Positions 1 through 64,000 of a stretch of 64,000 nt of DNA are shown one piece after another. Both the position numbers and the translations under genes were made by a program. Source of the DNA: an uncultured Candidatus Saccharibacteria bacterium (lineage in GTDB: Bacteria > Patescibacteriota > JAQUNI01). Where the stretch lies: the NCBI GenBank assembly GCA_964555185.1, contig CAZKRD010000001.1, forward strand, positions 303,272 through 367,271, in the 5' to 3' direction. Position 1 is the stretch's first letter. Every line of letters begins with the position of its first letter. The notes beneath the pieces were generated by a model. It worked only from the letters and a program-made list of their open reading frames with translations. It had not been told where the DNA came from and searched no databases.

Positions 1-2
1 TC

Positions 3-371
3 GCAAAGACTCTGCTCGTCCAGGCGGATCGCGATTTTGTTTTCGCGGTTGTCCCCGGACACAAGTATTTAGATGTTTCTAAGTTAAAAAAACTGATTAA
101 CTTAGAGAGGAAGAAAGCGGGAGAGGCGCCGGTTAAGAAATTAAATATCGCAACCGAAACTCAAATCAAAAGAAGCATTACCAAGAAAGTGGGAGCACTG
201 GTGCCCTTTGGTTCGCTTTATCGCAAGCAGACTTATGTTGATCGCCTGCTTCTTAAAAATAAAAAAGTCATTTTGAACGCGGGCAGTTTTGAGGAGTCAA
301 TAAGGATCACTACTTCAGTTTACAGGAAAGTAGAACAGCCTATCGAAGGATCATTTTCTAAAATAAAATAA
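3..371 (+). CDS. YbaK/ProX-like aminoacyl-tRNA deacylase domain protein (5' partial; the frame is open from base 3)
   Basis: The frame translates from base 3 as ...GALVPFGSLYRKQTYVDRLLLKNKKVILNAGSFEE... The GALVPFG and VxLNAGS motifs are typical of YbaK-type deacylases. The start lies upstream of the window. Confidence 0.5.
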   Translation, partial: AKTLLVQADRDFVFAVVPGHKYLDVSKLKKLINLERKKAGEAPVKKLNIATETQIKRSITKKVGALVPFGSLYRKQTYVDRLLLKNKKVILNAGSFEESIRITTSVYRKVEQPIEGSFSKIK

Positions 372-418
372 AAAAGCTTCGTGAGCGGGTTAAAGAACAT
401 ACTCTTAAGCGAAGCTGG

Positions 419-1132
419 ATGAATATGTCCGAATATCATTGCGCGCTGCCGGAATTCCAAGGGTCTTTGGATTTGTTGCTGCGGTTAATCCAGGAAGAGA
501 AGTTGAATATCACAGACATTTCCCTGGCCCAAGTTTCTTGCCAGTATTTGGATTACATCGAAAAAAACAAAGTTGATCCGGAAAGTATTTCGGATTTTTT
601 AGTAGTGGCCGCGAAACTTTTGTTACTCAAATCTCGAGAGATTCTACCTGATTTGGAATTGAACCCAGAGGAAGAGGAGGGGATCGAAGATTTAAAACAG
701 AGACTTTTGGAATATCAGAAGTACAAATCATTGAGTTTGGAATTGAGGAAGCTCGAGAAGAGGGGGGAGTATAGTTTATTGCGAGAGGTCTGGTTTTGCG
801 AGAGGAAGGGGTTTTTGCCGCCGGCTAAAATATCCAAAGAGGACCTCCAGAAGATTTATGGAAGTATTTTAGCCCAGTTCCCGGATCAGCGGGAGTTGGA
901 AAGGAAGGCGATAGCTTCCAGATTAGCGCTTCGAGAAAAAATTACTTTGATCCGTGATGTATTAAAAAGGAGGGTAGAGGCAGGATTTTTGCAGTTAAAC
1001 CAAAGAGGGGATAAGGAGGGAGCGGTGGTTACTTTTTTAGCGCTTCTGGAGCTTTTAAGGAAGGGTGAGATTTTTGTCGAGCAGAGAGGCCGTTTTCAAG
1101 ATATTATGATTAGCAGAGAGGGGAGTCGTTAG
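419..1132 (+). CDS. scpA: Segregation and condensation protein A (kleisin ScpA)
   Basis: 237 aa. The N-terminus FQGSLDLLLRLIQEEKLNITDISLAQVSCQYLDYI matches the ScpA signature. An ATG is followed by a second ATG two codons later. Confidence 0.7.
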   Translation: MNMSEYHCALPEFQGSLDLLLRLIQEEKLNITDISLAQVSCQYLDYIEKNKVDPESISDFLVVAAKLLLLKSREILPDLELNPEEEEGIEDLKQRLLEYQKYKSLSLELRKLEKRGEYSLLREVWFCERKGFLPPAKISKEDLQKIYGSILAQFPDQRELERKAIASRLALREKITLIRDVLKRRVEAGFLQLNQRGDKEGAVVTFLALLELLRKGEIFVEQRGRFQDIMISREGSR

Positions 1133-1346
1133 TCCCCTGCCCCAAGCTTAAAATTTTTTTGCTTTGTTTTAATTAAATTTAAATTGCAATTTTGACCCCT
1201 AAATTGCAAATTTTTTGTATTTGTTGTAGATTAATCTCTGGTTCAAGTTATAATTTTATTCGTTTAAATTCGTTAAATCCGCGAAATTTTGTTTATATTT
1301 TGATTGATTTGAGGGACGGATTTACAAAAAGATAAGGATAAAGTTT

Positions 1347-2492
1347 ATGCGAAAAACACTGTTTATTACCACCATTTATCCGCCAAGCATAGGGGGGATT
1401 GAGCTCTGTCTTTATAATATTATTAAGAGGCTGCCGGAGGGTAAGGCAGTGGTTTTGACCAAGAAGGCAAAGAGGAGCTTCACTTTTGATCAAAGAGAGG
1501 ATTATCCGATTTACAGAAGGAGACTGGAGCTTCCGTATTTGAAACCGCGCTGGTTATTCTCCCCTATCTTGGCACTGCCAATAGCTTTAAAAGAAAAAGT
1601 GAAATCCGTGCAGGCGGCGCACGGCTTTGCCTCTTATTTTGCCGCTTTTTGGCTTTGGAAACTCCTAGGTCTTCCTTATTTTGTCTGGGCTTATGGCTTG
1701 GATATTTTATCAATGCGGAAATCCTGTCTTGTCTCTTGGTGGGTTAAGAGGATTTACAAAGGGGCAGAGGGCGGTGTTGCTAACAGTAATTTCACGAAGG
1801 GATTGATGATTGAGATGGGTTTAGAAGCTTCCAAGATTCGCGTGGTTTATCCAGGGGTTCAAAGTGATGATTTCAAGCCTGGTCTTCCAAAGAGAGGCGT
1901 ATTTCAGAAATATAATATTCCGGAAGGGAAAAACATCTTGCTTTCCGTTTCACGCTTGGTTTCACGCAAGGGTTTTGATTTGGTAATTCGGGCTTTGCCA
2001 GAGATTTTAAAAAAGTTCCCTAACACGGTTTATCTAATTGGCGGTCGGGGACCAGACAGTGAAAGGCTGCGCGTTTTGGCCGCCAAGAATTCTCTGGTTA
2101 AAAAGGCGGTTCGTTTCTTAGGGTTTGTTCCTGATTATGATTTAGCTTCCCTTTATAATCTAGCTTCGATTTTTTTAATGCCTTCGCGATTTATAAAAAA
2201 GCATGGTGACGTAGAGGGGTTTGGTATGGTTTTTTTAGAAGCAGGCGCCTGCGGGCGCCCGGTTATAGGCGGCAGGTCTGGCGGCATTCCGGAAGCAATT
2301 GTAGACGGGGAGACAGGATTTTTGGTTGACCCAAGGGATCCTCGTGATCTAGCAGATAAAGTGATAATGCTTTTAGGAGATTCTAATTTGCGCAAGAGAA
2401 TTGGTCAGGCAGGACGGGAAAGAGCAGTTTTAGAATTTAACTGGGATAAGATTGTTCGAAATTTCCAATTTCCAATTTCCAATTTCCATTGA
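1347..2492 (+). CDS. Glycosyltransferase, GT1/GT4 family (GT-B fold)
   Basis: 381 aa with the C-terminal motif EGFGMVFLEAGACGRPVIGGRSGGIPEAIVDGETGFLVDP typical of GT4 retaining transferases. The last 12 codons run into a heptamer tandem repeat (aatttcc). Confidence 0.8.
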   Translation: MRKTLFITTIYPPSIGGIELCLYNIIKRLPEGKAVVLTKKAKRSFTFDQREDYPIYRRRLELPYLKPRWLFSPILALPIALKEKVKSVQAAHGFASYFAAFWLWKLLGLPYFVWAYGLDILSMRKSCLVSWWVKRIYKGAEGGVANSNFTKGLMIEMGLEASKIRVVYPGVQSDDFKPGLPKRGVFQKYNIPEGKNILLSVSRLVSRKGFDLVIRALPEILKKFPNTVYLIGGRGPDSERLRVLAAKNSLVKKAVRFLGFVPDYDLASLYNLASIFLMPSRFIKKHGDVEGFGMVFLEAGACGRPVIGGRSGGIPEAIVDGETGFLVDPRDPRDLADKVIMLLGDSNLRKRIGQAGRERAVLEFNWDKIVRNFQFPISNFH

Positions 2493-2573
2493 ATTTCCAA
2501 TTTCCAAACATTTACCTTTTCAGCAGTCTAGAAAATTGGAAATTTACGATTGATCGAGTAATTATTTTTAATT
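2455..2573 (+). repeat. Heptamer tandem repeat (aatttcc, 6 or more copies) spanning the GT1 stop, with inverted words downstream
   Basis: aatttccaatttccaatttccaatttccattgaatttccaatttccaaac ... gaaaattggaaattt. It encodes the protein C-terminus ...RNFQFPISNFH. Confidence 0.6.
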
Positions 2574-3899
2574 ATGAAGTCTATTTTATTCCTCGCCTAC
2601 TATTATCCTCCGGTTAACAATGCCGGCACCCAGCGGATTGAAAAGTTTGCAAAATATCTGCCTGGTTTTGGTTTTAAGCCGATTATTTTAACCACGTTTC
2701 ATTTTTTAAACCCCTATCGGTCTTTGAAGACCTTTCGCTTGAGTCTGAAAGCTCCAAAGTTAGAGCCGGGTGAAGGATTCGTTTATCGCGCTGGTGAGCT
2801 GCGCAATATTATAAGGAGCGGGGGAGAACAGTCTAAAGATATTTCCGGTTATTCGGAAGACAGAGGAGGGTTTTGGAAAAAAAGGGTCAAAAGCTTTTTC
2901 AAGACTTGGCTTTTGATTCCTGACTCAAAAATAACTTGGCTGCCTTTTGCTTTTTTAAAGGCCCTGTGGATAACTCGAAAGCAGAGAGTAGAGTACATTG
3001 TTTCCTCTTTCCCGCCAGCCAGCTCTCACCTTTTGGCTTTGATTTTGAAGAAATGTACTTACTTAAAATGGATTGCTGATTTTCGGGACGGCTGGTGTCT
3101 TGATCCTTTGGATCCTGCTCTCGCCCACTCCCCCACTCGCCTATTCCTAGATAAAATTTTAGAGAGACTGGTTGTTAAAAACTGTGATAAGATTTTGGTT
3201 ACTTCGCCCGCAGTGGGGGAATATTTTAGGGCAAGCGGCAAAGTAGAACTTCTGACTAATGGTTTTGATCGAGATGATTTTATCACTGCCAGAAAAAATT
3301 TAGCCAGATTTAAAAATTTAGAAAAATACTTTGTGATTTCTCATACCGGCGCTTTTCATCTTTCCCATCCCGGCAATACGCCTGAATATTTTTTGAGCGC
3401 TCTAAAACAGGCTTTTGCAGAACATCCAGAGATGAGGCGAAGAGTTAAGGTGTTTTTCTTAGGGAATTTGACCGAGCAAGAAATTAAGCTTGCCAGCCGC
3501 ATGGGTCCAGGGGCCGCGGTTAAGGTTTTGGGCCCGCGCTCGCATCAAGAGACGATTCAATATCGTCTGATATCAGATTTATTGCTGCTTATCGATAGGC
3601 CAACCAAGAAAAAGTCCACTTACATTCACGGCAAACTTTTTGAACATTTAGCTTCCCACAAACCGATTCTGGCCCTATTGCCGCCAAAAAGCGCTTGCCG
3701 TGACTTCTTAGAAAAGCTCGGGGTCGGAGAGATCGTGGAACCCCAAGATATTGCCGGGATTGCAGAAAAAATTTACCGCCTATTTTTAGAATGGCAAAGG
3801 GGAGGGATCTTGAGATATGAGTTGACGGATGATGAACTCAAGGCCTTTGAGAGAAAGAAGCTGACCGAGAAACTAGCGAAAATTTTGAATAATTTTTAA
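2574..3899 (+). CDS. Glycosyltransferase (GT4-like N-terminal domain)
   Basis: 441 aa. The N-terminus LFLAYYYPPVNNAGTQRIEKFAKYLPGFGFKPIILT resembles the GT4-like N-domain. Confidence 0.55.
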   Translation: MKSILFLAYYYPPVNNAGTQRIEKFAKYLPGFGFKPIILTTFHFLNPYRSLKTFRLSLKAPKLEPGEGFVYRAGELRNIIRSGGEQSKDISGYSEDRGGFWKKRVKSFFKTWLLIPDSKITWLPFAFLKALWITRKQRVEYIVSSFPPASSHLLALILKKCTYLKWIADFRDGWCLDPLDPALAHSPTRLFLDKILERLVVKNCDKILVTSPAVGEYFRASGKVELLTNGFDRDDFITARKNLARFKNLEKYFVISHTGAFHLSHPGNTPEYFLSALKQAFAEHPEMRRRVKVFFLGNLTEQEIKLASRMGPGAAVKVLGPRSHQETIQYRLISDLLLLIDRPTKKKSTYIHGKLFEHLASHKPILALLPPKSACRDFLEKLGVGEIVEPQDIAGIAEKIYRLFLEWQRGGILRYELTDDELKAFERKKLTEKLAKILNNF

Positions 3900-3906
3900 T
3901 TGTTCT

Positions 3907-5349
3907 ATGTTTCGTATTTTACCTAAAACACTGTTGATTACTCTTGGCCTTGGTTTTATCTTGGCGATTCTAGCCAACATTTTCACTTGGCAGTTTTTGC
4001 TTTTGCCGCTTATGCTTATTTTAGTTTTGTGTTTTTTGGTTTTAAGTTGGTTGCGCTTGGATTATGCTCTTTATTTTTTTATTTTTGAGCTTGTCTTGGG
4101 CGGCGCTGGCGGGAGATGGCTTTCTTTAGGAAATTTTTTGTCAATCCGGATTGTTTTTTTCGCAATTTTGATTTTAGTCTGGGTTTATAAGATTTGCCGC
4201 AAGCAATTGAGCCTAAAACCGATCTTTGAAAGCAAGTTCAGCAAGTTCTTGATCATCCTCGCTTTATTCTTCCCTATCCTCTGGGGGACCCTGGGCTGGA
4301 TTTACGGGTGGCCGGCAAGGTATATTATCGGAGACGGGAATGGGTTTCTGTTCTATATTTTGTTTTTTCTTTTGATTACGGTTTTGCCGAAAGCAGAAAA
4401 GAGCAGAAAACTTGTTAAGGTCTATCTGGTTTCTATTGTTCTGATGAGTGTAATTTCAACCGCTCTTTATTTTTTGGCCGCGACAGAGATCATCAATATT
4501 TGGTTTTTAAAGCAACTGTTTCTAGGGCGGATGTTTTACGGCGGCAAGATTGGGATTATGCCGGACGGCGCTTATCGCCTATTTTTGGGCAACGGCATAT
4601 TTATTCAAAGCGGCCTTTTGATTTTAACCGCTTTACTTTTAAGCGGCTATCGATTAAGAAAGCGCGGACGGAACATTATTTTGGCCTCTATCCTTTTTGT
4701 TCATTTGGCGATTATTGCCAGCTATACTCGCGGCTTTTGGGTCGCGGTGCTTGGCGCGCTTTTATTTCTTACTCTTTGGCTTTCCTGGAAACAGAGATTA
4801 AAACTCTTAGCTGGAATTGTTGTTTTGTTTATCATCTCGGAAATTGTCTTCCAGGGTTTGTTCGGCCTTTCCTTTTTTAACTTTTTCTTTGGCCGGCTGG
4901 CCACAACCGTGAGCGTGGAGAAGGATCCAGTTTCTCTGGGTCAGCGCGTGTCCCAGATCCGGATTTTAGGCGGCGCGATTCTTCGCCGCCCTTTTTGGGG
5001 CACGGGTTTTGGCACTTATTTTCCGCTCTATCGCACCGAAGGGCTAGTAGCCGATCCTTATTCTTTTGAATTGGGTTATCTGGATATGCTGGTTAAATTT
5101 GGGATTGTTGGCTTTGTTTTCTGGGGCTTGGTGATGATCAGAATATTTTTTAAGGGAATAAAAATACTTTTGTTCAAATTTGATTTAGACAGACGAGATA
5201 GAGCAATAATGTTTGGCTTCCTATCTGGCTTAGTCGCGCTTTTGATTGTCGGCGGCACCTCGCCTTTCTTGATGTCATCCTTTGGCATTGCCCATATCGT
5301 ATTAACAATTTATTTAGTTGAACAATATGCTTCCAAGAGTGACGATTAA
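3907..5349 (+). CDS. O-antigen ligase/polymerase-like polytopic membrane protein (Wzy_C-like)
   Basis: 480 aa with more than 10 predicted TM helices. The YTRGFWVAVLGALLF segment and long periplasmic loop fit the O-antigen ligase family. Confidence 0.55.
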   Translation: MFRILPKTLLITLGLGFILAILANIFTWQFLLLPLMLILVLCFLVLSWLRLDYALYFFIFELVLGGAGGRWLSLGNFLSIRIVFFAILILVWVYKICRKQLSLKPIFESKFSKFLIILALFFPILWGTLGWIYGWPARYIIGDGNGFLFYILFFLLITVLPKAEKSRKLVKVYLVSIVLMSVISTALYFLAATEIINIWFLKQLFLGRMFYGGKIGIMPDGAYRLFLGNGIFIQSGLLILTALLLSGYRLRKRGRNIILASILFVHLAIIASYTRGFWVAVLGALLFLTLWLSWKQRLKLLAGIVVLFIISEIVFQGLFGLSFFNFFFGRLATTVSVEKDPVSLGQRVSQIRILGGAILRRPFWGTGFGTYFPLYRTEGLVADPYSFELGYLDMLVKFGIVGFVFWGLVMIRIFFKGIKILLFKFDLDRRDRAIMFGFLSGLVALLIVGGTSPFLMSSFGIAHIVLTIYLVEQYASKSDD

Positions 5350-6325
5350 TCTCCTTGGCTGGAACAGTAAAAACTATTTGAAACAAGCGATAGAATCTAT
5401 TTTAAATCAAACCTATCCTAAGATAGAGACGGTTTTTATTGATAATGGATCAAAAGATGGTTCGATTGATTTTGTGAAAAAGAATTTTCCAGAAGTGAAG
5501 ATTATTGATAACAGGGAAAATTTGGGTTATGCGCAAGGTCACAATATTGGTATTTCTAAAGCCAAGGGCAAATATGTGATTTGCGCGAATCCAGACATTA
5601 TTTTAGAAGATGATTTTGTTTCCCGGGCAGTTGAGGTTTTGGAGCAAGGTCCGCGGATTGGCGCGCTTTCGGGCAAGCTTTTGCAGATGAGAGAATATGG
5701 TATCAAGACCAATATTATTGATTCTACTGGTTTTAAGATTGTCAGGTCACGCCGCGTGATTGATCGAGGGTCAGGCGAAGAGGATCTTGGTCAATATCAA
5801 AGAAAGGAGCGGGTTTTTGGCGTTTCCGGCGCTTTGTCTGTATTCTCTAAAAAAGCCCTAGAGGATGTTAAGATCTTCAATGAATATTTTGATCCGGATT
5901 TTGAAAATTACAAAGAAGATATTGATTTATCTTGGCGCTTAAATCTCTATGGCTGGAAATGTGTTTACTCACCCAAAGCGATTGCTTACCACGAGCGGGG
6001 AACGGCTTTGGGCGCGAAAGCAAAAGGCAGTGACTTCTTGCGTGAAAAAAAGAAGCATTCTTTCCGGGCTAAATATTTTTCTTTTAAAAATCAGAGTTTA
6101 ATGCTTGCCAAGAATGATTTTTTAAGATATTATTTATTAGATTTGCCTTTTATTTTATTCTATGAGTTAAAGCGCTGGGCTTACGTGCTTTTGCGCGAGC
6201 CCAGGCTTGTTGGTTCTTTTCTAAAACTATTGAGTCAAATCCCGCGCGCTCTCAAAAAAAGGAGAGTGATTATGCGCGGGAAGAGGATCAAGCCAAGCAT
6301 GATCAGAGAATTTTTTAGGCAATAG
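5327..6325 (+). CDS. Glycosyltransferase family 2
   Basis: N-terminal GT2 fold: VTINLLGWNSKNYLKQAIESILNQTYPKIETVFIDNGSKDGS, with a DxD-like region. The ORF-track start at 5318 is TTG, so the first ATG at 5327 is used. It overlaps the upstream gene by 23 nt. Confidence 0.75.
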   Translation: MLPRVTINLLGWNSKNYLKQAIESILNQTYPKIETVFIDNGSKDGSIDFVKKNFPEVKIIDNRENLGYAQGHNIGISKAKGKYVICANPDIILEDDFVSRAVEVLEQGPRIGALSGKLLQMREYGIKTNIIDSTGFKIVRSRRVIDRGSGEEDLGQYQRKERVFGVSGALSVFSKKALEDVKIFNEYFDPDFENYKEDIDLSWRLNLYGWKCVYSPKAIAYHERGTALGAKAKGSDFLREKKKHSFRAKYFSFKNQSLMLAKNDFLRYYLLDLPFILFYELKRWAYVLLREPRLVGSFLKLLSQIPRALKKRRVIMRGKRIKPSMIREFFRQ

Positions 6326-6477
6326 AGGGAGGGTGTATGTTATGGTAGCAAAGATACTGATAGGAATTTTTCTATTGGTTTGTCTTGTTGTTTTCGTTTG
6401 GCTCTGCAGATGTTTTCCAGGGTTTATGCAGAGCTTGATGCGCATCTTGATTAGGTGAAGGAAGGAGGAAGTATCTG

Positions 6478-6687
6478 ATGAAAGTAAAGATAAAGCAGGT
6501 AGGAAAAGCGCTTTTATTTAGTTTTATTGCTTGTGTTATAGCATTTGCCTTTGCTTTAATAGTTTTGAACAGTACATGGAAAGGGGGTTTGGAAGGGGCG
6601 CTTGATTACTGTTTTGGTGAATATGGCGAGGTGATAACCTGGTGTTTAATGATAGCCACGCCTTTGTTCTTCCTGATCTCTTTATGA
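6478..6687 (+). CDS. Small hydrophobic protein (hypothetical)
   Basis: 69 aa with 2 predicted TM helices. A strong GGAGG RBS lies 8 nt upstream. Confidence 0.3.
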   Translation: MKVKIKQVGKALLFSFIACVIAFAFALIVLNSTWKGGLEGALDYCFGEYGEVITWCLMIATPLFFLISL

Positions 6688-6965
6688 CTATAGTGTTTGA
6701 TAAGCGGCTTGAGGAGAGAGCAAGGACTGCTTTGGAAGAAGATGAAGGTATTGATAAACCCATTGAGCATCCCTGACAAGAATTCCCTTTTTAGATCTAT
6801 TGTTGTATAGGTCTATTTTTTTATCCCAAATTCCCCTTTTTGACTTTTTCTCGTTTTCTTGTTATGATTTTGGTGTTAAACAAAAACCAATTTAAGAAGT
6901 GAAAATTCTTCATTTTCGCTTATATTTGAGTTCATTAAATCAAATTTTAACTAAAACACAAAAAA

Positions 6966-8345
6966 ATGCTGACCAAAACAAAGATTTGCGTCATTTTTAG
7001 CCTCTTTTCCATTTTAACCGTTCCTAAAATCAGTTTTGCTTTTGACAAGAACAACCTGCTTTCTGATTCTGAACTTTATTCCTGCAACTTAAGGAACGCG
7101 GGTTCGGTTCAACGTTTTTTAGAGTCAGAAAACAGCTGTCTTGCTTCTTATCGTGATGATGGGGAAAAGGCCTCGGAGATTATCGCTAATACTTACAATG
7201 AATACAACATCAGTACTTGCTGGATTCTGGCCACTCTTCAGAAAGAACAGTCTTTAGTTACGAGCAGGGAGGCAAGGAGTGAGCGGGCCTTGAATTTCGC
7301 GATGGGCTTTGCCTGCCCTTCCGGCGGGAACTGCGATGAGCGCTACAGCGGGTTTAAAAAGCAGGTGGAGTCAGCGGCATGGCAGATCCGCAATCGCTAT
7401 CTTGTCCACCCCGAATGGTATTCTTTCCGAAAAGGCAAGGAGACTGAGACCGAGGACGGGCATACGGTTCGTCCTGCGAATAAAGCAACAGCCGTGAATT
7501 ATAACTATACCCCGGTGGTGGGAGACGGAATAACCTCTGGCGCGAATTACAATTTTGTTCTCTCCTGGAAGAAGTGGCTCTCTTGGTTTGTGACCGTGCA
7601 TCCGGCCGGCAACCTCCTCCAGGCTTCGGGTTCCAAAGCAATTTATCTGACTGTCTATGATGATGACGAAGTAAAGAAGATGCTGATTACTAACTGGCCG
7701 GTGTTTACAGCGCGCGGCTACAGTTACCGGAAAGTAATCAAGATTGATCAGAGCGAGATTGACAGCTATAGGAATTCGAATTTAAGGATGACTTATCCCA
7801 ACGGCACCCTGATTCAGGGTTCGGGGCCGGCAATCTATGCGGTTGAGAATAACCGCCGGCGCCACATCTCAAGCTTGAATGTGATGAAACAATTAGGTTA
7901 TTCCTCGCGGGATATTAGAAAGCTTTCTGATCAGGAATTAGCGGCAATTCCTGGAGGCCCGGGGATCCTTTCTGGAAGCAAGAAGCTTGACGGCACCCTG
8001 ATTCGGACAAAAGATAATCCCGCGATCTATATTTTAGAGGACGGCAGACGGCGGCACATTGCCGAATGGAATGTGTTTAAAGCTAATGGTTATTCCTGGA
8101 GTGATGTCAGGATCATTACAGACGCGGAAATGGCGAGCTACCCGCCAGGGAAGAGCATGGATCTAGACGACGGTCTGCTGGTTAAATCTTCCGACCGGCC
8201 AGGGGTCTGGGTGGCAGAGAACGGTTTACTGCGTGCGGTTAACAACATTAATTCCTTTAATAACCTAGGTTATAGCTGGGGTTGGATCAAAACCGTGTCT
8301 AGTCAGTTTATCGACAGCGTGCCGAAGGGAGCGCCGTTGGAGTAA
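6966..8345 (+). CDS. Secreted protein with signal peptide and three tandem ~55-aa C-terminal repeats (hypothetical)
   Basis: N-terminal signal peptide MLTKTKICVIFSLFSILTVPKISFA. Repeats GTLIQGSGPAIYAVENNRRRHISSLNVMKQLGYSS / GTLIRTKDNPAIYILEDGRRRHIAEWNVFKANGYSW / GLLVKSSDRPGVWVAENGLLRAVNNINSFNNLGYSW. Confidence 0.5.
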   Translation: MLTKTKICVIFSLFSILTVPKISFAFDKNNLLSDSELYSCNLRNAGSVQRFLESENSCLASYRDDGEKASEIIANTYNEYNISTCWILATLQKEQSLVTSREARSERALNFAMGFACPSGGNCDERYSGFKKQVESAAWQIRNRYLVHPEWYSFRKGKETETEDGHTVRPANKATAVNYNYTPVVGDGITSGANYNFVLSWKKWLSWFVTVHPAGNLLQASGSKAIYLTVYDDDEVKKMLITNWPVFTARGYSYRKVIKIDQSEIDSYRNSNLRMTYPNGTLIQGSGPAIYAVENNRRRHISSLNVMKQLGYSSRDIRKLSDQELAAIPGGPGILSGSKKLDGTLIRTKDNPAIYILEDGRRRHIAEWNVFKANGYSWSDVRIITDAEMASYPPGKSMDLDDGLLVKSSDRPGVWVAENGLLRAVNNINSFNNLGYSWGWIKTVSSQFIDSVPKGAPLE

Positions 8346-8462
8346 TTACCAATTTACAAGGACCAATGTTCAATCAAATCCCAATTTTCAAATAGATTTA
8401 ATTTTCAAACAGTTTGAACATTTAGTCATTGGTTATTGAAAATTGATTGAAAATTGGAAATT
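8346..8462 (+). repeat. Heptamer-periodic palindromic upstream element (word aattttc / gaaaatt)
   Basis: ccaattttcaaatagatttaattttcaaac ... cattggttattgaaaattgattgaaaattggaaatt ends at the GT2 start. An 80-bp stretch is almost identical to part of 9333-9486. Confidence 0.6.
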
Positions 8463-9332
8463 ATGAATAATCTTTTTATTGTCATTATCAATTACAAAAC
8501 ACTGGATTTGCTCAAGCAGTGTTTAAATTCCATCTTAAAAGCTCATCCGGAACTTCTCCGCCAGATTTTGGTTATTGATAATTTTTCTCAAGACAAGACT
8601 CTTGAGATGATGGAAAAAGATTTCCCCGAGATTAAGGTTTTGGCTTCCCAGTACAACAGCGGTTTTGGCGCGGCGATTAATTGGGGAGTGAATAATGCCC
8701 CGGAAGGAGTTCGTTATTTTCTTTTCTTAAACCCGGATATTATTTTAAGGGGCCAGGCGATTAAGAAGATGGTTGAATTTATGGATGCTCATCCTAACGT
8801 CGCCTTGATTGGTCCTGGACTTTTCAATCCTGATTTGACGATTCAGAGTTCCTGCCGTCGCTTTATCAGTCCAAAATTGACTTTGTATCGTCGTACTTTC
8901 TTAGGCAGGTTTGGTTTTGCTAAAAAAGCGCTTAAGAAATTTTTAATGAAAGATATTGACCACAGCAAAGTCCAGGAGGTGGATTGGATTTTTGGCGCTT
9001 GTATGATGGTGAGAGCAGAGGCTGTTTCCGAAGTCGGCTTGATGGATGAACGTTACTTTCTGTATTTTGAAGATATGGACTGGTGCCGCCGCTTTTGGGA
9101 AAAAGGCTGGAAGGTCTGTTATTACCCAGAAGCGCAGATGATTCATTACCATCGCCGCGACAGCGCCCAGGAGTCTGGTTTTTCCGCTCTTTTCAATCGC
9201 GCGGCAAGGATCCATATCAAGAGCGCGTTTAAGTATTTTGTTAAGTACTTCGGGATTCCAAAGCCTCGGCGGGAGAAGATGAAAAAGGAAATTTTAAGAG
9301 CAAGGGTTCTCGATAAGACAGCAGAGGTATAA
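8463..9332 (+). CDS. Glycosyltransferase family 2
   Basis: NLFIVIINYKTLDLLKQCLNSI...VIDNFSQD is a GT2 N-terminus. The ORF-track start at 8454 is TTG, so the ATG at 8463 is used. Confidence 0.75.
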   Translation: MNNLFIVIINYKTLDLLKQCLNSILKAHPELLRQILVIDNFSQDKTLEMMEKDFPEIKVLASQYNSGFGAAINWGVNNAPEGVRYFLFLNPDIILRGQAIKKMVEFMDAHPNVALIGPGLFNPDLTIQSSCRRFISPKLTLYRRTFLGRFGFAKKALKKFLMKDIDHSKVQEVDWIFGACMMVRAEAVSEVGLMDERYFLYFEDMDWCRRFWEKGWKVCYYPEAQMIHYHRRDSAQESGFSALFNRAARIHIKSAFKYFVKYFGIPKPRREKMKKEILRARVLDKTAEV

Positions 9333-9486
9333 TTTTCAATTTTCAAATCTCAATTTTCAATCAAGTCCCAATTTTCAAATAGATTTAATTTTCAAACCTG
9401 CGAAAATGGTTTTGTTTGAAAATTTATTCATTGGTTATTGAAAATTGATTAGTAAATTGGTACTTGAAAATTGAAAATTAACTAAC
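9333..9486 (+). repeat. Heptamer-periodic palindromic upstream element (aattttc repeated at least 6 times, then gaaaatt 4 times)
   Basis: aattttcaattttcaaatctcaattttcaatcaagtcccaattttcaaatagatttaattttcaaac ... ttgaaaattgattagtaaattggtacttgaaaattgaaaatt. Confidence 0.6.
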
Positions 9487-11268
9487 ATGTTTTCTCCTCT
9501 AGAACAAGAAGAAAAGAAATCACGGAACCTAAAATTCATTTTGATAATTTTAGGGATTGTTTTGGTTGTATTTTTTATTATCGGCAGGCCGGTTTGGGCA
9601 GTTTACCGTCATGCTTCAAATGCCAAAAAATTTGTGGTCAAAGCGGAAGAGGAGTTGCGGGAAGGCGATTTTAAGGAAATGGCTTTGTATTTGTCTTTTG
9701 CCCACCAGGATTTTTTAAAGGCCCAAAAAAATATGAAGGGACTCCGCTTTTATAAGGGGATTCCTGTTTTGGGCAGGCAGGTGGAAGCCCTGGATTCACT
9801 TTTGCTTTCCGCTTGTGAGTTGACTGAAAGCTTGGATAATCTATCGCAAATTTTCGCGAGTATGTTGCTGCCTCTTGCTGACAATGAACAGAAAGGGGAA
9901 GCATTGAAGATTTTCGGTGAGTCCACTGCTCTTTTGCGCGAGATGAGAGGAAAGCTAGACAGCGCCGCTAGCCGCTTGGAAGGATTCTCCCTGTCCGGAC
10001 TCTTACCTCAACTGCGGGATACCTTTACCCTCTTGCGGGACAAGATGCCTTTTTTAAAAAAGACAGTTGATCAGTTAATCATCGCTTCGGAAATTTTACC
10101 CGAGATCCTGGGCTATCCTGACCAGAAGACCTACCTTTTTCTTTTTCAGAACAATATGGAGCTTAGGCCCTCTGGCGGTTTTATCGGGACTTATGGCATT
10201 TTGAAATTTAAAAACGGCGAGATTACGAGCTTTTTTACTGATGATACCTATAATCTGGATAAGAATTTTGAGGGCAAGATTCCGACTCCCGAGCCTTTTC
10301 AGATTTACAACAAAAGAGAGAATTGGTATTTTCGCGATTCCAACTGGTCTCCTGATTTTCCCGTGGCTGCCGAAAAAGCGGAATGGTTTTATCATTTAGA
10401 GGGCGGTGAAGAGGAACTAGACGGAGTGATCGCGATCACACCGAGTTTTATTGAGGATATTTTAGTGCTTACCGGTCCTGTTGAGGTAGCTGGTTATCCG
10501 TATCAGTTCACGAGCGAGAATTTTTCTGATCAGCTGGAGTTTCATGTGGAGCAGAATTTCTATAAATTTGAAGAAAAACAATACCGTAAGAGCATCATTG
10601 GCGATTTGGGAGAGATCGTGATGGATAGGGTTTTTAATCTCCCTCGCGGCCAGATTTTGGATTTATTTAATATTGTGTCTCGCGGCTTCTCGGAAAAACA
10701 GGCCTTTATTTATCTTAATGACGGTAATTTGCAGAATATTGTCGGAAAGCTAAACTGGGACGGAGGAGTGCGGGAAACCGCGGGAGATTATTTTCTGTAT
10801 GTTGACTGCAATCTGGCCAGTTTGAAGAGCGATCCTTTCGTTCTGCGCACTATTGACTATGAAGTTAATTGGGACGGCACGGGGCGTCCTCTGTCTCGTT
10901 TAACAATGAATTATAATCATACCGGTGATTTTGACTGGCGCACCACGCGCTACCGTACCTATGTCAGGATTTATCTGCCCCGAGGGTCAGAGCTGGTTGA
11001 GATCAGGGGTAATGAAAGCGAGGTTGAAGTTTACGAGGAATTGGGCAAGACAGTTTTCGCCTTTTTCAAAGTTACTGAACCTGGCACCGAAGAAGCAGTA
11101 ACTATAGAGTACCAATTACCAGAGAGATTAACCGAGGCGGCCTATTCTCTTTATGCCCAAAAACAGGGCGGGACCTTTGATCATGCATTGAACGTGAAGA
11201 TTGATTGGAATGGAGTGAGTAAAGAAATTGAAACAGATCTGAAGAAAGATCGGGAGTTTCAATTATAG
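9487..11268 (+). CDS. DUF4012 domain protein (cell-envelope associated)
   Basis: 593 aa with an N-terminal TM helix. The hallmark NNMELRPSGGFIGTYG motif of DUF4012 is present. Confidence 0.7.
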   Translation: MFSPLEQEEKKSRNLKFILIILGIVLVVFFIIGRPVWAVYRHASNAKKFVVKAEEELREGDFKEMALYLSFAHQDFLKAQKNMKGLRFYKGIPVLGRQVEALDSLLLSACELTESLDNLSQIFASMLLPLADNEQKGEALKIFGESTALLREMRGKLDSAASRLEGFSLSGLLPQLRDTFTLLRDKMPFLKKTVDQLIIASEILPEILGYPDQKTYLFLFQNNMELRPSGGFIGTYGILKFKNGEITSFFTDDTYNLDKNFEGKIPTPEPFQIYNKRENWYFRDSNWSPDFPVAAEKAEWFYHLEGGEEELDGVIAITPSFIEDILVLTGPVEVAGYPYQFTSENFSDQLEFHVEQNFYKFEEKQYRKSIIGDLGEIVMDRVFNLPRGQILDLFNIVSRGFSEKQAFIYLNDGNLQNIVGKLNWDGGVRETAGDYFLYVDCNLASLKSDPFVLRTIDYEVNWDGTGRPLSRLTMNYNHTGDFDWRTTRYRTYVRIYLPRGSELVEIRGNESEVEVYEELGKTVFAFFKVTEPGTEEAVTIEYQLPERLTEAAYSLYAQKQGGTFDHALNVKIDWNGVSKEIETDLKKDREFQL

Positions 11269-11332
11269 GGTTAACGAGTTAAGGGATTTGGAAATAATTC
11301 GTTAATTCGTTAATTCGTTAATCTAAGAACTT

Positions 11333-12631
11333 ATGTCAACAAAAATAAAAACAATAAAGGCGCGGGAGATTCTAGATTCCCGCGGTGATCCGACAATCGA
11401 GGCAAAAGTCATTGTAGAGACGGGCATAAAAACCCGGGCAGAAGTGCCTTCTGGCGCTTCAACCGGGAAGTTTGAGGCGTATGAATTGCGGGACAATGAT
11501 CCAAAGAGATACAGGGGTAAAGGGGTTTTGAAGGCTTGTCGCAATGTCAATACTGTGATAGCTAAGGCTTTGAAGGGCAAGGATGCGCGTAAACAAAAGG
11601 AGATTGACGGGATTATGTTAGGCTTGGACGGGACAAAAAGGAAGTCCAAGTTGGGCGCTAACGCGATCCTCTCTGTCTCTTTGGCTTGTGCGCGGGCAGG
11701 AGCTGTGGCCCAAGGCTTGGAGCTCTGGCAGTGGATCAGGAAAATTGCGGATTGTGAATCGAAGGTTCAAAATGTTAAGTCCATTATCAAACCGATTTCT
11801 TCTGATTTGCCCCGGCCTTGTTTTAATTTGATCAATGGCGGCAAGCACGCGGATAACAAGCTGGAGTTTCAGGAATTTTGGGTTATTCCGGTCAGCGCCT
11901 CTTCTTTCCGGGAGGCCGTACGGATGGGATCGGAAGTTTTTTACAGTCTGAAGGCCTTGTGCAAGGAAAAAGGGTATGATACGGACGTGGGAAACGAAGG
12001 GGGCTTTGGTCCGGAGTTAGACTCCAATGATCAAGCAGTAGAAATGCTGATTGAAGCGGTGGAGAGAGCGGGGTTTAGGCTCCCTCGCGATTTTGTTTTG
12101 GGTCTTGATGTCGCCGCGAATTCTTTTTATCAAGACGGCCAGTATATCTTTAAGTCCGAAGGGCTCTCGTTGTCTTCGGAACGTTTGATTAATTTGTATC
12201 ATGAATGGGTTAATAAATATCCACTTTTTGTGATTGAAGATGGCTTAGCAGAAGAGGATTGGGAGGCCTGGGTTTCTCTTCGTAAAAAACTGGGAGACAA
12301 AGTGCAGATCATTGGCGACGATTTGCTGGTAACAAATGTTAATAGACTAGAAAGGGCGATAAAGCTAAATGCGGCTAACGCGATCTTGATTAAACCTAAT
12401 CAGATCGGCACTCTGACCGAAACATTGGATTGTATTAAAAAGGCTCACAAGAATAATTTTGACACGGTGGTTTCTCATCGTTCAGGAGACACCTGCGATA
12501 CCTTTATCGCTGATTTGGCGGTCGGTGTCAGAGCAGGCCAGATCAAGACCGGTTCCCTTGTCCGGAGCGAGAGGACCTGCAAATATAATCGGTTGATGGA
12601 GATAGAATATGAGTTACTTAAGCTTAAGTAA
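11333..12631 (+). CDS. eno: Enolase
   Basis: 432 aa. The N-terminus KAREILDSRGDPTIEAKV...SGASTG and full length match enolase. Confidence 0.95.
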   Translation: MSTKIKTIKAREILDSRGDPTIEAKVIVETGIKTRAEVPSGASTGKFEAYELRDNDPKRYRGKGVLKACRNVNTVIAKALKGKDARKQKEIDGIMLGLDGTKRKSKLGANAILSVSLACARAGAVAQGLELWQWIRKIADCESKVQNVKSIIKPISSDLPRPCFNLINGGKHADNKLEFQEFWVIPVSASSFREAVRMGSEVFYSLKALCKEKGYDTDVGNEGGFGPELDSNDQAVEMLIEAVERAGFRLPRDFVLGLDVAANSFYQDGQYIFKSEGLSLSSERLINLYHEWVNKYPLFVIEDGLAEEDWEAWVSLRKKLGDKVQIIGDDLLVTNVNRLERAIKLNAANAILIKPNQIGTLTETLDCIKKAHKNNFDTVVSHRSGDTCDTFIADLAVGVRAGQIKTGSLVRSERTCKYNRLMEIEYELLKLK

Positions 12632-12680
12632 CTCATATTTTTTAGTCATAGGTCAAAAATCACAAACCCAAAGACTTAAA

Positions 12681-14270
12681 ATGAAAAAATACAATTTAGT
12701 CATTCTGGTTATTTTAGACGGCTGGGGGATTGGTCCTCCTACTCGCGCTAATGCGATTGCCCAAGCCAAAACGCCGGTAATGAATAATTTAATTGAGAAT
12801 TTTCCAGCCGCCACCCTGCGGGCATCAGGAGAGGGTGTCGGTCTGCCTTGGCAGGAGATGGGCAATTCCGAGGTGGGCCATATGAATTTGGGCGCCGGCC
12901 GGATTATTTTTCAGTATCTGCCGCGGATTAATAATGCGATTGAAAGCGGTCAGTTTTTCCAAAACAGAGCTTTTTTGAAGGCGATTGCTCACGTCAAGAA
13001 GAATAATTCAAGTTTGCACCTTATCGGCTTATTGAGTCCGGGCGGGGTGCACAGCCACAGCGATCATCTTTATGCTCTTTTGAATTTTGCTAAAGGGCAG
13101 GGGATCACCAAAGTTTTTATCCATGCTTTTTTAGACGGCCGGGACACGGATCCCCAGTCGGGTTTGGGTTACTTGGAAGCCCTCGAGCAGCAGATCAGGA
13201 AAATAGGAACAGGCAGGGTTGCGACTATTGCCGGCCGTTTTTTCGGGATGGACCGGGATCAGCATTGGGAGCGCGTCAAGAGGAGCTATGATGCCATAGT
13301 CAGAGGGGAGGGTAAGAGAGTTGTTGATTTTCATAAGGAGATTGAGGAGAGTTACCGCCAGAATATTTTTGATCAAAACATTGAACCGATGGTAGTTATG
13401 GAGCGGGACAATAATCCTGTTGCTTCTGTTTGCGACAATGACGGTTTCATCTTTTTTAACTATCGGCAGGATCGAGCGCGTCAGATTACAAAGGCTTTTG
13501 TTTTGTCCAAGTTCGACAGGTTTCCGCGAGGAGACCAGATTAAAAATTTGTCTTTTGTCGCGATGACGGCTTATGAGGAAGGTTTGCCTTTAGAGGTTGC
13601 TTTTCCTAAGCAGGAGATCAAGATGACTTTAGCAGAAGTTTTAAGTAAAGCGGGATTGCGTCAGCTGCACATCGCGGAAACGGAAAAATACGCCCACGTA
13701 ACTTGTTTTTTTGACGGCAATCGGGAAAACCCTTTCCCAGGAGAAGATTATGTTCTAATTCGCTCGCCGCGGATTGAAGACTACGCGCAAATACCCGAGA
13801 TGAGCGCTTTTGAGGTTACCGATCGAGTGATCCGAGAGATCAAAGGCAAAAAGTACAATTTTATTGTTGTTAATTTTGCCAATCCTGATATGGTGGGCCA
13901 CACCGGGAATCTCAAAGCAGCCGTGCGCGCGGTGGAAGTGACCGATCAGTGCCTGGGCCAGGTAGTGAAAACAGCATTGGCGGAGGATGCGGTTGTCTTA
14001 GCAACAGCAGATCACGGGAATGTTGAGGAGATGCTGGATTTGCACAGAGGCACTGTTTTAACCGAACATACAAAAAATCCCGTGCCCTTTGTGATCGCAG
14101 CTTCCGAATTGAAGGGCAAGGCCAGCGGAAAAAAGACACTCTACGAGAAAGGAGATGGTTACCCAACGGGTTTGCTTTCGGATGTTGCTTCCACTGTTTT
14201 AGCGCTTTTGGGTCTTCCTAAGCCCGCCGAGATGACGGGGATAAATCTTGCAAAGGTTTTGCTTCAATAG
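12681..14270 (+). CDS. gpmI: 2,3-bisphosphoglycerate-independent phosphoglycerate mutase
   Basis: The NLVILVILDGWGIG N-terminus, plus GNSEVGHMNLGAGR and ADHGN motifs, identify gpmI. The ATG at 12681 is used because the ORF-track start at 12609 overlaps eno. Confidence 0.9.
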   Translation: MKKYNLVILVILDGWGIGPPTRANAIAQAKTPVMNNLIENFPAATLRASGEGVGLPWQEMGNSEVGHMNLGAGRIIFQYLPRINNAIESGQFFQNRAFLKAIAHVKKNNSSLHLIGLLSPGGVHSHSDHLYALLNFAKGQGITKVFIHAFLDGRDTDPQSGLGYLEALEQQIRKIGTGRVATIAGRFFGMDRDQHWERVKRSYDAIVRGEGKRVVDFHKEIEESYRQNIFDQNIEPMVVMERDNNPVASVCDNDGFIFFNYRQDRARQITKAFVLSKFDRFPRGDQIKNLSFVAMTAYEEGLPLEVAFPKQEIKMTLAEVLSKAGLRQLHIAETEKYAHVTCFFDGNRENPFPGEDYVLIRSPRIEDYAQIPEMSAFEVTDRVIREIKGKKYNFIVVNFANPDMVGHTGNLKAAVRAVEVTDQCLGQVVKTALAEDAVVLATADHGNVEEMLDLHRGTVLTEHTKNPVPFVIAASELKGKASGKKTLYEKGDGYPTGLLSDVASTVLALLGLPKPAEMTGINLAKVLLQ

Positions 14271-14313
14271 AATTTGTTTTTTAAAAGTTTTCTACGTCTT
14301 AAAATTCAAAATT

Positions 14314-15279
14314 ATGTATGATTTAGTAACCATTGGCAGTGCCACCCGCGATATCGTAATCAGGACGCGGGCAGGCAAATTAGTCGCAACGCCCGATGAC
14401 CCTTTGGCCCAAAAAGTTTTAGCCTTTGAGTATGGAGCAAAGATTCCTGTTTTGCAGACCTATGATAATTTTGGCGGCGGCGGCTGTAACGTGGCGATCG
14501 GTCTTGCCCGCTTGGGCTTAAATGTTGCGGCGAGAGTGAATTTGGGTAAGGACCTAGAGGGGTTTCGGATCAAAAAGAGGCTGAATAAAGAGAAGGTCGC
14601 CACTCGACTGCTTACTTGGGATCGGAAAGAGAAAACGGATATTTCAGTCGTGGTTGTTGATGAGAAAGTGGCGGGAGACCATATAATTTTTGTGGATAAA
14701 AATGCCAGCAATAATTTGGTTTTAGGTAAAAGAAAACTAGCGGCAAGATGGGTTTATGTTTCTTCCTTGGGCGGACAGTGGGAGAAACTGCTTTCTGATT
14801 TGTTGAAAGCGGCTTCTGCGGATAAAACAAAGATTGTTTTTAATCCTGGTTCTTTGCAGTTAGCCGCGGGATACGAGGGCTTGAGGAATATTTTTGCCAG
14901 GTTGGAGATTCTGATTGTTAGTTTAGATGAGGCGGTTGAGCTGGTTTTGGGCAAAAACAAGGGAGCTTCTTTGTCTCCTGAAGGATTAGCGAAAGAGCTT
15001 TTTTCTTGGGGCCCGAAGGTGGTAGTGATTACTCAAGGCGCTCGCGGCGCCCTAGCTTATGATGGCAAAAATTTAAAGCAGAGGCCGGCAGTGAAGGTGA
15101 AAAAGGTCGTTGATACCACCGGTGCTGGCGATGCTTTTTCCGCCGGCTTTGTCGGAGCAATGGTTTTAGGCGGGGATTTAGATCGCGCTTTAGAGTGGGG
15201 AGCGAAAAATAGCGCCAGTGTAATTCAAAAATACGGAGCCCAGGTAAGGTTGTTGAAAAGGGCGGAGCTTGAATTTTAA
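14314..15279 (+). CDS. PfkB-family carbohydrate kinase (ribokinase-like)
   Basis: The DTTGAGDAFSAGFVGAMVLG PfkB signature is near the C-terminus. The track start at 14248 is TTG, so the ATG at 14314 is used. Confidence 0.75.
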   Translation: MYDLVTIGSATRDIVIRTRAGKLVATPDDPLAQKVLAFEYGAKIPVLQTYDNFGGGGCNVAIGLARLGLNVAARVNLGKDLEGFRIKKRLNKEKVATRLLTWDRKEKTDISVVVVDEKVAGDHIIFVDKNASNNLVLGKRKLAARWVYVSSLGGQWEKLLSDLLKAASADKTKIVFNPGSLQLAAGYEGLRNIFARLEILIVSLDEAVELVLGKNKGASLSPEGLAKELFSWGPKVVVITQGARGALAYDGKNLKQRPAVKVKKVVDTTGAGDAFSAGFVGAMVLGGDLDRALEWGAKNSASVIQKYGAQVRLLKRAELEF

Positions 15280-15289
15280 AAAACAGGTT

Positions 15290-15434
15290 TTCTACTGGAT
15301 CAGACGCGCTGAAAATTAAAAAGAGTTCAAAGTTCAAAGTGCCTGCCTGCCGGCAGGCAGGCAAAGTTATAATTTAGTTTAAAATTTCTAATTCTAAATT
15401 CAATTTTTAATTTTGAACTTTTAACTGATATGAG
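15290..15434 (+). repeat. Heptamer-periodic palindromic upstream element (agttcaa) with GC-rich hairpin core
   Basis: agttcaaagttcaaagtgcctgcctgccggcaggcaggcaaagtt. The core gtgcctgcctgccggcaggcaggca is a perfect palindrome. Confidence 0.6.
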
Positions 15435-16523
15435 ATGCATAAACCCAACTATGTTCTGATCATTACGGTTTTTATCTTGGTGGTTTTTGGACTGATTATG
15501 ATCGCCTCCTCAAGTTCGGTGATTTCTTACGAGCGGTTTGGAAATAACAGTTATTATCTGCGGCATCAATTTTTTTTTGGTGCGCTTTTGGGATTAATTG
15601 CCTGGCTCCTTTTTTCGAAAGTTGATTACCATAAATGGCAGAAATGGTCCTTTTTGTTATTATTGGTTACTTTGATTCTTTTGATTTTGGTTTTTGTTCC
15701 TGGAATTGGTTTGGGTTATAAAGGCGCGCGGCGCTGGATTGGATTTGGCTCTTTTTCTTTTCAGCCGACAGAGCTTTTAAAACTTACTTTTGTTTTGTAT
15801 CTTGCTACTTGGCTTTCTAAGAGAAAAGAAAAGGTTTCTGATTTTTTTCATGGCTTTTTTTCTTTTGTTGTGGTTTTGGGCGTGATCAGTTTTTTAATTA
15901 TTTTACAGCCTGACCTGGGGACATTGTCGATTGTGCTTTTAACGGCGGTGATTATTTATTATTTAGCCGGCGCGAGAATTCCGCACCTTGTCACGATCGG
16001 GGTTTTTTTGGGCCTTGTTTTTGTCCTTTTGGTTTTGGTCGCGCCTTATCGGATGGAGCGGTTTACGGTTTTTTTGGGATCAGAGACCGATCCTCAAGGC
16101 GTGAGTTATCACATTAATCAAGCCTTGATTGCAGAAGGGTCGGGTGGATTGTGGGGTTTGGGTTTTGGTCAGTCGCGGCAAAAATATAATTATTTGCCTG
16201 AAGTCTCCGGGGATTCAATCTTTGCCGTGATTTGCGAAGAGCTGGGTTTTTTCAGGGTTTTAAGCTTGGTTGCTCTTTTTCTGGTTTTAATGTATCAAGG
16301 ATTTAAAATAGCGCGCAAAAGCCCAGACCTTTTTGGCAAGCTTTTGGCCGGAGGGATCACTTCCTGGCTTTCTTTTCAGGCCTTTGTCAACATTTTGGCT
16401 ATGATCGGTTTGATTCCATTGACCGGCATTCCCCTGCCCTTAGTGAGTTACGGCGGATCTGCTATGGTGATTTCTTTGATTGGGGTAGGGATCGTGACTA
16501 ATGTCTCAAAGCATACGGTTTAG
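15435..16523 (+). CDS. ftsW: SEDS-family peptidoglycan glycosyltransferase FtsW/RodA
   Basis: 362 aa polytopic membrane protein. The C-terminal PLPLVSYGGSAMVISLIGVGIV matches FtsW/RodA. It lies immediately upstream of murG. Confidence 0.85.
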   Translation: MHKPNYVLIITVFILVVFGLIMIASSSSVISYERFGNNSYYLRHQFFFGALLGLIAWLLFSKVDYHKWQKWSFLLLLVTLILLILVFVPGIGLGYKGARRWIGFGSFSFQPTELLKLTFVLYLATWLSKRKEKVSDFFHGFFSFVVVLGVISFLIILQPDLGTLSIVLLTAVIIYYLAGARIPHLVTIGVFLGLVFVLLVLVAPYRMERFTVFLGSETDPQGVSYHINQALIAEGSGGLWGLGFGQSRQKYNYLPEVSGDSIFAVICEELGFFRVLSLVALFLVLMYQGFKIARKSPDLFGKLLAGGITSWLSFQAFVNILAMIGLIPLTGIPLPLVSYGGSAMVISLIGVGIVTNVSKHTV

Positions 16524-16535
16524 AATTAGAAAATT

Positions 16536-17615
16536 ATGAATATTCTATTAACCGGCGGCGGCACGGGCGGACATACGATTCCGCTTGTTGTTGTTGCCGC
16601 TGAATTAAAAAAAAGAAGAAAGGACTTGGTTCTTTTTTGGATTGGTGGAGAAGGGATTGAAGAGCAGGCAGCGCGGGAAAATAATATCGCTTTTGGAAAG
16701 ATAGTTGTCGGGAAATTTCGCCGCTACTTTTCTTTTTCTAATCTGCTTGATTTTTTTAAAATTCCGATTGGATTTTTCCAAAGTTTCTTTTTGATTTTGG
16801 GCTTTAAGCCCGATCTTGTGTTTAGTAAAGGAGGTTATGTCAGCTTGCCTGTGGTTTTCGCGGCCTTCCTCTTGCGCAAAAAGATTATCATCCACGAATC
16901 TGATTTGAAACCGGGTCTAGCGAATAGAATCGGAGCGAGGTTAGCTTCCAAGGTTTTGTTAGGATTTAAAAAAGGGGCAGACGAAAAGCAGCATATCTTT
17001 GTTGGCAATCCAATAAGAGAAGAGATTTTACAGAGAGATAAAGCAGAAGGTTGTCGTTTTTTTAATCTTGATCCAGAGAGGAAAACAATTTTGATTCTGG
17101 GCGGCAGTCAGGGCGCGCGTTTTCTCAATCAGTTAATTACAAAAGCAAAAACGAACTTGGGAGAATATCAGCTTATTCACCTTGTTGGACCAAAATATCC
17201 TCTGCCCAAAACAGGAGAAAATTACAAGCCCTATAACTGGCTTGCGGCAAAAAGAATCGGCCAGGCTTATGCTGCGGCTGACTTTGTGATTTCCCGGGCC
17301 GGGGCTAATACTTTGGCTGAAATTGCGGCCTGCGGCAAGCCATCAATCCTAATCCCAATGCCGCGATCAGCAGCCGGCCACCAGCTTGCCAATGCCAAGG
17401 TGTTTGAGAGAGAAGGAGCGAGTATTGTTTTAGAACAAGAAAGTCTATCGCGAGATAAGTTGATTAAGATTGTGAAAAGTTTATTAGCTAATCAAGAGAG
17501 GTTAAAAGAGATGGGTTTGGCTGCTCAAAACCTGGCTTGTCCTGATGCGTCATCTCGGATTGTTTCCTCTATTTTGAATAATGTTACAAATTTGAACGAT
17601 CGTGAAGATTTGTAA
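16536..17615 (+). CDS. murG: UDP-GlcNAc--lipid I N-acetylglucosaminyltransferase MurG
   Basis: The NILLTGGGTGGHTIPLVVVAAEL N-terminus is the G-loop of MurG. 359 aa. Confidence 0.9.
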   Translation: MNILLTGGGTGGHTIPLVVVAAELKKRRKDLVLFWIGGEGIEEQAARENNIAFGKIVVGKFRRYFSFSNLLDFFKIPIGFFQSFFLILGFKPDLVFSKGGYVSLPVVFAAFLLRKKIIIHESDLKPGLANRIGARLASKVLLGFKKGADEKQHIFVGNPIREEILQRDKAEGCRFFNLDPERKTILILGGSQGARFLNQLITKAKTNLGEYQLIHLVGPKYPLPKTGENYKPYNWLAAKRIGQAYAAADFVISRAGANTLAEIAACGKPSILIPMPRSAAGHQLANAKVFEREGASIVLEQESLSRDKLIKIVKSLLANQERLKEMGLAAQNLACPDASSRIVSSILNNVTNLNDREDL

Positions 17616-17628
17616 CGCCCAAATTACA

Positions 17629-18993
17629 ATGTCAGGCAATCAACAACAAAAGGATATTCACTTGATCGGGATTGGCGGGATTGGGATCTCCGGTTTAGCG
17701 CGGATTTATTTAGAGAAAGGATATAGGGTTTCTGGTTCAGATTTAGTAGGATCAAAGATAACACGCGGCTTAGAGAAATTAGGCGCCAAGATTTTTATTG
17801 GCAAGCACAAGAAGGAGAATTTGTCATCTTCTGCTAATCTAGTTGTTTATAATCTGGCGATTCCAGAAGATAACCCAGAGCTTGCGGGCGCGCGGAAGAA
17901 AAAAATCAAGTGTCTTACTTATCCGGAAGCTTTAGGTGAATTGAGCAAAGATTATTTTACGATCTGCGTTTCTGGAACCCATGGCAAAACCACGACCACC
18001 TCGATGCTTGCTTCAATTCTATTGAAAGCCGGCTTGGATCCAACCGTGATTGTGGGAAGCAAGCTCAAAGAATTGGATGGCAGTAATGCTCGTTTAGGCA
18101 AAAGCAAGTATCTAGTGATTGAAGCGGATGAATACAAGCGGGCTTTTTTGAATTATCATCCGAAAGTGATTGTGGTTACGAATATTGAAGCAGATCATTT
18201 GGATTATTATAAAGATATTGATGATTTGAATTCGGCTTTTGAGAGCTTTGTTGAGAACTTGTTTCCGAAGGGCATATTAGTGGCTAATGACGAGGTTTTT
18301 TCTTCTTTGTCATTACAAAGAGCAAGCGAGGCAGAGCCGAGCGCAGCGACGAAGCAATCTCCTTTTGGAGAATTTATCTTTTACAATCAGGGGCCGCGGG
18401 AGAAAATTAAAAAGGTTTTGCAAGTCCCTGGTGACCATAATATTCAAAATGCTTTGGCTGCTTTTGCTGTGGCGAAGAATTTAGGTATTCCCGATCAGAC
18501 TATTTTTAAAGCTTTGTCAAAATTCCAAGGCGCTTGGCGCCGTTTTGAAGTAAAGTATAATAGAGAAGTGACGATTATTGACGATTATGGCCACCATCCC
18601 ACAGAGATAAAAGCTACGCTGGCCGGAGCGCAGGAGAAATATCCGGATCGTAAGCTCTGGTGCGTTTTCCAGCCCCACCAGATTGAGCGGACCAGGAAAC
18701 TATTCCAAGATTTTATAAGTTCTTTTGATTCTGCTGATAAAATAATTATTGCCAAAATTTTTGGCGTTGCCGGCCGTGAAAAAGGAGATATGCAGGAGGA
18801 AGTATTGTCTAAAAAATTAGCCATTATGCTAAAGGATCGAGGATTAGACGCGATTTATTTAGATAATTTCGAAAAAATAGTCAATTATCTCAGTAAGAAT
18901 ATTAAAAAAGGAGATGTAATCATTGTGATGGGCGCGGGCACGATCAACCAGCTAACCCCTAAATTAATTAAAAAAATCAAGCCTGAGATTTAG
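17629..18993 (+). CDS. murC: UDP-N-acetylmuramate--L-alanine ligase MurC
   Basis: IHLIGIGGIGISGLARIYLEKGYRVSGSD and GTHGKTTTTSM P-loop. The track start at 17602 is GTG, so the ATG at 17629 is used. Confidence 0.9.
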   Translation: MSGNQQQKDIHLIGIGGIGISGLARIYLEKGYRVSGSDLVGSKITRGLEKLGAKIFIGKHKKENLSSSANLVVYNLAIPEDNPELAGARKKKIKCLTYPEALGELSKDYFTICVSGTHGKTTTTSMLASILLKAGLDPTVIVGSKLKELDGSNARLGKSKYLVIEADEYKRAFLNYHPKVIVVTNIEADHLDYYKDIDDLNSAFESFVENLFPKGILVANDEVFSSLSLQRASEAEPSAATKQSPFGEFIFYNQGPREKIKKVLQVPGDHNIQNALAAFAVAKNLGIPDQTIFKALSKFQGAWRRFEVKYNREVTIIDDYGHHPTEIKATLAGAQEKYPDRKLWCVFQPHQIERTRKLFQDFISSFDSADKIIIAKIFGVAGREKGDMQEEVLSKKLAIMLKDRGLDAIYLDNFEKIVNYLSKNIKKGDVIIVMGAGTINQLTPKLIKKIKPEI

Positions 18994-19018
18994 ACTTGAG
19001 TTAATGAACCAGTATTCT

Positions 19019-19255
19019 TCATGTTCTTCGCTTTCGCTCGTTTTTGCGGTAGACAATCCTGCCCTGGGTCAGGTCATAAGGTGAGAGATGAACGATTACC
19101 TTGTCATCAGGCAAAATTCTGATATTGTTTATTTTTATTTTGCCTGAGAGGTAAACCAAGGCCTGATGGCCGTTTTTAAGCTCGACCCGGAATGTAGTGT
19201 TGGGAAGCGATTCGATAACTTTCGCTTCCATTTCGATCGCATCCTGTTTTGGCAT
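19019..19255 (-). CDS. infA: Translation initiation factor IF-1 (first of two copies)
   Basis: 78 aa. [64 protein letters not shown] aligns along the full length of canonical IF-1. This is one of only two minus-strand genes in the window. Confidence 0.75.
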
Positions 19256-19394
19256 TTATTTCACACCTTCTTTCTTCTGCTCTGCCGGTCATTGTAACAC
19301 TATCTTGTTCAGATATCCCATACCCTAATTTGAGTTTTTCGTAATTACGTTTTTAGCTTTTATGTATTTATAAATCATTTTTCAAAAAAAGTCA

Positions 19395-20348
19395 ATGTCT
19401 ACTAAGATTTATCAAAAATTAAAGAAAGAACTGAATTCCGTTAAAAAAGATGAAAGTTTGCGCGAGCACACTAATTTTGAAATCGGCGGGCCGGCAAGAT
19501 ATCTTTTTGAAGCTCGAAAGAGTGAGGATATTGTCCGCGCGTTTGGGGTCGCTCATGATTTGAAAATACCCTATTATATTTTGGGCGGCGGCAGTAATCT
19601 TTTGGCTAGTGACCGAGGATTTCCCGGTCTTGTGATTAAGCTTAATAATAATAATCTAGATTTAAAGAACAATCAGATTGTTTGTGGCGCGGGAGCGGCT
19701 TTTTCGGATTTAATTAAATTTTCTCTGGATAATGATCTGGAAGGCTTAGAGAATTTTATCGGCATCCCCGGCACTGTCGGTGGAGCAGTTTACGGCAATG
19801 CTGGCGCCTTTTTTAGATCAATCGGTGATTTTGTGTCTTTCGTTAAGGCATTAAATTCTAAAGACGCGAAGACTAAAGAATATAGCAGGGAGGAATGCCA
19901 ATTTGTTTATCGCGGCAGTGTTTTTAAAGAGAACAGAATGATTGTTCTGGAAGCGGGTTTGAATTTAAAGAAGATTACAGACAAAAAAAATCTTCTTGTA
20001 AAAATAGAGAAGATTAAGAAAATTCGTGAGAAACATCCTAAAGAAAAGTGCGCTGGATCTATTTTTAAGAATATTGAATTTAAAGATAACAAAGAGATTA
20101 CAAAAAGAGTGCCTGATGACTGTGTTCGCTTCTCTGAAATTAAGGTTGCCTGTTTAATTGACAAATTAGGCTTAAAAGGCAAAAATATTGGCGGAGCTCG
20201 AATTTCGCAAAAAAACGCTAATTTTATTGTCAATACAGGCAAAGCAAAGGCAAAGGATGTCTTGGGGCTGATTAAATTGATTAAAAAGAGAGTGAAGAAA
20301 GAGTATGGGTTGAATTTAGAAACAGAGATTCAGTTTGTCGGATTTTGA
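19395..20348 (+). CDS. murB: UDP-N-acetylenolpyruvoylglucosamine reductase MurB
   Basis: FAD-binding domain: NFEIGGPARYLFEA...YYILGGGSNLLASD. 317 aa. Confidence 0.85.
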   Translation: MSTKIYQKLKKELNSVKKDESLREHTNFEIGGPARYLFEARKSEDIVRAFGVAHDLKIPYYILGGGSNLLASDRGFPGLVIKLNNNNLDLKNNQIVCGAGAAFSDLIKFSLDNDLEGLENFIGIPGTVGGAVYGNAGAFFRSIGDFVSFVKALNSKDAKTKEYSREECQFVYRGSVFKENRMIVLEAGLNLKKITDKKNLLVKIEKIKKIREKHPKEKCAGSIFKNIEFKDNKEITKRVPDDCVRFSEIKVACLIDKLGLKGKNIGGARISQKNANFIVNTGKAKAKDVLGLIKLIKKRVKKEYGLNLETEIQFVGF

Positions 20349-20371
20349 TTAAAACTTTTAATTTTTTTCAA

Positions 20372-20417
20372 CCTGAGGACTTCGGCTGAGCTCAGTCGAA
20401 CGCCCTCGGGACGAAGG
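20372..20417 (+). repeat. 46-bp palindromic element, copy 1
   Basis: cctgaggacttcggctgagctcagtcgaacgccctcgggacgaagg. Its reverse complement matches 57257-57302 at 45 of 46 positions. It lies between murB and secA. Confidence 0.8.
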
Positions 20418-20451
20418 TTTAGTTTGTATTTTTGAGATTTGACTTTTATTT

Positions 20452-23148
20452 ATGTCTTTTCTAAGCAAATTTTTCGGTGATCCCAATGAGAAGGTTTTAA
20501 AAAATTTACAGCCTCTCGTGGATAGGATCAATAAGCTTGAATCAAAATTTGAGGGTTTTTCTGATTCTGATTTTCCGCGCTTCACGAAAAAGTTAAAAAA
20601 GAAAATCAAAGCGGGAGAAAAATTAGATCAGCTTCTGCCTCAAGCTTTTGCCGCCTGCCGCGAGGCCGCGAAAAGGACCCTGGGCGAACGGGCCTATGAT
20701 GTTCAGGTTTTAGCGGGAATTGTTTTGCACCAGGGCAGGATCGCGGAACAGAAAACAGGCGAGGGCAAGACTTTGTCTGCGACGATGCCGGTTTATTTGA
20801 ATGCCCTAACCGGCCGCGGCACGCATGTGGTAACAGTCAATGATTATTTGGCGCGCCGGGATACAGAATGGATGGGCGCGGTTTACGACTTTTTAGGATT
20901 ATCCGTGAGCTGTATTCAGCATGATCAAGCTTCTCGTTATCAGACTCGACGGCAAGAAAAAAAAGAAACCCATGATCAAATTGAGATGGGAGATGAGATA
21001 GATTCCGGTTTAGTTGAGATTACTCGCCGCGAGGCTTACGAGTGTGATATTACTTATGGTACAAACAATGAGTTTGGTTTCGATTATCTGCGGGACAATA
21101 TGGTCTGGGATAAGGCCCAAATCGTGCAGGGCAAGCTTAATTTCGTGGTGATTGATGAGATTGATTCGATCTTGATTGATGAAGCGCGGACTCCGCTGAT
21201 TATTTCCGCGCCGGACACGGAATCCACGGATCAGTATCAGGAATTCGCGCGGATTGTGCCGCGTTTGCGCGAGAACACTGACTATAATGTTGATGAAAAG
21301 ATGCGCGCGGTTACCTTGACCGATAAGGGGATTGGGAAACTGGAAGAGATTTTAGGGGTAGAAAATATCTATCAAGAAAAAGACGTAGCCACGGTCCATC
21401 ATATCGAGGAGGCTTTGCGCGCTCATGCCCTGTTTCGCCGGGACCGTGATTATGTGGTTAAAGAGGGCGAGGTTATGATTGTGGACCAGTTTACCGGCCG
21501 CTTGATGCCTGGCCGACGTTATTCAGGGGGTCTGCATCAGGCGATCGAGGCAAAAGAGAGAGTAGAAGTGAAGCGTGAAAGCAAGACTTTAGGCACAATC
21601 ACTTTCCAAAATTATTTCCGGCTTTATAAGAAATTATCCGGGATGACCGGCACCGCCGCCACGTCAGCAGAGGAATTCAGCAAGGTTTATGATCTGGAAG
21701 TGGTGGTGATTCCGACTAATGAGCCGATGGTTCGTCGTGATTTAGCGGATTTGGTTTATAAGAATGAGGAAGGCAAATTTAAGGCTGTAGTCTCGGAGAT
21801 CAAAAAGCGGCATCAAAAAGGCCAGCCTGTGCTCGTCGGTACGATTTCAATTGACAAAAACGAATTGCTTTCAGGGATGCTGGAGCGTCGGGGCGTGCCC
21901 CACGAAATTTTAAATGCCAAAAACCACGGTCGAGAGGCAAAGATTATCGCCAAAGCCGGTCAGCGCGGATCGGTGACCATTGCCACCAATATGGCTGGCC
22001 GCGGTACAGACATTAAACTGGGGGTAGGTGTTACAGGCTTGGGCGGCCTCCATGTTTTGGGCACGGAACGTCATGAGGCGAGGCGGATTGACAACCAGCT
22101 GCGCGGACGTTCTGGCCGCCAGGGCGATCCTGGTTCTTCCCAGTTCTATGTTTCTTTAGAGGATGATTTGATGCGGATCTTCGGCGGCGAGAGGATAAAA
22201 GGGCTGATGGACCGTCTCCGTCTGCCCGAGAATCAGCCGATTCAAAATAAGATATTAAACCGCTCGATTGAAGGGGCCCAGAGTAAGGTAGAAGGCAATA
22301 ATTTTGATATCAGAAAACATTTGGTTGAATATGATGATGTTTTAAACAAACAGCGAGGAGTATTTTACAAAAAACGGGAAGAGATTCTGGATGATGGTGA
22401 AATCCTACGTAAGTCAATCTTGACAATGATTGAAGAAGAGATTGAAAAGATAGTAGTTAACCACACGATGGGTGATAAGGAAGATAATTGGGACTTTAAA
22501 GAAATTTGTGAGAATATGTATTCAATCCTGCCTTTGGATAAAAAAGACGGCATGGAGCAAAGAACCTTGCGCGCGAAACTCGAGGGTATGGCTTCGCCTT
22601 CAAAAGCAGGCAGTAAGGCCCGAACCATGATCATTGAATATTTAGTTGCTTTAGCTTTTAAGATTTATAAAAAGCGGGATCAGGAATTGACCAAAAAAGG
22701 TATGCGCCAAGTAGAGCGGGCAGTTGCCTTGCGGATTATGGATACGCTCTGGACCGAGCATCTTGATTTGATGGAGTATTTGCGCCAGAGTGTTCGTCTG
22801 CGCGTTTACGGCCAGAAGGATCCTCTGGTTGAGTATAAACGGGAAGGGTATCAATTGTTTCAGAAACTTCTTTTAAAAATCAAAGCGGATATTGTGAATA
22901 TGATCTTCAAGGTCAGTATGATTATGCCGACTGCTTCCAGTTTAGCCCAAAACAATTTTGTTACGAGGGGAGCGGATAAGCAGTATGGCGGAGTGACCGC
23001 TTCCGGATCCGGGGACAGAGGCGTTGCGGCCGAGCCCGCTTTGGTTCGTAAGCGCGATAAGGTTGGCCGCAATGATCCTTGTCCCTGCGGCAAGATTAAT
23101 CCGGAAACAGGAAAGCCAATGAAGTACAAAAAATGCTGCGGAAGATGA
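20452..23148 (+). CDS. secA: Preprotein translocase ATPase SecA
   Basis: 898 aa. DEAD motor motifs QLLPQAFAACREAAKRTLGERAYDVQ, GEGKTL and TGRGTD. The C-terminal zinc-binding tail is CPCGKINPETGKPMKYKKCCG. Confidence 0.95.
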   Translation: MSFLSKFFGDPNEKVLKNLQPLVDRINKLESKFEGFSDSDFPRFTKKLKKKIKAGEKLDQLLPQAFAACREAAKRTLGERAYDVQVLAGIVLHQGRIAEQKTGEGKTLSATMPVYLNALTGRGTHVVTVNDYLARRDTEWMGAVYDFLGLSVSCIQHDQASRYQTRRQEKKETHDQIEMGDEIDSGLVEITRREAYECDITYGTNNEFGFDYLRDNMVWDKAQIVQGKLNFVVIDEIDSILIDEARTPLIISAPDTESTDQYQEFARIVPRLRENTDYNVDEKMRAVTLTDKGIGKLEEILGVENIYQEKDVATVHHIEEALRAHALFRRDRDYVVKEGEVMIVDQFTGRLMPGRRYSGGLHQAIEAKERVEVKRESKTLGTITFQNYFRLYKKLSGMTGTAATSAEEFSKVYDLEVVVIPTNEPMVRRDLADLVYKNEEGKFKAVVSEIKKRHQKGQPVLVGTISIDKNELLSGMLERRGVPHEILNAKNHGREAKIIAKAGQRGSVTIATNMAGRGTDIKLGVGVTGLGGLHVLGTERHEARRIDNQLRGRSGRQGDPGSSQFYVSLEDDLMRIFGGERIKGLMDRLRLPENQPIQNKILNRSIEGAQSKVEGNNFDIRKHLVEYDDVLNKQRGVFYKKREEILDDGEILRKSILTMIEEEIEKIVVNHTMGDKEDNWDFKEICENMYSILPLDKKDGMEQRTLRAKLEGMASPSKAGSKARTMIIEYLVALAFKIYKKRDQELTKKGMRQVERAVALRIMDTLWTEHLDLMEYLRQSVRLRVYGQKDPLVEYKREGYQLFQKLLLKIKADIVNMIFKVSMIMPTASSLAQNNFVTRGADKQYGGVTASGSGDRGVAAEPALVRKRDKVGRNDPCPCGKINPETGKPMKYKKCCGR

Positions 23149-23211
23149 AATTAGTTGGAGATTTATTATTTTCTTGGTAGAATAAAAATAGGATAAGTTT
23201 ATCTATCGTAG

Positions 23212-24672
23212 ATGTCTCTGGAAAATCAAAACGAACAAAAAACAGATATTGAGGCCTTGAAAAGCTTAGGCAGAAAGCTTTCAGGAGGAACAAGCGCCCT
23301 CTGGCGTATTTTATTCCAATCCTCGCCGCGCAGACGGGTTTGGCTTGTTTTTGTTTTGATTGTTCTGCTCACTGCTTTTGTCGGGTTGATTGACTGGCCG
23401 AAAGGCCCGGATTTTGCGGCTGGCGATTATTTTAAAGAGATCAAGCTGCACTTGGGCTTAGATCTCCAAGGCGGCACCCATCTGGTTTACAAAATGGATC
23501 TATCCCATGTCGCGGACGAGAGGCGTCAGGACGCGATCTCGGGCGCTCGCGACGTAATTGAGAGACGGGTCAATGCTTACGGGGTAGCGGAATCGATTGT
23601 CCAGTACACGCGCGCCGGGGAGGAATGGCGCCTGATTGTTGAACTCCCGGGCATCCAAGATATTGACGAAGCGGTTGCTATGATCGGAGCAACTCCTTAT
23701 CTGGAGTTCCGAGAAGCGCAGGTTTATAAAGCTTCTGATTTGCCCGAGGAGGCTTTAGCCGAAATTATGCCGGGCCAGGAAATCACGCCCGAGACTGAAC
23801 TCACTGCCTTTGTGCCCACCAACTTAACCGGTAAAGAATTCGAGCACGCTACGGTTAAGTTTGATCCGAATACCGGAGATCCGGTGATCGGATTGGAGTT
23901 TAACAGTGAGGGGAGGGAGCTTTTTGCCGAGATTACCAAGCGCAATGTCGGCAAGCAGGTAGCGATTTATTTAGACGGCCAAGTCTTATCCGCCCCCAGA
24001 GTTAATGAGCCGATTACTGGCGGCGAAGCGATTATTACCGGTCAATTCACCGTAGAAGAAGCAAAAGACTTGGCAACTCGCTTAAATTCCGGCGCTCTCC
24101 CTGTGCCGATTAGTTTAATCGCCCAGCAGAACATCGGCGCTTCTTTAGGAGAGAAGGCTTTGGAGGCAAGTATTATCGCCGGTTTGATCGGGATTATTCT
24201 GGTTGCTCTGTTTATGATTATTTATTACCGTCTGCCCGGACTGATTGCGGTCTTGGCTTTAACGATCTATGCGATGATTACTCTGGCTGTTTTTAAGCTT
24301 GTTCCCGTAACTTTAACTTTGGCGGGCATAGCCGGATTTCTTCTTTCCGTGGGTATGGCCGTGGATGCCAATGTTTTGATTTTTGAACGGGTTAAAGAGG
24401 AGTTAAAAAAGAAGGAAGGGCTGTCCGCTTCAGTCGCCTCTGGTTTTAAGCGGGCCTGGAGCTCAATCCGCGATTCCAATATCTCCACTTTAATTATCTG
24501 TATTGTTTTAGCCTATTTTGGCACGAGCATTATTCGCGGTTTCGCGATTACTTTAGGGATTGGTGTCCTAGTCAGTATGTTTACGGCAGTGGTTATTACG
24601 CGCAATTTTTTGAGGATACTGGTCGTAAATAATTTGGTCAAGAAGAAACTGTTTGGAATTGGAATAAAATAA
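23212..24672 (+). CDS. secD: Protein-export membrane protein SecD
   Basis: 486 aa with a periplasmic domain followed by six C-terminal TM helices. Directly followed by secF. Confidence 0.9.
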   Translation: MSLENQNEQKTDIEALKSLGRKLSGGTSALWRILFQSSPRRRVWLVFVLIVLLTAFVGLIDWPKGPDFAAGDYFKEIKLHLGLDLQGGTHLVYKMDLSHVADERRQDAISGARDVIERRVNAYGVAESIVQYTRAGEEWRLIVELPGIQDIDEAVAMIGATPYLEFREAQVYKASDLPEEALAEIMPGQEITPETELTAFVPTNLTGKEFEHATVKFDPNTGDPVIGLEFNSEGRELFAEITKRNVGKQVAIYLDGQVLSAPRVNEPITGGEAIITGQFTVEEAKDLATRLNSGALPVPISLIAQQNIGASLGEKALEASIIAGLIGIILVALFMIIYYRLPGLIAVLALTIYAMITLAVFKLVPVTLTLAGIAGFLLSVGMAVDANVLIFERVKEELKKKEGLSASVASGFKRAWSSIRDSNISTLIICIVLAYFGTSIIRGFAITLGIGVLVSMFTAVVITRNFLRILVVNNLVKKKLFGIGIK

Positions 24673-24724
24673 CGCAAAATATCCTTAGCCTTTAGCTCTT
24701 CACTCCTCATTTTTAGCTTTAATA

Positions 24725-25615
24725 ATGTATCAAATTATTCCTAAAAAGAAAATATTTTTTTCAATCTCCGGCGTCGTTATTTTGGTTGGCCTAGTTTCTT
24801 TATTAGTTTTTGGCTTGAATTTTGGCATTGATTTTCGCGGCGGCACGCTTTGGGAATTAAAATTTTCCAAAGATGTTTCCAATGATCAAATTAGAGAAAG
24901 CTTAGGAGATTTTGATTTAGGCGAAATCAGGATCCGGGAATCGGATAAGGGGAAGATGATTAAGTTTAGGAGCTTAAAGCACGGAGAACGGGATCTAATT
25001 TTCGAAGGCTTGAAGCAGGGATTTGGCGAGATAGAGGAATTAAGTTTTGAAACAATTGGTCCGGTCATTGGACGGGAGATCAAGGAAAAGGCGATCATTG
25101 CCTTGATTGTGGCTTCGGCCGCTATTGTTCTCTATGTCGCTTGGGCTTTCCGCAAGGTGAGTAAGCCGGTTTCATCTTGGCAGTTTGGCGCCACCGCGAT
25201 CATTACTCTTTTACATGATTTGGCGATTATGTTCACGGTCTTTGTGCTCTTGGGCAGATTTTTAGATGTGGAGATTAACACTTTTTTTATTACTGCCCTG
25301 CTCGCGGTTTTAGGTTATTCTGTTAATGACACGATTGTGGTTTTTGACCGGATTCGGGAGCGCCTCCAGTTGAAAGCAGATGAGCCGTTTGAGGACTTGG
25401 TTAACAAAAGCATTAATGGAACCCTGATTCGCTCGCTTAACACCAGTATCACCACCCTTTTGGTTCTGCTTGCTATTTTCCTTTTTGGCGGCGAATCAAT
25501 CCGTTTCTTTGTCTTGGCAATGATTGTCGGTGTTTTGGCCGGCACTTACTCTTCCATTTTTATTGCCTCGCCTCTTTTAACGGTTTGGTATAACTTGAGC
25601 AGAGGCAGGAGTTAA
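24725..25615 (+). CDS. secF: Protein-export membrane protein SecF
   Basis: 296 aa. The LGYSVNDTIVVFDRIRE motif is typical of SecF. Confidence 0.9.
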   Translation: MYQIIPKKKIFFSISGVVILVGLVSLLVFGLNFGIDFRGGTLWELKFSKDVSNDQIRESLGDFDLGEIRIRESDKGKMIKFRSLKHGERDLIFEGLKQGFGEIEELSFETIGPVIGREIKEKAIIALIVASAAIVLYVAWAFRKVSKPVSSWQFGATAIITLLHDLAIMFTVFVLLGRFLDVEINTFFITALLAVLGYSVNDTIVVFDRIRERLQLKADEPFEDLVNKSINGTLIRSLNTSITTLLVLLAIFLFGGESIRFFVLAMIVGVLAGTYSSIFIASPLLTVWYNLSRGRS

Positions 25616-25636
25616 AATTGAATAGATAATTTTTAA

Positions 25637-25672
25637 TAAAAACCCTTTTTGCTGCGACCCGGGTTTTTTTAT
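25637..25672 (+). terminator. Putative intrinsic terminator after secF
   Basis: aaaaaccc ... gggttttttt; the AT-rich stem with a T-run makes this only a weak call. Confidence 0.35.
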
Positions 25673-25695
25673 TTGAACAAAACAAAAACGAAAGA

Positions 25696-25729
25696 GTTAC
25701 AAATTTAGCCGATCGGTCAGTTTTGTAAC
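25696..25729 (+). promoter_or_regulatory. Operator-like palindrome GTTACAAA-N-GATCGG-N-TTTGTAAC, copy 1 (upstream of the sigma-r4 HTH gene)
   Basis: gttacaaatttagccgatcggtcagttttgtaac. A promoter candidate TTGACT-(15-17)-TAGTAAT follows at 25737-25765. Confidence 0.45.
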
Positions 25730-25852
25730 ATATTTCTTGACTTATTCCCAAAATTGTAGTAATCTAATTCTTTTAATCGTGATTTTTGGCTTATTTTCCA
25801 GTTTTCTTGACAGATCTATCTATCTATGATATTATTTTAAATAGACAAATTT

Positions 25853-26926
25853 ATGGCTAAAAACCGGGGAATAAAAAAGAAGCAAGGAGCAATCAAAGGA
25901 GTGGATTTACAGTCCTTAATTTTTGAGATGTTTGCTCCTTTTCCAGAGAAAAATCAAGAGATTATCAAAAGACGGTTTGGTTTGCTTGCCGAATCCGGCG
26001 AAACCCTGGAAGCGATTGGTAAGGATTATGGAGTTACCCGGGAGCGGGTGCGCCAGATCGAAGCTTTAACCTTAAAGACCTTAAAACAGGAGAAGGGGAC
26101 TCAAGAGTTAAAGATTGTTGAGGAAATGATTATTTCTGTTTTGGTTGATATGGGGGGCGTTATTGGAGAAAGAGAATTGCTAGCAAAGCTTTTGGGAGAC
26201 GATTTTAGAAATCCTGTCTATTGCAATCTAGTTTTGTTTGTTTTGAAAATTTCAGATAAATTTTTCTTATTGCCTGAAAATGATCACTATCGCCAGGCTT
26301 GGACCACGGAGCGCGGTTTTTTCAAGAAGACAGAAGGAGTGATCGAGCTCGCTAAAGAAGTTTTAGAAAAGGTTGGCGAGCCGCTCACGATTGACGAGTT
26401 GCAGAAGGCAATTGATGTTTCCAAGATCCCGAGCAGTTTGAATGATAAGATGGTTCGCAATTACCTGGCGCTTTCAAAGGAAGTGATCCCCAACCCCTAT
26501 GGCGATTGGGGTTTGTCTGATTGGAATGAGATCAATCCGCGCGGCGTAAAAGACAGGGCCTATATTGTTTTAAAGAAAAGCGGGAAGCCTTTGCATTTTA
26601 CCCAGATTACAGAAGCGATCAATAGAAGCGGGTTAGGAACCAAACCAGCGCACGCGCCGACCGTGCACAATGAATTGATTAAAGATTCTCGTTTTATTTT
26701 AGTTGGTCGCGGTATTTACGCGCTTCGCAATTGGGGATATCAAGAAGGGACCGTGAAGGAGGTCTTGGTTGGTGTTTTAAAGAAACAAGATCAGCCGGTA
26801 AAGAGAGAGGAACTGATCAATCTTGTTTTGAAACAGCGGATCGTGCGGCGCTCTACGGTTTTACTCAATCTTCAAGATGATTCTCTTTTTGTCCAGAGCT
26901 GGAGAAATGAGATTAGTTTGAAATAG
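25853..26926 (+). CDS. DNA-binding protein with N-terminal sigma-70 region-4-like HTH (C-terminal ~250 aa unknown)
   Basis: ETLEAIGKDYGVTRERVRQIEALTLKTLKQ matches the sigma-70 r4 / LuxR-type HTH consensus. The rest of the protein has no recognisable domain. Confidence 0.5.
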   Translation: MAKNRGIKKKQGAIKGVDLQSLIFEMFAPFPEKNQEIIKRRFGLLAESGETLEAIGKDYGVTRERVRQIEALTLKTLKQEKGTQELKIVEEMIISVLVDMGGVIGERELLAKLLGDDFRNPVYCNLVLFVLKISDKFFLLPENDHYRQAWTTERGFFKKTEGVIELAKEVLEKVGEPLTIDELQKAIDVSKIPSSLNDKMVRNYLALSKEVIPNPYGDWGLSDWNEINPRGVKDRAYIVLKKSGKPLHFTQITEAINRSGLGTKPAHAPTVHNELIKDSRFILVGRGIYALRNWGYQEGTVKEVLVGVLKKQDQPVKREELINLVLKQRIVRRSTVLLNLQDDSLFVQSWRNEISLK

Positions 26927-27230
26927 AAATAGAAAGTTTAAATCCTAAATCCTAAATCCTAAATCCTAAACAATTTCCCGCCTTCGCTCACGAGCTTCGG
27001 CGGACAGGCCCGCCTTGCCCCGCTTCGCGAGGTGAGCCGCAAAGCGAGGCAGGCAAAGTTCAAATGTTCAAAACCCGGCCGTACGCCTTGGCGTAGGCAA
27101 GGATTTGTTTAGAGTTTAGGCGTTGGGATTTAGGATTTTTTGAACCTTTAAGAATCCTATTTGTTTTAGATTGGGCGGTTGTGGTATAATGTCTATAAAG
27201 ATATTGTTCAATAAATCAAAATAAAACAAA
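26927..27230 (+). repeat. Heptamer-periodic palindromic element (aatccta x4 ... tttaggatttaggatt) enclosing a GC-rich structured core
   Basis: aatcctaaatcctaaatcctaaatcctaaa ... ccgccttcgctcacgagcttcggcgg ... ggcaggcaaagttcaaatgttcaaaac ... tttagagtttaggcgttgggatttaggatt. Confidence 0.6.
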
Positions 27231-28541
27231 ATGGACTTGTCGATTTTCGCGCCCTTTGTCCAAATTTTTGGTATCCTAAAAATTGTTTTTGGCAATCTAT
27301 GGCACTTTATTGTTCCGCCTTTTTTGTTTCTGATTGCTTTTATCTCTTGGGTTTATTACCGCCAGGGTCAGTACTTAAAGGGCATTGAGTATGCTCTTTT
27401 GGCGGTCAATGTTCCGGCTGAAAATCTGCGCACTCCTTTTGCCGCAGAGCAGATTATGGCTGGCTTGCATGGTATCTTAACACCACGCGATTTGATTGAA
27501 AGGTATTGGCTGGGTGAAATCCAGGAATGGTTTTCTTTTGAGATTATTGGTATTGAGGGTCATGTTCATTTTATTATCAGGACGCCGGCTAAGTTCATAG
27601 ATTTGGTGGAAGCTCATGTTTATGCCCAATACCCGGAAGCAGAAATAATAGAAGTGGAGGATTATACCAAAAATGTGCCAGACGATATTACCAGTCCAGA
27701 ATCCAAGTGGGACATTTGGGGCACGGAGATGGCTCTTGCCAAGGAAGACGCCTATCCGATTAGAACCTATGTGGATTTTGAGTTCGCAACCCAGGCCGCG
27801 CCCGATGAAGCAAAGATAGATTCTTTGGCTGGTGTTATTGAGCTAATGAGCCATTTAGGGAGAGGTGAGCAGATGTGGATTCAGATACCATCCCAGCCTG
27901 CTTTCGACACCTGGAAGGAGGATGGTGAAAAACTGGTTAAAAAATTGATCGGCGTCAAAGAGCCCAAAAAGAAAAGTATTTTAGGGGATGTGGCGCGGGA
28001 ATGGGGCGAGATTGCGGTCAAGACAGTAACTCAAGCCCCTTTTGAACCTCCGACTTTTCAAGAACCGGGGGAGAAAGAGGAAGATCGTGGCTTGCCAAGT
28101 CTAATGCAGTTTCTTTCCCCTGGTCAACAGGAAACGATTAAAGCGATAGAGCGGAATATTAGCAAGGTCGCTTATCGCAATAAAGTAAGGATGATTTATT
28201 TAATCCATAAGGATGTTTACAATAAAGAGTTGATGAAATCACGGGCCGCCGCTTTTATCGGCGCTTTCACCCATTTTGCCACCACTCATCTTAATACTTT
28301 TGTGCCGAAACGGAAGACCAGCGCCCACTATTGGTTTCCTGCTACCAGGCTTAATTTTCGCAAACGTCAGATTTTGCGGGAATACAAAGAGAGGAAACTT
28401 TCTGACGGCCAGAGTTTTTTCTTGAACACGGAAGAGTTGGCCACTATTTTTCATTTCCCAACGGCCACGGTCAAGGCGCCAATGGTCGAGAAAATAGAAG
28501 TGAAGAAAGCAATGCCGCCTGCTGGCCTGCCGGTTACCTGA
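27231..28541 (+). CDS. Membrane-anchored hypothetical protein (2 N-terminal TM helices)
   Basis: 436 aa; the N-terminus IFGILKIVFGNLWHFIVPPFLFLIAFISWVYY is predicted as two TM helices. An extended -10 (TGgTATAAT, 27182-27190) lies upstream. It precedes the VirD4-like ATPase gene. Confidence 0.5.
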   Translation: MDLSIFAPFVQIFGILKIVFGNLWHFIVPPFLFLIAFISWVYYRQGQYLKGIEYALLAVNVPAENLRTPFAAEQIMAGLHGILTPRDLIERYWLGEIQEWFSFEIIGIEGHVHFIIRTPAKFIDLVEAHVYAQYPEAEIIEVEDYTKNVPDDITSPESKWDIWGTEMALAKEDAYPIRTYVDFEFATQAAPDEAKIDSLAGVIELMSHLGRGEQMWIQIPSQPAFDTWKEDGEKLVKKLIGVKEPKKKSILGDVAREWGEIAVKTVTQAPFEPPTFQEPGEKEEDRGLPSLMQFLSPGQQETIKAIERNISKVAYRNKVRMIYLIHKDVYNKELMKSRAAAFIGAFTHFATTHLNTFVPKRKTSAHYWFPATRLNFRKRQILREYKERKLSDGQSFFLNTEELATIFHFPTATVKAPMVEKIEVKKAMPPAGLPVT

Positions 28542-28689
28542 AGAGGGGGAGTAATTTTTGATTTTTAATTCTTAATTTCCCATTGAATTTTTAATAAGTT
28601 AATTTTTAATTTTTAAACATTCCATTGTCTCAAATTTATCTTGTTTGGAAACTCAATCATTAAAAATTAGAAATTGAAAATTATCATTT

Positions 28690-30396
28690 ATGTCAGAATA
28701 CATTGTTCCCTTTGCGATGACTAATTTCCGCAATTCAGAACGGAAGTTTGGGATTAAAGGAGATGATCGCCGCAGACACATTTATATTATCGGTAAGACG
28801 GGCATGGGCAAAACCACCCTGCTTGAAAATATGGCAATTACCGATATCCAGGCAGGCAAGGGTTTGGCGATTGTTGATCCGCATGGGCAGTTCGCGGATA
28901 AGATGCTGGATTTCGTGCCCCCTAATCGTATCAATGACGTGGTTTATTTTAATCCCGCGGATTATGATTACCCAATCGCTTTTAATATCTTGGAGCAGGT
29001 GGAGCCGCAGTATAAGCATTTGATTGCCGATGGTTTAGTTGGTGTTTTCAAAAAAATCTGGGCTGATTCTTGGGGGCCCCGTTTGGAGTATATTTTGCGC
29101 AATGCTATTCTAGCCCTCTTGGATTATCCTTCTTCTACTCTTTTAGGCGTGACCCGGATGCTTGTTGATAAAAATTACCGCAAAAAGGTAGTGCGTAAAA
29201 TTCAGGATCCCGTGGTGCGCTCTTTCTGGATTGATGAATATGCTCATTACAGTGAGCGTTTCAGGAATGAAGCAATCTCGCCAATCCAGAATAAAGTAGG
29301 CCAGTTTTTGTCTTCAGCTTTAATTCGTAATATCATTGGTCAGCCTAAATCAGTGATCAATATCCGCGATATTATGGATTCAGGTAAGATTTTATTAATG
29401 AATATCGCGAAAGGCAAAGTAGGTGAAGAAAACAGCGCTCTCTTAGGCGCGATGATGATTACCAAGATTCAGTTGGCGGCAATGAGCCGCGCTGATATCC
29501 CCGAAGACGAGAGGCGCGATTTTTATCTCTATATTGATGAGTTTCAGAATTTTTCCACAGAGTCGTTTGCCAATATTTTATCAGAAGCGCGTAAGTACAG
29601 ATTGGATTTGATTCTGGCTCATCAATACATCGCCCAGATGGAGGAGCCGGTGCGTGATGCCGTATTCGGTAACGTGGGGACGATTGTTTGTTTCCGCATC
29701 GGTGCGTGGGATGCTGAATTTTTAGAGCCGGAATTCCAGCCGGTGTTTACCCAGCTGGATCTCGTTAATTTGACCAAATACGAGATTTATCTCAAATTGA
29801 TGATTGACGGCGTGGCTTCGGATGCTTTTTCCGCCAAGACCTTGCCGCCGATTGAAGACGAGGCGTCCTACTATCCAGAGAGTCGGGATAAAATCATTAA
29901 GATTTCGCGGGAAAGGTACGCCAATGAGCGCTCCGAAGTGGAAGATAAGATTAACCGTTGGAGCGGAGCGGATCAGGAACCCGCGCGCGACAATGTGCCA
30001 AGACAGCAAGAAGAGCACTGGAATAGGGATAGGGATAGACGGGATTATGGTCGTCGCAATTTTAATAACCAGAGAGAACGGGATAATAGATATCAGCAAA
30101 GCAAGCAGGACCGTCGTCCTTGGGACAATTTTGGCCGGCGCTTTCCGCGTAAACAGGAAGTAGAGCCGATTGCTACCCCTGTGCCTAAAAGTATTTCTTT
30201 GAGCGACGCGATCAAGCAGGGAACCCAAACTTTTCGCAAACCAAAAAGAAGACCGGAGCCAGACAAGAGAGAGACAAGAGAGAGTCGCGATTTCACCTCG
30301 CCAAAGATACAGAGGAATCCTAAGGTTCAGGAAAACAGAGACAAAACCCGTCGTCCTGCCCAAGGCGTGCAAGAGGACCAAGTCATTAGACTTTGA
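28690..30396 (+). CDS. TraD/VirD4/TrwB-like P-loop ATPase (DUF87/AAA-like coupling-protein family) with a disordered R/D/E-rich tail
   Basis: Walker A HIYIIGKTGMGKTT and Walker B FYLYIDEFQNF. The arrangement is similar to type IV coupling proteins and HerA. The last ~170 aa are low complexity (RDRDRRDYGRRNFNNQRERDNRYQQSKQDRRPW...). Confidence 0.6.
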   Translation: MSEYIVPFAMTNFRNSERKFGIKGDDRRRHIYIIGKTGMGKTTLLENMAITDIQAGKGLAIVDPHGQFADKMLDFVPPNRINDVVYFNPADYDYPIAFNILEQVEPQYKHLIADGLVGVFKKIWADSWGPRLEYILRNAILALLDYPSSTLLGVTRMLVDKNYRKKVVRKIQDPVVRSFWIDEYAHYSERFRNEAISPIQNKVGQFLSSALIRNIIGQPKSVINIRDIMDSGKILLMNIAKGKVGEENSALLGAMMITKIQLAAMSRADIPEDERRDFYLYIDEFQNFSTESFANILSEARKYRLDLILAHQYIAQMEEPVRDAVFGNVGTIVCFRIGAWDAEFLEPEFQPVFTQLDLVNLTKYEIYLKLMIDGVASDAFSAKTLPPIEDEASYYPESRDKIIKISRERYANERSEVEDKINRWSGADQEPARDNVPRQQEEHWNRDRDRRDYGRRNFNNQRERDNRYQQSKQDRRPWDNFGRRFPRKQEVEPIATPVPKSISLSDAIKQGTQTFRKPKRRPEPDKRETRESRDFTSPKIQRNPKVQENRDKTRRPAQGVQEDQVIRL

Positions 30397-30437
30397 ACTT
30401 ATTTTTTTGAATAATATAGTTAACAGGAGGGAAAGTT

Positions 30438-31004
30438 ATGAAAAAAGATCGTGAAACCTATAAAAATCTGGTCAGGGCTTTTGCCGGCGAGTCAATGGCG
30501 CGCAACAGGTATGAATTTTTTGCTGTTTTAGCGGAGAACGAAGGTTTGCGTTCAGTAGCAAGAATCTTTCGTGAGACAGCGGACAATGAAAAAGCGCATG
30601 CCGAGCGCCATCTCAAGTTTTTGAAAGGTAAAGTGGGCGCCATGGGTGAACTCGGCTTGGACAAATTGGGTGATACAAAGTTTAATCTGGTCCAAGCGAT
30701 TGCCGGCGAGCATTATGAGGCAGCGGCTATGTATCCTGGATTTGCCAAGACAGCGCGAAGAGAGGGTTTTTCCGAGATCGCCAAGGGTTTTAAAGAGATC
30801 GGCGAGGTGGAGGAAAAACACGAGGAGCGCTATAAGTCGCTTTTGAAAAGACTAGAGGATGGGAATATGTTTAAAAGCGTGAAAGTCGTAAAGTGGAAGT
30901 GCTTAAACTGCGGCTATGTCCATACTGGCAAAACCGCACCCAAAACCTGCCCGGCCTGCGCCTTCCCGGAAGGATGGTATGAGCTATCCTGTCGGAACTA
31001 TTAG
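30438..31004 (+). CDS. Rubrerythrin (ferritin-like diiron domain plus C-terminal rubredoxin-like CxxC..CxxC)
   Basis: N-terminus [20 protein letters not shown], ExxH motifs, and C-terminal [10 protein letters not shown]...CPACAFP. The RBS is AGGAGG. Confidence 0.85.
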
Positions 31005-31171
31005 CTCCAATCACCAAGATACAATAACCAAGTTACAAACAATAACCAATTATCCAATCACCAATCTGCCTTGCCCCGTCTCGCCGAGGCAGACGACAGA
31101 CAGGTAACCAAACCGTTTGATTATTGGTTATTGAAATTTGTTTGTTTCTTGTTTCTTGGTTATTGGTTATT
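31005..31171 (+). repeat. ~140-bp heptamer-periodic palindromic element (word caccaataacca / tggttattggtg), copy 1, with a 40-bp GC-rich insertion
   Basis: About 85% identical to 34191-34322. The internal hairpin is caatcaccaat...aaccaaaccgtttgattattggttattg. Confidence 0.7.
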
Positions 31172-31564
31172 ATGAACACTTTATCTCAATCTAATTTCGT
31201 AAAAATTTCACTTGATCTTGTTAAGGAAATTTTATACTTCCCCCTCTGGTGGTACTCGCGCGGAGCGGGGAAATATTGGCAATGGGCATGGAAGCGGATC
31301 AAGCAGACAGAGAAGGTTCTCGCTTTCCAGATTATGTTGAAGAATATCTACCGGCCCTTATACGGCGATTACAGTTTTATTGGTATTTTGATTGGACCGG
31401 TGATCAGAAGTTCCTGGCTGATTTTGATTAGTATCGGGATGCTTTTGACCTTGTTGTTTTTCGCGGGTCTTTTTTTGGTTTATCTTCTCCTGCCTCCTTT
31501 TTGTCTTTATATAATTATTTTCCAATATGGCTTTTTCCAAAACGCGAATCCTACACTGCCCTAA
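31172..31564 (+). CDS. Small membrane protein (hypothetical)
   Basis: About 130 aa with 3 predicted TM helices. The track start at 31124 is TTG, so the ATG at 31172 is used. It overlaps the start of the ClpB/C-like gene, which suggests translational coupling. Confidence 0.4.
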   Translation: MNTLSQSNFVKISLDLVKEILYFPLWWYSRGAGKYWQWAWKRIKQTEKVLAFQIMLKNIYRPLYGDYSFIGILIGPVIRSSWLILISIGMLLTLLFFAGLFLVYLLLPPFCLYIIIFQYGFFQNANPTLP

Positions 31565-34190
31565 CTGCAAAGGCGCGGGTTGTTCTCAATGCGGGAACAG
31601 AGGTGTTTTTTTGCAGACAGAAAAAGGGATTTTTTATTGGGGGCCATCCCGGGAGGATCGTTATCTTCGCTGCCAGAGATTCAGTTTGATTCTAAACAAT
31701 TTTTTGGATTATTTGGTTTTGTTTTTCGGCATTGCCGCTTTGATTTACCAGGCCGTAATTTTTATTTGGGAGCGAGGGTTTTTTGCCTCTCCGCTTTTGT
31801 GGGCGGGAATTTTAGCCTTGGCTTTTGCCGGCTTTCGCTTTTCCCGCAGGAAGGAAAAGCAAAAAAGACTGAAATTTTCCAAAGAGCCTTCTCCAGAAAT
31901 TAAAGCTAAGAGTTTGAGCGGTTTGCTCCAATCCAAAGACCTTCTGGATGTCCAGCCTTTTTTAAGCCGGCCGGTCAAATTAACCCTGATCAAAGCCTGG
32001 GCCCAGGCGGGCGGCACCTTGGAGCCCTTTTTTATTTTTAAAAATCTTCTCTCCTGCCGAAAAATAGAAGAACTTATTTTGAGATTAGGTTTGGACTTTG
32101 GAGACTTAAATAAAAAATGGCGCAAGCAGACTCGCCATTTTAAAAGAGAGGCTGGAGTTGGATTTAATCTTGTTTTTAAAAAGCTTGTTTTGGAGAGCTT
32201 GGCCTTTGCCCTATTTCTAGAAAGGGAAACAATTTCGCCTTTGGAGTTTTTTCTAGGCGCGGTCAAAGCAGAGCCGAAACTGCTGGCTCTGTTTCAGGAT
32301 CAAGGTTTAGACCTAAAAGCCCTGTATTATACGGCTCAATGGATTTACAACAAAAAGGAGTTTGTCGGGAGATGGAAGAAATTCTCCGCTCGCGCCAGGT
32401 TCAAGCCAAAAGGAGTAATGAATCGGGCCTATACTTCGCGGGCAACACCGATTTTGGATAGAGTCAGTGATGACTTGACTGTCCAGGCCAGAGCGGGAGC
32501 TTTGCCTTTGCTTGTTAATCGTAAAAAAGAGATTGACGAGATTTTAGTGAATTTAAAGCAGGCAGACGGCAACGCAATTTTAGTGGGCAAACCGGGAGTG
32601 GGCAAATCCGCGATCGTTTATGGCCTTGCTAATCTGATGGCGGCAGAAGAAGTCCCCGAGATTTTGCAGGATAAACGCTTGGTCAGTTTAGATGCAGCTT
32701 CTCTGTTTTCTGTGTCAGGAGAGGGTGAGAGGCCGATTGTTATTTTAAAAAAGATTATTTCTGAAATAATCAAATCCGGCAATATTATTCTTTTTATTGA
32801 TAACATTTCTAACTTGATTGGACTGGGCCGGGGCGGCAGCGGCTTGGACGCGGCAGAGATTGTGATGCGCGTTTTGCCCAAACCCACGGTTCATGCGATT
32901 GGGATATCAACGGAAGAAGATTACCATCAGGTTTTGGAAGCAAGAGGGGATTTTACAAGAAGGTTCCAGATCATCGAAGTAGCAGAACCGGACTCTAATT
33001 TAACATTGGAAATTTTGGAAAGCAGTTCCAGTTTAATTGAATACCAGGAGAACATTTTCTTTACTTATCCTGCCCTAGATCAGGCAATTGTTTTATCCCA
33101 ACAATATATTTATGACAGTTACTTGCCAGCTAAAGCGCTGAACCTCTTGGCTGATGCCGCTTCTTTTGCTCATCGCAAAGGGAAATTAAGGGTTGTCCGC
33201 GGTGAAGATGTAGTTCGCTTAGTAGAGGAAAGGGTTAAGGTGCCGATCTCTAAAGCTACAAAAGAAGAAGGAAAAAAATTACTGCACCTAGAAGAGGAGA
33301 TGCACAAAAGAATTGTTGACCAAGAGGAAGGAGTTGGAATGGTAGCGGAAGGATTGCGCAGGGCAAGGGCGGGAATGCGGGAAAAGAAAAGGCCGATTGT
33401 TTCCCTGCTTTTTGCCGGGTCCACCGGGGTGGGTAAGACCGAGACAGCGAAAACTTTAGCCGAGATCTATTTTGGTTCGGAAGAGCGGATGATCCGCTTG
33501 GATATGAGCGAATATCAAGCCCCAGATTCGATTAATAAGCTGATTGGCGTCTCGGCAGGCCATGCCAGCGAGGGACGAGGTTATCTTACCGCGGCGGTGC
33601 GGAAGAACCCTTTTTCTTTAATTCTTTTGGATGAGCTCGAAAAAGCCCATCCTGATATTTTGAATGCTTTTCTACAGGTGGTTGAAGACGGCAGACTAAC
33701 TGATGGCCGCGGCCGGACTATTGATTTTACGAACACGATAATTATTGCTACTACTAACGCGGGAACGGATGAGATTACGCAAGCGATTAAAGGCGGCGTG
33801 AAATTAGCGCAAATCAAAAGACAGTTTATTGAGAATGTCTTGACCAAGCATTACCGTTTGGAATTTCTCAATCGTTTTGACGGTATTGTTCTCTTTAGAC
33901 CTTTAGCTCCAGAACACGTAGTTGCGATCGCTGGTCTTATGCTTGAGAAAGTGCGCAAACGACTGCTTGCCAAAAATATGCATTTTTCCTATACAAAAGA
34001 GGCGGCAGAAGACTTGGCAAAAAAGGGCTTTGATCCTGTTTTTGGCGCCAGACCCTTGCGCCGTTTGATTCAGAATACCGTGGACAATGCGCTAGCCAAA
34101 CACATTCTTTCCGGAGAACTCGGCCCTCGCGATGTCGCGGTTTTAGAAGCAGGAGGCAGAATCACAATCAAACAGGCAGAAGAAATATAG
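31527..34190 (+). CDS. ClpB/ClpC-family AAA+ chaperone with unusual N-terminal zinc ribbon and 2 TM helices
   Basis: 887 aa. N-terminal CPNCKGAGCSQCGNRG, then two hydrophobic helices. D1 P-loop LVGKPGVGKSAIVYGLA; D2 P-loop AGSTGVGKTETAKTLA with Walker B LILLDELEKAHPD and sensor GARPLRRLIQ. The D1 Walker B reads ILFIDNISNLIG, i.e. DN where DE is expected. Confidence 0.8.
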   Translation: MAFSKTRILHCPNCKGAGCSQCGNRGVFLQTEKGIFYWGPSREDRYLRCQRFSLILNNFLDYLVLFFGIAALIYQAVIFIWERGFFASPLLWAGILALAFAGFRFSRRKEKQKRLKFSKEPSPEIKAKSLSGLLQSKDLLDVQPFLSRPVKLTLIKAWAQAGGTLEPFFIFKNLLSCRKIEELILRLGLDFGDLNKKWRKQTRHFKREAGVGFNLVFKKLVLESLAFALFLERETISPLEFFLGAVKAEPKLLALFQDQGLDLKALYYTAQWIYNKKEFVGRWKKFSARARFKPKGVMNRAYTSRATPILDRVSDDLTVQARAGALPLLVNRKKEIDEILVNLKQADGNAILVGKPGVGKSAIVYGLANLMAAEEVPEILQDKRLVSLDAASLFSVSGEGERPIVILKKIISEIIKSGNIILFIDNISNLIGLGRGGSGLDAAEIVMRVLPKPTVHAIGISTEEDYHQVLEARGDFTRRFQIIEVAEPDSNLTLEILESSSSLIEYQENIFFTYPALDQAIVLSQQYIYDSYLPAKALNLLADAASFAHRKGKLRVVRGEDVVRLVEERVKVPISKATKEEGKKLLHLEEEMHKRIVDQEEGVGMVAEGLRRARAGMREKKRPIVSLLFAGSTGVGKTETAKTLAEIYFGSEERMIRLDMSEYQAPDSINKLIGVSAGHASEGRGYLTAAVRKNPFSLILLDELEKAHPDILNAFLQVVEDGRLTDGRGRTIDFTNTIIIATTNAGTDEITQAIKGGVKLAQIKRQFIENVLTKHYRLEFLNRFDGIVLFRPLAPEHVVAIAGLMLEKVRKRLLAKNMHFSYTKEAAEDLAKKGFDPVFGARPLRRLIQNTVDNALAKHILSGELGPRDVAVLEAGGRITIKQAEEI

Positions 34191-34322
34191 TTACAATCAC
34201 CAAGAAACAATAACCAAGTTACAAACAATCATCAATCATTCAATCACCAATAACCAAACCGTTTGGTTATTGGTGATTGGTTATTGAAATTTGTTTGTAC
34301 CTTGTTTCTTGGTTATTGGTTC
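34191..34322 (+). repeat. ~140-bp heptamer-periodic palindromic element, copy 2 (direct repeat of 31005-31171)
   Basis: caatcaccaataaccaaaccgtttggttattggtgattg is a perfect 17-bp inverted repeat. The two copies flank the small-membrane-protein plus ClpB/C-like module. Confidence 0.7.
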
Positions 34323-34463
34323 TTCTTTGCTATTTGACCTGATTTTTTTTACTTTAAACTTTGACATAAATGAAGATTTAGAGTTATAATATTCTCTTGC
34401 TCTTTTTTTAAAAAACAAAGATCACAACCACAACAACCCTTAGTTAGATAGAGGAGGTCTTAA

Positions 34464-34934
34464 ATGGCACGCAGTAAAAGTGGACAGAAGAGACGCCGGA
34501 CCCAGATCCGGCAGAGGCAGAGACGGAGAGAGAAGAGGAGAAAGGCAAGGTTAAAGGAGCAGATTGGCAAGTCTCCGGAACCTCAAGAAAAAGTCTATTT
34601 CTCTGATCTTTCGGCATCAACCCATCCAGACAATAGATGTCCTCATTGCGACCAAAGAACGGGGCATAGAAGCGAAACAGTGCATACTCAGGATGCGGGA
34701 GATCAAAGACTGTTCCGTTGTCAGAATTGTCAGAAATTGTTTAAACCATACATAGAGGAGGTTTATTACAAAAATCTCCTAGAAGCAGGTTTTACAGATT
34801 GTTGCCCGCACTGCTATAGCAGATCTGGCAATCAAACAGTGTCTATCGATACCAAGGATCAAGGCAGACAGAGACTGTTCCGTTGCGGCAATAGTGAATG
34901 TGGCAGACTGTTCAAACCTCGTCCAAGCTATTAA
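34464..34934 (+). CDS. Small basic protein with two tandem IS1-InsA-like zinc-ribbon motifs
   Basis: 156 aa. The N-terminal arginine-rich segment is RRRTQIRQRQRRREKRRKAR. Two repeats of CPHC...QRLFRC.NC.KLFKP, similar to the C-P-x-C...Q-R-Y-x-C-x-x-C-x-K zinc finger of IS1 InsA. The RBS is GAGGAGG. Confidence 0.5.
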   Translation: MARSKSGQKRRRTQIRQRQRRREKRRKARLKEQIGKSPEPQEKVYFSDLSASTHPDNRCPHCDQRTGHRSETVHTQDAGDQRLFRCQNCQKLFKPYIEEVYYKNLLEAGFTDCCPHCYSRSGNQTVSIDTKDQGRQRLFRCGNSECGRLFKPRPSY

Positions 34935-34942
34935 GTTTTATT

Positions 34943-34968
34943 CCATACAATTATTGTATGGTTTTTTT
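34943..34968 (+). terminator. Intrinsic terminator after the zinc-ribbon gene
   Basis: Hairpin CCATACAA-tta-TTGTATGG followed by TTTTTTT. Confidence 0.65.
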
Positions 34969-35020
34969 ATTCTAAGTTTATTTATTGCTTAAAATTCGCG
35001 ATTATGGCACATTTAAAGAA

Positions 35021-36112
35021 ATGATCAAAGATCACAAAAAAGCAATTGTTTTAATGTCTGGCGGAATTGATTCTTCGGTGGCAGCGGTCTTACTTCAAAA
35101 ACAAGGTTTTGACCTAACTGGTATTTTTATTATCTTCGGCAATCAAAATGATAGAATCAGCAAAGAAAACAAATGCTGCAGCATTGAGGCCCAGGATTCA
35201 GCGCGGCGCGTGGCCGGAAAATTGAACATTCCTTTTTATACAATCAATTTGGCCAAAGAATTTAAAGCGCGAGTGATTGATTATTTCATCTCCGAATACA
35301 AAAAAGGACGCACGCCTAACCCGTGCGTTATGTGCAACAAGTTTATGAAATTTGGTTTAATGCTGGATAAAGCTCTGAGTTTAGGGTTTGATTATGTGTC
35401 CACCGGCCACTACTTGATAAGTGCAAAGTGCAAAGTGCAAAGTGCAAAGTTATTTAAATTATTCCAAGCTAAAGACAGAGTAAAAGACCAATCATACTTT
35501 TTATATACCCTCACCCAAAAAAAGTTGAAGCATTTGTTGTTTCCAGTTGGTGATTATGTTAAAGACGAGATTAGGGACTTGGCAAAAAAGTTCGATCTGC
35601 CAGTCTTGGAACGCAAAGAGAGCCAAGGGGTTTGTTTTGTCGGCGATGAGAGCGTTGTTGATTTTTTAAAAAAGAAGATCAAGGTTGAACCCGGCGAGAT
35701 TGTTGATATTAATACAAAAAAAGCGGTAGGCGAGCATAGTGGTTTGTCCTTTTATACGATCGGCCAGCGCCAGGGGATCGGCGTGGGCGGAATTGGACCC
35801 TATTATGTCGTAAGCCTTGATTTTAAAAGGAATAAGCTGTGGGTTACAAATAAAGCAGGGGATCCGCTTTTGTTTGGAAAAGGGTTTATTGTCAGAGATT
35901 TAAGCTGGGTCGCGGGCAAAAAACCAAAACTGCCTTTTCCCTGCCGGGTTAGAATCAGATACGGTCATCCGAGTCAAAAAGCAGAACTTAAAGCTTCAAA
36001 CAAAGCAAGGATCAGAGTTGAATTCTGTAAAGCCCAGAGAGCGATCACGCCTGGCCAAGCCGCTGTTTTTTATAATAAGAAAGAACTCCTGGGAGGCGGG
36101 ATCATTGTTTAG
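35021..36112 (+). CDS. mnmA: tRNA-specific 2-thiouridylase MnmA
   Basis: PP-loop AIVLMSGGIDSSVAAVLL, plus CNKFMKF and KDQSYFLY motifs. The track start at 34985 is TTG, so the ATG at 35021 is used. A 4x heptamer repeat lies inside the variable loop. Confidence 0.85.
   Translation: MIKDHKKAIVLMSGGIDSSVAAVLLQKQGFDLTGIFIIFGNQNDRISKENKCCSIEAQDSARRVAGKLNIPFYTINLAKEFKARVIDYFISEYKKGRTPNPCVMCNKFMKFGLMLDKALSLGFDYVSTGHYLISAKCKVQSAKLFKLFQAKDRVKDQSYFLYTLTQKKLKHLLFPVGDYVKDEIRDLAKKFDLPVLERKESQGVCFVGDESVVDFLKKKIKVEPGEIVDINTKKAVGEHSGLSFYTIGQRQGIGVGGIGPYYVVSLDFKRNKLWVTNKAGDPLLFGKGFIVRDLSWVAGKKPKLPFPCRVRIRYGHPSQKAELKASNKARIRVEFCKAQRAITPGQAAVFYNKKELLGGGIIV
35421..35450 (+). repeat. In-frame heptamer tandem repeat (agtgcaa x4) inside mnmA
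   Basis: agtgcaaagtgcaaagtgcaaagtgcaaag encodes SAKCKVQSAK in the variable loop before the conserved KDQSYFLY. Confidence 0.7.
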
Positions 36113-36167
36113 TGTCTTTGTTTATAGTACAATAAAACCGTGTTTTCATTATTAATTCCAAAAATTT

Positions 36168-36473
36168 ATGGCAAATGTGACAGCTCAGCTTGATAAAGAA
36201 ATTTTAAATTTAGGACAGGAAAGACAGAACAAACATCGATTGAAATTAGAGTTCGAGCGGGACATCGCTGATTTAGGGAGGAAAATTGAAGAAAACAGGA
36301 AGAAATATGAGGAGGAAATGAAAAAAGCGGAATCAAAACTGCGAAGAGAGAGAAAGGACTTGGAGCGGGATTTAGACAAAATAGTGAGAGAGATTAGAGG
36401 GATGGATCGTGAAATTGAAAACTTAGCTCAAAAATTAAGGGATTTTCCCAAGGGACACAATGGAATCTTCTGA
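36168..36473 (+). CDS. Small coiled-coil protein (hypothetical)
   Basis: 101 aa, highly charged K/E/R heptads. The stop overlaps the alaS start. Confidence 0.35.
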   Translation: MANVTAQLDKEILNLGQERQNKHRLKLEFERDIADLGRKIEENRKKYEEEMKKAESKLRRERKDLERDLDKIVREIRGMDREIENLAQKLRDFPKGHNGIF

Positions 36474-38373
36474 GCTGAAAAAAAAGTTTTTGCGTTTTTT
36501 TAGAAATAAGGGTCATGTGATCATCCCCTCGGCTTCTTTGATTCCAGAGCATGATCCGAGTGTTTTGTTCACAAGCGCGGGAATGCATCCTTTAGTTCCC
36601 TATCTTTTGGGCGAACCGCATCCGGAAGGCCGGAAATTAACTGACGTTCAAAAATGCGTTCGGACGGGCGACATTGACGTTGTGGGTGATGCCTGGCATT
36701 TGACTTTTTTTGAGATGCTCGGGAATTGGAGCCTTGGTGACTATTTTAAAGAAGAGGCAATTGTAATGGCTTGGGAGTTTTTAACCTCTCAAAAGTGGCT
36801 GGGCCTTGATCCGGAAAGGCTTTCTGTTTCTGTTTTTGCAGGTGACAACGATGCTCCGCGCGATAATGAAGCGGCCAAGATTTGGCAAAAGGTCGGCATG
36901 CCAAAAAAGAGAATCTATTATTACCCCAAATCTGAAAATTGGTGGGGTCCAGCCGGCAAGATTGGGCCTTGCGGTCCGGATACGGAAATATTTTTCGACA
37001 GTGGGAAAGAGCCTTGCGGAGAAAAGTGCGAACCCAAATGTATTTGTGACAAATACACCGAGATCTGGAATTTGGTTTTTATGCAATACGATAAAAAGAT
37101 CAAAGATCAACCTTCGAGTCCTGAGCCTCAGGTCGAGGGAAAATCAAAGATCAAAAATGCAAATCAAAGATCAAAAATGCAAGAAATTAAGACTATTTAT
37201 GAATATGTTCCGCTTAACCAGAAGAACATTGATACAGGAATGGGGCTTGAGCGGACAATCGCGATTTTAAACGGAAAAGATAATATTTATCAGACCGATT
37301 TATTTAAACCCTTGATTGATAAGCTCACAGAGCTTTTAGAGGGCCGGATAATAAAAAAAGACAGCGAGGATTTAAGGTCGATGCGGATTATTGCCGACCA
37401 TATCCGCGCCGCGGTTTTTATTTTAGCCGAAGGGATCACCCCTTCCAACCTTGATCAGGGCTATGTTTTGCGCCGTTTAATCCGAAGAGCAATCAGAAAA
37501 ACAAGCTCGCTTAAACTGGAGAAAGGATCTCTTTTAAAACTTGCCAAGATTGTGATTGATCAATACAAACAGGATTATTCAAGGCTCTTTGAGAACAAAG
37601 ATTTTATTCGCAAGGAGCTTTCCCGCGAGGAGGAGAAGTTTAAGAAGCCGCTAAAATGGGTGGAGCAGTATCGGAGCGATCTTCGCGAAGCGATAGAGCA
37701 TGATCTGATTAAGAAAATCAAAGATGCGCCGATCCTCTCGGCTTCCGGCGAGGCTTCCGGCCAGTATGTTTATGAAAATTATCAGACCTACGGCGTGCCT
37801 CCTGATTTGAGCGAGGAGATAATTCGCGAGCTTGGTTTGAAATACAACAAGCGGGAATTTGAGCGAGCTTTTAAAAAACACCAGGCCCTTTCACGGAAAG
37901 GGAGCGCGGAGAAATTTCAAGGCGGGCTTGCTGACGCCAAAGAAGCGACAATCAAATACCACACCGCGACCCATCTTTTGCATCAAGCGCTTCGTCAGGT
38001 CTTGGGAGATCATGTGGAACAGCGAGGGAGCAATATTACGGCCGAGCGCTTGCGCTTTGACTTCTCCCATCCCAAGAAAGTGGAAGCAGAAGAACTAAAA
38101 GAAGTAGAAGAGATTGTGAACAAAAAGATTAAAGAGAAACTTTCCATCAAATGCGAAGAGATGAGCCCGGAAGAAGCAAAAAAGCAGGGTGCGATAGGAC
38201 TCTTTGGCCGCAAATACGGCGATAAAATCAAGGTTTACACAATAGGAGAGTTCTCTAAAGAAATCTGCGGCGGCCCGCATATCAAAAACACCAAGGAACT
38301 TGGCAAATTCAAAATCATCAAAGAAGAATCCTCCTCCGCAGGCATCCGCAGAATCAAAGCGACTTTAGAATAA
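36460..38373 (+). CDS. alaS: Alanine--tRNA ligase (short form, no C-terminal C-Ala/DHHA1 domain)
   Basis: Class II catalytic core FTSAGMHPLVPYLLG and WHLTFFEMLGNWSLGDYFK, IDTGMGLER, and the editing-domain HTATHLLHQAL motif. 637 aa, versus about 870 for a full-length AlaS. It contains an in-frame repeat-derived insertion at 37097-37185. Confidence 0.85.
   Translation: MESSELKKKFLRFFRNKGHVIIPSASLIPEHDPSVLFTSAGMHPLVPYLLGEPHPEGRKLTDVQKCVRTGDIDVVGDAWHLTFFEMLGNWSLGDYFKEEAIVMAWEFLTSQKWLGLDPERLSVSVFAGDNDAPRDNEAAKIWQKVGMPKKRIYYYPKSENWWGPAGKIGPCGPDTEIFFDSGKEPCGEKCEPKCICDKYTEIWNLVFMQYDKKIKDQPSSPEPQVEGKSKIKNANQRSKMQEIKTIYEYVPLNQKNIDTGMGLERTIAILNGKDNIYQTDLFKPLIDKLTELLEGRIIKKDSEDLRSMRIIADHIRAAVFILAEGITPSNLDQGYVLRRLIRRAIRKTSSLKLEKGSLLKLAKIVIDQYKQDYSRLFENKDFIRKELSREEEKFKKPLKWVEQYRSDLREAIEHDLIKKIKDAPILSASGEASGQYVYENYQTYGVPPDLSEEIIRELGLKYNKREFERAFKKHQALSRKGSAEKFQGGLADAKEATIKYHTATHLLHQALRQVLGDHVEQRGSNITAERLRFDFSHPKKVEAEELKEVEEIVNKKIKEKLSIKCEEMSPEEAKKQGAIGLFGRKYGDKIKVYTIGEFSKEICGGPHIKNTKELGKFKIIKEESSSAGIRRIKATLE
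37141..37180 (+). repeat. In-frame 20-bp tandem duplication (aaatcaaagatcaaaaatgc x2) inside alaS
   Basis: Part of an insertion of about 90 bp (37097-37185) that encodes ...QPSSPEPQVEGKSKIKNANQRSKMQEIK... in the AlaS loop preceding IDTGMGLER. Confidence 0.7.
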
Positions 38374-38433
38374 TCCTCCTGTAGGGGCAGCCCCTCGTGG
38401 CTGCCCTCTCCAACACCACCCACGACAATTACC

Positions 38434-38505
38434 CGGGGATTGGCCTAATGGTAAGGCGCACGATTCGGGTTCGTGAGACTCCGGGTTCAAATCCCGGATC
38501 CCCGA
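38434..38505 (+). tRNA. tRNA-Pro (anticodon CGG); CCA not encoded
   Basis: Hand-folded. Acceptor stem CGGGGAT/ATCCCCG (7 bp). D arm gcct-aatggta-aggc. Anticodon stem cacga/tcgtg with loop ttCGGgt (U33, G37). Variable loop agact. T arm ccggg-ttcaaat-cccgg. Discriminator A. Confidence 0.8.
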
Positions 38506-38515
38506 CAAAGGTGAT

Positions 38516-38588
38516 GATCAAGTCTTGCTTTTTGGTATTTTAAGAAAAACTAAAACATCAAAATATAAGATTTGATCTCATTTATCCT
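38516..38588 (+). repeat. Island repeat family A, copy 1 (immediately 3' of tRNA-Pro)
   Basis: gatcaagtcttgctttttggtattttaagaaaaactaaaacatcaaaatataagatttgatctcatttatcc. Related copies start at 41545, 45031 and 51906, with a partial copy at 46001. Confidence 0.6.
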
Positions 38589-38637
38589 TTCCTAGACCAT
38601 TGAAAAAAACTTCAAAAAAAAGGTAAATTAAAATAAT

Positions 38638-39324
38638 ATGCCACCATCTGGAAAACACAAAGCCGAAGGCCACAGAAAGCGACTCAGAGAAAGGTTTTTA
38701 CAGGGCGGATTTGATGGTTTTCTTGATTATGAAATAGTAGAGTTGCTTTTAACTTTGGGTACTCCTAGAAAAGACTGTAAACAAATGGCAAAAGAGGCGA
38801 TAAAAAAGTTTGGAGGATTGCGGGCCGTGCTTGATGCTCAGTCTGAAGAATTGCAGCAGATTAAAGGCATCGGCCCTTTTAATGTTTTTGGTATCAAGCT
38901 TTTTCAGGCGGTATCCGAACGTTACGCCAAAGAACAGATACCGAAAAAAATTACACTTAATACGTCAGAAGCAGTAGCTAGTTTTTTACAAAAATCTATT
39001 GGCCGAGAAAAGAAAGAGCACTTTGTTATGTTATCTTTAGACGCGCATAATAATTTGATCAAGATTAGTAATATATCCACTGGTTCGTTGACCGCGAGTA
39101 TTGTCCATCCACGGGAAGTTTTTAAGGAAGCAATTAAAGCTTCTTCCGCGCAAATTATAGTTGCCCATAATCACCCATCAGGAGATACTGAACCTTCTCC
39201 GGAGGATGTCGCGCTTACTAGGCGACTTGAAGAAGCGGCCAAAATATTTGGCATCGGACTTCTTGATCATCTTATTATTACCAAAGATAAATTTTCTAGC
39301 TTAAAAGAACAAAATTTAATGTAA
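38638..39324 (+). CDS. RadC-like JAB/MPN-domain protein
   Basis: 228 aa. The HhH-like N-terminus and C-terminal JAMM-like motif IIVAHNHPSGDTEPSPEDVALTRRL are characteristic of the RadC/UPF0758 family. Confidence 0.7.
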   Translation: MPPSGKHKAEGHRKRLRERFLQGGFDGFLDYEIVELLLTLGTPRKDCKQMAKEAIKKFGGLRAVLDAQSEELQQIKGIGPFNVFGIKLFQAVSERYAKEQIPKKITLNTSEAVASFLQKSIGREKKEHFVMLSLDAHNNLIKISNISTGSLTASIVHPREVFKEAIKASSAQIIVAHNHPSGDTEPSPEDVALTRRLEEAAKIFGIGLLDHLIITKDKFSSLKEQNLM

Positions 39325-39328
39325 ATTT

Positions 39329-39676
39329 ATGTCCGATATAAAAAATCTTACAGAAAAAATTAATAAATTTCGGGATGAGCGAGATTGGAAGCAATTCCAT
39401 AATCCTAAAGATGTTGCACTCTCCCTTGCTTTAGAGGCGGCAGAGGTTATTGAACATTTTCAATGGAAGAATAATCAAGAAGTAGCCAAGTATATTAAGA
39501 GCAATAAAGATGATATAGGAGAAGAGCTAGCAGACGTATTGTATTGGGTTTTACTTATGTCTCACGATCTTGAAATAGATATAAAGGAGGCGCTCGAAAA
39601 AAAGATTGCAAAAAATGAAAAAAAGTATCCCATAGACAAATCAAAGGGCAAGCACAATAAATACAACAAACTTTAA
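39329..39676 (+). CDS. MazG-like nucleotide pyrophosphohydrolase
   Basis: 115 aa. EAAEVIEHFQWK...EELADVLYWVLLMSHDLEIDIKEALEKKIAKNEKKY fits the all-alpha MazG/NTP-PPase fold with the EExxD/E motif. The start is 4 nt after the RadC stop. Confidence 0.7.
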   Translation: MSDIKNLTEKINKFRDERDWKQFHNPKDVALSLALEAAEVIEHFQWKNNQEVAKYIKSNKDDIGEELADVLYWVLLMSHDLEIDIKEALEKKIAKNEKKYPIDKSKGKHNKYNKL

Positions 39677-39679
39677 ATT

Positions 39680-41539
39680 ATGATCCTGTATGAAAATACA
39701 ATAGAGCATTTTAACGAAGATGTAATGCAAAATTGCGTTGCGGATCGTGCGGCTGAAAAATACCGAGCATATTATAATAGGGATCCTGGTAATTCCGAGT
39801 ATCGGTCTTGGAGAAACTCACTTGCCATTCTAAATAATAGTTTTATCTATGCCGGATTAAAAAATAACCATATAATTATAGAATATGAACTTCCTTATTC
39901 ATCACGCAGAATTGATGTTTTGCTTTTTGGAAATGATCCTGATGGAGAAGAAAATATTGTCATGATGGAACTCAAGCAATGGTCGAATGAAAACGTTGAA
40001 GACTCTGCATCAGAAGGTAATGTAATTGTTGATTACGGGAAATTCAAAAAAGAACAAGTGCACCCTGCGTTGCAAGTGCAGGGATATCATTTTGGTTTAA
40101 AAGATTTTCTTGGAATTTTTGAACAAAAAAACGCTCCAGAGCTAAGTTCATGTGCATATGCACATAATTATTCAAAAGAAGATAGCACTGTTCTTTTTTT
40201 ACCTAAATTTTCTAGTACAATCAAGACATTTCCTTTATTTGCGAAGGAAGATGCTGTTGAATTGGGGCGGTATCTTAAAGATCGACTTCAAGGTGGCGGT
40301 GGGAAAATAATCTTTGAGCGTTTTGCAAGAAGCGCAATTAAGCCATCTAAAAGACTTCTTGATCATACGTCAGAGATGATAAATGAACAGCAAATTTTTA
40401 ATTTAATTGATGAGCAAATTACTGCCTATAATGCGATAATGCACAAAGCCAAACAGCTTGCGAAAACAAAGCAGAAAGCTGTAGTCATAGTAAAAGGTGG
40501 TCCAGGTACGGGAAAATCTGTGATAGCATTAGAAGTTATGGGAGAACTTTTACGACAAGGGAAAAGGGTTATGCATGCCACAGGATCATCCGCGTTTACA
40601 AATACATTAAGGAAGATAGTGGGTATGCGAGCAAGAAATCTCTTTAAATTTTTTAATAGCTTTATTGCAACGGAGCCAGATTCTTTTGATGTGCTTATTT
40701 GTGATGAAGCCCATCGTATAAGAGAATCGAGCATGAGTAGATATACTCCAAGGGCTCAAAGAACAAATTTGCCTCAGATAGATGAATTGCTAAGAGTAGC
40801 AAAATTAAATATTTTCTTTTTAGATGAGCATCAAATCGTACGGCCAAGTGAAATTGGCGGCATTGCGATGCTTAAGGAGGCCGTTAAACGTTTTGGTATT
40901 AATGATAAAAATGTAGCTGAATTTGAATTAAAAACACAATTTCGTTGTTCTGGATCAGATGCTTATTTACAATGGCTTGATCATGTTTTAAGGATTCGTG
41001 ATACGGAAATGAGAGAGTTTGATGCAAAAATGGAATTTCGTATTTTCGATAACCCTTCAGATATGATGTCTGAAATTCGAAAGAGGAACAAGGAAACATC
41101 AAACTCAGCTCGCATAGCAGCGGGGTTTTGTTGGCCTTGGAGCAAACCAAACCCGGAAGGTTCATTAGTAAAAGATGTAAAAATTGGAAATTTTGCAATG
41201 CCATGGGAGAAGAAAGATCAATTTTGGAAATGGGCAACAGATGATTCAGGCATGGAACAGGTTGGTACTATATATACGGCTCAGGGATTTGAATTTGATT
41301 ATATTGCTGTAATTTTCGGTAACGATTTAGTTTTTGATCCGGTTGAAAATAAATGGCAGGCAGTGCCGGAGAATTCTCATGATACACAAGTAAAACGCAA
41401 TAACCCAAATCTCACGAATCATTTAAAAAACGTTTATCGCGTGCTTCTTTCTCGGGCCCATAAGGGCGTGTATGTTTATTTTATGGATAAAGATACAGAA
41501 AAATATTTTAAGAGTTATTTACCGGAAATAAAATCATGA
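39680..41539 (+). CDS. DUF2075-type nuclease-helicase (N-terminal PD-(D/E)xK nuclease plus P-loop SF1-like ATPase)
   Basis: 619 aa. N-terminal PD-(D/E)xK-like motif IEYELPYSSRRIDVLLFG...IVMMELKQWS; Walker A KGGPGTGKSVIALEV; DEAH-like ICDEAHRI. The start is 3 nt after the MazG stop, so the three genes look like one operon. Confidence 0.65.
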   Translation: MILYENTIEHFNEDVMQNCVADRAAEKYRAYYNRDPGNSEYRSWRNSLAILNNSFIYAGLKNNHIIIEYELPYSSRRIDVLLFGNDPDGEENIVMMELKQWSNENVEDSASEGNVIVDYGKFKKEQVHPALQVQGYHFGLKDFLGIFEQKNAPELSSCAYAHNYSKEDSTVLFLPKFSSTIKTFPLFAKEDAVELGRYLKDRLQGGGGKIIFERFARSAIKPSKRLLDHTSEMINEQQIFNLIDEQITAYNAIMHKAKQLAKTKQKAVVIVKGGPGTGKSVIALEVMGELLRQGKRVMHATGSSAFTNTLRKIVGMRARNLFKFFNSFIATEPDSFDVLICDEAHRIRESSMSRYTPRAQRTNLPQIDELLRVAKLNIFFLDEHQIVRPSEIGGIAMLKEAVKRFGINDKNVAEFELKTQFRCSGSDAYLQWLDHVLRIRDTEMREFDAKMEFRIFDNPSDMMSEIRKRNKETSNSARIAAGFCWPWSKPNPEGSLVKDVKIGNFAMPWEKKDQFWKWATDDSGMEQVGTIYTAQGFEFDYIAVIFGNDLVFDPVENKWQAVPENSHDTQVKRNNPNLTNHLKNVYRVLLSRAHKGVYVYFMDKDTEKYFKSYLPEIKS

Positions 41540-41544
41540 AAGAG

Positions 41545-41632
41545 AATTGATGGTCAAATTTTACTTTCTGACATTTTAAGAAAGATTAAAACATCAAAAT
41601 ACAAAATTTAAGCCTATTTATCTGGCCCCATT
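41545..41632 (+). repeat. Island repeat family A, copy 2
   Basis: aattgatggtcaaatttt...cattttaagaaagattaaaacatcaaaatacaaaatttaagcctatttatc. It shares the gattgatggtcaa prefix with copy 4 and starts 6 nt after the DUF2075 stop. Confidence 0.55.
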
Positions 41633-41781
41633 CTCTCCCTTTGTCATCTCCGACTTGATCGGAGATCCAGGGTTTTAGAGCAAGAATCCTGGATTCCCGC
41701 TTTCGCGGGAATGACAAGCGTGTCGTGGCTTCACAGGATTCCTTCCAAGTTTCTCCGACTATGGAGTATTTGTACACATAT

Positions 41782-41810
41782 AAAAAAACAGAGTCGACCC
41801 CATTTTGCAC
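41782..41810 (+). repeat. Repeat family C motif AAAAAACAGAGTCGACCCCATTTTGCAC, copy 1
   Basis: Related copies start at 44390, 45004, 47440 and 54951; a degenerate second copy lies at 41820-41845. Confidence 0.55.
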
Positions 41811-41927
41811 TAGCTAGGGAAAAACAGAGCCGGTCCCATTTCATCAATTTGGTGCGGGGGGAGGTGAGATCTAGGGTTGGAATCTCCAAAAATGTTATAA
41901 TAAAGATAAGTTTTTCAATAAATAAGC

Positions 41928-41987
41928 AAAAATGGGGTTAGGTCTTGAATAGTGAATTGTTAAAATCAGAAATGTCTCCATTTTTTT
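41928..41987 (+). repeat. MITE-like element family B, copy 1 (forward, 3' truncated)
   Basis: aaaaatggggttaggtcttgaatagtgaattgttaaaatcagaaatgtctccattttttt. Inverted termini: AAAAATGGGG / CTCCATTTTT. Confidence 0.6.
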
Positions 41988-41999
41988 AAAAATTTCGTT

Positions 42000-42377
42000 A
42001 TGATACAAATTGATACAATTTATAATCGTTATGGAGAACCGAGATTGCGATTACGCAGCAATGGTCGTTTGGTTGATTTTTCTGGACGAAATATCGGATT
42101 TTTAAGTGGAGATAATCTTTATAATGATGAAGGTCGCCATGTTGGTTGGTATGAAGGAGGTATAATGAGAGATCATGGGGGTTTTTGTACGGGCTTCGGG
42201 GAAAATGTGACTGACCAACTTCATCCCCTGCTTCCTGTGCGACAATTGAAGCCTGTTCCAGCTTTACCCCGATTCGAGCCGTTAAGACCCCCAAAGCGTT
42301 TATCCCCATTAAAGCCTTACAAATCTTTTAGATGGTCAAACTTCGACCCGATAGATTTGTTTTTAATGTATGAATAA
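42000..42377 (+). CDS. Hypothetical protein (internal GR.IGFLSGDNLYNDEGRHVGWYEGG repeat-like segment)
   Basis: 125 aa, no recognisable family. It overlaps the next ORF by 8 nt. Confidence 0.35.
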   Translation: MIQIDTIYNRYGEPRLRLRSNGRLVDFSGRNIGFLSGDNLYNDEGRHVGWYEGGIMRDHGGFCTGFGENVTDQLHPLLPVRQLKPVPALPRFEPLRPPKRLSPLKPYKSFRWSNFDPIDLFLMYE

Positions 42378-42801
42378 TATAAGCAAAAAAGGTGAGGGTA
42401 ATAGAAACCAAATCAGCTCAAAGAGTGCCAAGCCCGAACTATCTTTAGGTTATACACAAAGAGATTTAAAAAACCCTGGTGTTGCAAAGGGAATATTGGC
42501 AGAAAATCAAAGGCTCCAAGGAGAGGCAAATCAACTGAAGAAGTCATTAAGGTTAACACAGGACAGTTTTGAGAAGTTAAGGCAAAAATATCATACCAGA
42601 GATAAAGAAAATGCAGTAATGAAAGAGAAGTACTCACTTCTTTCGAGGTTTGAAATTATAAAGTCACTTTCTTTAATCGGCGTTGGTTCGGCGATTTCAT
42701 TTTTAATAGATAAAAAATATTTAACAGCGGCGGCGACTGGTATTATATCATTCATTCTATTGCTAGTTGTAACACGTAAAGATACTAAGGTAAAAAGATA
42801 A
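42370..42801 (+). CDS. Hypothetical coiled-coil protein with C-terminal TM helix
   Basis: 143 aa; coiled-coil segment then a hydrophobic tail LIGVGSAISFLI...IISFILLLVV. Confidence 0.35.
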   Translation: MNNISKKGEGNRNQISSKSAKPELSLGYTQRDLKNPGVAKGILAENQRLQGEANQLKKSLRLTQDSFEKLRQKYHTRDKENAVMKEKYSLLSRFEIIKSLSLIGVGSAISFLIDKKYLTAAATGIISFILLLVVTRKDTKVKR

Positions 42802-42821
42802 TCTTCTATTGCATTTGAGGG

Positions 42822-42878
42822 GAAATGGGATCAGGTCTTGAATAGTGAATTGTTAAAATCAGAAACGTCCCCGTTTTT
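42822..42878 (+). repeat. MITE-like element family B, copy 2 (forward)
   Basis: ggaaatgggatcaggtcttgaatagtgaattgttaaaatcagaaacgtccccgttttt. Confidence 0.6.
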
Positions 42879-42916
42879 CTTAGCCCTAAAGTTTTAATTG
42901 CGAAATATATTCTCGT

Positions 42917-43390
42917 ATGAAAAAATCAACTATTGATTTATGTGTTTGCATGATACTTTTTAACAAAAAATTTGAATTTTTGCTTGTTAAAAAGTTTCAT
43001 GAAACTGAAAAGATAGGAGGTCTTTGGGTTCTTCCGGGCGGAGGCGGCGGTTTTGCCGATGCCAGAAGTTTTTCAGCTTTGGCAAAGCAAGAGGTGGAGT
43101 ATGATTTGAATGAAAATTATAATAAAAATAAAAAGAAAGGTCAATGGATTAACTTTGAGGTTGAGGAGGGCGCTATTAAAATTTTCAAGACTCAACCTAG
43201 CGAAAAAAAAATTATAATTTATACTTACTGCAACAATTACGAAGGGACTCCCACTCCGAATAATAAGGATATAATAGACTTTCGTTGGTTTCCTATTAAG
43301 AAGATTCGGGAGTTTGGCATGGTTGGGAAAATCGCTTACGGAAATCATTTAGTGATTTATGATTTTTATAGAAAATTTATAGAAATTTAA
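42917..43390 (+). CDS. NUDIX-fold-like protein with degenerate Nudix box (possibly inactive)
   Basis: 157 aa. GGLWVLPGGGGGFADARSFSALAKQEVEYDL resembles the Nudix box GX5EX7REUXEEXGU, but the catalytic E and R are replaced. Confidence 0.35.
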   Translation: MKKSTIDLCVCMILFNKKFEFLLVKKFHETEKIGGLWVLPGGGGGFADARSFSALAKQEVEYDLNENYNKNKKKGQWINFEVEEGAIKIFKTQPSEKKIIIYTYCNNYEGTPTPNNKDIIDFRWFPIKKIREFGMVGKIAYGNHLVIYDFYRKFIEI

Positions 43391-43401
43391 GATGAGAAAT
43401 C

Positions 43402-43436
43402 AAATGGGGACGTTTCTGATTTATTTGGTACAGGTC
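43402..43436 (-). repeat. MITE-like element family B, copy 3 (reverse orientation, partial)
   Basis: aaatggggacgtttctgatttatttggtacaggtc. Confidence 0.4.
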
Positions 43437-43482
43437 GGAAGATCAGAATCAACTAAGATGAAATGAATCAAAAAATTAATCT

Positions 43483-44247
43483 ATGACCAAGCAACCGGCA
43501 CTGGTGGGGATTGTGCCGAGAAAAAATCTCTGGGATGTGATTTGCGAGAAAAGATGGTATCACATCCCGGTGAAGTCGGCTCCCGACAATGTTTCTCTCG
43601 CGGAATTTATCGCCTTTTATTTTCCTAAAATATTCGGCGAAGAGGAAAGATACAAGGTGAATCATTATGCCCAGGTGCGGGCAGTGGATATTGTTAAGAG
43701 AGTCAAGCTTTTCCCAGGGGAGCCAAAACACAAAGGGGCGCATGAAGATTACTTTCAATTTCATCTTGGGGAGATTAAGAGATTGCCGCATCCCATCCCC
43801 AGTAAGAGATGGAGAAGAATTGTTCATATTCCCACCAGTCGTCAAAAATTATTCAGCGCGGAAGAGATTAATGATCTTTACGACACCAGCCCCTTGGAAG
43901 AAAAAGTGTACCGGGAAATGAAGAGACGGCGCATAGACGCCGAAAGACAGGTGTTTGTCCAAGTCGCAGGCCGGGTGTACTGCCTAGACTTTGGAATCTT
44001 TTGTCGCAATGGCGACATAGATGTTGAATGTGATGGTGAGAAATACCATATTTTACCTGATGCCTTAACCAGGGACAGAGAGCGCAACAATCAATTAACC
44101 AGCTTTGGCTGGCATGTTTTGAGGTTTTCGGGAAAAGAAATCAACTGGACTCTGGCAAATTGCTTCAAAGTTATTGAGAAAACGATTAGTAATCTGGGTG
44201 GACTGAGGCAAAAGCTTGATAAGTCGGTTAGTATGTTGTTAAGTTAA
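43483..44247 (+). CDS. Protein with C-terminal DUF559 (Vsr/PD-(D/E)xK-like endonuclease) domain
   Basis: The C-terminus YCLDFGIFCRNGDIDVECDGEKYHILPDALTRDRERNNQLTSFGWHVLRFSGKEI matches the DUF559 pattern D...E.DG..H...D..R...L...GW.VLRF. The N-terminal ~150 aa are unknown. Confidence 0.55.
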   Translation: MTKQPALVGIVPRKNLWDVICEKRWYHIPVKSAPDNVSLAEFIAFYFPKIFGEEERYKVNHYAQVRAVDIVKRVKLFPGEPKHKGAHEDYFQFHLGEIKRLPHPIPSKRWRRIVHIPTSRQKLFSAEEINDLYDTSPLEEKVYREMKRRRIDAERQVFVQVAGRVYCLDFGIFCRNGDIDVECDGEKYHILPDALTRDRERNNQLTSFGWHVLRFSGKEINWTLANCFKVIEKTISNLGGLRQKLDKSVSMLLS

Positions 44248-44283
44248 AACAATGGGTATATTATAAAAAATTAAGGGAATACG

Positions 44284-44364
44284 GGGGCAGGTTTTGTATT
44301 TTGGAAAAAATGGAGACGTTTCTGATTTATTTTTGCTAAATTCACTATTGTATGACCTGACCCC
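44284..44364 (-). repeat. MITE-like element family B, copy 4 (reverse orientation, full length ~81 bp, TIR GGGGYCAGGT/GACCTGACCCC)
   Basis: gggggcaggttttgtattttggaaaaaatggagacgtttctgatttatttttgctaaattcactattgtatgacctgacccc. Confidence 0.65.
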
Positions 44365-44389
44365 GTTTGTTGACCCCATTTGTATCCAT

Positions 44390-44417
44390 AAAAAAACAGA
44401 CTCGACCTCATTTTCCC
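44390..44417 (+). repeat. Repeat family C, copy 2
   Basis: aaaaaaacagactcgacctcattttccc, 40 nt upstream of the GNAT start. Confidence 0.5.
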
Positions 44418-44456
44418 TATAATTAAAGCAGGTTATTCTTTATCAAAATTGTTTGT

Positions 44457-44969
44457 ATGCAAGAAAAATATAGTTTCAAAAAGGCAACCTTGAAAGATTT
44501 AGATAAGTTCTTTATTTTCTTTTCTCAGAGCCTTAAAAAACAGTTCCCTCGATATACTCTAAAAACAAGAGATTATTTTATTCGGAAAGAGTATTGCTTA
44601 CAATCTTTAAAGGCTCGATTGAAGAGTAAAGACATTATCATCTATTTAGCAATGCAGGATAAGGAGGTAGTAGGCTATTTTGTGACTGGTGTAATTGTTG
44701 GCGGTGTATGTTTGGCTTTATGGCTGGCAGTATCTAAGAAGCACCAGGGGCAGGGAATTGGCTCACAGCTTTTGCAGATGTGGGAAAAAGATGCCAAGGC
44801 CTTGGGTATACACAAACTTCATCTTTGGACTGACAGAAGAAATTTGAGCTTTTACAAAAAAAGAGGATTCAAATTGCTCGGCAAGGTATCTAAAAACTAC
44901 TACGGCGTTGATGATTATTTATTCTATAAAAGTATTCAGAAGCCCATTGAAAAGAATTTTTTGAAATAA
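44457..44969 (+). CDS. GNAT-family N-acetyltransferase
   Basis: 170 aa. Motif A is HQGQGIGSQLLQMWEKDAKALGIHKLHLWTD, followed by FYKKRGF. Confidence 0.7.
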   Translation: MQEKYSFKKATLKDLDKFFIFFSQSLKKQFPRYTLKTRDYFIRKEYCLQSLKARLKSKDIIIYLAMQDKEVVGYFVTGVIVGGVCLALWLAVSKKHQGQGIGSQLLQMWEKDAKALGIHKLHLWTDRRNLSFYKKRGFKLLGKVSKNYYGVDDYLFYKSIQKPIEKNFLK

Positions 44970-45003
44970 ATATAGTGAGTTGCGGGATGGGATAATTAGA
45001 GTG

Positions 45004-45031
45004 AAAAAACAGAGTCGACCCCATTTTGCAC
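45004..45031 (+). repeat. Repeat family C, copy 3
   Basis: aaaaaacagagtcgaccccattttgcac, 35 nt after the GNAT stop. Confidence 0.55.
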
Positions 45032-45094
45032 TTGTTTTGCGGCATTTTAAGAAAACTGAAAACATCAAAATACAAAATTTGATCCCATTTACAT
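45031..45094 (+). repeat. Island repeat family A, copy 3 (fused to a family C motif)
   Basis: cttgttttgcggcattttaagaaaactgaaaacatcaaaatacaaaatttgatcccatttaca. Confidence 0.55.
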
Positions 45095-45098
45095 CAGA

Positions 45099-45767
45099 AT
45101 GGAACAAAAAAATAAAGTAAAATTTTGGCAGGTTAGCAAGGTGTTGATTGTTATAATACTGCTCTCATTGTTTTTGAAGTGGCTTTTGTCTGTGATGGGC
45201 TCGGATGAGTTTAGGTTGGTTATCGAAAGAGTGGGTATTTTGGGGCCGTTGATTGTTATTATGTATATAGTGGTTTCGCACATTGTAGCCCCACTGGCGG
45301 GCTTGCCTGGTGTTTTGTTAGGAGTTTCTATTTATGGCATTGTGAAAGCAGTCTTTTTTATATACATCGCGGGATTGGTAAGTTGTGCCATTAATTTTTG
45401 GATAAGCAGAAAATTTGGCAGAGAGTGGGTTGCCAAGCTCGCTGGCAAAAAAACAATGAAGCAGGTTGATGATTTTGTGGAGGTAGCGGGTGTTAAGGTG
45501 TTGATTGCGGGCAGGTTATTTGGGTTTGCTTTGTTTGAGATTATCTCTTATGCGGTTGGATTGACTAATATGAGCTTTAGAAAGTATTTTGTTATTACTG
45601 CGGTCTTTTCGGCAATACCGGTTGCTGTTTTCGGCTATGCTTTTAAAAATGTAGATTTTCTTTCCGGGGCTGGGCAGATTTTGTGGATTGGGGCTATCCT
45701 TATTGTTGGCGCTGTGTTCGTTTTTATGATAAAAAGATATATAGAAAGGCAAAAGTCAAAAACTTAA
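45099..45767 (+). CDS. DedA/TVP38/TMEM64-family membrane protein
   Basis: 222 aa polytopic. FWISRKFGREWVAKLAGKK...VLIAGRLFGFALFEIISYAVGLTNM is typical of the DedA/SNARE-associated family. Confidence 0.6.
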   Translation: MEQKNKVKFWQVSKVLIVIILLSLFLKWLLSVMGSDEFRLVIERVGILGPLIVIMYIVVSHIVAPLAGLPGVLLGVSIYGIVKAVFFIYIAGLVSCAINFWISRKFGREWVAKLAGKKTMKQVDDFVEVAGVKVLIAGRLFGFALFEIISYAVGLTNMSFRKYFVITAVFSAIPVAVFGYAFKNVDFLSGAGQILWIGAILIVGAVFVFMIKRYIERQKSKT

Positions 45768-45779
45768 TTGAGAGAAATA

Positions 45780-45861
45780 GGGGTCAGGTTTTGGGAAAAA
45801 CGGAAAAATGGAGACGTTTCTGATTTATTTTTGCTAAATTCACTATTCAAGACCTGACCCC
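45780..45861 (-). repeat. MITE-like element family B, copy 5 (reverse orientation, full length ~82 bp)
   Basis: ggggtcaggttttgggaaaaacggaaaaatggagacgtttctgatttatttttgctaaattcactattcaagacctgacccc. Roughly 90% identical to copy 4. Confidence 0.65.
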
Positions 45862-45895
45862 ACTGACCCCCCACTGACCTGACCCCACTGACCCT
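45853..45895 (+). repeat. Short GC-rich microsatellite (cccactgac-like units) abutting MITE-like copy 5
   Basis: gaccccactgaccccccactgacctgaccccactgaccc. Confidence 0.5.
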
Positions 45896-46000
45896 AAGTT
45901 ATTGTTTTGGTTTTGTTTTAGAACAAGACATTTTTAGCTTTTATGTTATTATTCTTTTTTCGTTAAAAAGGTTTATTATAAATTATAATAAGAGGATTTA

Positions 46001-46030
46001 GGATCAAGTCTTGCTTTTTCGAATTTTTAG
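46001..46030 (+). repeat. Island repeat family A, partial copy
   Basis: ggatcaagtcttgctttttcgaatttttag, upstream of purD. Confidence 0.45.
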
Positions 46031-46129
46031 ATCGGATTGACAAAGCCACTGCATGGGATGATAATATAGATGAAATGTACATACACAAACAATTGGCCTA
46101 AATAACCGAAATGTTAGAGAGGAGGCAAA

Positions 46130-47401
46130 ATGAGGATTCTAGTGATTGGAGGGGGCGGAAGGGAACACACCTTGGTTTGGAAAATGGCCCAGAGTCCATT
46201 AGTTGATAAGATTTATTGCATTTCGGGCAATGCGGGAATCGCCGCATTGGCAGAGTGTGAGAAAATAGATGTAGATGGTGCGCTGGAGCCCATAGCAGAT
46301 TTTGCGCTGGATAACAGGATAGACCTGACGGTTGTTGGCCCCGAAGATCCGCTTGCAAACGGGATTGTTGACCTCTTTGCCGCTAGTAGGCTGAGAGCTT
46401 TCGGCCCGGACCAGCTAGCAACACAGATCGAGGCAAGTAAAATATTCTCAAAGGAGTTGATGTGGAAGTATGGCATTCCAACCGCCAACGCCGAGATATT
46501 TGACAACCACGAGGAGGCCACCGCATACATTCGTGATGCAGGTGTACCTATAGTGGTGAAGGCAGATGGTTCAGCTAAGGGGAAAGGCGTTATCGTTTGC
46601 CGTGATGAATTGCAGCAGGCTCTGGATGCTGTTAACACGATTATGGTGGAGAAGGCGTTTGGGAATGCTGGCAACAGGATTCTTGTAGAAGAATGTCTGG
46701 AAGGCGAGGAAGCGTCATTCATCGTTTTTACCGACGGTGAGAATATCTTACCCATGTCCTCTTCGCAGGATCACAAGCCCATATATGACGGCGATCGCGG
46801 GCTGAATACCGGAGGAATGGGAGCTTATTCGCCAGCGCCGGTAGTTACGCCAGAAGTATACGACCTTATCATGGAAACCATAATGCTGCCGACCGTAAAA
46901 GGCATGGCTGCTGAAGGGTATCCATACAAAGGTGTGTTGTATGCCGGCTTGATGATAGCCGATGGCAAACCAAAGGTTATAGAATTCAACGCACGGTTTG
47001 GCGATCCTGAAAGCCAGGCAGTACTACCAAGATTGCAAAGTGATATTGTGCCGGTAATGGAGGCCTGTATCGACGGTACACTGGACCAGGCGCAACTGGA
47101 ATGGTCGGACGAGGCGGCCGCATGTGTTGTAATGGCCTCTGGTGGGTACCCTGTAAAATACAAGAAAGGCAAAGTGATAACTGGCCTGGACGTGGCTGGT
47201 GCTATGGAAAACGTAATGGTTTTTCATGCTGGTACCGCGCGACAGGGGGGCAAGATCGTCACTAACGGCGGCAGGGTCCTTGGTGTGACAGCATTGGGTA
47301 AGGATATCGAAGAGGCGGTTATCACTGCTTACGATGCCGTAGGCAGGATATCCTTTGAGGGCGCATACTTCCGAAACGATATTGCCTATCGTGCCCTCTA
47401 A
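46130..47401 (+). CDS. purD: Phosphoribosylamine--glycine ligase (GAR synthetase)
   Basis: 423 aa. N-terminus MRILVIGGGGREHTLVWKMAQS and a central ATP-grasp fold, collinear with PurD over the full length. Strong GGAGG RBS. GC content is visibly higher than the flanking DNA, and long spurious antisense ORFs appear. Confidence 0.85.
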   Translation: MRILVIGGGGREHTLVWKMAQSPLVDKIYCISGNAGIAALAECEKIDVDGALEPIADFALDNRIDLTVVGPEDPLANGIVDLFAASRLRAFGPDQLATQIEASKIFSKELMWKYGIPTANAEIFDNHEEATAYIRDAGVPIVVKADGSAKGKGVIVCRDELQQALDAVNTIMVEKAFGNAGNRILVEECLEGEEASFIVFTDGENILPMSSSQDHKPIYDGDRGLNTGGMGAYSPAPVVTPEVYDLIMETIMLPTVKGMAAEGYPYKGVLYAGLMIADGKPKVIEFNARFGDPESQAVLPRLQSDIVPVMEACIDGTLDQAQLEWSDEAAACVVMASGGYPVKYKKGKVITGLDVAGAMENVMVFHAGTARQGGKIVTNGGRVLGVTALGKDIEEAVITAYDAVGRISFEGAYFRNDIAYRAL

Positions 47402-47439
47402 TTTTTTCATGGGGTCAACTCTCATTTTTCGATTTACTT

Positions 47440-47468
47440 AAAAAATAGAGTCGACCCATTTTTTTTCT
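47440..47468 (+). repeat. Repeat family C, copy 4
   Basis: aaaaaatagagtcgacccatttttttt, 39 nt after the purD stop. Confidence 0.5.
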
Positions 47469-47520
47469 TTCATTTTTTAAGAAGGTGAAGGGCGGATGGA
47501 TCGCTCTTTGGGTGATTTTT

Positions 47521-47529
47521 TGCTATAAT
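47521..47529 (+). promoter_or_regulatory. Extended -10 element TGcTATAAT upstream of recQ
   Basis: A perfect TATAAT with an upstream TG, 31 nt before the ATG at 47560. Confidence 0.35.
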
Positions 47530-47559
47530 CAAAGAATCTCAATCTTTCTTAAAATAAAA

Positions 47560-49737
47560 ATGAAAAAATTACTTAAAGTTCACTTTGGCTATGATCAATT
47601 CCGGCCCCTGCAGGAAGAAATCATTAGTAATGTTCTGGCCCTGAAAGACACTTTTGTCCTGATGCCCACTGGAGGCGGAAAATCTCTCTGCTACCAGCTT
47701 CCTGCAATGAAATTTTCCGGTTTGACTCTGGTGGTTTCCCCGCTTATCTCCCTGATGAAAGATCAGGTGGATTCTTTGAAAGCCAACGGCATTGAGGCGG
47801 AATTTTTGAACTCTTCGCTTCTTCCCCGGGACGCTATGGATATCCGGCAAAAAGTCCAAGCCGGCAAAACTAAGATACTGTATGTCGCGCCGGAGCGATT
47901 GGCTCTTGATTTTTTCCGTAGATTTTTGCATTCCCTCAAGTTAAGCCTTATTGCCATTGATGAAGCCCATTGTATCTCGGAATGGGGACATGATTTCCGC
48001 CCTGAATACCGTAACCTTAAATTTTTCAAAAGAGAGTTTCTCAAGGTTCCTGTTATCGCCCTGACCGCTACGGCTACGCCGAAGGTCCGGGCAGATATTA
48101 TTAAACAACTTTCCTTAAGAAAAGCGAAGCAGTTTGTTTCCAGTTTTGACCGGGAAAATTTGACCTTCTCGGTTCTGCGGAAGAAGAATGCTTTTGAAAA
48201 AGTTATGGCTCTTTTAAAGAGGCACAAAGGCGGATCGGCCATTATCTATTGTTTTTCCCGGCGCGAGACCGAAGAAATTGCCGCCAACCTGAAGATCGAA
48301 GGCATTAAAGCCCTGCCTTATCACGCCGGATTGCCCCGGGAGATCCGCAAGCGCAACCAGGAACAATTCATCAAAGACGAGGCGCGGGTCATTGCCGCGA
48401 CTATTGCCTTTGGCATGGGCATTGACAAGCCTGATGTCCGTCTGATCGTCCATTACACTTTTCCGAAAACTTTGGAAGGATATTACCAGGAAATAGGGCG
48501 CGCAGGCCGCGACGGCCTGCCGGCTGAATGCGCCCTTCTTTATTCGTACGGAGATATCCGCAAGCATGAATTCTTTTTGGGGCAGATGGAAAATACGCAG
48601 GAACAGGAGAATAGCCGCCAAAAACTTAACCAGGTTGTGGAATACTGCCAGGGAAGAGGATGCCGCCGGAAATATCTGCTCCAATATTTCGGAGAGGAGT
48701 ATCCAAGGAAAAACTGCAAGGGTTGCGACAGCTGTCTTCGGCCTAAAATAGAATATGAGGCCACCGAGATTGCCCGGAAGATCCTTTCTTGCATTCTGCG
48801 CACTGAATCCCGGTTCGGTAAAAAATATGTCATTGATCTGCTTCGAGGCAAGGCCACCGCGCGGATAACCGGCAACGGCCACCAGACTCTTTCAGTCTTT
48901 GGGATTGTCCGGGATTTGACCATTGAAGAAATGAGGGAGGTGATCAATGACCTGATTTCTCTCGGCTATCTATCTTCTTCTGAAGGAATGTATCCCACTC
49001 TTTCGGTCACAGCTCACGGCATTCAATTTCTTAAGGAAAAACAGAGCCTTACCCTTTCCCGGATAACGCAGGATCTCCTGGATTATGAAGAGGAAGAATC
49101 AGCCGGAGTGGAAGCGCAGTATGATATTCGGCTCTTTGAGAACTTGCGCGTCCTGCGAAAGCAGATCGCGGATGAGCGGGGAGTGCCGCCTTTTGTTATT
49201 TTCGGCGATGCTGCTCTATATGCAATGGCTCGGTATTTTCCGGTCGATCCAGATAATTTTTTAAGAATTCAGGGAGTGGGAGAAAGAAAGCTGGAAAGTT
49301 TTGGCAATTCTTTTATGGATGTTATTTTAAAATATGTTAAGGAGAACAAGCTTAAGCCGGAAATGGTTCCTGACCGGAGCAGAATTAAACGCAACCGGGC
49401 GCGCAGAAAAGTTAAGGCAGGTTCAACCTATCGGGAAACAAAGGAGCTGATTGATCAAAAGACCTCCCTGCGGGAGGTCGCCAGGGCGAGGGGATTAAAG
49501 CCGGGAACGATCATCAGCCATCTGGAAAAACTGGTTATAGCCCAGGCAAAGATTGATCTTGATTATCTCAAACCGTCCGGTAAAGAATGTCGGGAAATCC
49601 AATCCGCTTTTCAAAAATGCGGATACAAATGGCTTAAGCCTGCTTATGATTTTTTGGATGAGAAATATACCTACGACCAGATCCGCCTGGTCAGAGTGAT
49701 AAGTAGCATCCGGCAATCCCGGAGAGAGGCAGGGTAG
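47560..49737 (+). CDS. recQ: ATP-dependent DNA helicase RecQ (helicase, RQC zinc-binding, winged helix and HRDC-like C-terminus)
   Basis: FGYDQFRPLQEEII, P-loop MPTGGGKSLCYQLPA, DEAH (IDEAHCISEWGHDFRPEY), and a four-cysteine RQC (CRRKYLLQYF...CKGCDSC). The track start at 47485 is GTG, so the ATG at 47560 is used. An extended -10 TGcTATAAT sits at 47521-47529. Confidence 0.85.
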   Translation: MKKLLKVHFGYDQFRPLQEEIISNVLALKDTFVLMPTGGGKSLCYQLPAMKFSGLTLVVSPLISLMKDQVDSLKANGIEAEFLNSSLLPRDAMDIRQKVQAGKTKILYVAPERLALDFFRRFLHSLKLSLIAIDEAHCISEWGHDFRPEYRNLKFFKREFLKVPVIALTATATPKVRADIIKQLSLRKAKQFVSSFDRENLTFSVLRKKNAFEKVMALLKRHKGGSAIIYCFSRRETEEIAANLKIEGIKALPYHAGLPREIRKRNQEQFIKDEARVIAATIAFGMGIDKPDVRLIVHYTFPKTLEGYYQEIGRAGRDGLPAECALLYSYGDIRKHEFFLGQMENTQEQENSRQKLNQVVEYCQGRGCRRKYLLQYFGEEYPRKNCKGCDSCLRPKIEYEATEIARKILSCILRTESRFGKKYVIDLLRGKATARITGNGHQTLSVFGIVRDLTIEEMREVINDLISLGYLSSSEGMYPTLSVTAHGIQFLKEKQSLTLSRITQDLLDYEEEESAGVEAQYDIRLFENLRVLRKQIADERGVPPFVIFGDAALYAMARYFPVDPDNFLRIQGVGERKLESFGNSFMDVILKYVKENKLKPEMVPDRSRIKRNRARRKVKAGSTYRETKELIDQKTSLREVARARGLKPGTIISHLEKLVIAQAKIDLDYLKPSGKECREIQSAFQKCGYKWLKPAYDFLDEKYTYDQIRLVRVISSIRQSRREAG

Positions 49738-50035
49738 GGGGAATAGCAGATTAAAATATTCATAGGATTTTTGGGTTCAGGCCTTGCTGCGCCAAGTAAG
49801 GCGATGATCTAACAGGTGTAAGCCCCCCCCTTTTTTGGACTAGCGGTTTTGGTCCTCCTTTGGAGAATTGAACCAACAAAAAAATCGCTGTCTTGGCGGT
49901 TTTCTGATATAATGAAAATGTAAAAAGTGAGAAATCACTATAATCAGGCCCGAAAGGGCTTAAACTATTAGAAATTAAAAATGTCAAAGGGCAAAACTCG
50001 ACCGTATTGACTTTGGCCCTGTTGATCTTCCAATT

Positions 50036-51331
50036 ATGGAAATTCTATTTTGCGTATTATTATTAATTTCACTGATTTGTCTGGTGATAGGGCTTATAAG
50101 GCCCCGTTATGTTTTGATTTTTTTAGAAGGGACTAAAACGAGAAAAAAGGCGCTTTTGATTTTTGGCATACTTAGCATTATATTTCTTGTTTCATTCAGC
50201 TTGACCATCACTGTGTTCAGTCCATTTAGACAACAGCCTGGAAAGGGAATCTTTCCTGTTGTTGAAAAAGAAGCAGAAGAAGAATCCCCAGAGACTCCTC
50301 AAAAAGAAGGTTTAGAAGAAAAGAAAGTATCAGAAGAGCCAGAAGAGAGTCAGCCGGAACCAAAAGTTTACGCTGTATCCATAGGTGACATTGCCAAGAC
50401 AGAATTATTGCGGCTAACTACGTGGACCGACGGGGCGGTTTCCATGGATGTGCCCGTGAACTGGAATATTTATACCGGGGGTCAATGCGCTACAAAGTCA
50501 ATCTTAGCCAGAGATCCTTCTACTGAATTAAAGCAGGTTTTTTATTTTTCAGAAGCCGGACCGGTTTATACCAGCCAAGAATCAAAACAAAGGGATCAAA
50601 ATTATGTCGCTATGGGCGGTAATAAGCTTTCCTACTTCGAAAGTCCGGTAGTAAATCCGTTGACCGCTGAAAATTATTTAAAGAATTTTGGAGCTTTTGC
50701 TATTACTTCTTTGTTTCAACAAGCATTCCCGGAGGTTCCCGTTATGACTGATATAAAAATAATAAGCAAAAAAGAAATTACTGATAAACCGCATTATGTG
50801 ACTGATGGAAAGTTAATAAGGGCAGAATTCAAGCAAGGCGGTAAGTCAGGGGAAGGATATTTTCATATCATAACCGCGGATCTTGGGATGGGCTTCGGAT
50901 ATGGAATGATGTTTGTTGGAATGACAGCCCCGAAGGGCTTGCTTGATTTGATAACACCTTCATTAAAGAAAAGCTTAGAATCTTACGTAATAAGTCAGGA
51001 ATATGTAAGTGCTTGTTTACAGGCGCAGAATAAGGCAGCAGCCGGGATATTAAAAGCAGGCAGGATATTAAGCCAGAGTTCTGATACTATAATGGAAGTC
51101 TGGGAGAATAAGCTTGAATCAGAGCAAAGGATGTCAGAAAAATATAGTGACGCTATTTTGGGAAGCAGCAGGTTGTATAATCCTCAGACTGATGAGGTTT
51201 ATGTAGTTACCCCCGAATTCTATGATTTTTATCAAATTCATAATACAGAATTTGAGAAGAATTATTTACAAGAAATGCCCAATGATAAATGGGGTCATGC
51301 TCCTCTAAATGGGGCCGAATATATATATTAA
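50036..51331 (+). CDS. Hypothetical membrane-anchored protein (2 N-terminal TM helices, acidic linker, large extracytoplasmic domain)
   Basis: 431 aa with no recognisable family. The N-terminal hydrophobic helices are followed by an E/P-rich linker. Confidence 0.45.
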   Translation: MEILFCVLLLISLICLVIGLIRPRYVLIFLEGTKTRKKALLIFGILSIIFLVSFSLTITVFSPFRQQPGKGIFPVVEKEAEEESPETPQKEGLEEKKVSEEPEESQPEPKVYAVSIGDIAKTELLRLTTWTDGAVSMDVPVNWNIYTGGQCATKSILARDPSTELKQVFYFSEAGPVYTSQESKQRDQNYVAMGGNKLSYFESPVVNPLTAENYLKNFGAFAITSLFQQAFPEVPVMTDIKIISKKEITDKPHYVTDGKLIRAEFKQGGKSGEGYFHIITADLGMGFGYGMMFVGMTAPKGLLDLITPSLKKSLESYVISQEYVSACLQAQNKAAAGILKAGRILSQSSDTIMEVWENKLESEQRMSEKYSDAILGSSRLYNPQTDEVYVVTPEFYDFYQIHNTEFEKNYLQEMPNDKWGHAPLNGAEYIY

Positions 51332-51431
51332 ATGTGAATTATGCTAATTATTTCGCTTGTTGATTTCATAGCCTTTAGTTGCCATCTATGGAAAGGGAAA
51401 TGGGGTCAGGTTTACATTTCTATAAACAATT

Positions 51432-51854
51432 ATGTTTAAACGCAGAAAAAACGCAGAAGCGGCCTCTCGAACGGAATCGGAAGCCGCTAAAACAGCTGAA
51501 GAAAAAGAAAAGCCCAAGAGAAATTATCAGATCACTCTGCATTTTCTGGGTGGAGGTGCGCCCATATCGCCGAGTGGGGCGAGAACAGACCTTAGTGAAC
51601 AAAGCAGAATAGACCTTGCGGTGGCAATGGTGGCAAAGGCAGAAGCAGATGATTATGAGCTGACTGATACGGGGATCAACATTATCTTTCGGGGAATAGA
51701 AAAAGCAACATGGAAGGAAGCCGTTATTTTTGGCAAAGCAAGGGGCGCCAAGATTGAAGACACTTTTTCGCATTCTGTGCGGCTTGACCCTAAGAAAGAA
51801 GAGCAGGGCGTTAAGGCAATACCCTATATTGAAGATGAGCAGGAAGCGGCTTAG
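51432..51854 (+). CDS. Hypothetical protein
   Basis: 140 aa, charged N-terminus. The overlapping ORFs 51379-51612 (+) and 51420-51917 (-) were judged less likely. Confidence 0.35.
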   Translation: MFKRRKNAEAASRTESEAAKTAEEKEKPKRNYQITLHFLGGGAPISPSGARTDLSEQSRIDLAVAMVAKAEADDYELTDTGINIIFRGIEKATWKEAVIFGKARGAKIEDTFSHSVRLDPKKEEQGVKAIPYIEDEQEAA

Positions 51855-51905
51855 GCAAAGCCAGATTTTAGTCGATAAAGGAGGTTGGGGTCGAGTTTTG
51901 GGAGG

Positions 51906-51968
51906 ATTGATGGTCAAGCCTTGCTTTTTGGCATTTCGAAAAAAACTAAAACATCAAAATCAAAGCGC
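51906..51968 (+). repeat. Island repeat family A, copy 4 (candidate distal boundary of the island)
   Basis: gattgatggtcaagccttgctttttggcatttcgaaaaaaactaaaacatcaaaatcaaagcgc. About 44 of 50 positions match copy 1. Confidence 0.55.
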
Positions 51969-52065
51969 TTTTTTTATTTGACGAAAGTCTTTTTTATTTA
52001 TATTATTCAGATAGATGGTTTTCCAAAAATTTAAATAAATACAAAAACAATTTAATCAAAAATTC

Positions 52066-53691
52066 ATGAAAAAAGTATCCCTTTGCGCAAGCTTTGTTTT
52101 TATTGTTGCGCTGATTTTATTACTTCCAAGCAAAACCCCGGCTTTGGCTGACGGCATGGTGATTATTAATGATGATCCTGGTTCGGGCGGCTGGGGTTAT
52201 GAAGCAGAAGAAAGTCAGGAGGCATTTATTCATTATGAGGATGGCACCCAGAAGATGATTTTGAGTGTTAATTTAGGTTTTGGGCAAGACAGTAATAAGA
52301 TTTGGCTCTTTCCCGTGCCCGGCGCGCCGGAACAGGTCGCGATTGATATTATGACTGCCGTGCCTTATCTCTCGGGAGAAGAGCTTTCAGGCAGAGCAAA
52401 GTCTAACTTAACTACTGCTAAGCAGTTTGCTTTTGCCAGCCAGATTTATTCCCTGCCTTTTGTTTTTTATTTTGATGCTTCCTCCCCTCCTTATGACACG
52501 GGAGAATCTTTGGAAATAATGGCTCCCGGCGAATCTTTGGAAAAGTCGCAGGATGTAACCGTCCACGCGCGCCTTGAGAAAGAAGGGATGGTCTCCGAGA
52601 TTATTACGGCGAGAACGGGAAACGGCATTTACGATTATTTGGAGAATAAGGGCTTGGAGATTGAGATCGGCGCGATTCCGGTTTTACAGGAGTATTTTGG
52701 CGAGGATTATTCTTTTGTTGTTTCCTGGATCAGTCAGGAAACAAGCGGGCGATATGACTTTTCATTTGAGCAGAGAGGCGTTTTTGTCAGCTTTCCAACA
52801 GACGAGCTTTATTACCCCCTCTTGCCGACCAGCGTTTATGGCGACGAAGTCGTGCCGGCCACAATCAGGGTGCTCGGCTATGTTTCGCCCCGGATATTCT
52901 CCGATCTTGAGCCTCATGTTTCGGTGGATTATTTTATTGATGATTATTATTTTGATTTTGAGGGCTTAGAGTCTTTTTATGATCAGGATGTTTCGGAAAT
53001 AAAGTACACCAAAATTGAAATTGACGCTCCTTCTAAATTTTTAACCGATGATCTGTGGATGGAAAGAGAAGTACCCGGAAAGGTAGCTTACAGTTCCTTT
53101 ATCGCGGAATATGGTTTGGTGACGACCTTTATCCTCTTTACCCTGTTTTCTGTGATTATCGGAATCATCATTGGCTTGATTGTTTTTAGAAGAAGCAGGT
53201 CATGGCTTCGTTATGGATTAATTGGTCTTTCTAATTGTTTGTCTCTTTTGGGTCTTGCTTTGGTTGTGATTTTTACCCGGACTAAAGAGAGAAATGAAAA
53301 CATTGAAAATTTGCTGTCCCAGGTCAGGCAAAAAGGTTATATTTGGAAAAGAAAGCTGGCTTTTGTTGTTTTGATTTTAGATTTGCCATTTTTATTTTTA
53401 TGTCTTTTCGCTTGGTATAATTTGATCATTAGTTCACTTAATTTCCAGTATTTCGATTTTAGCAGTTTCCTACTTGCTGTCGTGCCTGTCTTAGCTTTAG
53501 TTTTCGTGATTTTGATTCGGAAGATCAGGGCAGAAGACAGAAATTTGTTTTCGGAGTTACGCGCGAATAATTATTCATCCTGGACTTTTCAACCCAAAGA
53601 TAAGAGAAAAGTTATCTTCATCCCCGTTTTCTCGGTTGGGTTTTTGATTGTTTCTTGGATTATTATTACAGTATTAGAGATGACTGTGTGA
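52066..53691 (+). CDS. Hypothetical membrane protein (signal peptide, large extracytoplasmic domain, about 6 C-terminal TM helices)
   Basis: 541 aa. Signal peptide MKKVSLCASFVFIVALILLLPSKTPALA; hydrophobic C-terminal third. Confidence 0.5.
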   Translation: MKKVSLCASFVFIVALILLLPSKTPALADGMVIINDDPGSGGWGYEAEESQEAFIHYEDGTQKMILSVNLGFGQDSNKIWLFPVPGAPEQVAIDIMTAVPYLSGEELSGRAKSNLTTAKQFAFASQIYSLPFVFYFDASSPPYDTGESLEIMAPGESLEKSQDVTVHARLEKEGMVSEIITARTGNGIYDYLENKGLEIEIGAIPVLQEYFGEDYSFVVSWISQETSGRYDFSFEQRGVFVSFPTDELYYPLLPTSVYGDEVVPATIRVLGYVSPRIFSDLEPHVSVDYFIDDYYFDFEGLESFYDQDVSEIKYTKIEIDAPSKFLTDDLWMEREVPGKVAYSSFIAEYGLVTTFILFTLFSVIIGIIIGLIVFRRSRSWLRYGLIGLSNCLSLLGLALVVIFTRTKERNENIENLLSQVRQKGYIWKRKLAFVVLILDLPFLFLCLFAWYNLIISSLNFQYFDFSSFLLAVVPVLALVFVILIRKIRAEDRNLFSELRANNYSSWTFQPKDKRKVIFIPVFSVGFLIVSWIIITVLEMTV

Positions 53692-53738
53692 AAGTTTAGA
53701 CAAATGGGCGGACTTTAATCAATATAAAAACAAAACCT

Positions 53739-54296
53739 ATGTTTAAGAGATTCATGATTTTAGGGGCGGTGATTGTTTTAGTTTTTGTTGCTGCGGGATG
53801 TTATCCTCCGGAGCCGCCTGTACCACCACAGACTTCAGGCTTGACTGAGGAAGCATTAAAGAATGCGGAATACGAGTCTGGCTGTATTGAAGGAGCGGCG
53901 CCAATGATTAATGGCGAACATTATTATTCTCCGCCTGGAGACCCGATGCCGGGAGAGGAAGATATAGAGTATTTTACAGTGATTGAAGAGGGTTTAATCG
54001 CGTTTGGAGACTTAGATGGCGACGGCGTGGATGACGCGGCAGTTATCTTGGGCTCATGGACTGGCGGCTCTGGTTATTATATCGGTATCTCAGCGGTTTC
54101 TTTACAAGGGGGTGTTCCAGTGAATATTGCTTCTGAATGTTTGGGAGACAGGGTGCTTGTCAATTCAATTGCGATTGAAAATAATGAGATTGTACTTTCG
54201 GTTGTAACCCATGGCCCGGATGATGCCCTGTGCTGTCCGACCATGGAAGGCGAAAAAAGATTCAAGCTGGATGTGGATATGTTAATTGAGCAATAA
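53739..54296 (+). CDS. Putative lipoprotein (hypothetical)
   Basis: 185 aa. The signal plus lipobox LVFVAAGC and a GDLDGDGVDD calcium-binding-like segment are present. Confidence 0.5.
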   Translation: MFKRFMILGAVIVLVFVAAGCYPPEPPVPPQTSGLTEEALKNAEYESGCIEGAAPMINGEHYYSPPGDPMPGEEDIEYFTVIEEGLIAFGDLDGDGVDDAAVILGSWTGGSGYYIGISAVSLQGGVPVNIASECLGDRVLVNSIAIENNEIVLSVVTHGPDDALCCPTMEGEKRFKLDVDMLIEQ

Positions 54297-54416
54297 TTTA
54301 AAGCCAAGGCGTGCTTTTGGCCGCGGGCGAGGAGCGGCCAGTACTTTTAATGCCGGAAAAAGAAATTGAGCCGGGTACAAAGATACATTAGTCACGTGTT
54401 TGATATATTCGAAAAT

Positions 54417-54450
54417 GTTACAAAACTGGCTGATCGGCCAGTTTTGTAAC
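54417..54450 (+). promoter_or_regulatory. Operator-like palindrome, copy 2 (perfect 14-bp arms, 6-bp spacer; upstream of the NUDIX gene promoter)
   Basis: gttacaaaactggctgatcggccagttttgtaac. A promoter TTGATT-17-TAGAAT follows at 54490-54518. Confidence 0.5.
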
Positions 54451-54489
54451 GGTCTTGTTTTGTGTTTGCCGTTTAGTGCTTTGCTGGGG

Positions 54490-54518
54490 TTGATTTTTTA
54501 TCTTAAATAGAATAGAAT
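54490..54518 (+). promoter_or_regulatory. Sigma70-like promoter candidate (TTGATT-17 bp-TAGAAT) for the NUDIX gene
   Basis: -35/-10 hexamers with 17-bp spacing, 24 nt upstream of the ATG at 54542. Confidence 0.4.
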
Positions 54519-54541
54519 TAGATAAAGGAAAAACAAAAACT

Positions 54542-54952
54542 ATGAAGAGGGTAACCAAAGTTTTAATGTTTGTTTGGCGCAAAAAAGGCGGCAAAAAGGA
54601 GTTTTTGGTCCTAAAAAGACAAGAGCAGAAAGATTGTGTCGCCTTGACTGGCCATTTGGAGGCCGGGGAAAGCCGCGAGCGGGCCGTAAAAAGAGAGGTT
54701 TTAGAAGAGCTGGACGTCTTGGCAAAGGCGATTGTTGATCTTAATTTCCAAATTACGGTTTTCTTAAAGCATCTCAATGTTGATTCCGAAGAACACGGTT
54801 TTCTAGTGGAGATTCCTGCTCAAAAACAGATTACTTTCTTAGAGTATGAAGCGCGAGTAAGCTGGTATTCTTATCAGGATTTGATTAAGAAATTAACTTA
54901 TCCCAACCAAAGAAAAGCAGCAGAGAAGATCAAAGAATTTTTGAAAGTATAA
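54542..54952 (+). CDS. NUDIX hydrolase
   Basis: 136 aa. An intact Nudix box GHLEAGESRERAVKREVLEELDV. A sigma70-like promoter (TTGATT-17-TAGAAT) lies at 54490-54518. Confidence 0.75.
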   Translation: MKRVTKVLMFVWRKKGGKKEFLVLKRQEQKDCVALTGHLEAGESRERAVKREVLEELDVLAKAIVDLNFQITVFLKHLNVDSEEHGFLVEIPAQKQITFLEYEARVSWYSYQDLIKKLTYPNQRKAAEKIKEFLKV

Positions 54953-54979
54953 AAAAACAGACTCATTGATTTTTCGGGG
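54951..54979 (+). repeat. Repeat family C-like copy outside the island (part of a hairpin between convergent genes)
   Basis: aaaaaaacagactcattgatttttcgggg. CAGACTCAT (54957-54965) pairs with ATGAGTCTG (54990-54998), a 9-bp stem between the NUDIX gene (+) and the RlpA-like gene (-). Confidence 0.4.
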
Positions 54980-54986
54980 TGTCTAT

Positions 54987-55556
54987 TTATGAGTCTGCAG
55001 GAACCAGAAATTCTATGATGACATTTCCCACTCCCTCTTTTTTAAATCCGAGGTATTGAGCGAGACCCTCGGAAAGGTCAAACTTCCTTTCATGATGGGG
55101 AGTGAGATGTCCCCTTTCATTATATAGAGCTTTTACAATCCCGTTTTCAACTTTCAAGGCCCAAGGCCCTCGGTCAGTTACCCTTGTTAAGACTGATCGT
55201 TTATTCGCGGGATTTATAATTCGCACTTTTGTATTAAGAGCTAAAAGCTCTTTTGGCAAATTAGTAGCCATAGTGAAAGCGTTTTTGTTGAAGATTTCAC
55301 CGTTAGCCATTGTTCTGCCATGAAATTTGAGACCATACCAGCTCGCTCGACCTTCGATTTTTATAATTCTGTGTTTAATCCGGGTCTCTTTTTCTTGGGC
55401 GAGTTTAACGACTGGATGATACCATCCTTGAGCAAGGCTTTTGACGGGTTTTTCTACTGGCAGGAGAAAGTCGAGAATGAGAACGAGCATAAGCCCTAAG
55501 ATTAAGAATCTTACCTCTAGACCATTTTTTTCTTCTTCTTTCTTTTCTTCTTCCAT
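54987..55556 (-). CDS. RlpA-like double-psi beta-barrel (DPBB) lipoprotein
   Basis: 189 aa. ASWYGLKFHGRTMANGEIFN...ATNLP...KVRIINPANKRSVLTRVTDRGP matches the RlpA DPBB domain. A GGAGG RBS precedes the start on the minus strand. Confidence 0.65.
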   Translation of the reverse strand: MEEEKKEEEKNGLEVRFLILGLMLVLILDFLLPVEKPVKSLAQGWYHPVVKLAQEKETRIKHRIIKIEGRASWYGLKFHGRTMANGEIFNKNAFTMATNLPKELLALNTKVRIINPANKRSVLTRVTDRGPWALKVENGIVKALYNERGHLTPHHERKFDLSEGLAQYLGFKKEGVGNVIIEFLVPADS

Positions 55557-55624
55557 TTTTTCCCTCCTTGTGCTTTAATAAAGTGTTCCCCCAAAGCTTT
55601 GTTTTATAACATAGATTATAGAAT

Positions 55625-56596
55625 ATGTCAACGTTTGCTAATTTCTTAAAATCTTTTTGGCCAATTATTATTGTTTTAGTTATTATTATATTTCAATTTT
55701 TAAAAAAGAAAAAAATTATGAATGGAGAAAATGTGATCAATGTCAAAGCAAAGAATATCCTAAAGGATAAAAAGAACGCCCGTTATGTGCTTTGGGGGGT
55801 AATCGGGGTTATTGTTATCATTTTAATCGCGCTTTCAATCGTGGTTATTCCGGCGGGGACGACCGGGGTTTATCATCTCTTTGGCAAGGTGCGTGATCGC
55901 GAGGTTTCTTCCGGCATTCACCTTATTAACCCTCTAGCCCGGGTGACCAAGATGAGTATCCGGACCGAGGAATACACAATGACTTCTGTCCAGGGCGAAG
56001 GCCAAAAAAAAGACGATGATTCGATTGCTGCCTTGACGCGTGAGGGATTAAGTGTTAATCTAGAGATTACGGTTCTTTATCACTTGATGGAGGAGAGCGC
56101 TTCGGATATTTATCGGGAAGTGGGCCTAAATTACGAAGAAAAGATTATCAGACCCAGAATCAGAAGCGCGATCCGGGCGGCAGTGGCGCAATACGAAGCC
56201 AAAGATATCTATTCAGAGAAAAGAGAGGAGCTAACCACTAAAATCCTTTCTGATTTAGAGGATGAGATTGGATCGCGCGGGATTGGGGTTGAAGAGGTTT
56301 TATTGCGCAATGTGGTTTTACCTGAAAAGCTAGCAGTAAGCATTCAAGAGAAACTGTCAGCTGAACAGGAAGCGCAGAAATTTGACTTTATCTTGGAGCG
56401 CGAGATCAAGGAAGCAGAAAGAAAGAGGATTGAAGCGCGAGGCCAGCGCGATGCCCAGACAATCATCAATGAGAGCTTGACTACGGATTTCTTGAAGTAT
56501 TTGTACATCAAAGAATTAAAAGACCGGGAGGGAACGATCTATGTGCCGATCAGTCCTAATACTGGCTTGCCTTTGTTTCGGGACGTGGCAGAATAA
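55625..56596 (+). CDS. SPFH/band-7 (prohibitin/HflK/C-like) membrane protein
   Basis: 323 aa. An N-terminal TM helix, then an SPFH domain (GTTGVYHLFGKVRDREVSSGIHLINPLARVTKMSIRTEEY), then a coiled-coil tail. Confidence 0.7.
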   Translation: MSTFANFLKSFWPIIIVLVIIIFQFLKKKKIMNGENVINVKAKNILKDKKNARYVLWGVIGVIVIILIALSIVVIPAGTTGVYHLFGKVRDREVSSGIHLINPLARVTKMSIRTEEYTMTSVQGEGQKKDDDSIAALTREGLSVNLEITVLYHLMEESASDIYREVGLNYEEKIIRPRIRSAIRAAVAQYEAKDIYSEKREELTTKILSDLEDEIGSRGIGVEEVLLRNVVLPEKLAVSIQEKLSAEQEAQKFDFILEREIKEAERKRIEARGQRDAQTIINESLTTDFLKYLYIKELKDREGTIYVPISPNTGLPLFRDVAE

Positions 56597-56637
56597 GGAT
56601 TCTATTTACAGTCAAACAAAACCCATAGAGGAGGTAA

Positions 56638-57162
56638 ATGAAAATGGCGAAGCTTAGGTTGATTGTTGAAAGTGAAGAATATGCAGAGAATGTGGGGACG
56701 GATGATGCGCCAGAGCTTAAGACCATGGGAACAAGAATAAAGGTTAAAGAGGCCCTGGAATTCGTCGGTAATAAGAAGCCTGTGTTATCTATATCTTTAC
56801 CGAGAGTAGGCGATGAAGTTGCCAATAGAAACAATGTGGATCGCACCTTCTGGCTTGGGACTCGCCTCTCAGGCGGATGGTCGGAGATGTCGAAATCCGA
56901 GGGAGCAATCAAAGTCCGGGGTGAGATTAGAGACGGAAAGATTATAGGGATTCAGGAAATGGCTCTTGGAAAGAAACCTATCCCCGTTCCTGGCGACATT
57001 ATAAAAGGATGCATAGCCGAGGGTAAAGAAGGTGTTCTCCCTGAAAGAGAATGTGTACTGCATCTTAGGTTGATAGCTCCTGGCATATGGATCATCGCCC
57101 GCGAAGTAAAAGGAAGATCAGGAGGAGTGAGTAAAAGGAAGCTTCCTTTTCGCCGCAAGTAG
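56638..57162 (+). CDS. Hypothetical protein
   Basis: 174 aa; strong RBS AGGAGGTAAATG; no recognisable domain. Confidence 0.4.
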   Translation: MKMAKLRLIVESEEYAENVGTDDAPELKTMGTRIKVKEALEFVGNKKPVLSISLPRVGDEVANRNNVDRTFWLGTRLSGGWSEMSKSEGAIKVRGEIRDGKIIGIQEMALGKKPIPVPGDIIKGCIAEGKEGVLPERECVLHLRLIAPGIWIIAREVKGRSGGVSKRKLPFRRK

Positions 57163-57256
57163 GGTTAAACTTTACAAACCTATAGAGCTCATATTGTTTT
57201 TAACTTTCAGAGAATAATTGAGCTTTTTTTATACTTTTGAAAAATTAAAAAATAAA

Positions 57257-57302
57257 CCTTCGTCCCGAGGGCGTTCGACTGAGCTCAGCCGAAGTCTTCA
57301 GG
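57257..57302 (-). repeat. 46-bp palindromic element, copy 2 (inverted orientation)
   Basis: On the + strand it reads ccttcgtcccgagggcgttcgactgagctcagccgaagtcttcagg, with the internal near-palindrome CTTCGGCTGAGCTCAGCCGAAG. It lies upstream of ftsA. Confidence 0.8.
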
Positions 57303-57457
57303 TCGAGGAAAATTCAATAAAAATTAAAAAATAAGAAATAAACAAAAAATAAGAAATAAAAAACAAAAAACACTCCCTATTATTTGCCAAACTGAAACAA
57401 AAGTTGTAAAATGATCATAGAAGCGCTGTTTTTACAGTATTGTTTTTGGTTATCAAT

Positions 57458-58720
57458 ATGGGATTATTTTCAAAATTAAAAAACAAAAAAAATAAAGGTA
57501 ATTCTGCGTTTGCTTTGGATATTGGTACGGCCGTGGTCAAAGCTTTAATTTTCCGGATTGATGAAAAAGAGGGCAAGGGTTATATTTTAGGCGTGGGTCG
57601 GGCCAATCAGGCGTTAGGAGATATGCAGTCGGGTGCGGTTACGGACATTGCCGGCGTGGTTGCGACTTGCGAGAAAGCAATTAAGGCGGCAACAGATGAG
57701 GCTCATTTCCGGCCGACCCAGGTTATTTTAGGTATTGCTGGCGAGTTGGTCAAAGGTTCAACCACCATGGTTCATTATGAACGTTTAAAACCCAAGACCA
57801 AGATTGATCTGCCCGAACTTAAGAACATTCTCCATAAGGTGCAATGGAAGGCTTTTGACAAAGTCAGAAAACAGTTGGCCTGGGAGACCGGTCATTCCGA
57901 GATTGATGTCAAGTTGATTAACGCGGCAATCGTGGATGTCCGGATTGACGGCTACCGGGTGACTAATCCTTTGGGCTTTCAGGGTAAGGATGTTTCGATC
58001 GGGATTTTTAATGCCTACGCCCCTCTTGTGCATTTGGGCGCTTTGCAAACAATCGCTTCGGAATTGGATTTGGATCTCCTTTCGATTGCAGCCGAACCTT
58101 ATGCTGTGGCGCGGGCCACGGGTCTAGAAGACGCTCCGGAGTTTTCGGCTATTTTTATTGATGTTGGCGGAGGCACCACCGATATCGCGGTCGTGCGCAA
58201 CGGCGGGGTGGAGGGGACAAAGATGTTCGCTTTGGGCGGGCGCGCTTTCACAAAGAGAATCGCTTCTGATTTGGGTGTTAGTCTGGCAGAGGCCGAGGAA
58301 ATGAAGATCAAATATTCTCGCAGCCAACTGCCAGAAGCAAAACTTGCCAAGATTAAAGAGTCCTTAACCGGTGATGTGCGGGTTTGGATTTCAGGATTAG
58401 AGCTTGCTCTCTCTGAATTTACGGAATCTGATTTGCTGCCTTCGCGGATTCTGCTTTGCGGCGGCGGTTCTTTATTGCCTGGAATTCAAGCCGCGCTTCT
58501 CAATCCGATTTGGGTTGAAAATTTGCCTTTTGCTAAGAACCCGCAAGTGAGTTTTATTAAACCAGAGGAGGTGGTTGATATCATTGATCAAACAAAGAAG
58601 TTAACCCAACCCCAGGATATTACACCAATGGCCTTGGCCAATCTCGCTATTGATTTGGCTGGACAAGAGAGGGTGGTGGGTAAAATTTTGAGAAGAGTGG
58701 TTCGGATGATGCAGACTTAG
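57458..58720 (+). CDS. ftsA: Actin-like ATPase, FtsA-like cell-division protein
   Basis: FALDIGTAVVKALIF (phosphate 1) and FIDVGGGTTDIAVV (phosphate 2), about 420 aa. The track start at 57440 is TTG, so the ATG at 57458 is used. A PilM-like identity cannot be excluded. Confidence 0.6.
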   Translation: MGLFSKLKNKKNKGNSAFALDIGTAVVKALIFRIDEKEGKGYILGVGRANQALGDMQSGAVTDIAGVVATCEKAIKAATDEAHFRPTQVILGIAGELVKGSTTMVHYERLKPKTKIDLPELKNILHKVQWKAFDKVRKQLAWETGHSEIDVKLINAAIVDVRIDGYRVTNPLGFQGKDVSIGIFNAYAPLVHLGALQTIASELDLDLLSIAAEPYAVARATGLEDAPEFSAIFIDVGGGTTDIAVVRNGGVEGTKMFALGGRAFTKRIASDLGVSLAEAEEMKIKYSRSQLPEAKLAKIKESLTGDVRVWISGLELALSEFTESDLLPSRILLCGGGSLLPGIQAALLNPIWVENLPFAKNPQVSFIKPEEVVDIIDQTKKLTQPQDITPMALANLAIDLAGQERVVGKILRRVVRMMQT

Positions 58721-58850
58721 ATTAATGCAAAATGTAAATCTCAAAATGCAAAATGATAAATCAAAATGCAAAGAGAATCCTTCCTTTTTGCATTTAGGTA
58801 ATTTTACATTTTCATTTTGATTTTTGCACTTTGAATTTTGATTTTAAATA
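58721..58850 (+). repeat. Heptamer-periodic palindromic upstream element (word aaatgca / tgcattt)
   Basis: gcaaaatgtaaatctcaaaatgcaaaatgataaatcaaaatgcaaagag ... ttttgcatttaggtaattttacattttcattttgatttttgcactttgaattttgatttt. The 7-nt periodicity is clear on both arms. Confidence 0.6.
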
Positions 58851-60590
58851 ATGAAAACGATTTATATTGACATCGATGAAGAAATTACGAGTGTGATTGA
58901 CCGGATCAGGAAAATTACAGATCGGGAGATTGTTTTAGTTATTCCCCAGCGGGCTTTGCTTTTGCAGAGTATTGTCAACTTAAAGCTTTTAAAGGGACAG
59001 GGCGATATTTTGGGCAGGAAAGTGATTATTGTGACTGCCGACCAATTAGGGAAACATTTGGCGGTAAGGGCTGGTTTAGAAGTTAGAGAAAAGGTGGGGA
59101 ATAGAGCTGTTTTAACTACTGAAATCGAAGTGTCTCGAGAGGAAAAGGAAAGAGAGACAAAAACGAGGTCAAGGAAGCAGACGCAGCCTTTTTCTTCTCT
59201 AGAGCGGCATTCGGCGGTTTCGGTTTTTGATATTGTCCGGCGGGCCAAGAGTCAGAAGTTTTATCCCCTAAGGCAAGAAAAGGATAAAGAAAAAAAGAAG
59301 TTTTTTTCAAAGTTTAAAGTCCGCCGTCCCAAAGGCGGACGGCCGGACAGGCCCGCCTACGCCAAGGCTTCGGCGGGCAGGCCTAAATATCCAGGACTCA
59401 AAAGGAAACGTTCCCGCAGGCTGGGGGCGCGGCTCTCTTCGTTTTCCGCCAAGGTCGGTTTGGGTTTTATCGGCTTAAGTTTGGTTTTGGTTGTTTTAAT
59501 TATTTTATTGGTCCTTCCTCATGCCACGGTTACGATTATCCCCAAGAGCGAACCTTTAAGTCAAAATGTTGAGTTGGTGGTGCGAACAGATATTGAGGAA
59601 ATAGATGATTTAACCAAAGCGATTCCCGGCGAGTTTATGATTTTAGAAAAGCAGGAGTCGCGTATTTTCTCAAGCACCGGCAAGCAAGAAATCTTGGAGA
59701 AAGCTTCTGGCACAGTAACTATTTATAACGAGAAAGGCGTCAGCCAGACACTGGTTGCCACAACCAGATTGATGGCAGAGGGAGAGATTCTTTTCCGAAC
59801 CAAAGAGCGGGTGGTGATCCCGCCGGCCTCGGTTTCTCCAGAGGGTTCTTTGGCGCCAGGTGCCGTTGCTGTTTCCGTGATTGCTGACCAGGCCGGCCCA
59901 GAAGGCAATATCGCGCCTTGCGAGTTCTATGTTGTCGCTTTTTCTGAAAGTCAGCGCCAAAAGGTTTATGCTCGGAACACAGAAGCTTTTGTTGGCGGCG
60001 CTTCTTACGAGGCGAAAGTGGTTGCGGAGAAGGATTTAGAAGGAGCCAAAAGGATAATCTCCGAAGATTTGATTGCGATCGGCCGTGAAGAGATCAAGGC
60101 GGAATTAAACTTGGATTTTGAATTGCCTGAAGGCGCGATTGAGAGTGAAATTATAGAGGAAGAAGCAAGCAGAGGGGTAGGCGAGCAGGCAGAGAGTTTT
60201 GAACAAAAAGTTAAGATCCATCTTAAGGCTCTGGTTTTTAGAAGCGAAGAGGCGGCAGAACTAGCGTTGAATTCAACGATGGATGTTTTGCCGGATGATA
60301 AGTATATCATTAACCCTTCGCTAGAAGAAGGAATTGATTTTAGTATTGAAAGCATTGATTTAATCCAGGAAAGGGCTTTGTTGAACGTTCGGGTAGAGAA
60401 ACAGGTTGTCTGGAAGATTGATACCCTAAAGCTTAAAGCGGAGATCACTGGCTTGAGTCAGGAAGAGGCCTTGGAGCACCTTAATGAAATAGATGAGATT
60501 CTGGAGGCAGAACTGAAACTCTGGCCTTTTTGGGTCAGAAAAGTCCCTAGTTTAGAAAAAAAAGTGGAAATAGAGATTAAGGCAGAATAG
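58851..60590 (+). CDS. Hypothetical protein (single central TM helix, basic linker, acidic C-terminal half)
   Basis: 579 aa. TM helix LGFIGLSLVLVVLIILLVL; no recognisable family. It sits between ftsA and infA where ftsZ would conventionally be, but it has no tubulin/FtsZ motifs. Confidence 0.45.
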   Translation: MKTIYIDIDEEITSVIDRIRKITDREIVLVIPQRALLLQSIVNLKLLKGQGDILGRKVIIVTADQLGKHLAVRAGLEVREKVGNRAVLTTEIEVSREEKERETKTRSRKQTQPFSSLERHSAVSVFDIVRRAKSQKFYPLRQEKDKEKKKFFSKFKVRRPKGGRPDRPAYAKASAGRPKYPGLKRKRSRRLGARLSSFSAKVGLGFIGLSLVLVVLIILLVLPHATVTIIPKSEPLSQNVELVVRTDIEEIDDLTKAIPGEFMILEKQESRIFSSTGKQEILEKASGTVTIYNEKGVSQTLVATTRLMAEGEILFRTKERVVIPPASVSPEGSLAPGAVAVSVIADQAGPEGNIAPCEFYVVAFSESQRQKVYARNTEAFVGGASYEAKVVAEKDLEGAKRIISEDLIAIGREEIKAELNLDFELPEGAIESEIIEEEASRGVGEQAESFEQKVKIHLKALVFRSEEAAELALNSTMDVLPDDKYIINPSLEEGIDFSIESIDLIQERALLNVRVEKQVVWKIDTLKLKAEITGLSQEEALEHLNEIDEILEAELKLWPFWVRKVPSLEKKVEIEIKAE

Positions 60591-60711
60591 TGAGATATGA
60601 TCCCATTATAAGAAGACCAGGGGCCTTGCCCCATGTTTTTGACTTTATTTTAAGATATGTTATACTAAATCAGGTCTTTGTGATCACTATTTTTGGTGAT
60701 GTTTTTATATT

Positions 60712-60984
60712 ATGCTAAAAAAAAGTAAGATTTCTAGATCTGCTAAGGAATCTAGACCGACTTCGCCTTTGTCCAAGAAAGATGTCATTGAATTGCAGGG
60801 AGAGGTGAGCGAGGTTTTGCCTTCCACTACTTTTAAGGTAAAACTAGAGAACAATCATGAAATCCTCGCTCATATTTCAGGCAGAATCAGAGTGCATAGG
60901 ATTCGGATTATGCCGGGTGATAAGGTGCGCGTGGAATTGAGCCCTTATGATTTGAGTAAAGGGCGAATTGTTTATCGTTATTGA
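60712..60984 (+). CDS. infA: Translation initiation factor IF-1 (second copy, canonical alpha-operon position, with ~20-aa N-terminal extension)
   Basis: [66 protein letters not shown], directly upstream of rpmJ. Confidence 0.75.
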
Positions 60985-61066
60985 GATTTTGGGTGATTTT
61001 TTTGTTTTCGATTTGCTCGAACCTTTGTTTTGGTTTAGGGAAAATAAATTTAGTTAAAATTTAAGA

Positions 61067-61180
61067 TGAAAGTAAGGTCTTCGGTCAAGAAAATTTGCAA
61101 GAAATGCAAGGTCCTGCGGCGCAAGGGCAAGGTTTTTATAGTCTGTGAAAATCCCAAACACAAACAGAGGCAGGGATGAT
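61067..61180 (+). CDS. rpmJ: 50S ribosomal protein L36
   Basis: A 37-aa ORF, absent from the track because it is shorter than the cutoff. [37 protein letters not shown], with the C-x2-C...C...H zinc ribbon. Confidence 0.85.
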
Positions 61181-61254
61181 GATTAGTTCAAAGTTCAAAA
61201 TTAAAAGTTTTGAATTCAATTTTGAATTTTGGACTTTTAACTTTTAACTAAGAT

Positions 61255-61644
61255 ATGGCTCGGATTGCGGGAGTGGTATTGCCCCAAGACAAGAGAATAG
61301 AGATTGGTTTAACTTCCATCTATGGCGTGGGACGGTCTTTAGCTAATAAGATTTTAGAGAAAGCTCGGATTGATCCAGACAAGCCGGTCTCTGCCCTGAC
61401 AAGCGAAGAAGAAGGAAAATTGAGAGAGATCATTGAAGCCGAGCATAAAGTTGAAGGTGATTTAAGAAGAATGATTTCTTTACATATTAAACGTTTAAAA
61501 GACATTGCTTCTTACCGGGGCTTGCGACACAGCAAGGGTCTTCCTGTGCGGGGTCAGAGAACGCGGACGAATTCGCGGACCGTGAGAGGAAATATACGTA
61601 AGACAGCTGGTAGCGGCCGCCGGTCGTCGACAGAGAAAACGTAA
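61255..61644 (+). CDS. rpsM: 30S ribosomal protein S13
   Basis: [34 protein letters not shown]... and the basic C-terminal tail. Confidence 0.9.
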
Positions 61645-61717
61645 GGATATGAATCATGAATAATGAATTTTGCCTGCCGAAGCTCATGGGCGTAGGCAGG
61701 AATTAGGAGTTTTGAAT

Positions 61718-62173
61718 ATGGGGAAGAAGAAAATCAAGACAATTGAATCTGATGCGACAACCGAAGCCAGGCAGGTAGAGAAGCTCACAGCCCAACTTGC
61801 GCATAAGCGGAAGAAGGTGCGCAAGTATGTGCCGCATGGGTGTGCTTATATTTACGCTACTTATAATAACACAATAGTGAGTCTAACAGATCAGGGGGGC
61901 AATGTGGTCGCTCAAAGTTCAGCTGGCCGTTTAGGATTCAAGGGAGCAAAGAAGTCCACGCCCTATGCCGCAGGAAGAGTGGTTAAAGTAGCGGCTGAAA
62001 AAGCCCAGTTGTATGGCCTAGAAAAGGTTGATGTTTTCTTGAAGGGGATTGGCGCCGGCAGAGAAGCGGCAGTACGTGCTTTGGCTGCAAACGGCTTGAC
62101 GGTTTTATCAATTAAAGACACAACTCCAATCCCCCACAATGGCTGCAGGCCCAAAAAAGCGAGGAGAGTGTAG
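61718..62173 (+). CDS. rpsK: 30S ribosomal protein S11
   Basis: GCAYIYATYNNTIVSLTDQGGNVVAQSSAG...PHNGCRPKKARRV. The ATG at 61718 with an AGGAG RBS is used in place of the track start at 61670. Confidence 0.9.
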   Translation: MGKKKIKTIESDATTEARQVEKLTAQLAHKRKKVRKYVPHGCAYIYATYNNTIVSLTDQGGNVVAQSSAGRLGFKGAKKSTPYAAGRVVKVAAEKAQLYGLEKVDVFLKGIGAGREAAVRALAANGLTVLSIKDTTPIPHNGCRPKKARRV

Positions 62174-62318
62174 AGTGCAAATTTTTAATTTTTAGTTTTT
62201 AATTTTTATTTAATTTTTAAACATTGATCTTAAATTTTACTGTTTAAGAACTAAACCATTAGAAATTAAACATTCAATAAAAATTAAGAATTAATAATTA
62301 AGAATTGATAATTAGGAA

Positions 62319-62945
62319 ATGGCTAAACAAACAGGTCCTAAATGTCGTCTTTGCCGCCGGGAAGGAGTAAAACTTTTTCTGAAAGGTTCTAGGTGCCTTG
62401 GCCAGAAGTGCGCAATGGTGCGCAAAAATTACATCCCGGGCAATCAAGGAACAAAGGCAGGATACAAGAGATTATCTGAATATGGTTTGCACTTGCGTGA
62501 AAAGCAGAAATTACGTCGTGTTTATGGTGTTTTAGAAAGACAATTCAGGCGTTATTATTTTCAGGCGAGTAGAAAAAAAGGGATTACCGGCGATATTTTG
62601 TTTCAAGTTTTGGAGTCACGTTTAGATAACGTGGTTTACCGGGCCAACTTTGCCGCCTCGCGGAGTCAGGCAAGACAGCTTCTAAATCACAGCTTCTTTT
62701 TGGTTAATAGCAAAAAAGTCAACATCCCTTCTTATCAAGTGAAAGAAAAGGATAAGATCAGTTTAACCCCGCGGGCCCAGAAGACTAAATATTTTAAAGA
62801 ATTACAACTTCCCGTAAAAGGGACCTGTGTTTGGCTGGAGGTTGACCGTAAGAAAAAGGAAATCAGGGTTTTGCGCAAACCATCTATTTCCGATGTTGAT
62901 CAATCGATTGACATGGCTTTGATTGTTGAATATTACTCTCGTTAA
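62319..62945 (+). CDS. rpsD: 30S ribosomal protein S4
   Basis: MAKQTGPKCRLCRREGVKLFLKGSRCLGQKC zinc-binding N-terminus and an S4 RNA-binding domain. Confidence 0.9.
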   Translation: MAKQTGPKCRLCRREGVKLFLKGSRCLGQKCAMVRKNYIPGNQGTKAGYKRLSEYGLHLREKQKLRRVYGVLERQFRRYYFQASRKKGITGDILFQVLESRLDNVVYRANFAASRSQARQLLNHSFFLVNSKKVNIPSYQVKEKDKISLTPRAQKTKYFKELQLPVKGTCVWLEVDRKKKEIRVLRKPSISDVDQSIDMALIVEYYSR

Positions 62946-63036
62946 TATTTTTAAGATCATAATTTCAAAAAAGATGCGAAGGTTTAAGAAATAGGATTCT
63001 CTATTTCCTGAATTGGGTATCTTTTACTAGAATAAG

Positions 63037-64000
63037 ATGGAAAAGATCAAATTACCTAAGCGTATTGAAGTAACCAAAGCCAAAGCCAACAAAGCCACTT
63101 TGGTGATTGAACCCTGCTTTCCTGGCTATGGCTTGACTTTGGGCAATGCTCTAAGAAGGGTGCTTCTTTCTTCTTTGTCCGGGGGTGCGGTAACCAGCAT
63201 CAAGATTAAGGGTGTCGATCATGAATTCTCCACTCTTCCTTATGTTCGTGAGGATGTAGTGGAAATTATTTTAAATTTGAAACAGTTGAGGGTCAAGGTT
63301 CACAAAGAAGAGCCAGTGAAATTTACCCTCAAGGTCAAAGGAGAAAAAGAAGTTAAAGCCTCTGATTTCAAAACGGGGAGCGATCTAGAGATCGCAAATC
63401 CAGATCTTCACATCGCCAGTCTCACCGACAAAAAGGCCGAGCTAGAGATGGAACTTCAAGCTCTCAAAGGGCGTGGCTACCAGTCTGTGGAGCAAAGAGA
63501 AGGAGAGAAGAGAGAAATCGGCGAGATTGCGATAGACGCAATCTTTACGCCGGTTAAAAAGGTGAACTGTAATATTGAGAACATCCGGGTAGGAGAGATG
63601 ACTAATTTTGACAAACTAAAGATGGAGGTTGAGACCGATGGCACAATTTCTGCCAAAGAAGCCATGGAAGAGGCGTCTCAAATTCTGACCGATCACTTTT
63701 CTCTTTTGGGCGGAATAAAGGTGAGAAAGGCCGAATCCAAAAAGACCTCAAAAGAGAGAAGCAAGGGCGTTAAGAAAAAAGTGAAATCGCCAAAGAAAGC
63801 CCTTGTGGAAAAAGTAGAAGATTTATTTTTGGAAGAGCTGAAGTTTTCAGCCCGCACATTCAATGCTCTGAAAAAGAAAAAGATTCGACGGGTTAAGGAT
63901 TTGGCCAAGATGACGGAAAAAAGATTGAGCAGTCTCTCGGGCATTGGGGCCGCGACGGTAAAAGAGGTCAAAAGAGTCTTGGGCCGCAAAGGCATCCTTT
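63037..64000 (+). CDS. rpoA: DNA-directed RNA polymerase alpha subunit (3' partial at window end)
   Basis: MEKIKLPKRIEVTKAKANKATLVIEPCFPGYGLTLGNALRRVLLSSLSGGAVTSIKIKGV... The HhH-like alpha-CTD KFSARTFNALKKKKIRRVKDL lies near the end. No stop occurs before position 64000. Confidence 0.85.
   Translation, partial: MEKIKLPKRIEVTKAKANKATLVIEPCFPGYGLTLGNALRRVLLSSLSGGAVTSIKIKGVDHEFSTLPYVREDVVEIILNLKQLRVKVHKEEPVKFTLKVKGEKEVKASDFKTGSDLEIANPDLHIASLTDKKAELEMELQALKGRGYQSVEQREGEKREIGEIAIDAIFTPVKKVNCNIENIRVGEMTNFDKLKMEVETDGTISAKEAMEEASQILTDHFSLLGGIKVRKAESKKTSKERSKGVKKKVKSPKKALVEKVEDLFLEELKFSARTFNALKKKKIRRVKDLAKMTEKRLSSLSGIGAATVKEVKRVLGRKGIL

What the first reader, a model, noticed from the sequence alone, without database searches (positions are those of the whole stretch)
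20372..20417. 46-bp GC-rich palindromic element present twice, 37 kb apart, in inverted orientation (20372-20417 and 57257-57302)
cctgaggacttcggctgagctcagtcgaacgccctcgggacgaagg and the reverse complement of 57257-57302 differ at one position. The core CTTCGGCTGAGCTCAGYCGAAG is a near-perfect palindrome; in RNA the G/T asymmetry would be a G-U pair. Both copies lie in short intergenic gaps, murB|secA and the 56638 gene|ftsA, within otherwise AT-rich heptamer-repeat DNA. The element is a candidate REP-like or MITE-like repeat, or a bidirectional terminator or attenuator. A related fragment lies inside alaS.
Basis: seen in the sequence. Interest (0 to 1): 0.55.

Follow-up and report, generated by a model that had tools for sequence, protein, structure and literature searches.

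The report
Nested REP-like palindromic repeat element
The 46-bp repeat is real: it is a small hairpin-forming piece of apparently selfish DNA, a 26-base palindrome found letter-for-letter in uncultured bacteria labelled as a dozen phyla, sitting inside a second 29-base palindrome, and two of its three sites in this window (one in frame inside the alanyl-tRNA synthetase gene) are empty in a close relative.

Summary
The two copies differ at one base, and chance expects none. The true unit is about 52 nt, at 20366-20417 (+) and 57257-57308 (-).

It is a composite. A 29-nt palindrome specific to this lineage, CCCTCGACCTGAGG^CTCAGGACYCGAAGG, carries a 26-nt palindromic unit, ACTTCGGCTGAGCTCAGTCGAACGCC, at its centre.

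A close relative (SecA 94% identical) is syntenic but lacks the murB|secA copy. It also lacks the 93-nt alaS insertion.

The 21-nt core occurs exactly in more than 116 stretches of MAGs whose record titles name about 12 phyla. It is often multicopy, has no orientation bias towards genes, and has no recurrent neighbouring protein. Filled and empty pairs in other lineages show the same 26-nt unit inserted at a G^C step at the apex of other hairpins, without target duplication.

There is no Rfam family, no phage hit and no paper holding the sequence.

Best reading: a non-autonomous, REP-like mobile palindrome. It has the architecture of a CGTC-type REP but lacks the GTAG/CGTC tag and any RAYT. 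A terminator or attenuator role is not supported as its primary nature.

The parts
20366..20417 (+). Composite palindromic element, copy 1, between the murB stop and the secA start. The 5' arm is decayed (TTTCAAC for CCTCGAC).
   Evidence: The orthologous spacer of the close relative L120 lacks it (66-nt versus 103-nt spacer). An independent Logan contig, L002, starts inside its core.
20379..20404 (+). 26-nt inner unit ACTTCGGCTGAGCTCAGTCGAACGCC. This is the cross-phylum core CTTCGGCTGAGCTCAGTCGAA plus 1 nt on the 5' side and 4 nt on the 3' side. It forms an 8-9 bp stem with one G.T pair and an AGCT loop.
   Evidence: It is delimited by comparison with the uninterrupted outer elements and by filled/empty pairs in other lineages.
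57257..57308 (-). Composite palindromic element, copy 2, between ORF 56638-57162 and ftsA. It is antisense to both genes. The 5' arm CCTCGACC is intact, and there is one G-to-A change in the outer stem.
57270..57295 (-). 26-nt inner unit of copy 2, identical to that of copy 1.
37111..37139 (-). Uninterrupted 29-nt outer palindrome CCCTCGACCTGAGGCTCAGGACTCGAAGG (the 'empty' form, without the 26-nt unit). It lies inside alaS, antisense, and is read in frame as PSSPEPQVEG.
   Evidence: A near-identical empty copy is at L131 232-260 (-), on the same contig as a filled copy.
37096..37209 (+). Enlarged loop of AlaRS (38 codons here, 7 in the close relative). It holds a net 93-nt in-frame insertion made of AAAGATC/AAAAATGC heptamer repeats and the 29-nt palindrome.
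   Evidence: The PDB alignment breaks at query 216/251 versus E. coli AlaRS 223/228. The orthologue P0242 is 91% identical and 31 aa shorter exactly here.

Best explanation
The repeat is a non-autonomous, REP-like mobile palindrome built of two nested parts.

The outer part is a 29-nt imperfect palindrome. It is dispersed in this Torokbacteria-like Parcubacteria lineage and is always embedded in T-rich heptamer-repeat DNA. The inner part is a 26-nt palindromic unit, A-CTTCGGCTGAGCTCAGTCGAA-SGCY. The same unit occurs in MAGs labelled as many phyla, where it has landed at a G^C step at the apex of other small hairpins without duplicating the target.

In this lineage the 52-nt composite now propagates as one unit (two copies in the window, three in SDBT01 contigs). 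The uninterrupted 29-mer also propagates (alaS, L131).

Shown:
- the nesting
- absence from the orthologous sites tested in a close relative
- the cross-phylum distribution
- the lack of orientation bias towards genes
- the absence of an encoded transposase nearby

Inferred:
- The unit moves as a single-stranded DNA hairpin, handled in trans by an HUH/Y1-type or comparable enzyme. That enzyme would recognise the conserved irregular hairpin (one G.T pair and one A.C mismatch at fixed positions) and insert it into exposed hairpin loops.
- Effects on murB/secA or ftsA transcripts are side effects, not the reason the element exists. Such effects could include an added stable hairpin, or a weak terminator on the forward strand.
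For: 1. The repeat is real: 2 copies found, 0 expected.

2. Nesting. The uninterrupted outer element is at window 37111-37139 and at L131 232-260. The filled form is at 20366-20417, 57257-57308, L131, L133 and L135. Filled and empty forms differ by the central 26 nt.

3. Presence/absence. The relative L120/L137 (SecA 94%, AlaRS 91% identical, syntenic) lacks the murB|secA copy and the 93-nt alaS insertion. It has no copy of either part in about 31 kb.

4. The same 26-nt unit appears as a discrete insertion elsewhere. In L116, filled and empty copies lie on one contig with 26 of 26 identical flanking bases: GGGGTG[AGGCTTCGGCTGAGCTCAGTCGAAGT]CAAGTCCCC. Further pairs are L111/L116, L032 and L018. 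None shows a target-site duplication.

5. Distribution. The loci have 34-65% GC and carry about 12 phylum-level names. The core is often multicopy per MAG and often near contig ends. Bases outside the searched pattern are also conserved: -2 G in 106 of 111, -1 A in 94, +3 C in 107. T is preferred over C at the wobble position, 104 to 7.

6. Related GAGCTC-centred palindromes nest inside each other within a roughly 190-nt MITE of Desulfobacterota and Ignavibacteria MAGs.

7. There is no orientation bias towards genes: same/same 25, opposite/opposite 21, mixed 23.

8. No Rfam family matches.

9. The architecture matches published CGTC-type REPs: an 8-9 bp stem beginning with two A.T pairs, a 4-nt loop and a 3-nt tail. 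Those REPs also lack a dedicated transposase, and some are inserted in palindromes or in genes including tRNA synthetases (PMC3733652).
Against: - No transposase was identified. None is in the window (Pfam; gene tables), and no protein family recurs within 3 kb of the core in 116 loci.
- Copy number in this genome is unknown. Only 2 composites and 1 simple copy were seen in about 73 kb.
- Loss from the relative, rather than gain here, is not formally excluded.
- Two general tests were weak. Reconstitution of a GAGCTC junction gave 29 versus 19 expected. Enclosure by a stem of 6 bp or more gave 23 versus 15 +/- 2.8. A crude whole-sequence energy test was not significant (p = 0.15).
- Invariance of the core among the hits is partly by construction, because the scan was for exact matches.
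- All genome hits are MAGs, so taxonomic labels depend on binning.
- Exact conservation across phyla could also reflect a host function not yet recognised.
Confidence: 0.72

Rival explanations
1. The element is an intrinsic (possibly bidirectional) transcription terminator or attenuator. The GC-rich hairpin followed by a U-rich tract would stop transcripts leaving murB or entering secA/ftsA.
For: The hairpin is stable, -22 to -26 kcal/mol as RNA, z -2 to -4. On the element's forward strand the stem is followed directly by TTTAGTTTGTATTTTT (copy 1) or TTTATTTTTTAATTTTT (copy 2). Four of seven lineage copies lie just downstream of a gene on the same strand: murB, the L131 glycosyltransferase, the L131 714-aa ORF and L133 rpsF.
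Against: - The terminator scan finds none at either site.
- Copy 2 and the alaS copy are antisense to local transcription. Read in the sense direction they have A-rich flanks and no U tract.
- Copy 1 lies 35 nt before the secA ATG with no promoter-like site after it. An efficient terminator there would silence an essential gene.
- The close relative does without it.
- One copy is inside a coding region, in frame.
- Family-wide there is no orientation bias.
- Some copies sit between cistrons of a ribosomal-protein operon (L064).
- A terminator needs no fixed sequence, yet 26 nt are identical across phyla.
Confidence: 0.12
2. The element is a strand-specific cis-regulatory or structured RNA. It might act in the secA or ftsA leader, or as an RNA-stability or processing hairpin recognised by a conserved RNA-binding protein or RNase.
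For: A G.U wobble and an A.C mismatch are conserved at fixed positions. Several family members sit immediately upstream of start codons, before rpsS and rplP in L064 and before L078, L082, L089 and L096. The element would be transcribed within the murB-secA spacer.
Against: - No Rfam match, even at E <= 10.
- The two window copies are in opposite orientation relative to the downstream gene.
- There is no orientation bias in 69 loci.
- The downstream genes are unrelated.
- The element is absent from the orthologous leader of a 94%-identical relative.
- Both strands carry one wobble and one mismatch, so the asymmetry does not single out an RNA strand.
Confidence: 0.08
3. The element is a duplex-DNA site: a palindromic operator for a dimeric regulator, or a pair of inverted recombination sites that allows inversion of the 37-kb segment between them.
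For: The centre is a 22-bp near-perfect palindrome. The two copies are inverted, 36.8 kb apart, and lie upstream of secA and ftsA.
Against: - The two half-sites differ at fixed positions, and the orientation of that asymmetry is conserved. This is unexpected for a symmetric dimer site.
- The relative is collinear across the left part of the segment and lacks both the sites and the repeats.
- No recombinase or regulator recurs nearby.
- Copies occur inside a gene and nested in other repeats.
- Copies are numerous in some MAGs, for example 11 matches on 8 contigs of Anaerolineae N2_102.
Confidence: 0.04
4. The element is an assembly or library artefact, such as a synthetic oligonucleotide or chimeric join propagated into MAGs.
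For: All genome hits are MAGs. Many matches lie near contig ends. No isolate genome was among the rows returned.
Against: - The element lies in the interior of a 707-kb scaffold and of 0.6-5.6 Mb contigs and chromosomes.
- It was recovered by different assemblers and studies and in independent runs. Logan contigs break inside the palindrome, as expected for a genuine repeat.
- The flanks are lineage-specific and complementary.
- It reads in frame inside alaS with an intact ORF.
- A variant lies in the finished megaplasmid of cultured Kovacikia minuta.
Confidence: 0.02

Closest known systems
REPs (repetitive extragenic palindromes), especially the CGTC-tagged superfamily of Di Nocera et al. 2013 (PMC3733652), which includes Neisseria dRS3 and Rickettsia RPE-4/RPE-6
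   Same: Both are 20-40-nt imperfect palindromes, mostly extragenic and dispersed. The CGTC-type architecture is an 8-9 bp stem whose first two pairs are A.T, a 4-5 nt loop and a 3-nt unpaired tail. The unit here has TTCGGCTG/CAGTCGAA, an AGCT loop and a CCY tail. CGTC REPs have no dedicated transposase. Some REP families are inserted inside small palindromes or inside genes, tRNA synthetases among them.
   Different: There is no GTAG or CGTC (TGTC/CCTC) tag at either end of the 26-mer; the flanks are D-G-A and G-C-C-Y. Copies are singletons nested in another palindrome, not head-to-head dimers. The identical 26-mer occurs in MAGs labelled as about 12 phyla including CPR, whereas the published families sit mainly in Proteobacteria. 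Copy number here looks low.
REPINs/BIMEs with their RAYT (Y1 HUH) transposases (PMC3116915, PMC2817692, PMC3333891)
   Same: These are hairpin-forming short repeats thought to move as single-stranded DNA and handled in trans. The irregular hairpin is a plausible recognition feature. Insertions leave no target-site duplication.
   Different: No RAYT or Y1 gene is in the window or recurrent near 116 loci. There is no GTAG. REP-RAYT systems are described as lineage-specific and vertically inherited, unlike this cross-phylum core.
Rickettsia palindromic elements (RPEs), selfish DNA inserted in frame in protein-coding genes (as summarised in PMC3733652)
   Same: The 29-nt palindrome with its heptamer flanks adds 31 residues in frame to a surface loop of essential AlaRS. 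It is absent from a 91%-identical orthologue.
   Different: No sequence similarity to RPEs was tested. The host is a CPR bacterium. Only one intragenic copy was seen.
Bacterial MITEs (Correia/NEMIS, RUP, ERIC, Nezha)
   Same: These are non-autonomous, dispersed, intergenic and hairpin-forming, and can affect neighbouring transcripts. One host of the core in other phyla is a classical MITE of about 190 nt, with terminal inverted repeats and matching CTWAG ends.
   Different: The 26-nt and 52-nt units are far below MITE size (70-300 bp). They have no separate terminal inverted repeats and no target-site duplication.
Mobile GC clusters of yeast mitochondrial DNA (from my own knowledge, not tested)
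   Same: Short GC-rich palindromes scattered in AT-rich DNA, sometimes nested or inside genes, with an unknown mobilising mechanism.
   Different: They are eukaryotic organellar elements, so this is an analogy only.

Membership tests
REP (repetitive extragenic palindrome) | Imperfect palindrome of 20-40 bp able to form a stem-loop | tested here: met
   The 26-nt unit folds into an 8-9 bp stem with a 4-nt loop. The 29-nt outer unit also folds.
REP (repetitive extragenic palindrome) | Unpaired GTAG or CGTC (TGTC/CCTC) tetranucleotide tag at one end (PMC3733652) | tested here: not met
   Base profile over 111 loci with distinct flanks: 5' flank D-G-A, 3' flank G-C-C-Y, with no GTAG or CGTC at either end. 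The outer 29-mer does begin CCCTC, which resembles the CCTC variant, but its stem does not fit the CGTC pattern.
REP (repetitive extragenic palindrome) | CGTC-type architecture: 8-9 bp stem starting with two A.T pairs, 4-5 nt loop, 3-nt tail | tested here: met
   TTCGGCTG-AGCT-CAGTCGAA, closed by C-G and followed by a CCY tail. Compared with the description.
REP (repetitive extragenic palindrome) | High copy number per genome (tens to thousands), predominantly extragenic | tested here: inconclusive
   Three related copies in about 73 kb of a 707-kb scaffold. The rest of the genome could not be read. About 75% of scorable hits are outside crude ORF calls.
REP/REPIN-RAYT system | An associated RAYT (Y1 HUH transposase) gene flanked by the repeats | tested here: not met
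   No PF01797-type or other transposase in the window. No recurrent protein family within 3 kb of the core in 116 loci. A RAYT elsewhere in the genome cannot be excluded.
MITE | 70-300 bp, 15-30 bp terminal inverted repeats, target-site duplication | tested here: not met
   The units are 26, 29 and 52 nt. Filled/empty pairs show no duplicated target.
Rho-independent terminator | GC-rich stem-loop immediately followed by a U tract, downstream of a gene and in its orientation | tested here: not met
   The scan finds none at either site. Copy 2 and the alaS copy are antisense. There is no orientation bias family-wide. The forward strand does have a T-rich tail, so weak activity at copy 1 is not excluded.
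IS200/IS605-derived palindrome-associated elements (PATE) | Distinct left-end and right-end subterminal hairpins, insertion 3' of a fixed tetra- or pentanucleotide, no target duplication, TnpA in the genome | tested here: inconclusive
   No target duplication, and the base before the insertion is G in 106 of 111. However, there is a single hairpin only, and no TnpA was seen in the sequence held.
Rickettsia-type intragenic palindromic element (RPE) | Palindromic repeat inserted in frame in a functional protein-coding gene and absent from orthologues | tested here: met
   alaS 37096-37209: the ORF is intact, with 31 extra residues in a loop, and the insertion is absent from the orthologue P0242. 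Sequence relatedness to RPEs was not tested.
Any Rfam RNA family | Match to a curated covariance model | tested here: not met
   Whole window at gathering thresholds. 301 nt around copy 1 at E <= 10. 20 related loci.

The most novel reading that the evidence does not exclude
The 26-nt unit A-CTTCGGCTGAGCTCAGTCGAA-GCCY may be a previously undescribed, extremely small mobile DNA element. It is shared letter-for-letter by bacteria of a dozen phyla, including CPR/Patescibacteria. It inserts, without target duplication, into the apical G^C of other hairpins, building 'Russian-doll' palindromes. This would imply either a widely distributed, unidentified trans-acting single-strand DNA enzyme or a host-independent mechanism, with frequent horizontal spread of a 26-mer.
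Probability: 0.3. Interest if true: 0.8.

Novelty: new variant of a known kind. Interest (0 to 1): 0.6.

Why it matters
REP-like repeats are usually regarded as lineage-specific passengers tied to a vertically inherited RAYT transposase. Here, a palindromic unit only 26 nt long is identical in CPR bacteria, Desulfobacterota, Chloroflexota, Methylomirabilota, Planctomycetota, Nitrospirota and others. It has no transposase nearby, and there are clean filled and empty sites at hairpin apices.

If real mobility is confirmed, three things follow:
- The enzyme that moves such elements becomes findable, by profiling co-occurrence of the 26-mer with protein families across genomes.
- Minimal CPR genomes would be shown to tolerate selfish DNA even inside an essential aminoacyl-tRNA synthetase.
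- Recurrent contig breaks and spurious short ORFs in MAGs would have an explanation.

For this locus specifically, the hairpin before secA should not be annotated as a regulatory element without expression data.

Tried and rejected
- Sub-pattern searches with at most 3 mismatches, and blastn-short, initially suggested there was no alaS fragment. This was overturned once the empty form was recognised.
- One degenerate pattern was mis-specified by one base and returned nothing.
- Rfam gave nothing, whether at gathering thresholds or at permissive E-values.
- The scan of viral contigs and the phage BLAST found no hits.
- Literature searches by DNA, RNA or derived peptide strings found nothing. 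A keyword search gave nothing relevant.
- I recalled from memory that the family is related to the repeats giving 'FDKLRANG/LRQAQGER' peptides. This is only partly borne out: in L032 the core sits in CCCTTCGACAAG^CTCAGGG.
- The whole-sequence energy test of flank complementarity was not significant.
- The fixed-boundary test for a reconstituted GAGCTC target was weak, so 'always targets GAGCTC' was dropped in favour of 'a G^C step at a hairpin apex'.
- A gapless search for other GAGCTC-centred palindromes found only the core type. A looser regular expression found 17 variants.
- The empty-site comparison for the ftsA copy failed. The closest FtsA contigs either begin inside ftsA (L124) or are not syntenic (L125).
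- A look-up to extend the window on its left side found no record.
- The Rhizobium plasmid hit is probably chance, lying in a coding-like context.
- The core shares AGCTCAGTCG with tRNA D-arms. This rests on my own recollection and was not pursued.

Full report
**Observation**

The 46-mer CCTGAGGACTTCGGCTGAGCTCAGTCGAACGCCCTCGGGACGAAGG lies at 20372-20417 on the + strand. It recurs, reverse-complemented, at 57257-57302 with one mismatch. None of 100 dinucleotide-preserving shuffles of the window gave any match. Either strand folds into one long imperfect hairpin: -22 to -26 kcal/mol as RNA and -9 to -10 kcal/mol as DNA. Copy 1 lies between murB (19395-20348) and secA (20452-23148). Copy 2 lies between a 174-aa ORF (56638-57162) and ftsA. 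All four genes are on the + strand, so copy 1 is sense and copy 2 antisense to local transcription.

The window is the end of a 707-kb scaffold of a metagenome-assembled genome (ENA ERZ23486238). Its SecA and FtsA are closest to Parcubacteria and 'Torokbacteria' proteins.

**The element is longer than reported, and composite**

A scan of JGI metagenomes for TGAGCTCAGTCGAACGCCCT returned ten loci. Three of them (L131, L133, L135, all SDBT01 contigs) carry the same element in unrelated gene contexts. They show that the conserved 5' end is (C)CCTCGACCTGAGG. Copy 2 is therefore 57257-57308. Copy 1 is 20366-20417, with a 5' arm decayed by transitions.

Removing the centre of the element and searching for the remainder found an uninterrupted form, CCCTCGACCTGAGGCTCAGGACYCGAAGG. 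It lies at window 37111-37139 (-) and at L131 232-260 (-), the latter on the same contig as a filled copy. Filled and empty forms differ by the 26 nt ACTTCGGCTGAGCTCAGTCGAACGCC, placed between CCTGAGG and CTC. So the finding is a 29-nt palindrome carrying a 26-nt palindrome at its apex.

In all seven lineage copies, both flanks are T-rich heptamer-type repeats on the element's forward strand.

**The alaS copy**

Positions 37111-37139 lie inside the 637-codon alaS ORF (36460-38373) and are read in frame, antisense to the element, as PSSPEPQVEG. Alignment to solved AlaRS structures breaks exactly there: query residues 216 to 251 correspond to E. coli 223 to 228. The orthologue from the closest relative (P0242, 91% identical) is 31 residues shorter at this loop. 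The palindrome with its AAAGATC heptamer flanks forms a 93-nt net in-frame insertion, in the manner of Rickettsia palindromic elements.

**Presence and absence**

The relative (JGI 3300033148 contig Ga0366832_1001435) has SecA 94% identical and the same gene order. Its murB-secA spacer is 66 nt, without the element, against 103 nt here. About 31 kb of its syntenic sequence contains neither the 26-mer nor the 29-mer. The ftsA site could not be compared, because the nearest contigs start inside ftsA or are not syntenic.

An independent Logan assembly of another run starts inside the core palindrome. This shows the element is in the reads, and that assemblies break at it.

**The core is shared across phyla**

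By my calculation, about 0.5 matches are expected by chance in 596 Gb.

The record titles name the following groups:
- many Patescibacteria lineages
- Desulfobacterota/Thermodesulfobacteriota
- Anaerolineae and other Chloroflexota
- Methylomirabilota
- Planctomycetota
- Nitrospirota
- Ignavibacteria
- Bacteroidota
- Gammaproteobacteria
- Caldisericota
- Elusimicrobiota-like groups and others

The loci have 34-65% GC, and some lie on contigs or chromosomes of 0.6-5.6 Mb. All are MAGs. Several MAGs carry many copies, for example eleven matches on eight contigs of Anaerolineae N2_102. Many matches lie near contig ends.

Bases outside the searched pattern are conserved too: G at -2 in 106 of 111 loci with distinct flanks, A at -1 in 94, and G-C-C-Y after the core. 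T is preferred over C at the wobble position, 104 to 7. The unit thus has a fixed asymmetry, with an inner G.T pair and an outer A.C mismatch on one strand and the converse on the other.

A variant, GTTCGGCTGAGCTCACGTCGAAGCCC, lies in the megaplasmid of cultured Kovacikia minuta. Neither phage collection held it.

**Evidence that the 26-mer is a discrete insertion**

Excising the core with 0-4 nt on the left and 0-6 nt on the right, then searching all held loci for the rejoined flanks, gave filled and empty pairs in other lineages:
- L116: one contig holds GGGGTG[AGGCTTCGGCTGAGCTCAGTCGAAGT]CAAGTCCCC and GGGGTGCAAGTCCCC, within an otherwise near-identical repeat of about 70 nt.
- L111 (Syntrophales): the same host repeat is filled, in the other orientation.
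- L032: the host is CCCTTCGACAAG^CTCAGGG.
- L018: the host is GTGAG^CTCAGCC.

In the two cleanest pairs (this lineage and L116/L111) and in L018 the insert is 26 nt. For L032 and L027 the best excision is 27 nt, and for L077 it is 24 nt with a mismatch. In the four host sites listed above and in this lineage the insert lies at a G^C step at or near the centre of a small palindrome, and there is no target-site duplication.

A roughly 190-nt MITE also carries the core. It is found in Desulfobacterota, Ignavibacteria and 'Pseudomonadota' MAGs and has terminal inverted repeats and matching CTWAG ends. At a second site it carries optional further GAGCTC-centred palindromes of about 28-30 nt, nested up to three deep.

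Two family-wide statistics were only modest:
- Rejoined junctions within one mismatch of GAGCTC: 29 versus 19 expected.
- Enclosing stems of 6 bp or more: 23 versus 15 +/- 2.8.

A crude energy test was not significant. I therefore rest the insertion claim on the specific pairs, not on a universal target rule.

**What it is not**

- *A known RNA family.* No Rfam family matches the window, the 301 nt around copy 1 at E <= 10, or 20 related loci.
- *A terminator.* The terminator scan finds nothing at either site. Relative to flanking genes, the core is co-oriented with both in 25 loci, opposed to both in 21 and mixed in 23. This argues against a strand-specific RNA role. Copy 1 sits 35 nt before the secA start with no promoter-like site after it, so an efficient terminator there is implausible. 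Weak termination or mRNA stabilisation by the forward-strand hairpin with its T-rich tail remains possible as a side effect.
- *An autonomous element.* No protein family recurs within 3 kb of the core in 116 loci. No transposase domain occurs among the window's proteins.

**Comparison with known elements**

The closest described kind is the REP. Di Nocera et al. (PMC3733652) describe REPs as follows:
- 20-40-bp palindromes carrying a GTAG or CGTC tag
- CGTC-type units with 8-9 bp stems that begin with two A.T pairs, 4-5 nt loops and 3-nt tails
- no dedicated transposase for the CGTC type
- some families inserted inside small palindromes
- intragenic copies, including in tRNA synthetase genes, with RPE-4 and RPE-6 as members

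The 26-mer has that architecture (TTCGGCTG-AGCT-CAGTCGAA, CCY tail) and that behaviour. It lacks either tag and any RAYT association, so it cannot be filed as a member. Its identity across many phyla, CPR included, goes beyond what is described for REP families.

It is far too small for a MITE, and it lacks terminal inverted repeats and a target duplication.

**Mechanism**

Shown:
- a nested palindrome
- absence from the two orthologous sites that could be compared in a close relative
- insertion at hairpin apices without duplication
- non-autonomy

Inferred, with about 0.3 confidence in the specific step:
- mobilisation as a single-stranded DNA hairpin by a trans-acting HUH/Y1-like enzyme
- recognition of the irregular stem by that enzyme
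- integration into exposed loops

Alternatives are repair of broken palindrome centres templated by another family member, or an unrecognised host function.

**Verdict**

The terminator/attenuator reading is not supported as the element's nature. The cross-phylum 26-mer and its nesting make this a new variant of a known kind, of moderate to high interest.

Noticed in passing
window 17576-17616, 25689-25729, 54410-54450: A second, unrelated dispersed palindrome family, GTTACAAA..GCCGATCGG..TTTTGTAAC, about 41 nt, in three copies at 71-100% identity. One overlaps the murG/murC junction and two are intergenic.
   Followed up: no
window 38512-38586, 41548-41622, 45019-45093, 51908-51982: A 75-nt AT-rich direct repeat family in four copies at 69-100% identity. 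The first starts 7 nt after the tRNA gene at 38434-38505.
   Followed up: no
window 41780-47470: A low-GC stretch (37-39%) dense in short repeats: AAAAAACAGAGTCGACCCCATTTTGCACT x4, a 56-nt pair at 41930/42823, and an exact 44-nt pair at 44306/45804. It lies between small genes (NUDIX, a DUF559/MTES_1575 endonuclease-like protein, GNAT, a VTT-domain protein) and follows a Schlafen-like helicase. It may be a variable island or a set of shared promoter or terminator modules.
   Followed up: partly
window 2459-2526, 8343-8476, 9330-9480, 26940-27138, 31002-31171, 34188-34317, 57309-57375, 62180-62306: Intergenic spacers are built of tandem heptamer-type repeats such as AATTTCC, AAATCCT, CAATAAC/TTGGTTA and AATTTTT. 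The GC-rich palindromes always sit within such T-rich repeats. In alaS the heptamers (AAAGATC) came in together with the palindrome.
   Followed up: partly
L005, L008, L014, L029, L040, L054, L057, L063, L071, L094, L104, L107, L112, L117 (around the core match): A roughly 190-nt MITE with terminal inverted repeats (GTSCTTCGATTC) and matching CTWAG at both ends. It is shared at high identity by MAGs labelled Desulfobacterota, Ignavibacteria and Pseudomonadota, and carries optional nested 28-30-nt GAGCTC-centred palindromes at GTGCTG^AGTGAGC.
   Followed up: partly
L064 5015-5095 and 6615-6695; L078 around 2527-2547 (-): In an AT-rich 'Gammaproteobacteria' MAG, an identical cassette of about 80 nt (TTGACT-containing leader, the core hairpin, then AAAGGAG and ATG) sits directly before the start codons of rpsS, rplP and another gene, inside the S10 ribosomal-protein operon.
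   Followed up: no
L002 1-60 and L003 1-60 (= window 20392-20451): Independent Logan assemblies of the secA region start just after the centre of the core palindrome, at TCAGTCGAAC. This illustrates that the element breaks de Bruijn-graph contigs. Many core matches in MAGs are likewise near contig ends.
   Followed up: partly
L138 150-176 (Kovacikia minuta CCNUW1 plasmid pA, NZ_CP083583.1 about 1145773-1145798): A variant of the core, GTTCGGCTGAGCTCACGTCGAAGCCC, nested between GGGTTTAAC and TAAACTGCCC in a cultured cyanobacterium. This was the only match found outside MAGs.
   Followed up: partly
window 20380-20400: The core shares the 10-mer AGCTCAGTCG with the D-arm of many bacterial tRNAs (from my own recollection). 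It is probably coincidence, and ARAGORN and Rfam do not call a tRNA here.
   Followed up: no

What the first reader, a model, noticed from the sequence alone, without database searches (positions are those of the whole stretch)
31527..34190. ClpB/ClpC-like double-ring AAA+ protein with an N-terminal zinc ribbon and two TM helices, and a D1 Walker-B Asp-Asn where Asp-Glu is expected
Canonical ClpB and ClpC are soluble. Here the N-terminus is CPNCKGAGCSQCGNRG followed by two hydrophobic helices (LVLFFGIAALIYQAVIFIW and LLWAGILALAFAGF) before Clp-N-like repeats. In D1 the Walker B reads ILFIDNISNLIG, so the catalytic Glu is replaced by Asn. This is the natural equivalent of the E-to-Q substrate-trap mutation and would make D1 ATP-binding but hydrolysis-deficient. 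D2 keeps LILLDELEKAHPD. A small polytopic membrane protein gene overlaps its start. The combination suggests a membrane-tethered unfoldase or disaggregase rather than a cytosolic chaperone.
Basis: partly seen in the sequence, partly recalled or inferred. Interest (0 to 1): 0.55.

Follow-up and report, generated by a model that had tools for sequence, protein, structure and literature searches.

The report
Membrane-anchored Hsp100 with dead first ring
This gene encodes a ClpB/ClpC-type double-ring ATPase that, unlike any described bacterial relative, is anchored in the membrane, has lost catalysis in its first ring and is always paired with a small unknown membrane protein; the pair is conserved across many Patescibacteria (ultra-small CPR bacteria) and its job is unknown.

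Summary
ORF 31527-34190 (887 aa) is a class-I Clp/Hsp100 protein. It has an N-terminal DnaJ-type CxxCxGxG zinc knuckle, a two-helix membrane hairpin (N-in/C-in), a diverged Clp_N domain and a D1 whose Walker B reads D-N. It has no M-domain and no ClpP-docking loop. D2 is fully intact as an ATPase.

This is a Patescibacteria-wide family, not a one-off: at least 187 clusters at E<=1e-30. In the family D1 never carries the catalytic Glu (1/80 and 0/63 in two samples). D1 has also lost its pore-loop Tyr, and in most members its Arg fingers. Every D2 catalytic residue is invariant, yet the D2 GYVG pore-loop aromatic is also missing in most members (His in this protein).

The small membrane-protein gene that overlaps the start is a conserved, unannotated partner. 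It sits next to the ATPase gene in 70 of 73 species-level loci. A WecA/TagO-like glycosyltransferase follows in about 40% of loci. A canonical soluble Hsp100 coexists in at least nine genomes, so this protein is a specialised paralogue.

The most likely role is a D2-driven remodeller of membrane-proximal clients that works without ClpP or DnaK. The client and mechanism are inferred, not shown. It is a new variant of a known kind.

The parts
31172..31564 (+). Small membrane partner protein. It is 130 aa from Met17; the mechanical ORF starts at TTG 31124. It is all-helical, with an aromatic FPLWWY motif and a C-terminal hydrophobic stretch of about 43 residues. It has no Pfam, NCBIfam or PADLOC family.
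   Evidence: Homologues were called at 130 aa (P0121, 100% identical). Alignments A2 and A3 show invariant Y22 F23 P24 W26 W27 Y28 G31 N58 R61 P62 G65. The AF2 model has pLDDT 80 and no PDB fold match. The gene lies adjacent to the Clp-like gene in 68 of 73 loci and nearby in 2 more.
31527..34190 (+). Membrane-anchored class-I Clp/Hsp100 paralogue, 887 aa. Its first 38 nt overlap the end of the small partner gene.
31557..31604 (+). DnaJ-type zinc knuckle, CPNCKGAG-CSQCGNRG (aa 11-26).
   Evidence: C11, C14, C19 and C22 are >=90% conserved. DnaJ_CXXCXGXG is hit by 10/14 members and Anti-TRAP by 5/14, though not by the query itself. Synonymous-only changes versus L087.
31689..31757 (+). TM helix 1 (aa ~55-77).
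   Evidence: Kyte-Doolittle 1.92. AF2 helix 43-82. A corresponding hydrophobic helix is present in nearly all full-length family members and in no canonical ClpC.
31791..31850 (+). TM helix 2 (aa ~89-108), followed by the basic stretch RFSRRKEKQKRLK.
   Evidence: Kyte-Doolittle 1.88. AF2 helix 89-111. Net charge is +1.7 before TM1, -0.4 in the loop and +2.0 after TM2.
31896..32396 (+). Diverged Clp_N-like helical N-domain (aa ~124-290).
   Evidence: hhalign of the family profile against the ClpC N-domain gives 98.3%, E=1.9e-14. Clp_N is hit by 8/14 members. The query alone gives no Pfam hit.
32442..33251 (+). D1, a degenerate AAA+ ring. Walker A GKPGVGKS is at 32586-32609. The pore-loop equivalent SVSGEGERP has no Tyr. 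Walker B ILFIDN is at 32787-32804. Arg fingers RR are kept in this clade.
   Evidence: dN/dS is 0.11.
33252..34187 (+). D2, the intact AAA+ motor plus the D2-small domain. Walker A GSTGVGKT is at 33417-33440. The pore loop LIGVSAGHASEGRG at 33540-33581 has His where Tyr is expected. Walker B LILLDE is at 33618-33635. The Arg finger (NRFD) and sensor 2 (GARPLRR) are intact. There is no ClpP loop.
   Evidence: dN/dS is 0.06.

Best explanation
The locus is a two-gene operon. The first gene encodes a 130-aa helical membrane protein of unknown family. The second encodes a membrane-anchored paralogue of the ClpB/ClpC (class-I Hsp100) ATPases.

Shown:
- The ATPase carries a cytoplasmic DnaJ-type zinc knuckle, a TM hairpin, a Clp_N-like domain, a catalytically dead D1 and a fully conserved D2 ATPase.
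- It lacks an M-domain and a ClpP-docking loop.
- The architecture and the gene pairing are conserved across Patescibacteria.
- A canonical soluble Hsp100 coexists in at least some of these genomes.

Inferred:
- The protein forms a hexamer like its relatives.
- It is tethered N-in/C-in, so the N-terminal (substrate-entry) face looks at the membrane.
- D1 is a nucleotide-stabilised structural ring, and D2 alone hydrolyses ATP.
- The small partner packs against the TM hairpin as a cofactor or adaptor.
- The machine remodels or extracts membrane-embedded or membrane-proximal clients, without handing them to ClpP and without DnaK coupling.

Most members lack the canonical aromatic pore-loop residues in both rings. 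The action is therefore more likely a short-range, Torsin-like or Pex1/Pex6-like remodelling step than processive ClpB-style threading. A recurrent WecA/TagO-like neighbour suggests that envelope-glycan initiation is one candidate client process.
For: - Domain identity and motif alignment.
- Family-wide D1 decay with invariant D2: the Walker-B Glu column has E in 1/80 and 0/63. D2 Walker A, Walker B, Arg finger and sensor 2 are 63/63.
- No ClpP loop.
- No M-domain: 98 residues between the D1 lid motif and D2 Walker A, against 158 in ClpC and 222 in the neighbouring canonical Hsp100. The AF2 model shows no coiled coil.
- D1+D2 fold matches ClpC and ClpB at TM ~0.8.
- TM hairpin and topology.
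- Start codon and N-terminal module under purifying selection.
- Partner gene: homologous across 27-57% identity. It is adjacent in 68/73 loci and nearby in 2/73, with gaps clustering at -14 to +9 nt.
- Family size: 187 clusters at E<=1e-30 and 803 at E<=1e-10 for the N-terminal module.
- Coexisting canonical Hsp100, divergently adjacent in 9/56 loci.
- WecA-like GT4 downstream in 21/50 loci, in 3/6 earlier loci and in L086.
- Precedents: Torsins are Hsp100-related, membrane-associated, lack aromatic pore loops and use membrane cofactors (PMC5425593). SpoVK is an AAA+ that promotes the envelope glycosyltransferase MurG (PMC11513918).
Against: - No experiment or expression data exist for any member.
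- Hexamer formation, topology and the partner interaction are all inferred.
- About a fifth to a third of members in one sample keep a G[YF] or other aromatic D2 pore loop, so threading may be ancestral and still operate in some lineages. His in the query could retain partial grip.
- The WecA-like linkage is absent in this window (the downstream genes are a Zn-finger ORF and mnmA). It could be inherited synteny rather than function.
- The small partner occurs without an adjacent Clp-like gene in 3/73 loci.
- D1-only variants with no D2 exist. Part of the function may therefore need no ATPase at all.
Confidence: 0.55

Rival explanations
1. One reading: a membrane-tethered, processive unfoldase or disaggregase. 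D1 acts as a natural substrate trap (ATP-locked, gripping) and D2 threads the polypeptide.
For: The D1 of this protein keeps Walker A, sensor 1 and both Arg fingers and loses only the catalytic Glu. The D2 ATPase is intact. D1+D2 superpose on substrate-bound ClpB and ClpC hexamer subunits. In the sample 15 of 80 members keep a G[YF] D2 pore loop.
Against: D1 has no pore-loop Tyr in any member, so it cannot grip as a trap would. The D2 GYVG aromatic is lost in 55/80 and 56/63 members and is His here. There is no M-domain for Hsp70-coupled disaggregation. A canonical Hsp100 is present alongside it.
Confidence: 0.2
2. A dedicated chaperone, regulator or scaffold for one envelope-biosynthesis enzyme. 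The candidate is the WecA/TagO-like polyprenyl-phosphate GlcNAc-1-P transferase often encoded immediately downstream, analogous to SpoVK acting on MurG.
For: GT4 (best match WecA, 92-127 bits) lies directly downstream in 21/50 species-level loci, in 3/6 earlier loci, and next to a D1-only variant. D1-only variants suggest a scaffold role that needs no ATPase. SpoVK-MurG is a precedent.
Against: The linkage is absent in this window and in more than half of the loci. Other neighbours (tRNA synthetases, TGT, NusG, DnaX) indicate generic housekeeping synteny. No physical evidence exists.
Confidence: 0.12
3. The motor of a transmembrane conduit. The 12 TM helices of the hexamer, plus those of the partner, would form a pore aligned with the AAA+ channel, pulling polypeptides or other polymers across or out of the membrane. 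This would be a PTEX- or Bcs1-like arrangement.
For: An N-terminal TM hairpin on every protomer places the ring entry face at the membrane. The membrane partner is near-obligate. The outside loop varies in length from 10 to 49 aa. The family is restricted to Patescibacteria-type MAGs, a group generally regarded as host-dependent episymbionts (background knowledge, not tested here).
Against: Pore loops are weak or absent. There is no evidence of a hydrophilic pore. The TM helices are only moderately conserved (majority-residue fraction 0.38). This is pure inference from geometry.
Confidence: 0.08
4. It is simply the organism's ClpC, the ATPase partner of ClpP, as public annotations state ('ATP-dependent Clp protease ATP-binding subunit').
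For: Database names on family members. The best Foldseek matches are ClpC structures.
Against: The ClpP-docking [LIV]-G-F loop is deleted in all members examined. The M-domain and UVR motif are absent, and D1 is dead. NCBIfam scores are far below the equivalog cutoffs (511 versus 1232 for ClpB; 449 versus 993 for ClpA). A canonical Hsp100 carrying an IGF loop sits next to it in nine genomes.
Confidence: 0.03
5. Annotation artefact. The true start would be downstream of the TM region, or the gene would be a decaying pseudogene copy.
For: One relative (P0001) was called from an internal start, without the knuckle. The query's N-region has no Pfam hit.
Against: The ATG and knuckle codons are conserved, with synonymous-only changes. 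dN/dS is 0.09-0.15 in every region. The N-terminal module is conserved in hundreds of clusters.
Confidence: 0.02

Closest known systems
ClpB / ClpC / ClpA (class-I Clp/Hsp100 double-ring AAA+ unfoldases)
   Same: The order Clp_N-like N-domain, D1 with AAA_lid_9, D2 (AAA_2), D2-small is the same. D2 Walker A, Walker B, Arg finger and sensor 2 are identical in kind. D1+D2 match at Foldseek TM ~0.8. Like ClpB it has no ClpP loop, and like ClpA it has no M-domain.
   Different: It has a TM hairpin and a zinc knuckle at the N-terminus. D1 lacks the catalytic Glu and the pore-loop Tyr. The D2 pore-loop Tyr is replaced. There is no M-domain (unlike ClpB and ClpC) and no IGL/IGF loop (unlike ClpA and ClpC). 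It has a dedicated small membrane partner. It coexists with a canonical Hsp100.
ClpE and ClpX (Clp ATPases with an N-terminal zinc-binding domain)
   Same: An N-terminal four-Cys zinc module precedes the ATPase.
   Different: Here the module is a DnaJ/Anti-TRAP-type CxxCxGxG pair, followed by two TM helices. No match to the ClpX zinc-finger family was reported. ClpE and ClpX dock ClpP and this protein cannot. ClpE similarity is restricted to D1/D2 (29hb).
Torsin ATPases with LAP1/LULL1 (eukaryotic, Hsp100-related)
   Same: They are Hsp100-clade ATPases that are membrane-associated through an N-terminal hydrophobic region. They lack aromatic pore loops and work with membrane-spanning cofactors (PMC5425593).
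   Different: Torsins are single-ring, lumenal and lack their own Arg finger. This protein is double-ring and cytoplasmic, and its D2 keeps its Arg finger. The resemblance is functional analogy only, with no specific homology shown.
Pex1/Pex6 (and NSF, p97): double-ring AAA+ with one inactive ring
   Same: These have a division of labour: a degenerate, structural D1 ring and a D2 motor. They are recruited to a membrane by a small membrane protein and act on membrane-associated clients (abstract listed; background knowledge).
   Different: They belong to a different AAA+ clade (classical AAA, not Hsp100). Their anchoring is non-covalent, via Pex15/Pex26. Their D2 pore loops are aromatic.
FtsH (bacterial membrane-anchored AAA+ protease)
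   Same: An N-terminal two-TM anchor with N-in/C-in topology and a cytoplasmic AAA+ hexamer facing the membrane. FtsH acts on membrane proteins (background knowledge).
   Different: FtsH is single-ring, from the classical AAA clade, has a fused Zn-metalloprotease and has an aromatic pore loop. No protease domain is present here.

Membership tests
Class-I Clp/Hsp100 superfamily (two AAA+ modules plus D2-small) | Tandem AAA+ modules of the Hsp100 type with AAA_lid_9 and the ClpB_D2-small domain | tested here: met
   Pfam AAA_2 1.5e-50, ClpB_D2-small 3.9e-23, AAA_lid_9 2e-06. phmmer against PDB ClpB gives 3.8e-127 over D1 and D2. Foldseek TM ~0.8.
ClpB (Hsp70-dependent disaggregase) | Long coiled-coil M-domain inserted in the D1 small subdomain | tested here: not met
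   98 residues between the D1 lid motif and D2 Walker A, against 222 in canonical neighbours. No coiled coil in the AF2 model. The ClpA alignment is contiguous.
ClpB (Hsp70-dependent disaggregase) | Two catalytically competent rings (Walker B D-E in both D1 and D2) and pore-loop Tyr in both | tested here: not met
   D1 Walker B is D-N, the D1 pore loop has no Tyr, and the D2 pore loop has His. The TIGR03346 score is 511 against a cutoff of 1232.
ClpC / ClpA / ClpE (ClpP-coupled unfoldases) | [LIV]-G-[FL] ClpP-docking loop in D2 | tested here: not met
   The segment is about 16 residues shorter than in ClpC and contains no xGF tripeptide, in the query and in all family members displayed.
ClpC | Clp_N double-repeat N-domain | tested here: met
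   The family profile against the ClpC N-domain gives hhalign 98.3%, E=1.9e-14. Clp_N is hit in 8/14 members. It is not detectable in the query alone.
ClpC | Short M-domain / UVR motif for MecA-type adaptor control | tested here: not met
   No PF02151 (UVR) or PF23569 in the query, although both are listed for nearly all of the canonical ClpC hits. Spacing is 98 versus 158 residues.
ClpE / ClpX zinc-binding N-domain | N-terminal C4 zinc module of the ClpX/ClpE type | tested here: inconclusive
   Four conserved Cys are present. Family members hit DnaJ_CXXCXGXG (10/14) and Anti-TRAP (5/14), and no ClpX zinc-finger match was reported. The query itself hits nothing. Metal binding is not testable here.
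DnaJ-type cysteine-rich zinc finger | Paired CxxCxGxG motifs forming one zinc centre | tested here: met
   The query reads CPNCKGAG-CSQCGNRG. The family consensus is CPxCxGxG...CxxCxGxG. PF00684 hits are weak (best E=0.0012).
Integral membrane protein (bitopic hairpin, N-in/C-in) | Two hydrophobic helices of TM length with positive-inside charge bias | tested here: met
   Kyte-Doolittle 1.92 and 1.88. AF2 helices 43-82 and 89-111. Charge bias +1.7 / -0.4 / +2.0. A dedicated topology predictor and experiment were not available.
Known anti-phage defence systems (PADLOC) | Match to a defence-system protein model beyond a generic AAA+ domain | tested here: not met
   Only generic D2-domain matches (PDC-M37B, DolB) were found. 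The small partner has none.

The most novel reading that the evidence does not exclude
The pair is the core of a previously unrecognised, Patescibacteria-specific membrane machine. It would be a hexameric Hsp100-derived motor whose 12 TM helices, together with the small partner, form a membrane portal or extraction site. The machine would move or remodel envelope or host-derived macromolecules by a mechanism that does not use aromatic pore loops. In effect it would be a bacterial counterpart of the Torsin/LAP1 or Pex1/Pex6-Pex15 systems.
Probability: 0.12. Interest if true: 0.85.

Novelty: new variant of a known kind. Interest (0 to 1): 0.62.

Why it matters
As far as I know, and in the review and literature searches I could run, described bacterial Hsp100 proteins (ClpA/B/C/E/G/K/L/V) are soluble. 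Their mechanism is built on pore-loop tyrosines in hydrolysing rings. Here a whole bacterial radiation maintains a different arrangement under strong purifying selection. The protein is membrane-inserted, has one dead ring, has remodelled or absent pore-loop aromatics, cannot couple to ClpP or Hsp70, and has an obligate-looking small membrane partner. It is kept alongside a normal Hsp100.

That makes it a natural experiment on three questions. What does a D1 ring do when it cannot hydrolyse or grip? Can an Hsp100 D2 do useful work without GYVG? How do genome-reduced Patescibacteria (CPR bacteria) handle membrane-protein or envelope homeostasis?

It also corrects a systematic mis-annotation ('ClpC, ATP-binding subunit of Clp protease') across hundreds of Patescibacteria genomes. 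Finally, it gives a name-worthy context to an orphan small-protein family.

Tried and rejected
1. The search with the N-terminal 310 aa alone found nothing. This was a sensitivity failure of the word-indexed search, not absence: the full-length search and the exhaustive profile search recover the module readily.
2. L049 looked like an in-frame fusion of the partner and the ATPase. Direct translation showed a stop codon between them, so the fusion was rejected.
3. I considered a relocated D2 pore-loop Tyr at GG-x-LT, where x is hydrophobic in 83-97% of members lacking GYVG. I rejected this as evidence because E. coli ClpB itself has GGYLTE.
4. The fold search of the small partner against the PDB found nothing significant (best E=5.3). 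The AFDB library was unavailable.
5. Pfam, NCBIfam and PADLOC gave no family for the small partner.
6. A defence-system reading was rejected.
7. Seven literature searches found no description of a membrane-anchored bacterial Hsp100 or of this Patescibacteria family. A 2021 review of bacterial Hsp100 disaggregases contains no occurrence of 'membrane', 'transmembrane' or 'zinc'.
8. No convincing promoter was found upstream of the small gene by the sigma-70 scan.


Full report
**1. What is in the sequence**

ORF 31527..34190 (+) encodes 887 aa from an ATG.
- Pfam finds AAA_2 (aa 622-785, 1.5e-50), ClpB_D2-small (793-868) and AAA_lid_9 (492-566).
- NCBIfam ranks ClpB, ClpA, ClpK, ClpV and ClpG models highest. 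All fall far below their curated cutoffs, for example ClpB at 511 bits against 1232.
- Against the PDB the best sequence match is E. coli ClpB (3.8e-127), in two stretches covering D1 and D2. ClpA aligns in one contiguous stretch.
- An AlphaFold2 model built on 68 family sequences is confident (pLDDT 84, pTM 0.77). Its D1+D2 superpose on ClpC and ClpB subunits at target-normalised TM ~0.8.

**2.

- D1 Walker B: ILFIDNISNL aligns column for column with ClpB ILFIDELHTM and with ILFIDE in 39/39 canonical ClpC sequences. The Glu-to-Asn replacement is therefore real.
- D2: it keeps Walker A (GSTGVGKT), Walker B (LILLDE), sensor 1, the Arg finger (NRFD) and sensor 2 (GARPLRR).
- ClpP docking: the segment between D2 sensor 1 and the Arg finger is about 16 residues shorter than in ClpC and has no xGF tripeptide, so there is no ClpP-docking loop.
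- M-domain: there is none. The D1 lid motif and D2 Walker A are 98 residues apart, against 158 in ClpC and 222 in canonical Patescibacteria Hsp100s. The model shows no coiled coil.
- Zinc motif: the N-terminus reads CPNCKGAG-CSQCGNRG.
- TM helices: two hydrophobic helices follow (Kyte-Doolittle 1.92 and 1.88; model helices 43-82 and 89-111). Family-averaged net charge is +1.7 before TM1, -0.4 in the loop and +2.0 after TM2. This fits an N-in/C-in hairpin with the knuckle and both rings in the cytoplasm. That topology is an inference from the positive-inside rule.
- N-domain: residues ~144-270 match the ClpC N-domain at profile level (hhalign 98.3%, E=1.9e-14). The query alone gives no Pfam hit.

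**3. Is the start right?**

Yes.
- The knuckle-plus-hairpin module is conserved in orthologues down to ~35% identity, and C11, C14, C19 and C22 are each >=90% conserved.
- The closest relative (P0001, 93% identical) had been called from an internal start. Its DNA nevertheless conserves the ATG, and all four substitutions across the knuckle codons are synonymous in this frame.
- Nei-Gojobori dN/dS between the two genes is 0.094 overall: 0.10 for residues 1-54, 0.14 for the hairpin, 0.145 for the N-domain, 0.11 for D1 and 0.06 for D2.

**4. It is a family, and the family changes the interpretation**

- The full-length search returned about 80 proteins of roughly 820-950 aa (most 860-950), covering most or all of the query (~99% for most) at 35-43% identity. 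Where named, they are from Patescibacteria. Only after them do canonical ClpC sequences appear, covering 35-70% of the query.
- A profile of the N-terminal 300 residues, searched exhaustively against 1.84 billion cluster representatives, found 187 clusters at E<=1e-30 and 803 at E<=1e-10.

I tabulated catalytic columns in two samples: 80 proteins, and 63 sequences (62 species-level GTDB loci plus the query).

| Feature | sample | GTDB sample |
|---|---|---|
| D1 Walker-B Glu column (Glu present) | 1/80 (N 46, D 25) | 0/63 (N 46, D 13) |
| D1 Walker-B Asp kept | 35/80 | 24/63 |
| D1 Walker-A Ser/Thr kept | 52/80 | 29/63 |
| D1 Arg fingers kept | 11 and 9 of 80 | 6 and 2 of 63 |
| Any aromatic in D2 pore loop | 25/80 | 7/63 |

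The D1 pore-loop KYRGEFE tyrosine is absent in every member shown. By contrast, D2 Walker A Lys/Thr, Walker B Asp/Glu, the Arg finger and sensor 2 are 63/63.

The D2 GYVG pore loop is shortened and lacks any aromatic in most members. The query has AGH. A hydrophobic residue at the following GG-x-LT position is common, but E. coli ClpB also has GGYLTE, so I do not count it as compensation.

The query's clade is the least decayed. Without a pore-loop Tyr, however, D1 is not a substrate trap.

The zinc knuckle is present in about 60% of species-level members (37/63). It is of the DnaJ/Anti-TRAP CxxCxGxG type: PF00684 is hit by 10/14 members and Anti-TRAP by 5/14, all weakly.

**5. The overlapping small gene is a conserved partner**

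- The ORF 31124..31564 most likely starts at Met17 (31172). An identical 130-aa protein is on record (P0121).
- It has no Pfam, NCBIfam or PADLOC family and no PDB fold match.
- It is predicted to be all-helical, with an invariant YFPxWWY...G and N..RP..G signature and a C-terminal hydrophobic stretch of ~43 residues.
- In six distant loci retrieved through the ATPase, a homologous 117-127-aa gene sits immediately upstream on the same strand.
- Searching from the other direction, a profile of the small protein pulled 80 loci from GTDB species representatives. Of the 73 loci with at least ~1 kb of downstream sequence, 68 have the Clp-like gene directly adjacent, 2 have it within ~0.4-1.1 kb, and 3 lack it. 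In two of those three the next ORF is a ~220-aa gene, confirmed as ruvA in L078.
- Intergenic distances cluster at -14 to +9 nt. In the window the overlap is 38 nt.
- An apparent fusion in L049 was an error in my script: a stop codon separates the two genes.

**6. Wider context**

- The window is a housekeeping stretch with all genes on one strand: SecA, SecD, SecF, a sigma-like protein, DUF8128, a TrwB/VirD4-like ATPase, rubrerythrin, the cassette, a Zn-finger ORF, MnmA, AlaRS and RadC.
- The closest named genome is a Candidatus Doudnabacteria MAG.
- Among species-level loci, the gene directly downstream is a GT4 enzyme in 21/50, and in 3/6 of the earlier loci. Its best match is WecA, at 92-127 bits and below the equivalog cutoff. 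This linkage is absent in the window.
- The upstream neighbour is, in 9/56 loci, a divergently transcribed canonical Hsp100 of ~880 aa. It has D-E in D1, KFRGEFE, RR, GYVG, a long M-domain and an IGF-type loop. At least in those genomes the membrane-anchored protein is therefore an additional, specialised paralogue.
- I could not test this for the window's own genome.

**7. How it most likely works**

Shown:
- The architecture and the motif states.
- Conservation and purifying selection.
- The gene pairing.
- A coexisting canonical paralogue.

Inferred from Hsp100 knowledge:
- A hexamer forms, with D1 nucleotide binding helping assembly (the Walker A Lys is kept in 78/80).
- D2 is the only motor.
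- The N-terminal entry face is held at the membrane by twelve TM helices.
- The small partner sits in the membrane beside them.

With no ClpP loop and no M-domain, the output can be neither degradation nor Hsp70-coupled disaggregation. With non-canonical pore loops in both rings, processive threading is doubtful.

I therefore favour an ATP-driven, short-range remodeller or extractor of membrane-proximal clients. The Clp_N-like domain and the DnaJ-type knuckle would be the client- or adaptor-binding elements.

Documented analogues:
- Torsins are Hsp100-related, membrane-associated, lack aromatic pore loops and use membrane cofactors (PMC5425593).
- Pex1/Pex6 is a double-ring AAA+ with an inactive D1 (abstract listed; the membrane-recruitment details are background knowledge).
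- SpoVK is an AAA+ that promotes the envelope glycosyltransferase MurG (PMC11513918).

The WecA-like linkage makes envelope-glycan initiation a candidate client process, but only weakly.

**8. Novelty**

Sequences of this family are in public databases, named 'ATP-dependent Clp protease ATP-binding subunit', 'AAA family ATPase' or 'hypothetical'. Seven full-text searches and a check of a dedicated review found no description of a membrane-anchored bacterial Hsp100, of this family, or of its partner. I rate it a new variant of a known kind.

The main limits are these. Everything functional is inferred. Topology rests on hydropathy, charge bias and a monomer model. Many locus titles are uninformative ('uncultured Gammaproteobacteria' placeholders on co-assembly bins), so the taxonomic restriction rests on the records that carry specific names.

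Noticed in passing
P0205, P0226, P0228, P0236, P0238, P0271; locus L086:401-2221: A ~600-aa sub-family has the same zinc knuckle, TM hairpin, N-domain and a degenerate D1, but ends there with no D2 at all. It is probably a non-catalytic, membrane-anchored pseudo-AAA+. In L086 it is followed directly by a WecA-like GT4 gene, and the ORF upstream is not the small partner.
   Followed up: partly
L023:1717-4350(-), L035:1613-4249(-), L036, L044, L055, L069, L070, L071, L084: Canonical soluble Hsp100 genes lie head-to-head with the cassette in nine Patescibacteria genomes. They combine a ClpB-length M-domain spacing (222 residues) with an IGF-type ('SIGF') ClpP-docking loop, which is an unusual mix of ClpB and ClpC hallmarks.
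   Followed up: partly
window 34361-34934: A 156-aa ORF (34464..34934) has a highly basic N-terminus and two CPxCG-type zinc ribbons. It is preceded by a perfect 12/12 sigma-70-like promoter (34361-34390). The whole ~0.66-kb segment is absent from the 93%-identical relative L087, where mnmA follows the Clp-like gene after 131 nt. It looks like a recent insertion.
   Followed up: partly
window 27231-28541 and 28690-30396; also L004, L006, L087: A DUF8128 protein and a TrwB/VirD4-like coupling-protein ATPase (with a long low-complexity basic tail in the window copy) recur upstream of, or near, the cassette. The pair is seen in L004 and L087. In L006 only the TrwB-like gene was seen directly upstream.
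   Followed up: no
L078:4510-5426, L072:108-1021: In a few lineages (for example a Jacksonbacteria MAG) the small partner gene is followed by a ~220-aa ORF instead of the Clp-like gene. The ORF was identified as ruvA in L078 and not scanned in L072. The partner is therefore not strictly tied to adjacency.
   Followed up: partly
window 39680-41539: A 619-aa Schlafen group-3-like DNA/RNA helicase (PF09848, 1.5e-85) sits downstream of RadC and a MazG-like ORF. It may be a defence-related gene in an otherwise housekeeping region.
   Followed up: no
P0084, P0120: Two more distant ~860-aa relatives (35-36% identity) also carry N-terminal hydrophobic helices and a degenerate D1 (Walker B E-D). They have no zinc knuckle, and their sensor 2 reads GARELRR. 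This suggests further membrane-anchored Hsp100 branches.
   Followed up: no
The word-indexed homology search with the N-terminal 310 aa returned no hit, even though a 93%-identical protein exists in the same database. A negative from that tool on low-complexity or hydrophobic queries should not be read as absence.
   Followed up: yes

What the first reader, a model, noticed from the sequence alone, without database searches (positions are those of the whole stretch)
37097..37185. A repeat-element-derived insertion sits in frame inside alaS, and its core resembles the 46-bp palindromic element found at 20372 and 57257
alaS carries gatcaaccttcgagtcctgagcctcaggtcgagggaaaatcaaagatcaaaaatgcaaatcaaagatcaaaaatgcaag. 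The segment ccttcg-agtc-ctgagc-c-tcaggtcgagg-gaaaat parallels ccttcg...cgact-gagctcagccgaagtc-ttcaggtcgagg-aaaat from 57257-57311; tcaggtcgagg(g)aaaat is shared at 16 of 17 positions. The next 40 bp are a 2 x 20-bp tandem of an aaatcaaaatgca-type heptamer word. The insertion adds about 30 aa (QPSSPEPQVEGKSKIKNANQRSKMQEIK) in the loop before the conserved IDTGMGLER motif without breaking the frame. A non-coding repeat element that has colonised an essential aminoacyl-tRNA synthetase gene and been retained as a surface loop is unusual. It also argues that these elements are mobile or expandable rather than static regulatory sites.
Basis: partly seen in the sequence, partly recalled or inferred. 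Interest (0 to 1): 0.7.

Follow-up and report, generated by a model that had tools for sequence, protein, structure and literature searches.

The report
Mobile mini-palindrome translated inside alaS
The alanyl-tRNA synthetase gene of this small-genome (CPR/Patescibacteria-type) bacterium carries, in frame, a copy of a tiny dispersed palindromic repeat that also sits in frame in another tRNA enzyme gene of the same genome and between genes. A roughly 90% identical relative lacks it, so it is a case of 'selfish DNA translated inside essential proteins', known so far mainly from Rickettsia.

Summary
alaS (36460-38373) carries a 96-bp module (37096-37191). It consists of AAAGATC-type heptamers, a 30-bp GC-rich imperfect palindrome (37111-37140) and a perfect 2x20-bp tandem. 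The net gain is 31 codons over the closest orthologue (about 90% DNA identity) and over 108 of 120 homologues. The module lies at the tip of the beta-hairpin before class II motif 3 and is predicted disordered.

The palindrome is a dispersed repeat. Stretches of 29-54 nt identical to the alaS copy occur in frame in miaB of the same genome, in frame in mnmA of a distant CPR organism (46% protein identity), and in two intergenic sites.

The similarity to the 46-bp element is significant (0 of 200 shuffles). The alaS core is the short form of the same family. The long forms (window 57257 and 20372, and a third copy upstream of dnaE) equal the short form plus a 26-nt palindromic centre.

At all three sites that can be compared, the relative lacks the element. 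One is a clean empty site with no target duplication. The element is therefore mobile or recently lost.

It works like Rickettsia palindromic elements but is much smaller, nested and embedded in heptamer arrays. How it moves is unresolved.

The parts
36460..38373 (+). alaS, a short CPR-type alanyl-tRNA synthetase (637 aa) and host gene of the insert
   Evidence: ORF. Pfam tRNA-synt_2c (E 7.7e-122) and tRNA_SAD. PDB AlaRS matches. An identical protein, P0001, sits on a 706,972-bp scaffold.
37096..37191 (+). Inserted repeat module, 96 bp or 32 codons (KIKDQPSSPEPQVEGKSKIKNANQRSKMQEIK). It is absent from the closest orthologue.
   Evidence: DNA and protein alignments with L001/P0002. 84 nt at 89% identity to the miaB module of the same genome. 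Open in only 2 of 6 frames. Residues 218-243 have pLDDT below 50 between strands 199-214 and 247-262.
37095..37110 (+). Left arm: AAAGATC heptamer repeat (x2.3)
   Evidence: TRF. The same 9-12 nt flank the core in L021 and in miaB.
37111..37140 (+). 30-bp GC-rich imperfect palindrome CCTTCGAGTCCTGAGCCTCAGGTCGAGGGA (PSSPEPQVEG). This is the short form of the palindromic element family.
   Evidence: RNA hairpin of -16.2 kcal/mol, z -2.3. The exact 24-mer occurs in 4 other metagenome contigs. The family alignment A6 contains short and long forms.
37141..37182 (+). Right arm: perfect tandem, 2.1 x 20 bp (AAATCAAAGATCAAAAATGC), itself built of AAAnATC-type heptamers
   Evidence: TRF period 20, 100% matches, score 84. 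Without the second unit the module would be 76 bp, not a multiple of 3 (arithmetic).
37192..37209 (+). Remodelled returning strand of the hairpin (TIYEYV, replacing canonical TTEGKFE). The YEYVPL motif is shared with other insert-bearing CPR AlaRS.
   Evidence: Alignments
57257..57308 (+). Intergenic long-form copy of the same family (52 nt). It has the outer arms CCTTCG..TCC / GGTCGAGG plus the 26-nt centre.
   Evidence: RNA hairpin of -25.1 kcal/mol, z -3.1.
20372..20417 (-). Intergenic long-form copy (46 nt), nearly identical to the 57257 copy over 50 nt
   Evidence: RNA hairpin of -26.1 kcal/mol.
35419..35450 (+). A second in-frame heptamer array (AAGTGCA x4.6) in the neighbouring gene mnmA. 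At the same loop the relative L001 carries heptamers plus a different GC-rich palindrome, and the distant CPR contig L022 carries the alaS-type core.
   Evidence: TRF..

Best explanation
What it is. The segment 37096-37191 of alaS is a translated copy of a small, dispersed, non-autonomous repeat. The repeat is a 30-bp GC-rich imperfect palindrome embedded in A-rich heptamer repeats of the AAAGATC/AAAAATC type.

What is shown:
- The same core, sharing 29-54 nt of exact identity with the alaS copy, occurs at other loci. One is in frame in miaB of the same genome. One is in frame in mnmA of a distant CPR bacterium. Others are intergenic.
- Long forms (46-56 nt) in intergenic DNA equal the short form plus a 26-nt palindromic centre.
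- At all three sites that can be compared, a ~90% identical relative lacks the element. One of these is a clean empty site inside a heptamer array, with no target-site duplication.
- The alaS copy sits at the tip of the beta-hairpin preceding class II motif 3 (GMGLER).

What is inferred:
- The module is translated into a 32-residue Lys/Pro/Ser/Glu-rich disordered loop. It is tolerated rather than required, because most AlaRS lack it.
- What we see in coding DNA is the product of a filter. Only the A-rich strand and 2 of 6 frames are stop-free. Only the 30-bp short form keeps the reading frame.
- Most likely mechanism of spread: insertion without target duplication of a hairpin-forming unit into A-rich heptamer arrays, which act as landing pads.
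- For the alaS copy specifically, I favour templated copying from a similar array such as the miaB module. This would be ectopic gene conversion or microhomology-mediated template switching, followed by a 20-bp tandem duplication that brings the module to a multiple of three.
- A trans-acting, structure-specific nuclease or transposase remains a serious alternative. A small GIY-YIG enzyme is the lead.
For: - The insert is absent from the closest orthologue, a net +93 bp. 108 of 120 homologues have the canonical loop.
- The exact 24-mer of the core occurs in 4 other contigs. Exact shared stretches with the alaS copy are 54, 51, 37 and 29 nt.
- The miaB copy lies on the same 706,972-bp scaffold. 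It is a 20-residue insert relative to solved MiaB 7MJV.
- The mnmA host in L022 is only 46% identical to the window's MnmA.
- Family alignment of 5 short and 3 long forms. The similarity is significant: 0 of 200 shuffles.
- Filled versus empty site upstream of dnaE: 56 nt inserted in TTTGATTTT^TGAGATTTGA, with no duplication.
- No copy of the arms or the centre is found in 37 kb of the relative, against 5 copies in 85 kb of the source genome.
- Other GC-rich palindromes show the same behaviour. L001 mnmA has one in frame. Intergenic cores are polymorphic between the two genomes. The P0014 alaS loop has AAAAGTC heptamers plus a perfect palindrome. The relative's miaB loop has a different small hairpin.
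- Structure model: the insert lies between long strands 199-214 and 247-262, and residues 218-243 have pLDDT below 50.
- Frame filter.
- Precedent for in-frame palindromic repeats: Rickettsia palindromic elements (RPEs) (PMC10969869, read).
Against: - The alaS difference from the relative is a replacement, about 21 bp by about 114 bp, not a clean insertion. The polarity (gain here versus loss in the relative) and the number of steps are therefore not proven.
- The next sister AlaRS (P0003) and several other CPR AlaRS carry Lys-rich extensions ending in YEYVPL at the same loop. This allows an older loop extension that the relative lost.
- Translation and tolerance are inferred from the open frame and the model only. 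The model is of moderate quality (mean pLDDT 75.9).
- No mobilising enzyme was found in the 85 kb of the genome that could be read.
- Only one assembly supports the alaS copy itself.
- Copy number is low: 5 copies in 85 kb read. Only 3 candidate proteins in 5.8 billion share words with the module peptide.
Confidence: 0.85

Rival explanations
1. Ancestral loop, lost in the relative. The extended Lys-rich loop, possibly with the core, is old in this CPR clade. The closest orthologue reverted to the canonical short loop by deletion or by recombination with a canonical allele. On this reading nothing was inserted into alaS recently.
For: - Insert-bearing AlaRS (P0003, P0004, P0008, P0009, P0013, P0014, P0107) share K(I/V)K...YEYVPL at this loop.
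- With the core removed, the window loop aligns without gaps to the P0008 loop, 21 of 30 residues identical.
- P0003, sister to the pair, has a 9-residue extension.
- Identity to L001 dips to 0.68-0.78 around the insert, against about 0.9 elsewhere.
Against: - P0002 has a fully canonical loop (TTEGKFEPL), as do 108 of 120 homologues. A deletion would not regenerate this.
- The relative also lacks the element at the two other comparable sites, and has no family copy in 37 kb.
- The core is 100% identical to the miaB copy, which indicates a recent copy, not an old loop.
- The flank downstream of the insert is still closest to P0002.
Confidence: 0.1
2. In situ slippage only. The loop grew by replication slippage of Lys codons into heptamer arrays. 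The palindrome is a local by-product, for example of template switching, and no dispersed element is involved.
For: - There is a perfect 20-bp tandem and there are heptamer repeats in the insert.
- Heptamer arrays with lineage-specific units occur at the same alaS, mnmA and miaB loops in different CPR lineages.
Against: - Stretches of 29-54 nt containing the palindrome, identical to the alaS copy, occur at four other loci, including another gene of the same genome and a distant organism.
- Long forms with the same arms occur elsewhere.
- Slippage can explain the arms but not the core.
Confidence: 0.03
3. Adaptive appendage. The Lys-rich module is retained because it adds non-specific tRNA affinity to tRNA-binding enzymes, as Lys-rich appended segments do in some eukaryotic synthetases. 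The repeat origin would then be secondary to its function.
For: - All three in-frame hosts of the short form are tRNA-binding enzymes: AlaRS, MiaB and MnmA.
- Lys-rich heptamer-coded inserts recur at the same loops in many CPR lineages.
- The role of Lys-rich appendages in eukaryotic aaRS rests on general knowledge, not tested here.
Against: - There are only three cases.
- The closest relative and most homologues do without the insert.
- The core encodes an acidic, Pro-rich peptide, not a basic one.
- The same family is also intergenic.
- No structural evidence shows that the loop faces the tRNA.
Confidence: 0.15
4. Artefact. The module in alaS is an assembly error, for example a repeat-induced chimera or a mis-collapsed tandem.
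For: - The alaS copy is supported only by one scaffold, deposited at both ENA and NCBI.
- The exact 24-mer scan found SDBT01 contigs for the other copies but none for alaS.
Against: - The module is in frame and stop-free inside an otherwise intact essential gene.
- The sister copy in miaB is found in two assemblies, the scaffold and SDBT01100505.
- The analogous in-frame copy in L022 comes from an unrelated JGI data set.
Confidence: 0.03

Closest known systems
Rickettsia palindromic elements (RPEs): selfish palindromic repeats inserted in frame in protein-coding genes (Ogata et al. 2000, as summarised in PMC10969869)
   Same: - A dispersed palindromic repeat occurs both between genes and in frame inside unrelated housekeeping genes.
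- It is translated as an extra peptide segment compatible with the fold.
- It occurs in a reduced genome.
- It shows presence/absence differences between relatives.
   Different: - RPEs are about 100-150 bp. Here the core is 30 bp (46-56 bp in the long form), and about 96 bp with the arms.
- Here the element is nested, with short and long forms.
- It is embedded in heptamer arrays.
- No sequence relationship to RPEs was examined or is claimed.
- The host is a CPR bacterium.
- The 24-nt centre of the long form is found exactly in many phyla.
REP/BIME elements with RAYT transposases, and IS200/IS605-derived palindrome-associated elements
   Same: - A short (20-40 nt) GC-rich imperfect palindrome.
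- No target-site duplication at the one filled/empty pair.
- Hairpin-forming single strands are plausible substrates.
   Different: - REPs are extragenic. Here 3 of 5 short copies are in frame in genes.
- No conserved GTAG-type head.
- No RAYT or TnpA gene was seen in the 85 kb available.
- The insertion context is A-rich heptamer arrays rather than a defined tetra- or pentanucleotide.
GC clusters of yeast mitochondrial DNA, including the optional in-frame clusters of VAR1, and hairpin elements of other mitochondria (PMC4464245, PMC8811140 and PMC2800124; listed, not read in detail)
   Same: - Short GC-rich palindromes scattered in A+T-rich spacers.
- They are optional between strains.
- They are occasionally carried in frame in a protein gene.
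   Different: - Organellar rather than bacterial.
- No heptamer arms.
- No cross-lineage sharing of identical units is known to me.
Heptanucleotide tandem repeats of bacteria: cyanobacterial STRR repeats and TAACTGA repeats of Beggiatoaceae (PMC4679880 and PMC4692102; listed)
   Same: - Abundant 7-nt tandem arrays, mostly intergenic and often forming hairpins with an inverted array.
- Some window units (TTGGTTA, CAATCAC) resemble STRR units as I recall them.
   Different: - Those arrays are not known as carriers of GC-rich palindromes.
- They are not known as in-frame loops of synthetases.
- The relationship was not tested here.

Membership tests
RPE-like in-frame palindromic repeats (functional class) | Repeat present at several unrelated loci of the genome | tested here: met
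   alaS, miaB, upstream of dnaE, and window 57257 and 20372. L020 and L021 probably come from the same population.
RPE-like in-frame palindromic repeats (functional class) | Copies inserted in frame in protein-coding genes without disrupting them | tested here: met
   The reading frame stays open through the copies in alaS, miaB and mnmA. Pfam domains are intact on both sides.
RPE-like in-frame palindromic repeats (functional class) | Insert lies at the protein surface or in a loop, compatible with the fold | tested here: met
   The insert is at the tip of the hairpin between strands 199-214 and 247-262, with pLDDT below 50. It falls in gaps opposite solved AlaRS and MiaB. This rests on a model only, not an experiment.
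Rickettsia RPE families proper | Element of about 100-150 bp belonging to one of the described RPE sequence families of Rickettsia | tested here: not met
   The core is 30 bp, the long forms 46-56 bp and the module 96 bp. The host is a CPR bacterium. No sequence comparison with RPE consensus sequences could be run.
MITE | Terminal inverted repeats plus a target-site duplication | tested here: not met
   The whole unit is a palindrome. The one clean filled/empty pair (L027 2162-2217 versus L029 about 2880) shows no duplication.
REP/RAYT | Extragenic location and an associated RAYT (Y1 transposase) gene | tested here: inconclusive
   The location is not exclusively extragenic. No transposase was found among the ORFs scanned. 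Only 85 kb of 707 kb could be read.
IS200/IS605-type hairpin elements | Insertion without duplication, 3' of a fixed 4-5-nt target | tested here: inconclusive
   There is no duplication. The left flank is ATCAA in 4 copies but TTCAA, GTAAA, ATAAA and CTAAA in the others. No tnpA gene was seen.
Class II aminoacyl-tRNA synthetase AlaRS (host gene) | Catalytic domain with motif 3 GMGLER, plus the editing-related second additional domain | tested here: met
   Pfam PF01411 and PF07973. A. aeolicus and E. coli AlaRS structures match at E about 1e-80. The C-terminal C-Ala domain is absent, as in other CPR AlaRS of 580-640 aa.

The most novel reading that the evidence does not exclude
The alaS insert may be the visible tip of a cross-phylum class of nested hairpin mini-elements of 24-56 nt that leave no target duplication. 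On this reading:
- they insert at the apex of existing palindromes or into A-rich heptamer arrays;
- they spread horizontally between distant lineages;
- they are mobilised in trans by small GIY-YIG nucleases;
- they are routinely translated inside essential proteins.

Leads:
- The 24-nt centre of the long form occurs exactly in 15 stretches from Patescibacteria, Bacteroidota, Planctomycetota, Chloroflexota, Deltaproteobacteria and others. It is mostly inside long ORFs.
- In hsdR of one MAG contig, inverted copies of about 45 nt flank an in-frame GIY-YIG cassette. The homologous hsdR of a second MAG shows the same short/long dimorphism.
Probability: 0.2. Interest if true: 0.85.

Novelty: new variant of a known kind. 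Interest (0 to 1): 0.7.

Why it matters
- It extends the Rickettsia paradigm of selfish palindromic DNA translated inside essential proteins to the Candidate Phyla Radiation, a very different group that also has reduced genomes.
- The element is several times smaller than RPEs and has an unusual two-level architecture: heptamer arrays as landing pads, and GC-rich hairpins nested inside one another.
- It gives a concrete explanation for the odd Lys-rich or GC-rich lineage-specific insertions that clutter alignments of CPR proteins. It warns that such insertions are not phylogenetic characters.
- It provides a filled/empty-site pair between close relatives, from which the insertion mechanism can be studied.
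- If the cross-phylum centre and its link to GIY-YIG cassettes hold up, it points to an undescribed, very widespread type of mobile DNA.

Tried and rejected
- Rfam: no family matches the elements. The whole window at gathering threshold gives only tRNA-Pro. Region 57200-57400 at E up to 10 gives only noise.
- Peptide census of the module. HMMER against 1.84 billion representatives gave nothing. The query is too short and of low complexity.
- Viral contigs: no exact match of either 24-mer. No evidence for a phage vector.
- Recombination patch from a foreign alaS allele. Identity to L001 dips around the insert. However, the downstream flank is still closest to P0002 among the available sequences. 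Not supported, not excluded.
- alaS-specific regulatory hairpin or tRNA-Ala mimic. Rejected because the same unit sits in miaB, mnmA and intergenic DNA, and its U.G pair is in the wrong orientation for a G3:U70 mimic (reasoning).
- Literature search for peptide words of such repeats and for CPR intragenic repeats found nothing relevant.
- A scan of the window for GC-rich stable hairpins was too noisy to serve as a census. It did reveal the in-frame palindrome at 59330-59390.
- No transposase or GIY-YIG gene was found among the ORFs scanned in 41.9-51.3 kb or by tblastn.
Full report
**The object**

The window is a 42% G+C stretch. Almost all genes are on the + strand and GC skew is positive throughout. 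The ORF 36460-38373 is a 637-aa alanyl-tRNA synthetase of the short type. It matches Pfam tRNA-synt_2c and tRNA_SAD, and the A. aeolicus, E. coli and human AlaRS catalytic fragments at E 1e-81 to 1e-63.

Its best database relatives are annotated as Patescibacteria, Parcubacteria or Doudnabacteria. An identical protein lies on a 706,972-bp scaffold, ENA ERZ23486238 BAEC19-1_SAMN10404973_METAG-scaffold_1.

**Checking the observation**

The quoted sequence is there. Its parts are:
- AAAGATC x 2.3 at 37095-37110;
- the imperfect palindrome CCTTCGAGTCCTGAGCCTCAGGTCGAGGGA at 37111-37140;
- a perfect 20-bp x 2.1 tandem at 37141-37182.

As RNA the palindrome folds into a 7+5-bp hairpin of -16.2 kcal/mol, z = -2.3.

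Against A. aeolicus AlaRS the extra residues fall between positions 203 and 210. This is the turn of the beta-hairpin that precedes PLP..DTGMGLER, class II motif 3 (the motif assignment comes from general knowledge of class II synthetases).

The closest orthologue is P0002, 86-91% identical in protein and about 86-89% in DNA. It lies on the syntenic locus L001 (mnmA, a 101-aa ORF, alaS, radC, mazG, helicase). It has the canonical loop DKTTEGKFEPLKQKN, so the window has a net 93 extra bp, or 31 codons. Of 120 homologues, 108 have the canonical 15-residue loop.

An AlphaFold2 model (mean pLDDT 75.9) places the insert between two long strands, 199-214 and 247-262. Residues 218-243 score below 50, so the loop is probably disordered.

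**Is it related to the 46-bp element?**

Shuffled cores reach that score somewhere in the window in 8 of 60 trials. Against the two element copies only, 0 of 2000 do. The matched stretch partly lies in the flank of copy 57257.

An alignment that allows one long gap is much clearer. The 36-nt core plus flanks scores 38 on copy 57257 and 32 on copy 20372. The next best place in the window scores 24. No shuffle of 200 reaches 38 (mean 26.3, sd 2.1).

The alignment is colinear at both ends with a single 26-nt gap:
- alaS: AACCTTCGAGTCCTGAG / CCTCAGGTCGAGGGAAAAT
- 57257: AACCTTC--GTCCCGAG [26 nt] TCTTCAGGTCGA-GGAAAAT

**The core is a dispersed repeat**

An exact 24-mer of the alaS core (CGAGTCCTGAGCCTCAGGTCGAGG) occurs in four other metagenome contigs. 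The contexts are unrelated:
- L021: intergenic, right after a stop codon. It shares 54 identical nt with alaS, including AAAGATCAA on the left and AAAATCAAAGATCAAA on the right.
- L020: intergenic, 37 identical nt.
- L023: in frame in a MiaB-type methylthiotransferase (SYCGKIKDQPSSPEPQVEGKSKVKMKNQNSKINFAELL). It shares 51 identical nt, and 84 nt at 89% identity. This is a 20-residue insert relative to solved MiaB 7MJV.
- L022: in frame in MnmA, at the GHYAR..KDQSYFL loop (KPSSPEPQVEGN), 29 identical nt.

The L023 MiaB is 100% identical to P0121, which sits on the window's own 706,972-bp scaffold at about 159 kb (locus L027). The source genome therefore has at least two in-frame copies, in alaS and in miaB.

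L022 is a distant organism. Its MnmA is 46% identical to the window's.

All three coding copies have the same orientation and frame. The module is stop-free in only 2 of 6 frames, both on the A-rich strand.

**Short and long forms are one family**

In L027, upstream of dnaE, a 56-nt unit has exactly the alaS arms and a 26-nt palindromic centre:

CCTTCGAGTCC-CGAGGGACTTCGACTGAGCTCAGCCGAAGTCCTTA-GGTCGAGGGA

Its flanks are the same as those of the short copies (..TTTCAA / AAAATCAAAGAT). It therefore links the alaS core to the window's two "46-bp" elements.

The multiple alignment of five short and three long copies shows one family differing by the 26-nt centre. The long forms are 46, 52 and 56 nt long. 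None is a multiple of three, and all are intergenic. The 30-nt short form is the one found in genes.

**Mobility**

The relative genome is represented by L001 and L029, both from JGI sample 3300033148. They are about 90% identical and syntenic to the window and to L027. That they come from one organism is an inference. This genome lacks the element at all three comparable sites:
- alaS has the canonical loop.
- The miaB loop has heptamers plus a different small hairpin, ACCTCGCCTACCGAGAGGCAGGC.
- The dnaE-upstream site is cleanly empty. It reads TTTGATTTT^TGAGATTTGATTTTTG, against TTTGATTTT[56 nt]TTGAAATTTGATTTTTG in the source genome. There is no target duplication.

No arm or centre of the family occurs in the 37 kb of the relative. 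There are five copies in 85 kb of the source genome.

**The wider pattern**

The genome is full of 7-nt tandem arrays. They are mostly intergenic and are often paired with their inverse to form long hairpins, for example at 31007-31166, 34199-34320, 62180-62306, 8352-8468 and 9330-9480. Some have GC-rich cores at the apex, as at 26920-27140.

Between the window and L001 the GC-rich cores come and go:
- window only: 27005-27049 and 31079-31097;
- L001 only: 11847-11896, and 8934-8987 in frame in mnmA (RLSLRAEPSRARRS). At that spot the window has (AAGTGCA) x 4.6.

Other CPR AlaRS carry heptamer-coded Lys-rich inserts at the same loop:
- P0008: (AAAAATC)n, giving KIKNQKSKIKITNQNSKIDEI.
- P0004: (AGAATCA)4 at this loop, and a second (AAAAATC)n module in another loop.
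- P0014: (AAAAGTC)n around a perfect palindrome, CCCCGCACCGAAACGAAGTTTCTGGTGCGGGG.

With the 30-bp core removed, the window loop aligns without gaps to that of P0008, with 21 of 30 residues identical. An NJ tree shows a patchy distribution of loop lengths.

The general picture is heptamer arrays that recur at a few tolerant loops and in spacers, with GC-rich hairpins that insert into them.

**Mechanism**

Shown:
- copy number;
- identity between copies;
- nesting of short and long forms;
- presence/absence between relatives;
- absence of target duplication at one site;
- the frame filter.

Inferred:
- The module is translated and tolerated.
- Insertion prefers A-rich heptamer arrays.
- The alaS copy arose by templated copying from a similar array such as the miaB module. 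Two observations support this. Identity is perfect in the core and decays at variable points in the arms. And the alaS change is a replacement of about 21 bp by about 114 bp, not a clean insertion.
- The very recent, perfect 20-bp duplication may have brought the module from 76 to 96 bp, a multiple of three.

A trans-acting structure-specific enzyme is the main alternative. None was found in the parts of the genome that could be read.

**Comparison with known systems**

The behaviour matches Rickettsia palindromic elements: dispersed palindromic repeats that insert in frame into unrelated housekeeping genes and are compatible with the fold (PMC10969869). It is not a member of those families. 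It differs in size, host and architecture.

REP/RAYT elements, IS200/IS605-derived hairpin elements and MITEs share single features, but defining features are unmet or untestable here. Yeast mitochondrial GC clusters are a good analogy: optional GC-rich palindromes in A+T-rich spacers, sometimes in frame in VAR1 (papers listed). I found no paper describing such elements in CPR bacteria.

**Verdict**

It is a new variant of a known kind of phenomenon, with an open and potentially much broader question attached. That question concerns the cross-phylum 24-nt centre and its association with GIY-YIG cassettes.

Noticed in passing
window 57271-57294 (+) and 20380-20403 (-); loci L005-L019: The 24-nt centre of the long-form element (GCGTTCGACTGAGCTCAGCCGAAG) occurs exactly in 15 stretches of GTDB species-representative genomes. 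They come from very different phyla: Patescibacteria, Bacteroidota, Planctomycetota, Chloroflexota, Deltaproteobacteria, Calditrichaceae and others, with locus G+C from 0.34 to 0.65. In most of them the 24-mer lies inside a long open frame, read as ..EPSAELSRTP.. or ..GVRLSSAEG... Hosts include hsdR, hsdM, hsdS, ftsA and an O-antigen ligase/TPR protein.
   Followed up: partly
L006 317-745 and L015 about 1760-2160: In hsdR of a Saprospiraceae MAG contig, a ~144-aa in-frame insert holds a small GIY-YIG (UPF0213/YhbQ-like) domain. Inverted ~45-nt copies of the palindrome containing the 24-mer flank it on both sides. The homologous hsdR of a Calditrichaceae MAG has a short-form left repeat (no centre) and a long-form right repeat. 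This makes a GIY-YIG nuclease a possible autonomous partner of these palindromes.
   Followed up: partly
window 59330-59390 (in CDS 58851-60590); window 26976-27050; L001 11847-11896: A third GC-rich palindrome family (CCCGCCTACGCCAAGGCTTCGGCGGGCAGGCC) sits in frame, as RPDRPAYAKASAGRP, in a Lys-rich linker of a 579-aa membrane-anchored protein. Similar intergenic copies exist. One of them is present only in the relative, just downstream of alaS.
   Followed up: partly
window 35419-35450 (mnmA); L001 8901-9038; L025 1352-1453; L003 3879-3980: The GHY..KDQSYF loop of MnmA carries lineage-specific in-frame heptamer arrays in four CPR lineages: AAGTGCA, AAAAGTC, GCGAAAA/GTGAAAA, and one with an added GC-rich palindrome. 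In L025 the same heptamer unit (AAAAGTC) is used in both the mnmA and alaS loops of one organism.
   Followed up: partly
window 31007-31166, 34188-34324, 62180-62306, 8352-8468, 9330-9480, 28553-28675, 58709-58849, 61185-61249, 26920-27140: Most intergenic spacers hold long hairpins made of a heptamer array and its inverted copy. Some have a GC-rich core at the apex. Array length and cores differ between the window and its ~90% identical relative. Their function (terminator, RNA stability or none) was not examined.
   Followed up: no
window about 41806-44417 and repeats at 41783, 44391, 45004, 47440; 38512-38586, 41548-41622, 45019-45093, 51908-51982: About 2.6 kb is present in the window but not in L001. 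It encodes a beta-flower protein, a NUDIX protein and a DUF559/Vsr-like endonuclease. It is bounded by direct repeats (AAAAAACAGAGTCGACCCCATTTTGCACT). A separate 75-nt repeat family follows several genes. This looks like a small variable island.
   Followed up: no
L027 9535-9778 (source genome, upstream of miaB): A perfect 27-nt tandem repeat (CTAGAAGCTTTCGCGACCAAAAAGGAC) is interrupted by a run of N, an assembly gap. The whole ~500-bp stretch is absent from the relative.
   Followed up: no
window 37060-37300: DNA identity to the relative's alaS drops to 0.68-0.78 around and just downstream of the insert, against about 0.9 elsewhere. The differences are mostly synonymous. This could be a conversion tract or locally raised mutation. 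The available homologues do not identify a donor.
   Followed up: partly
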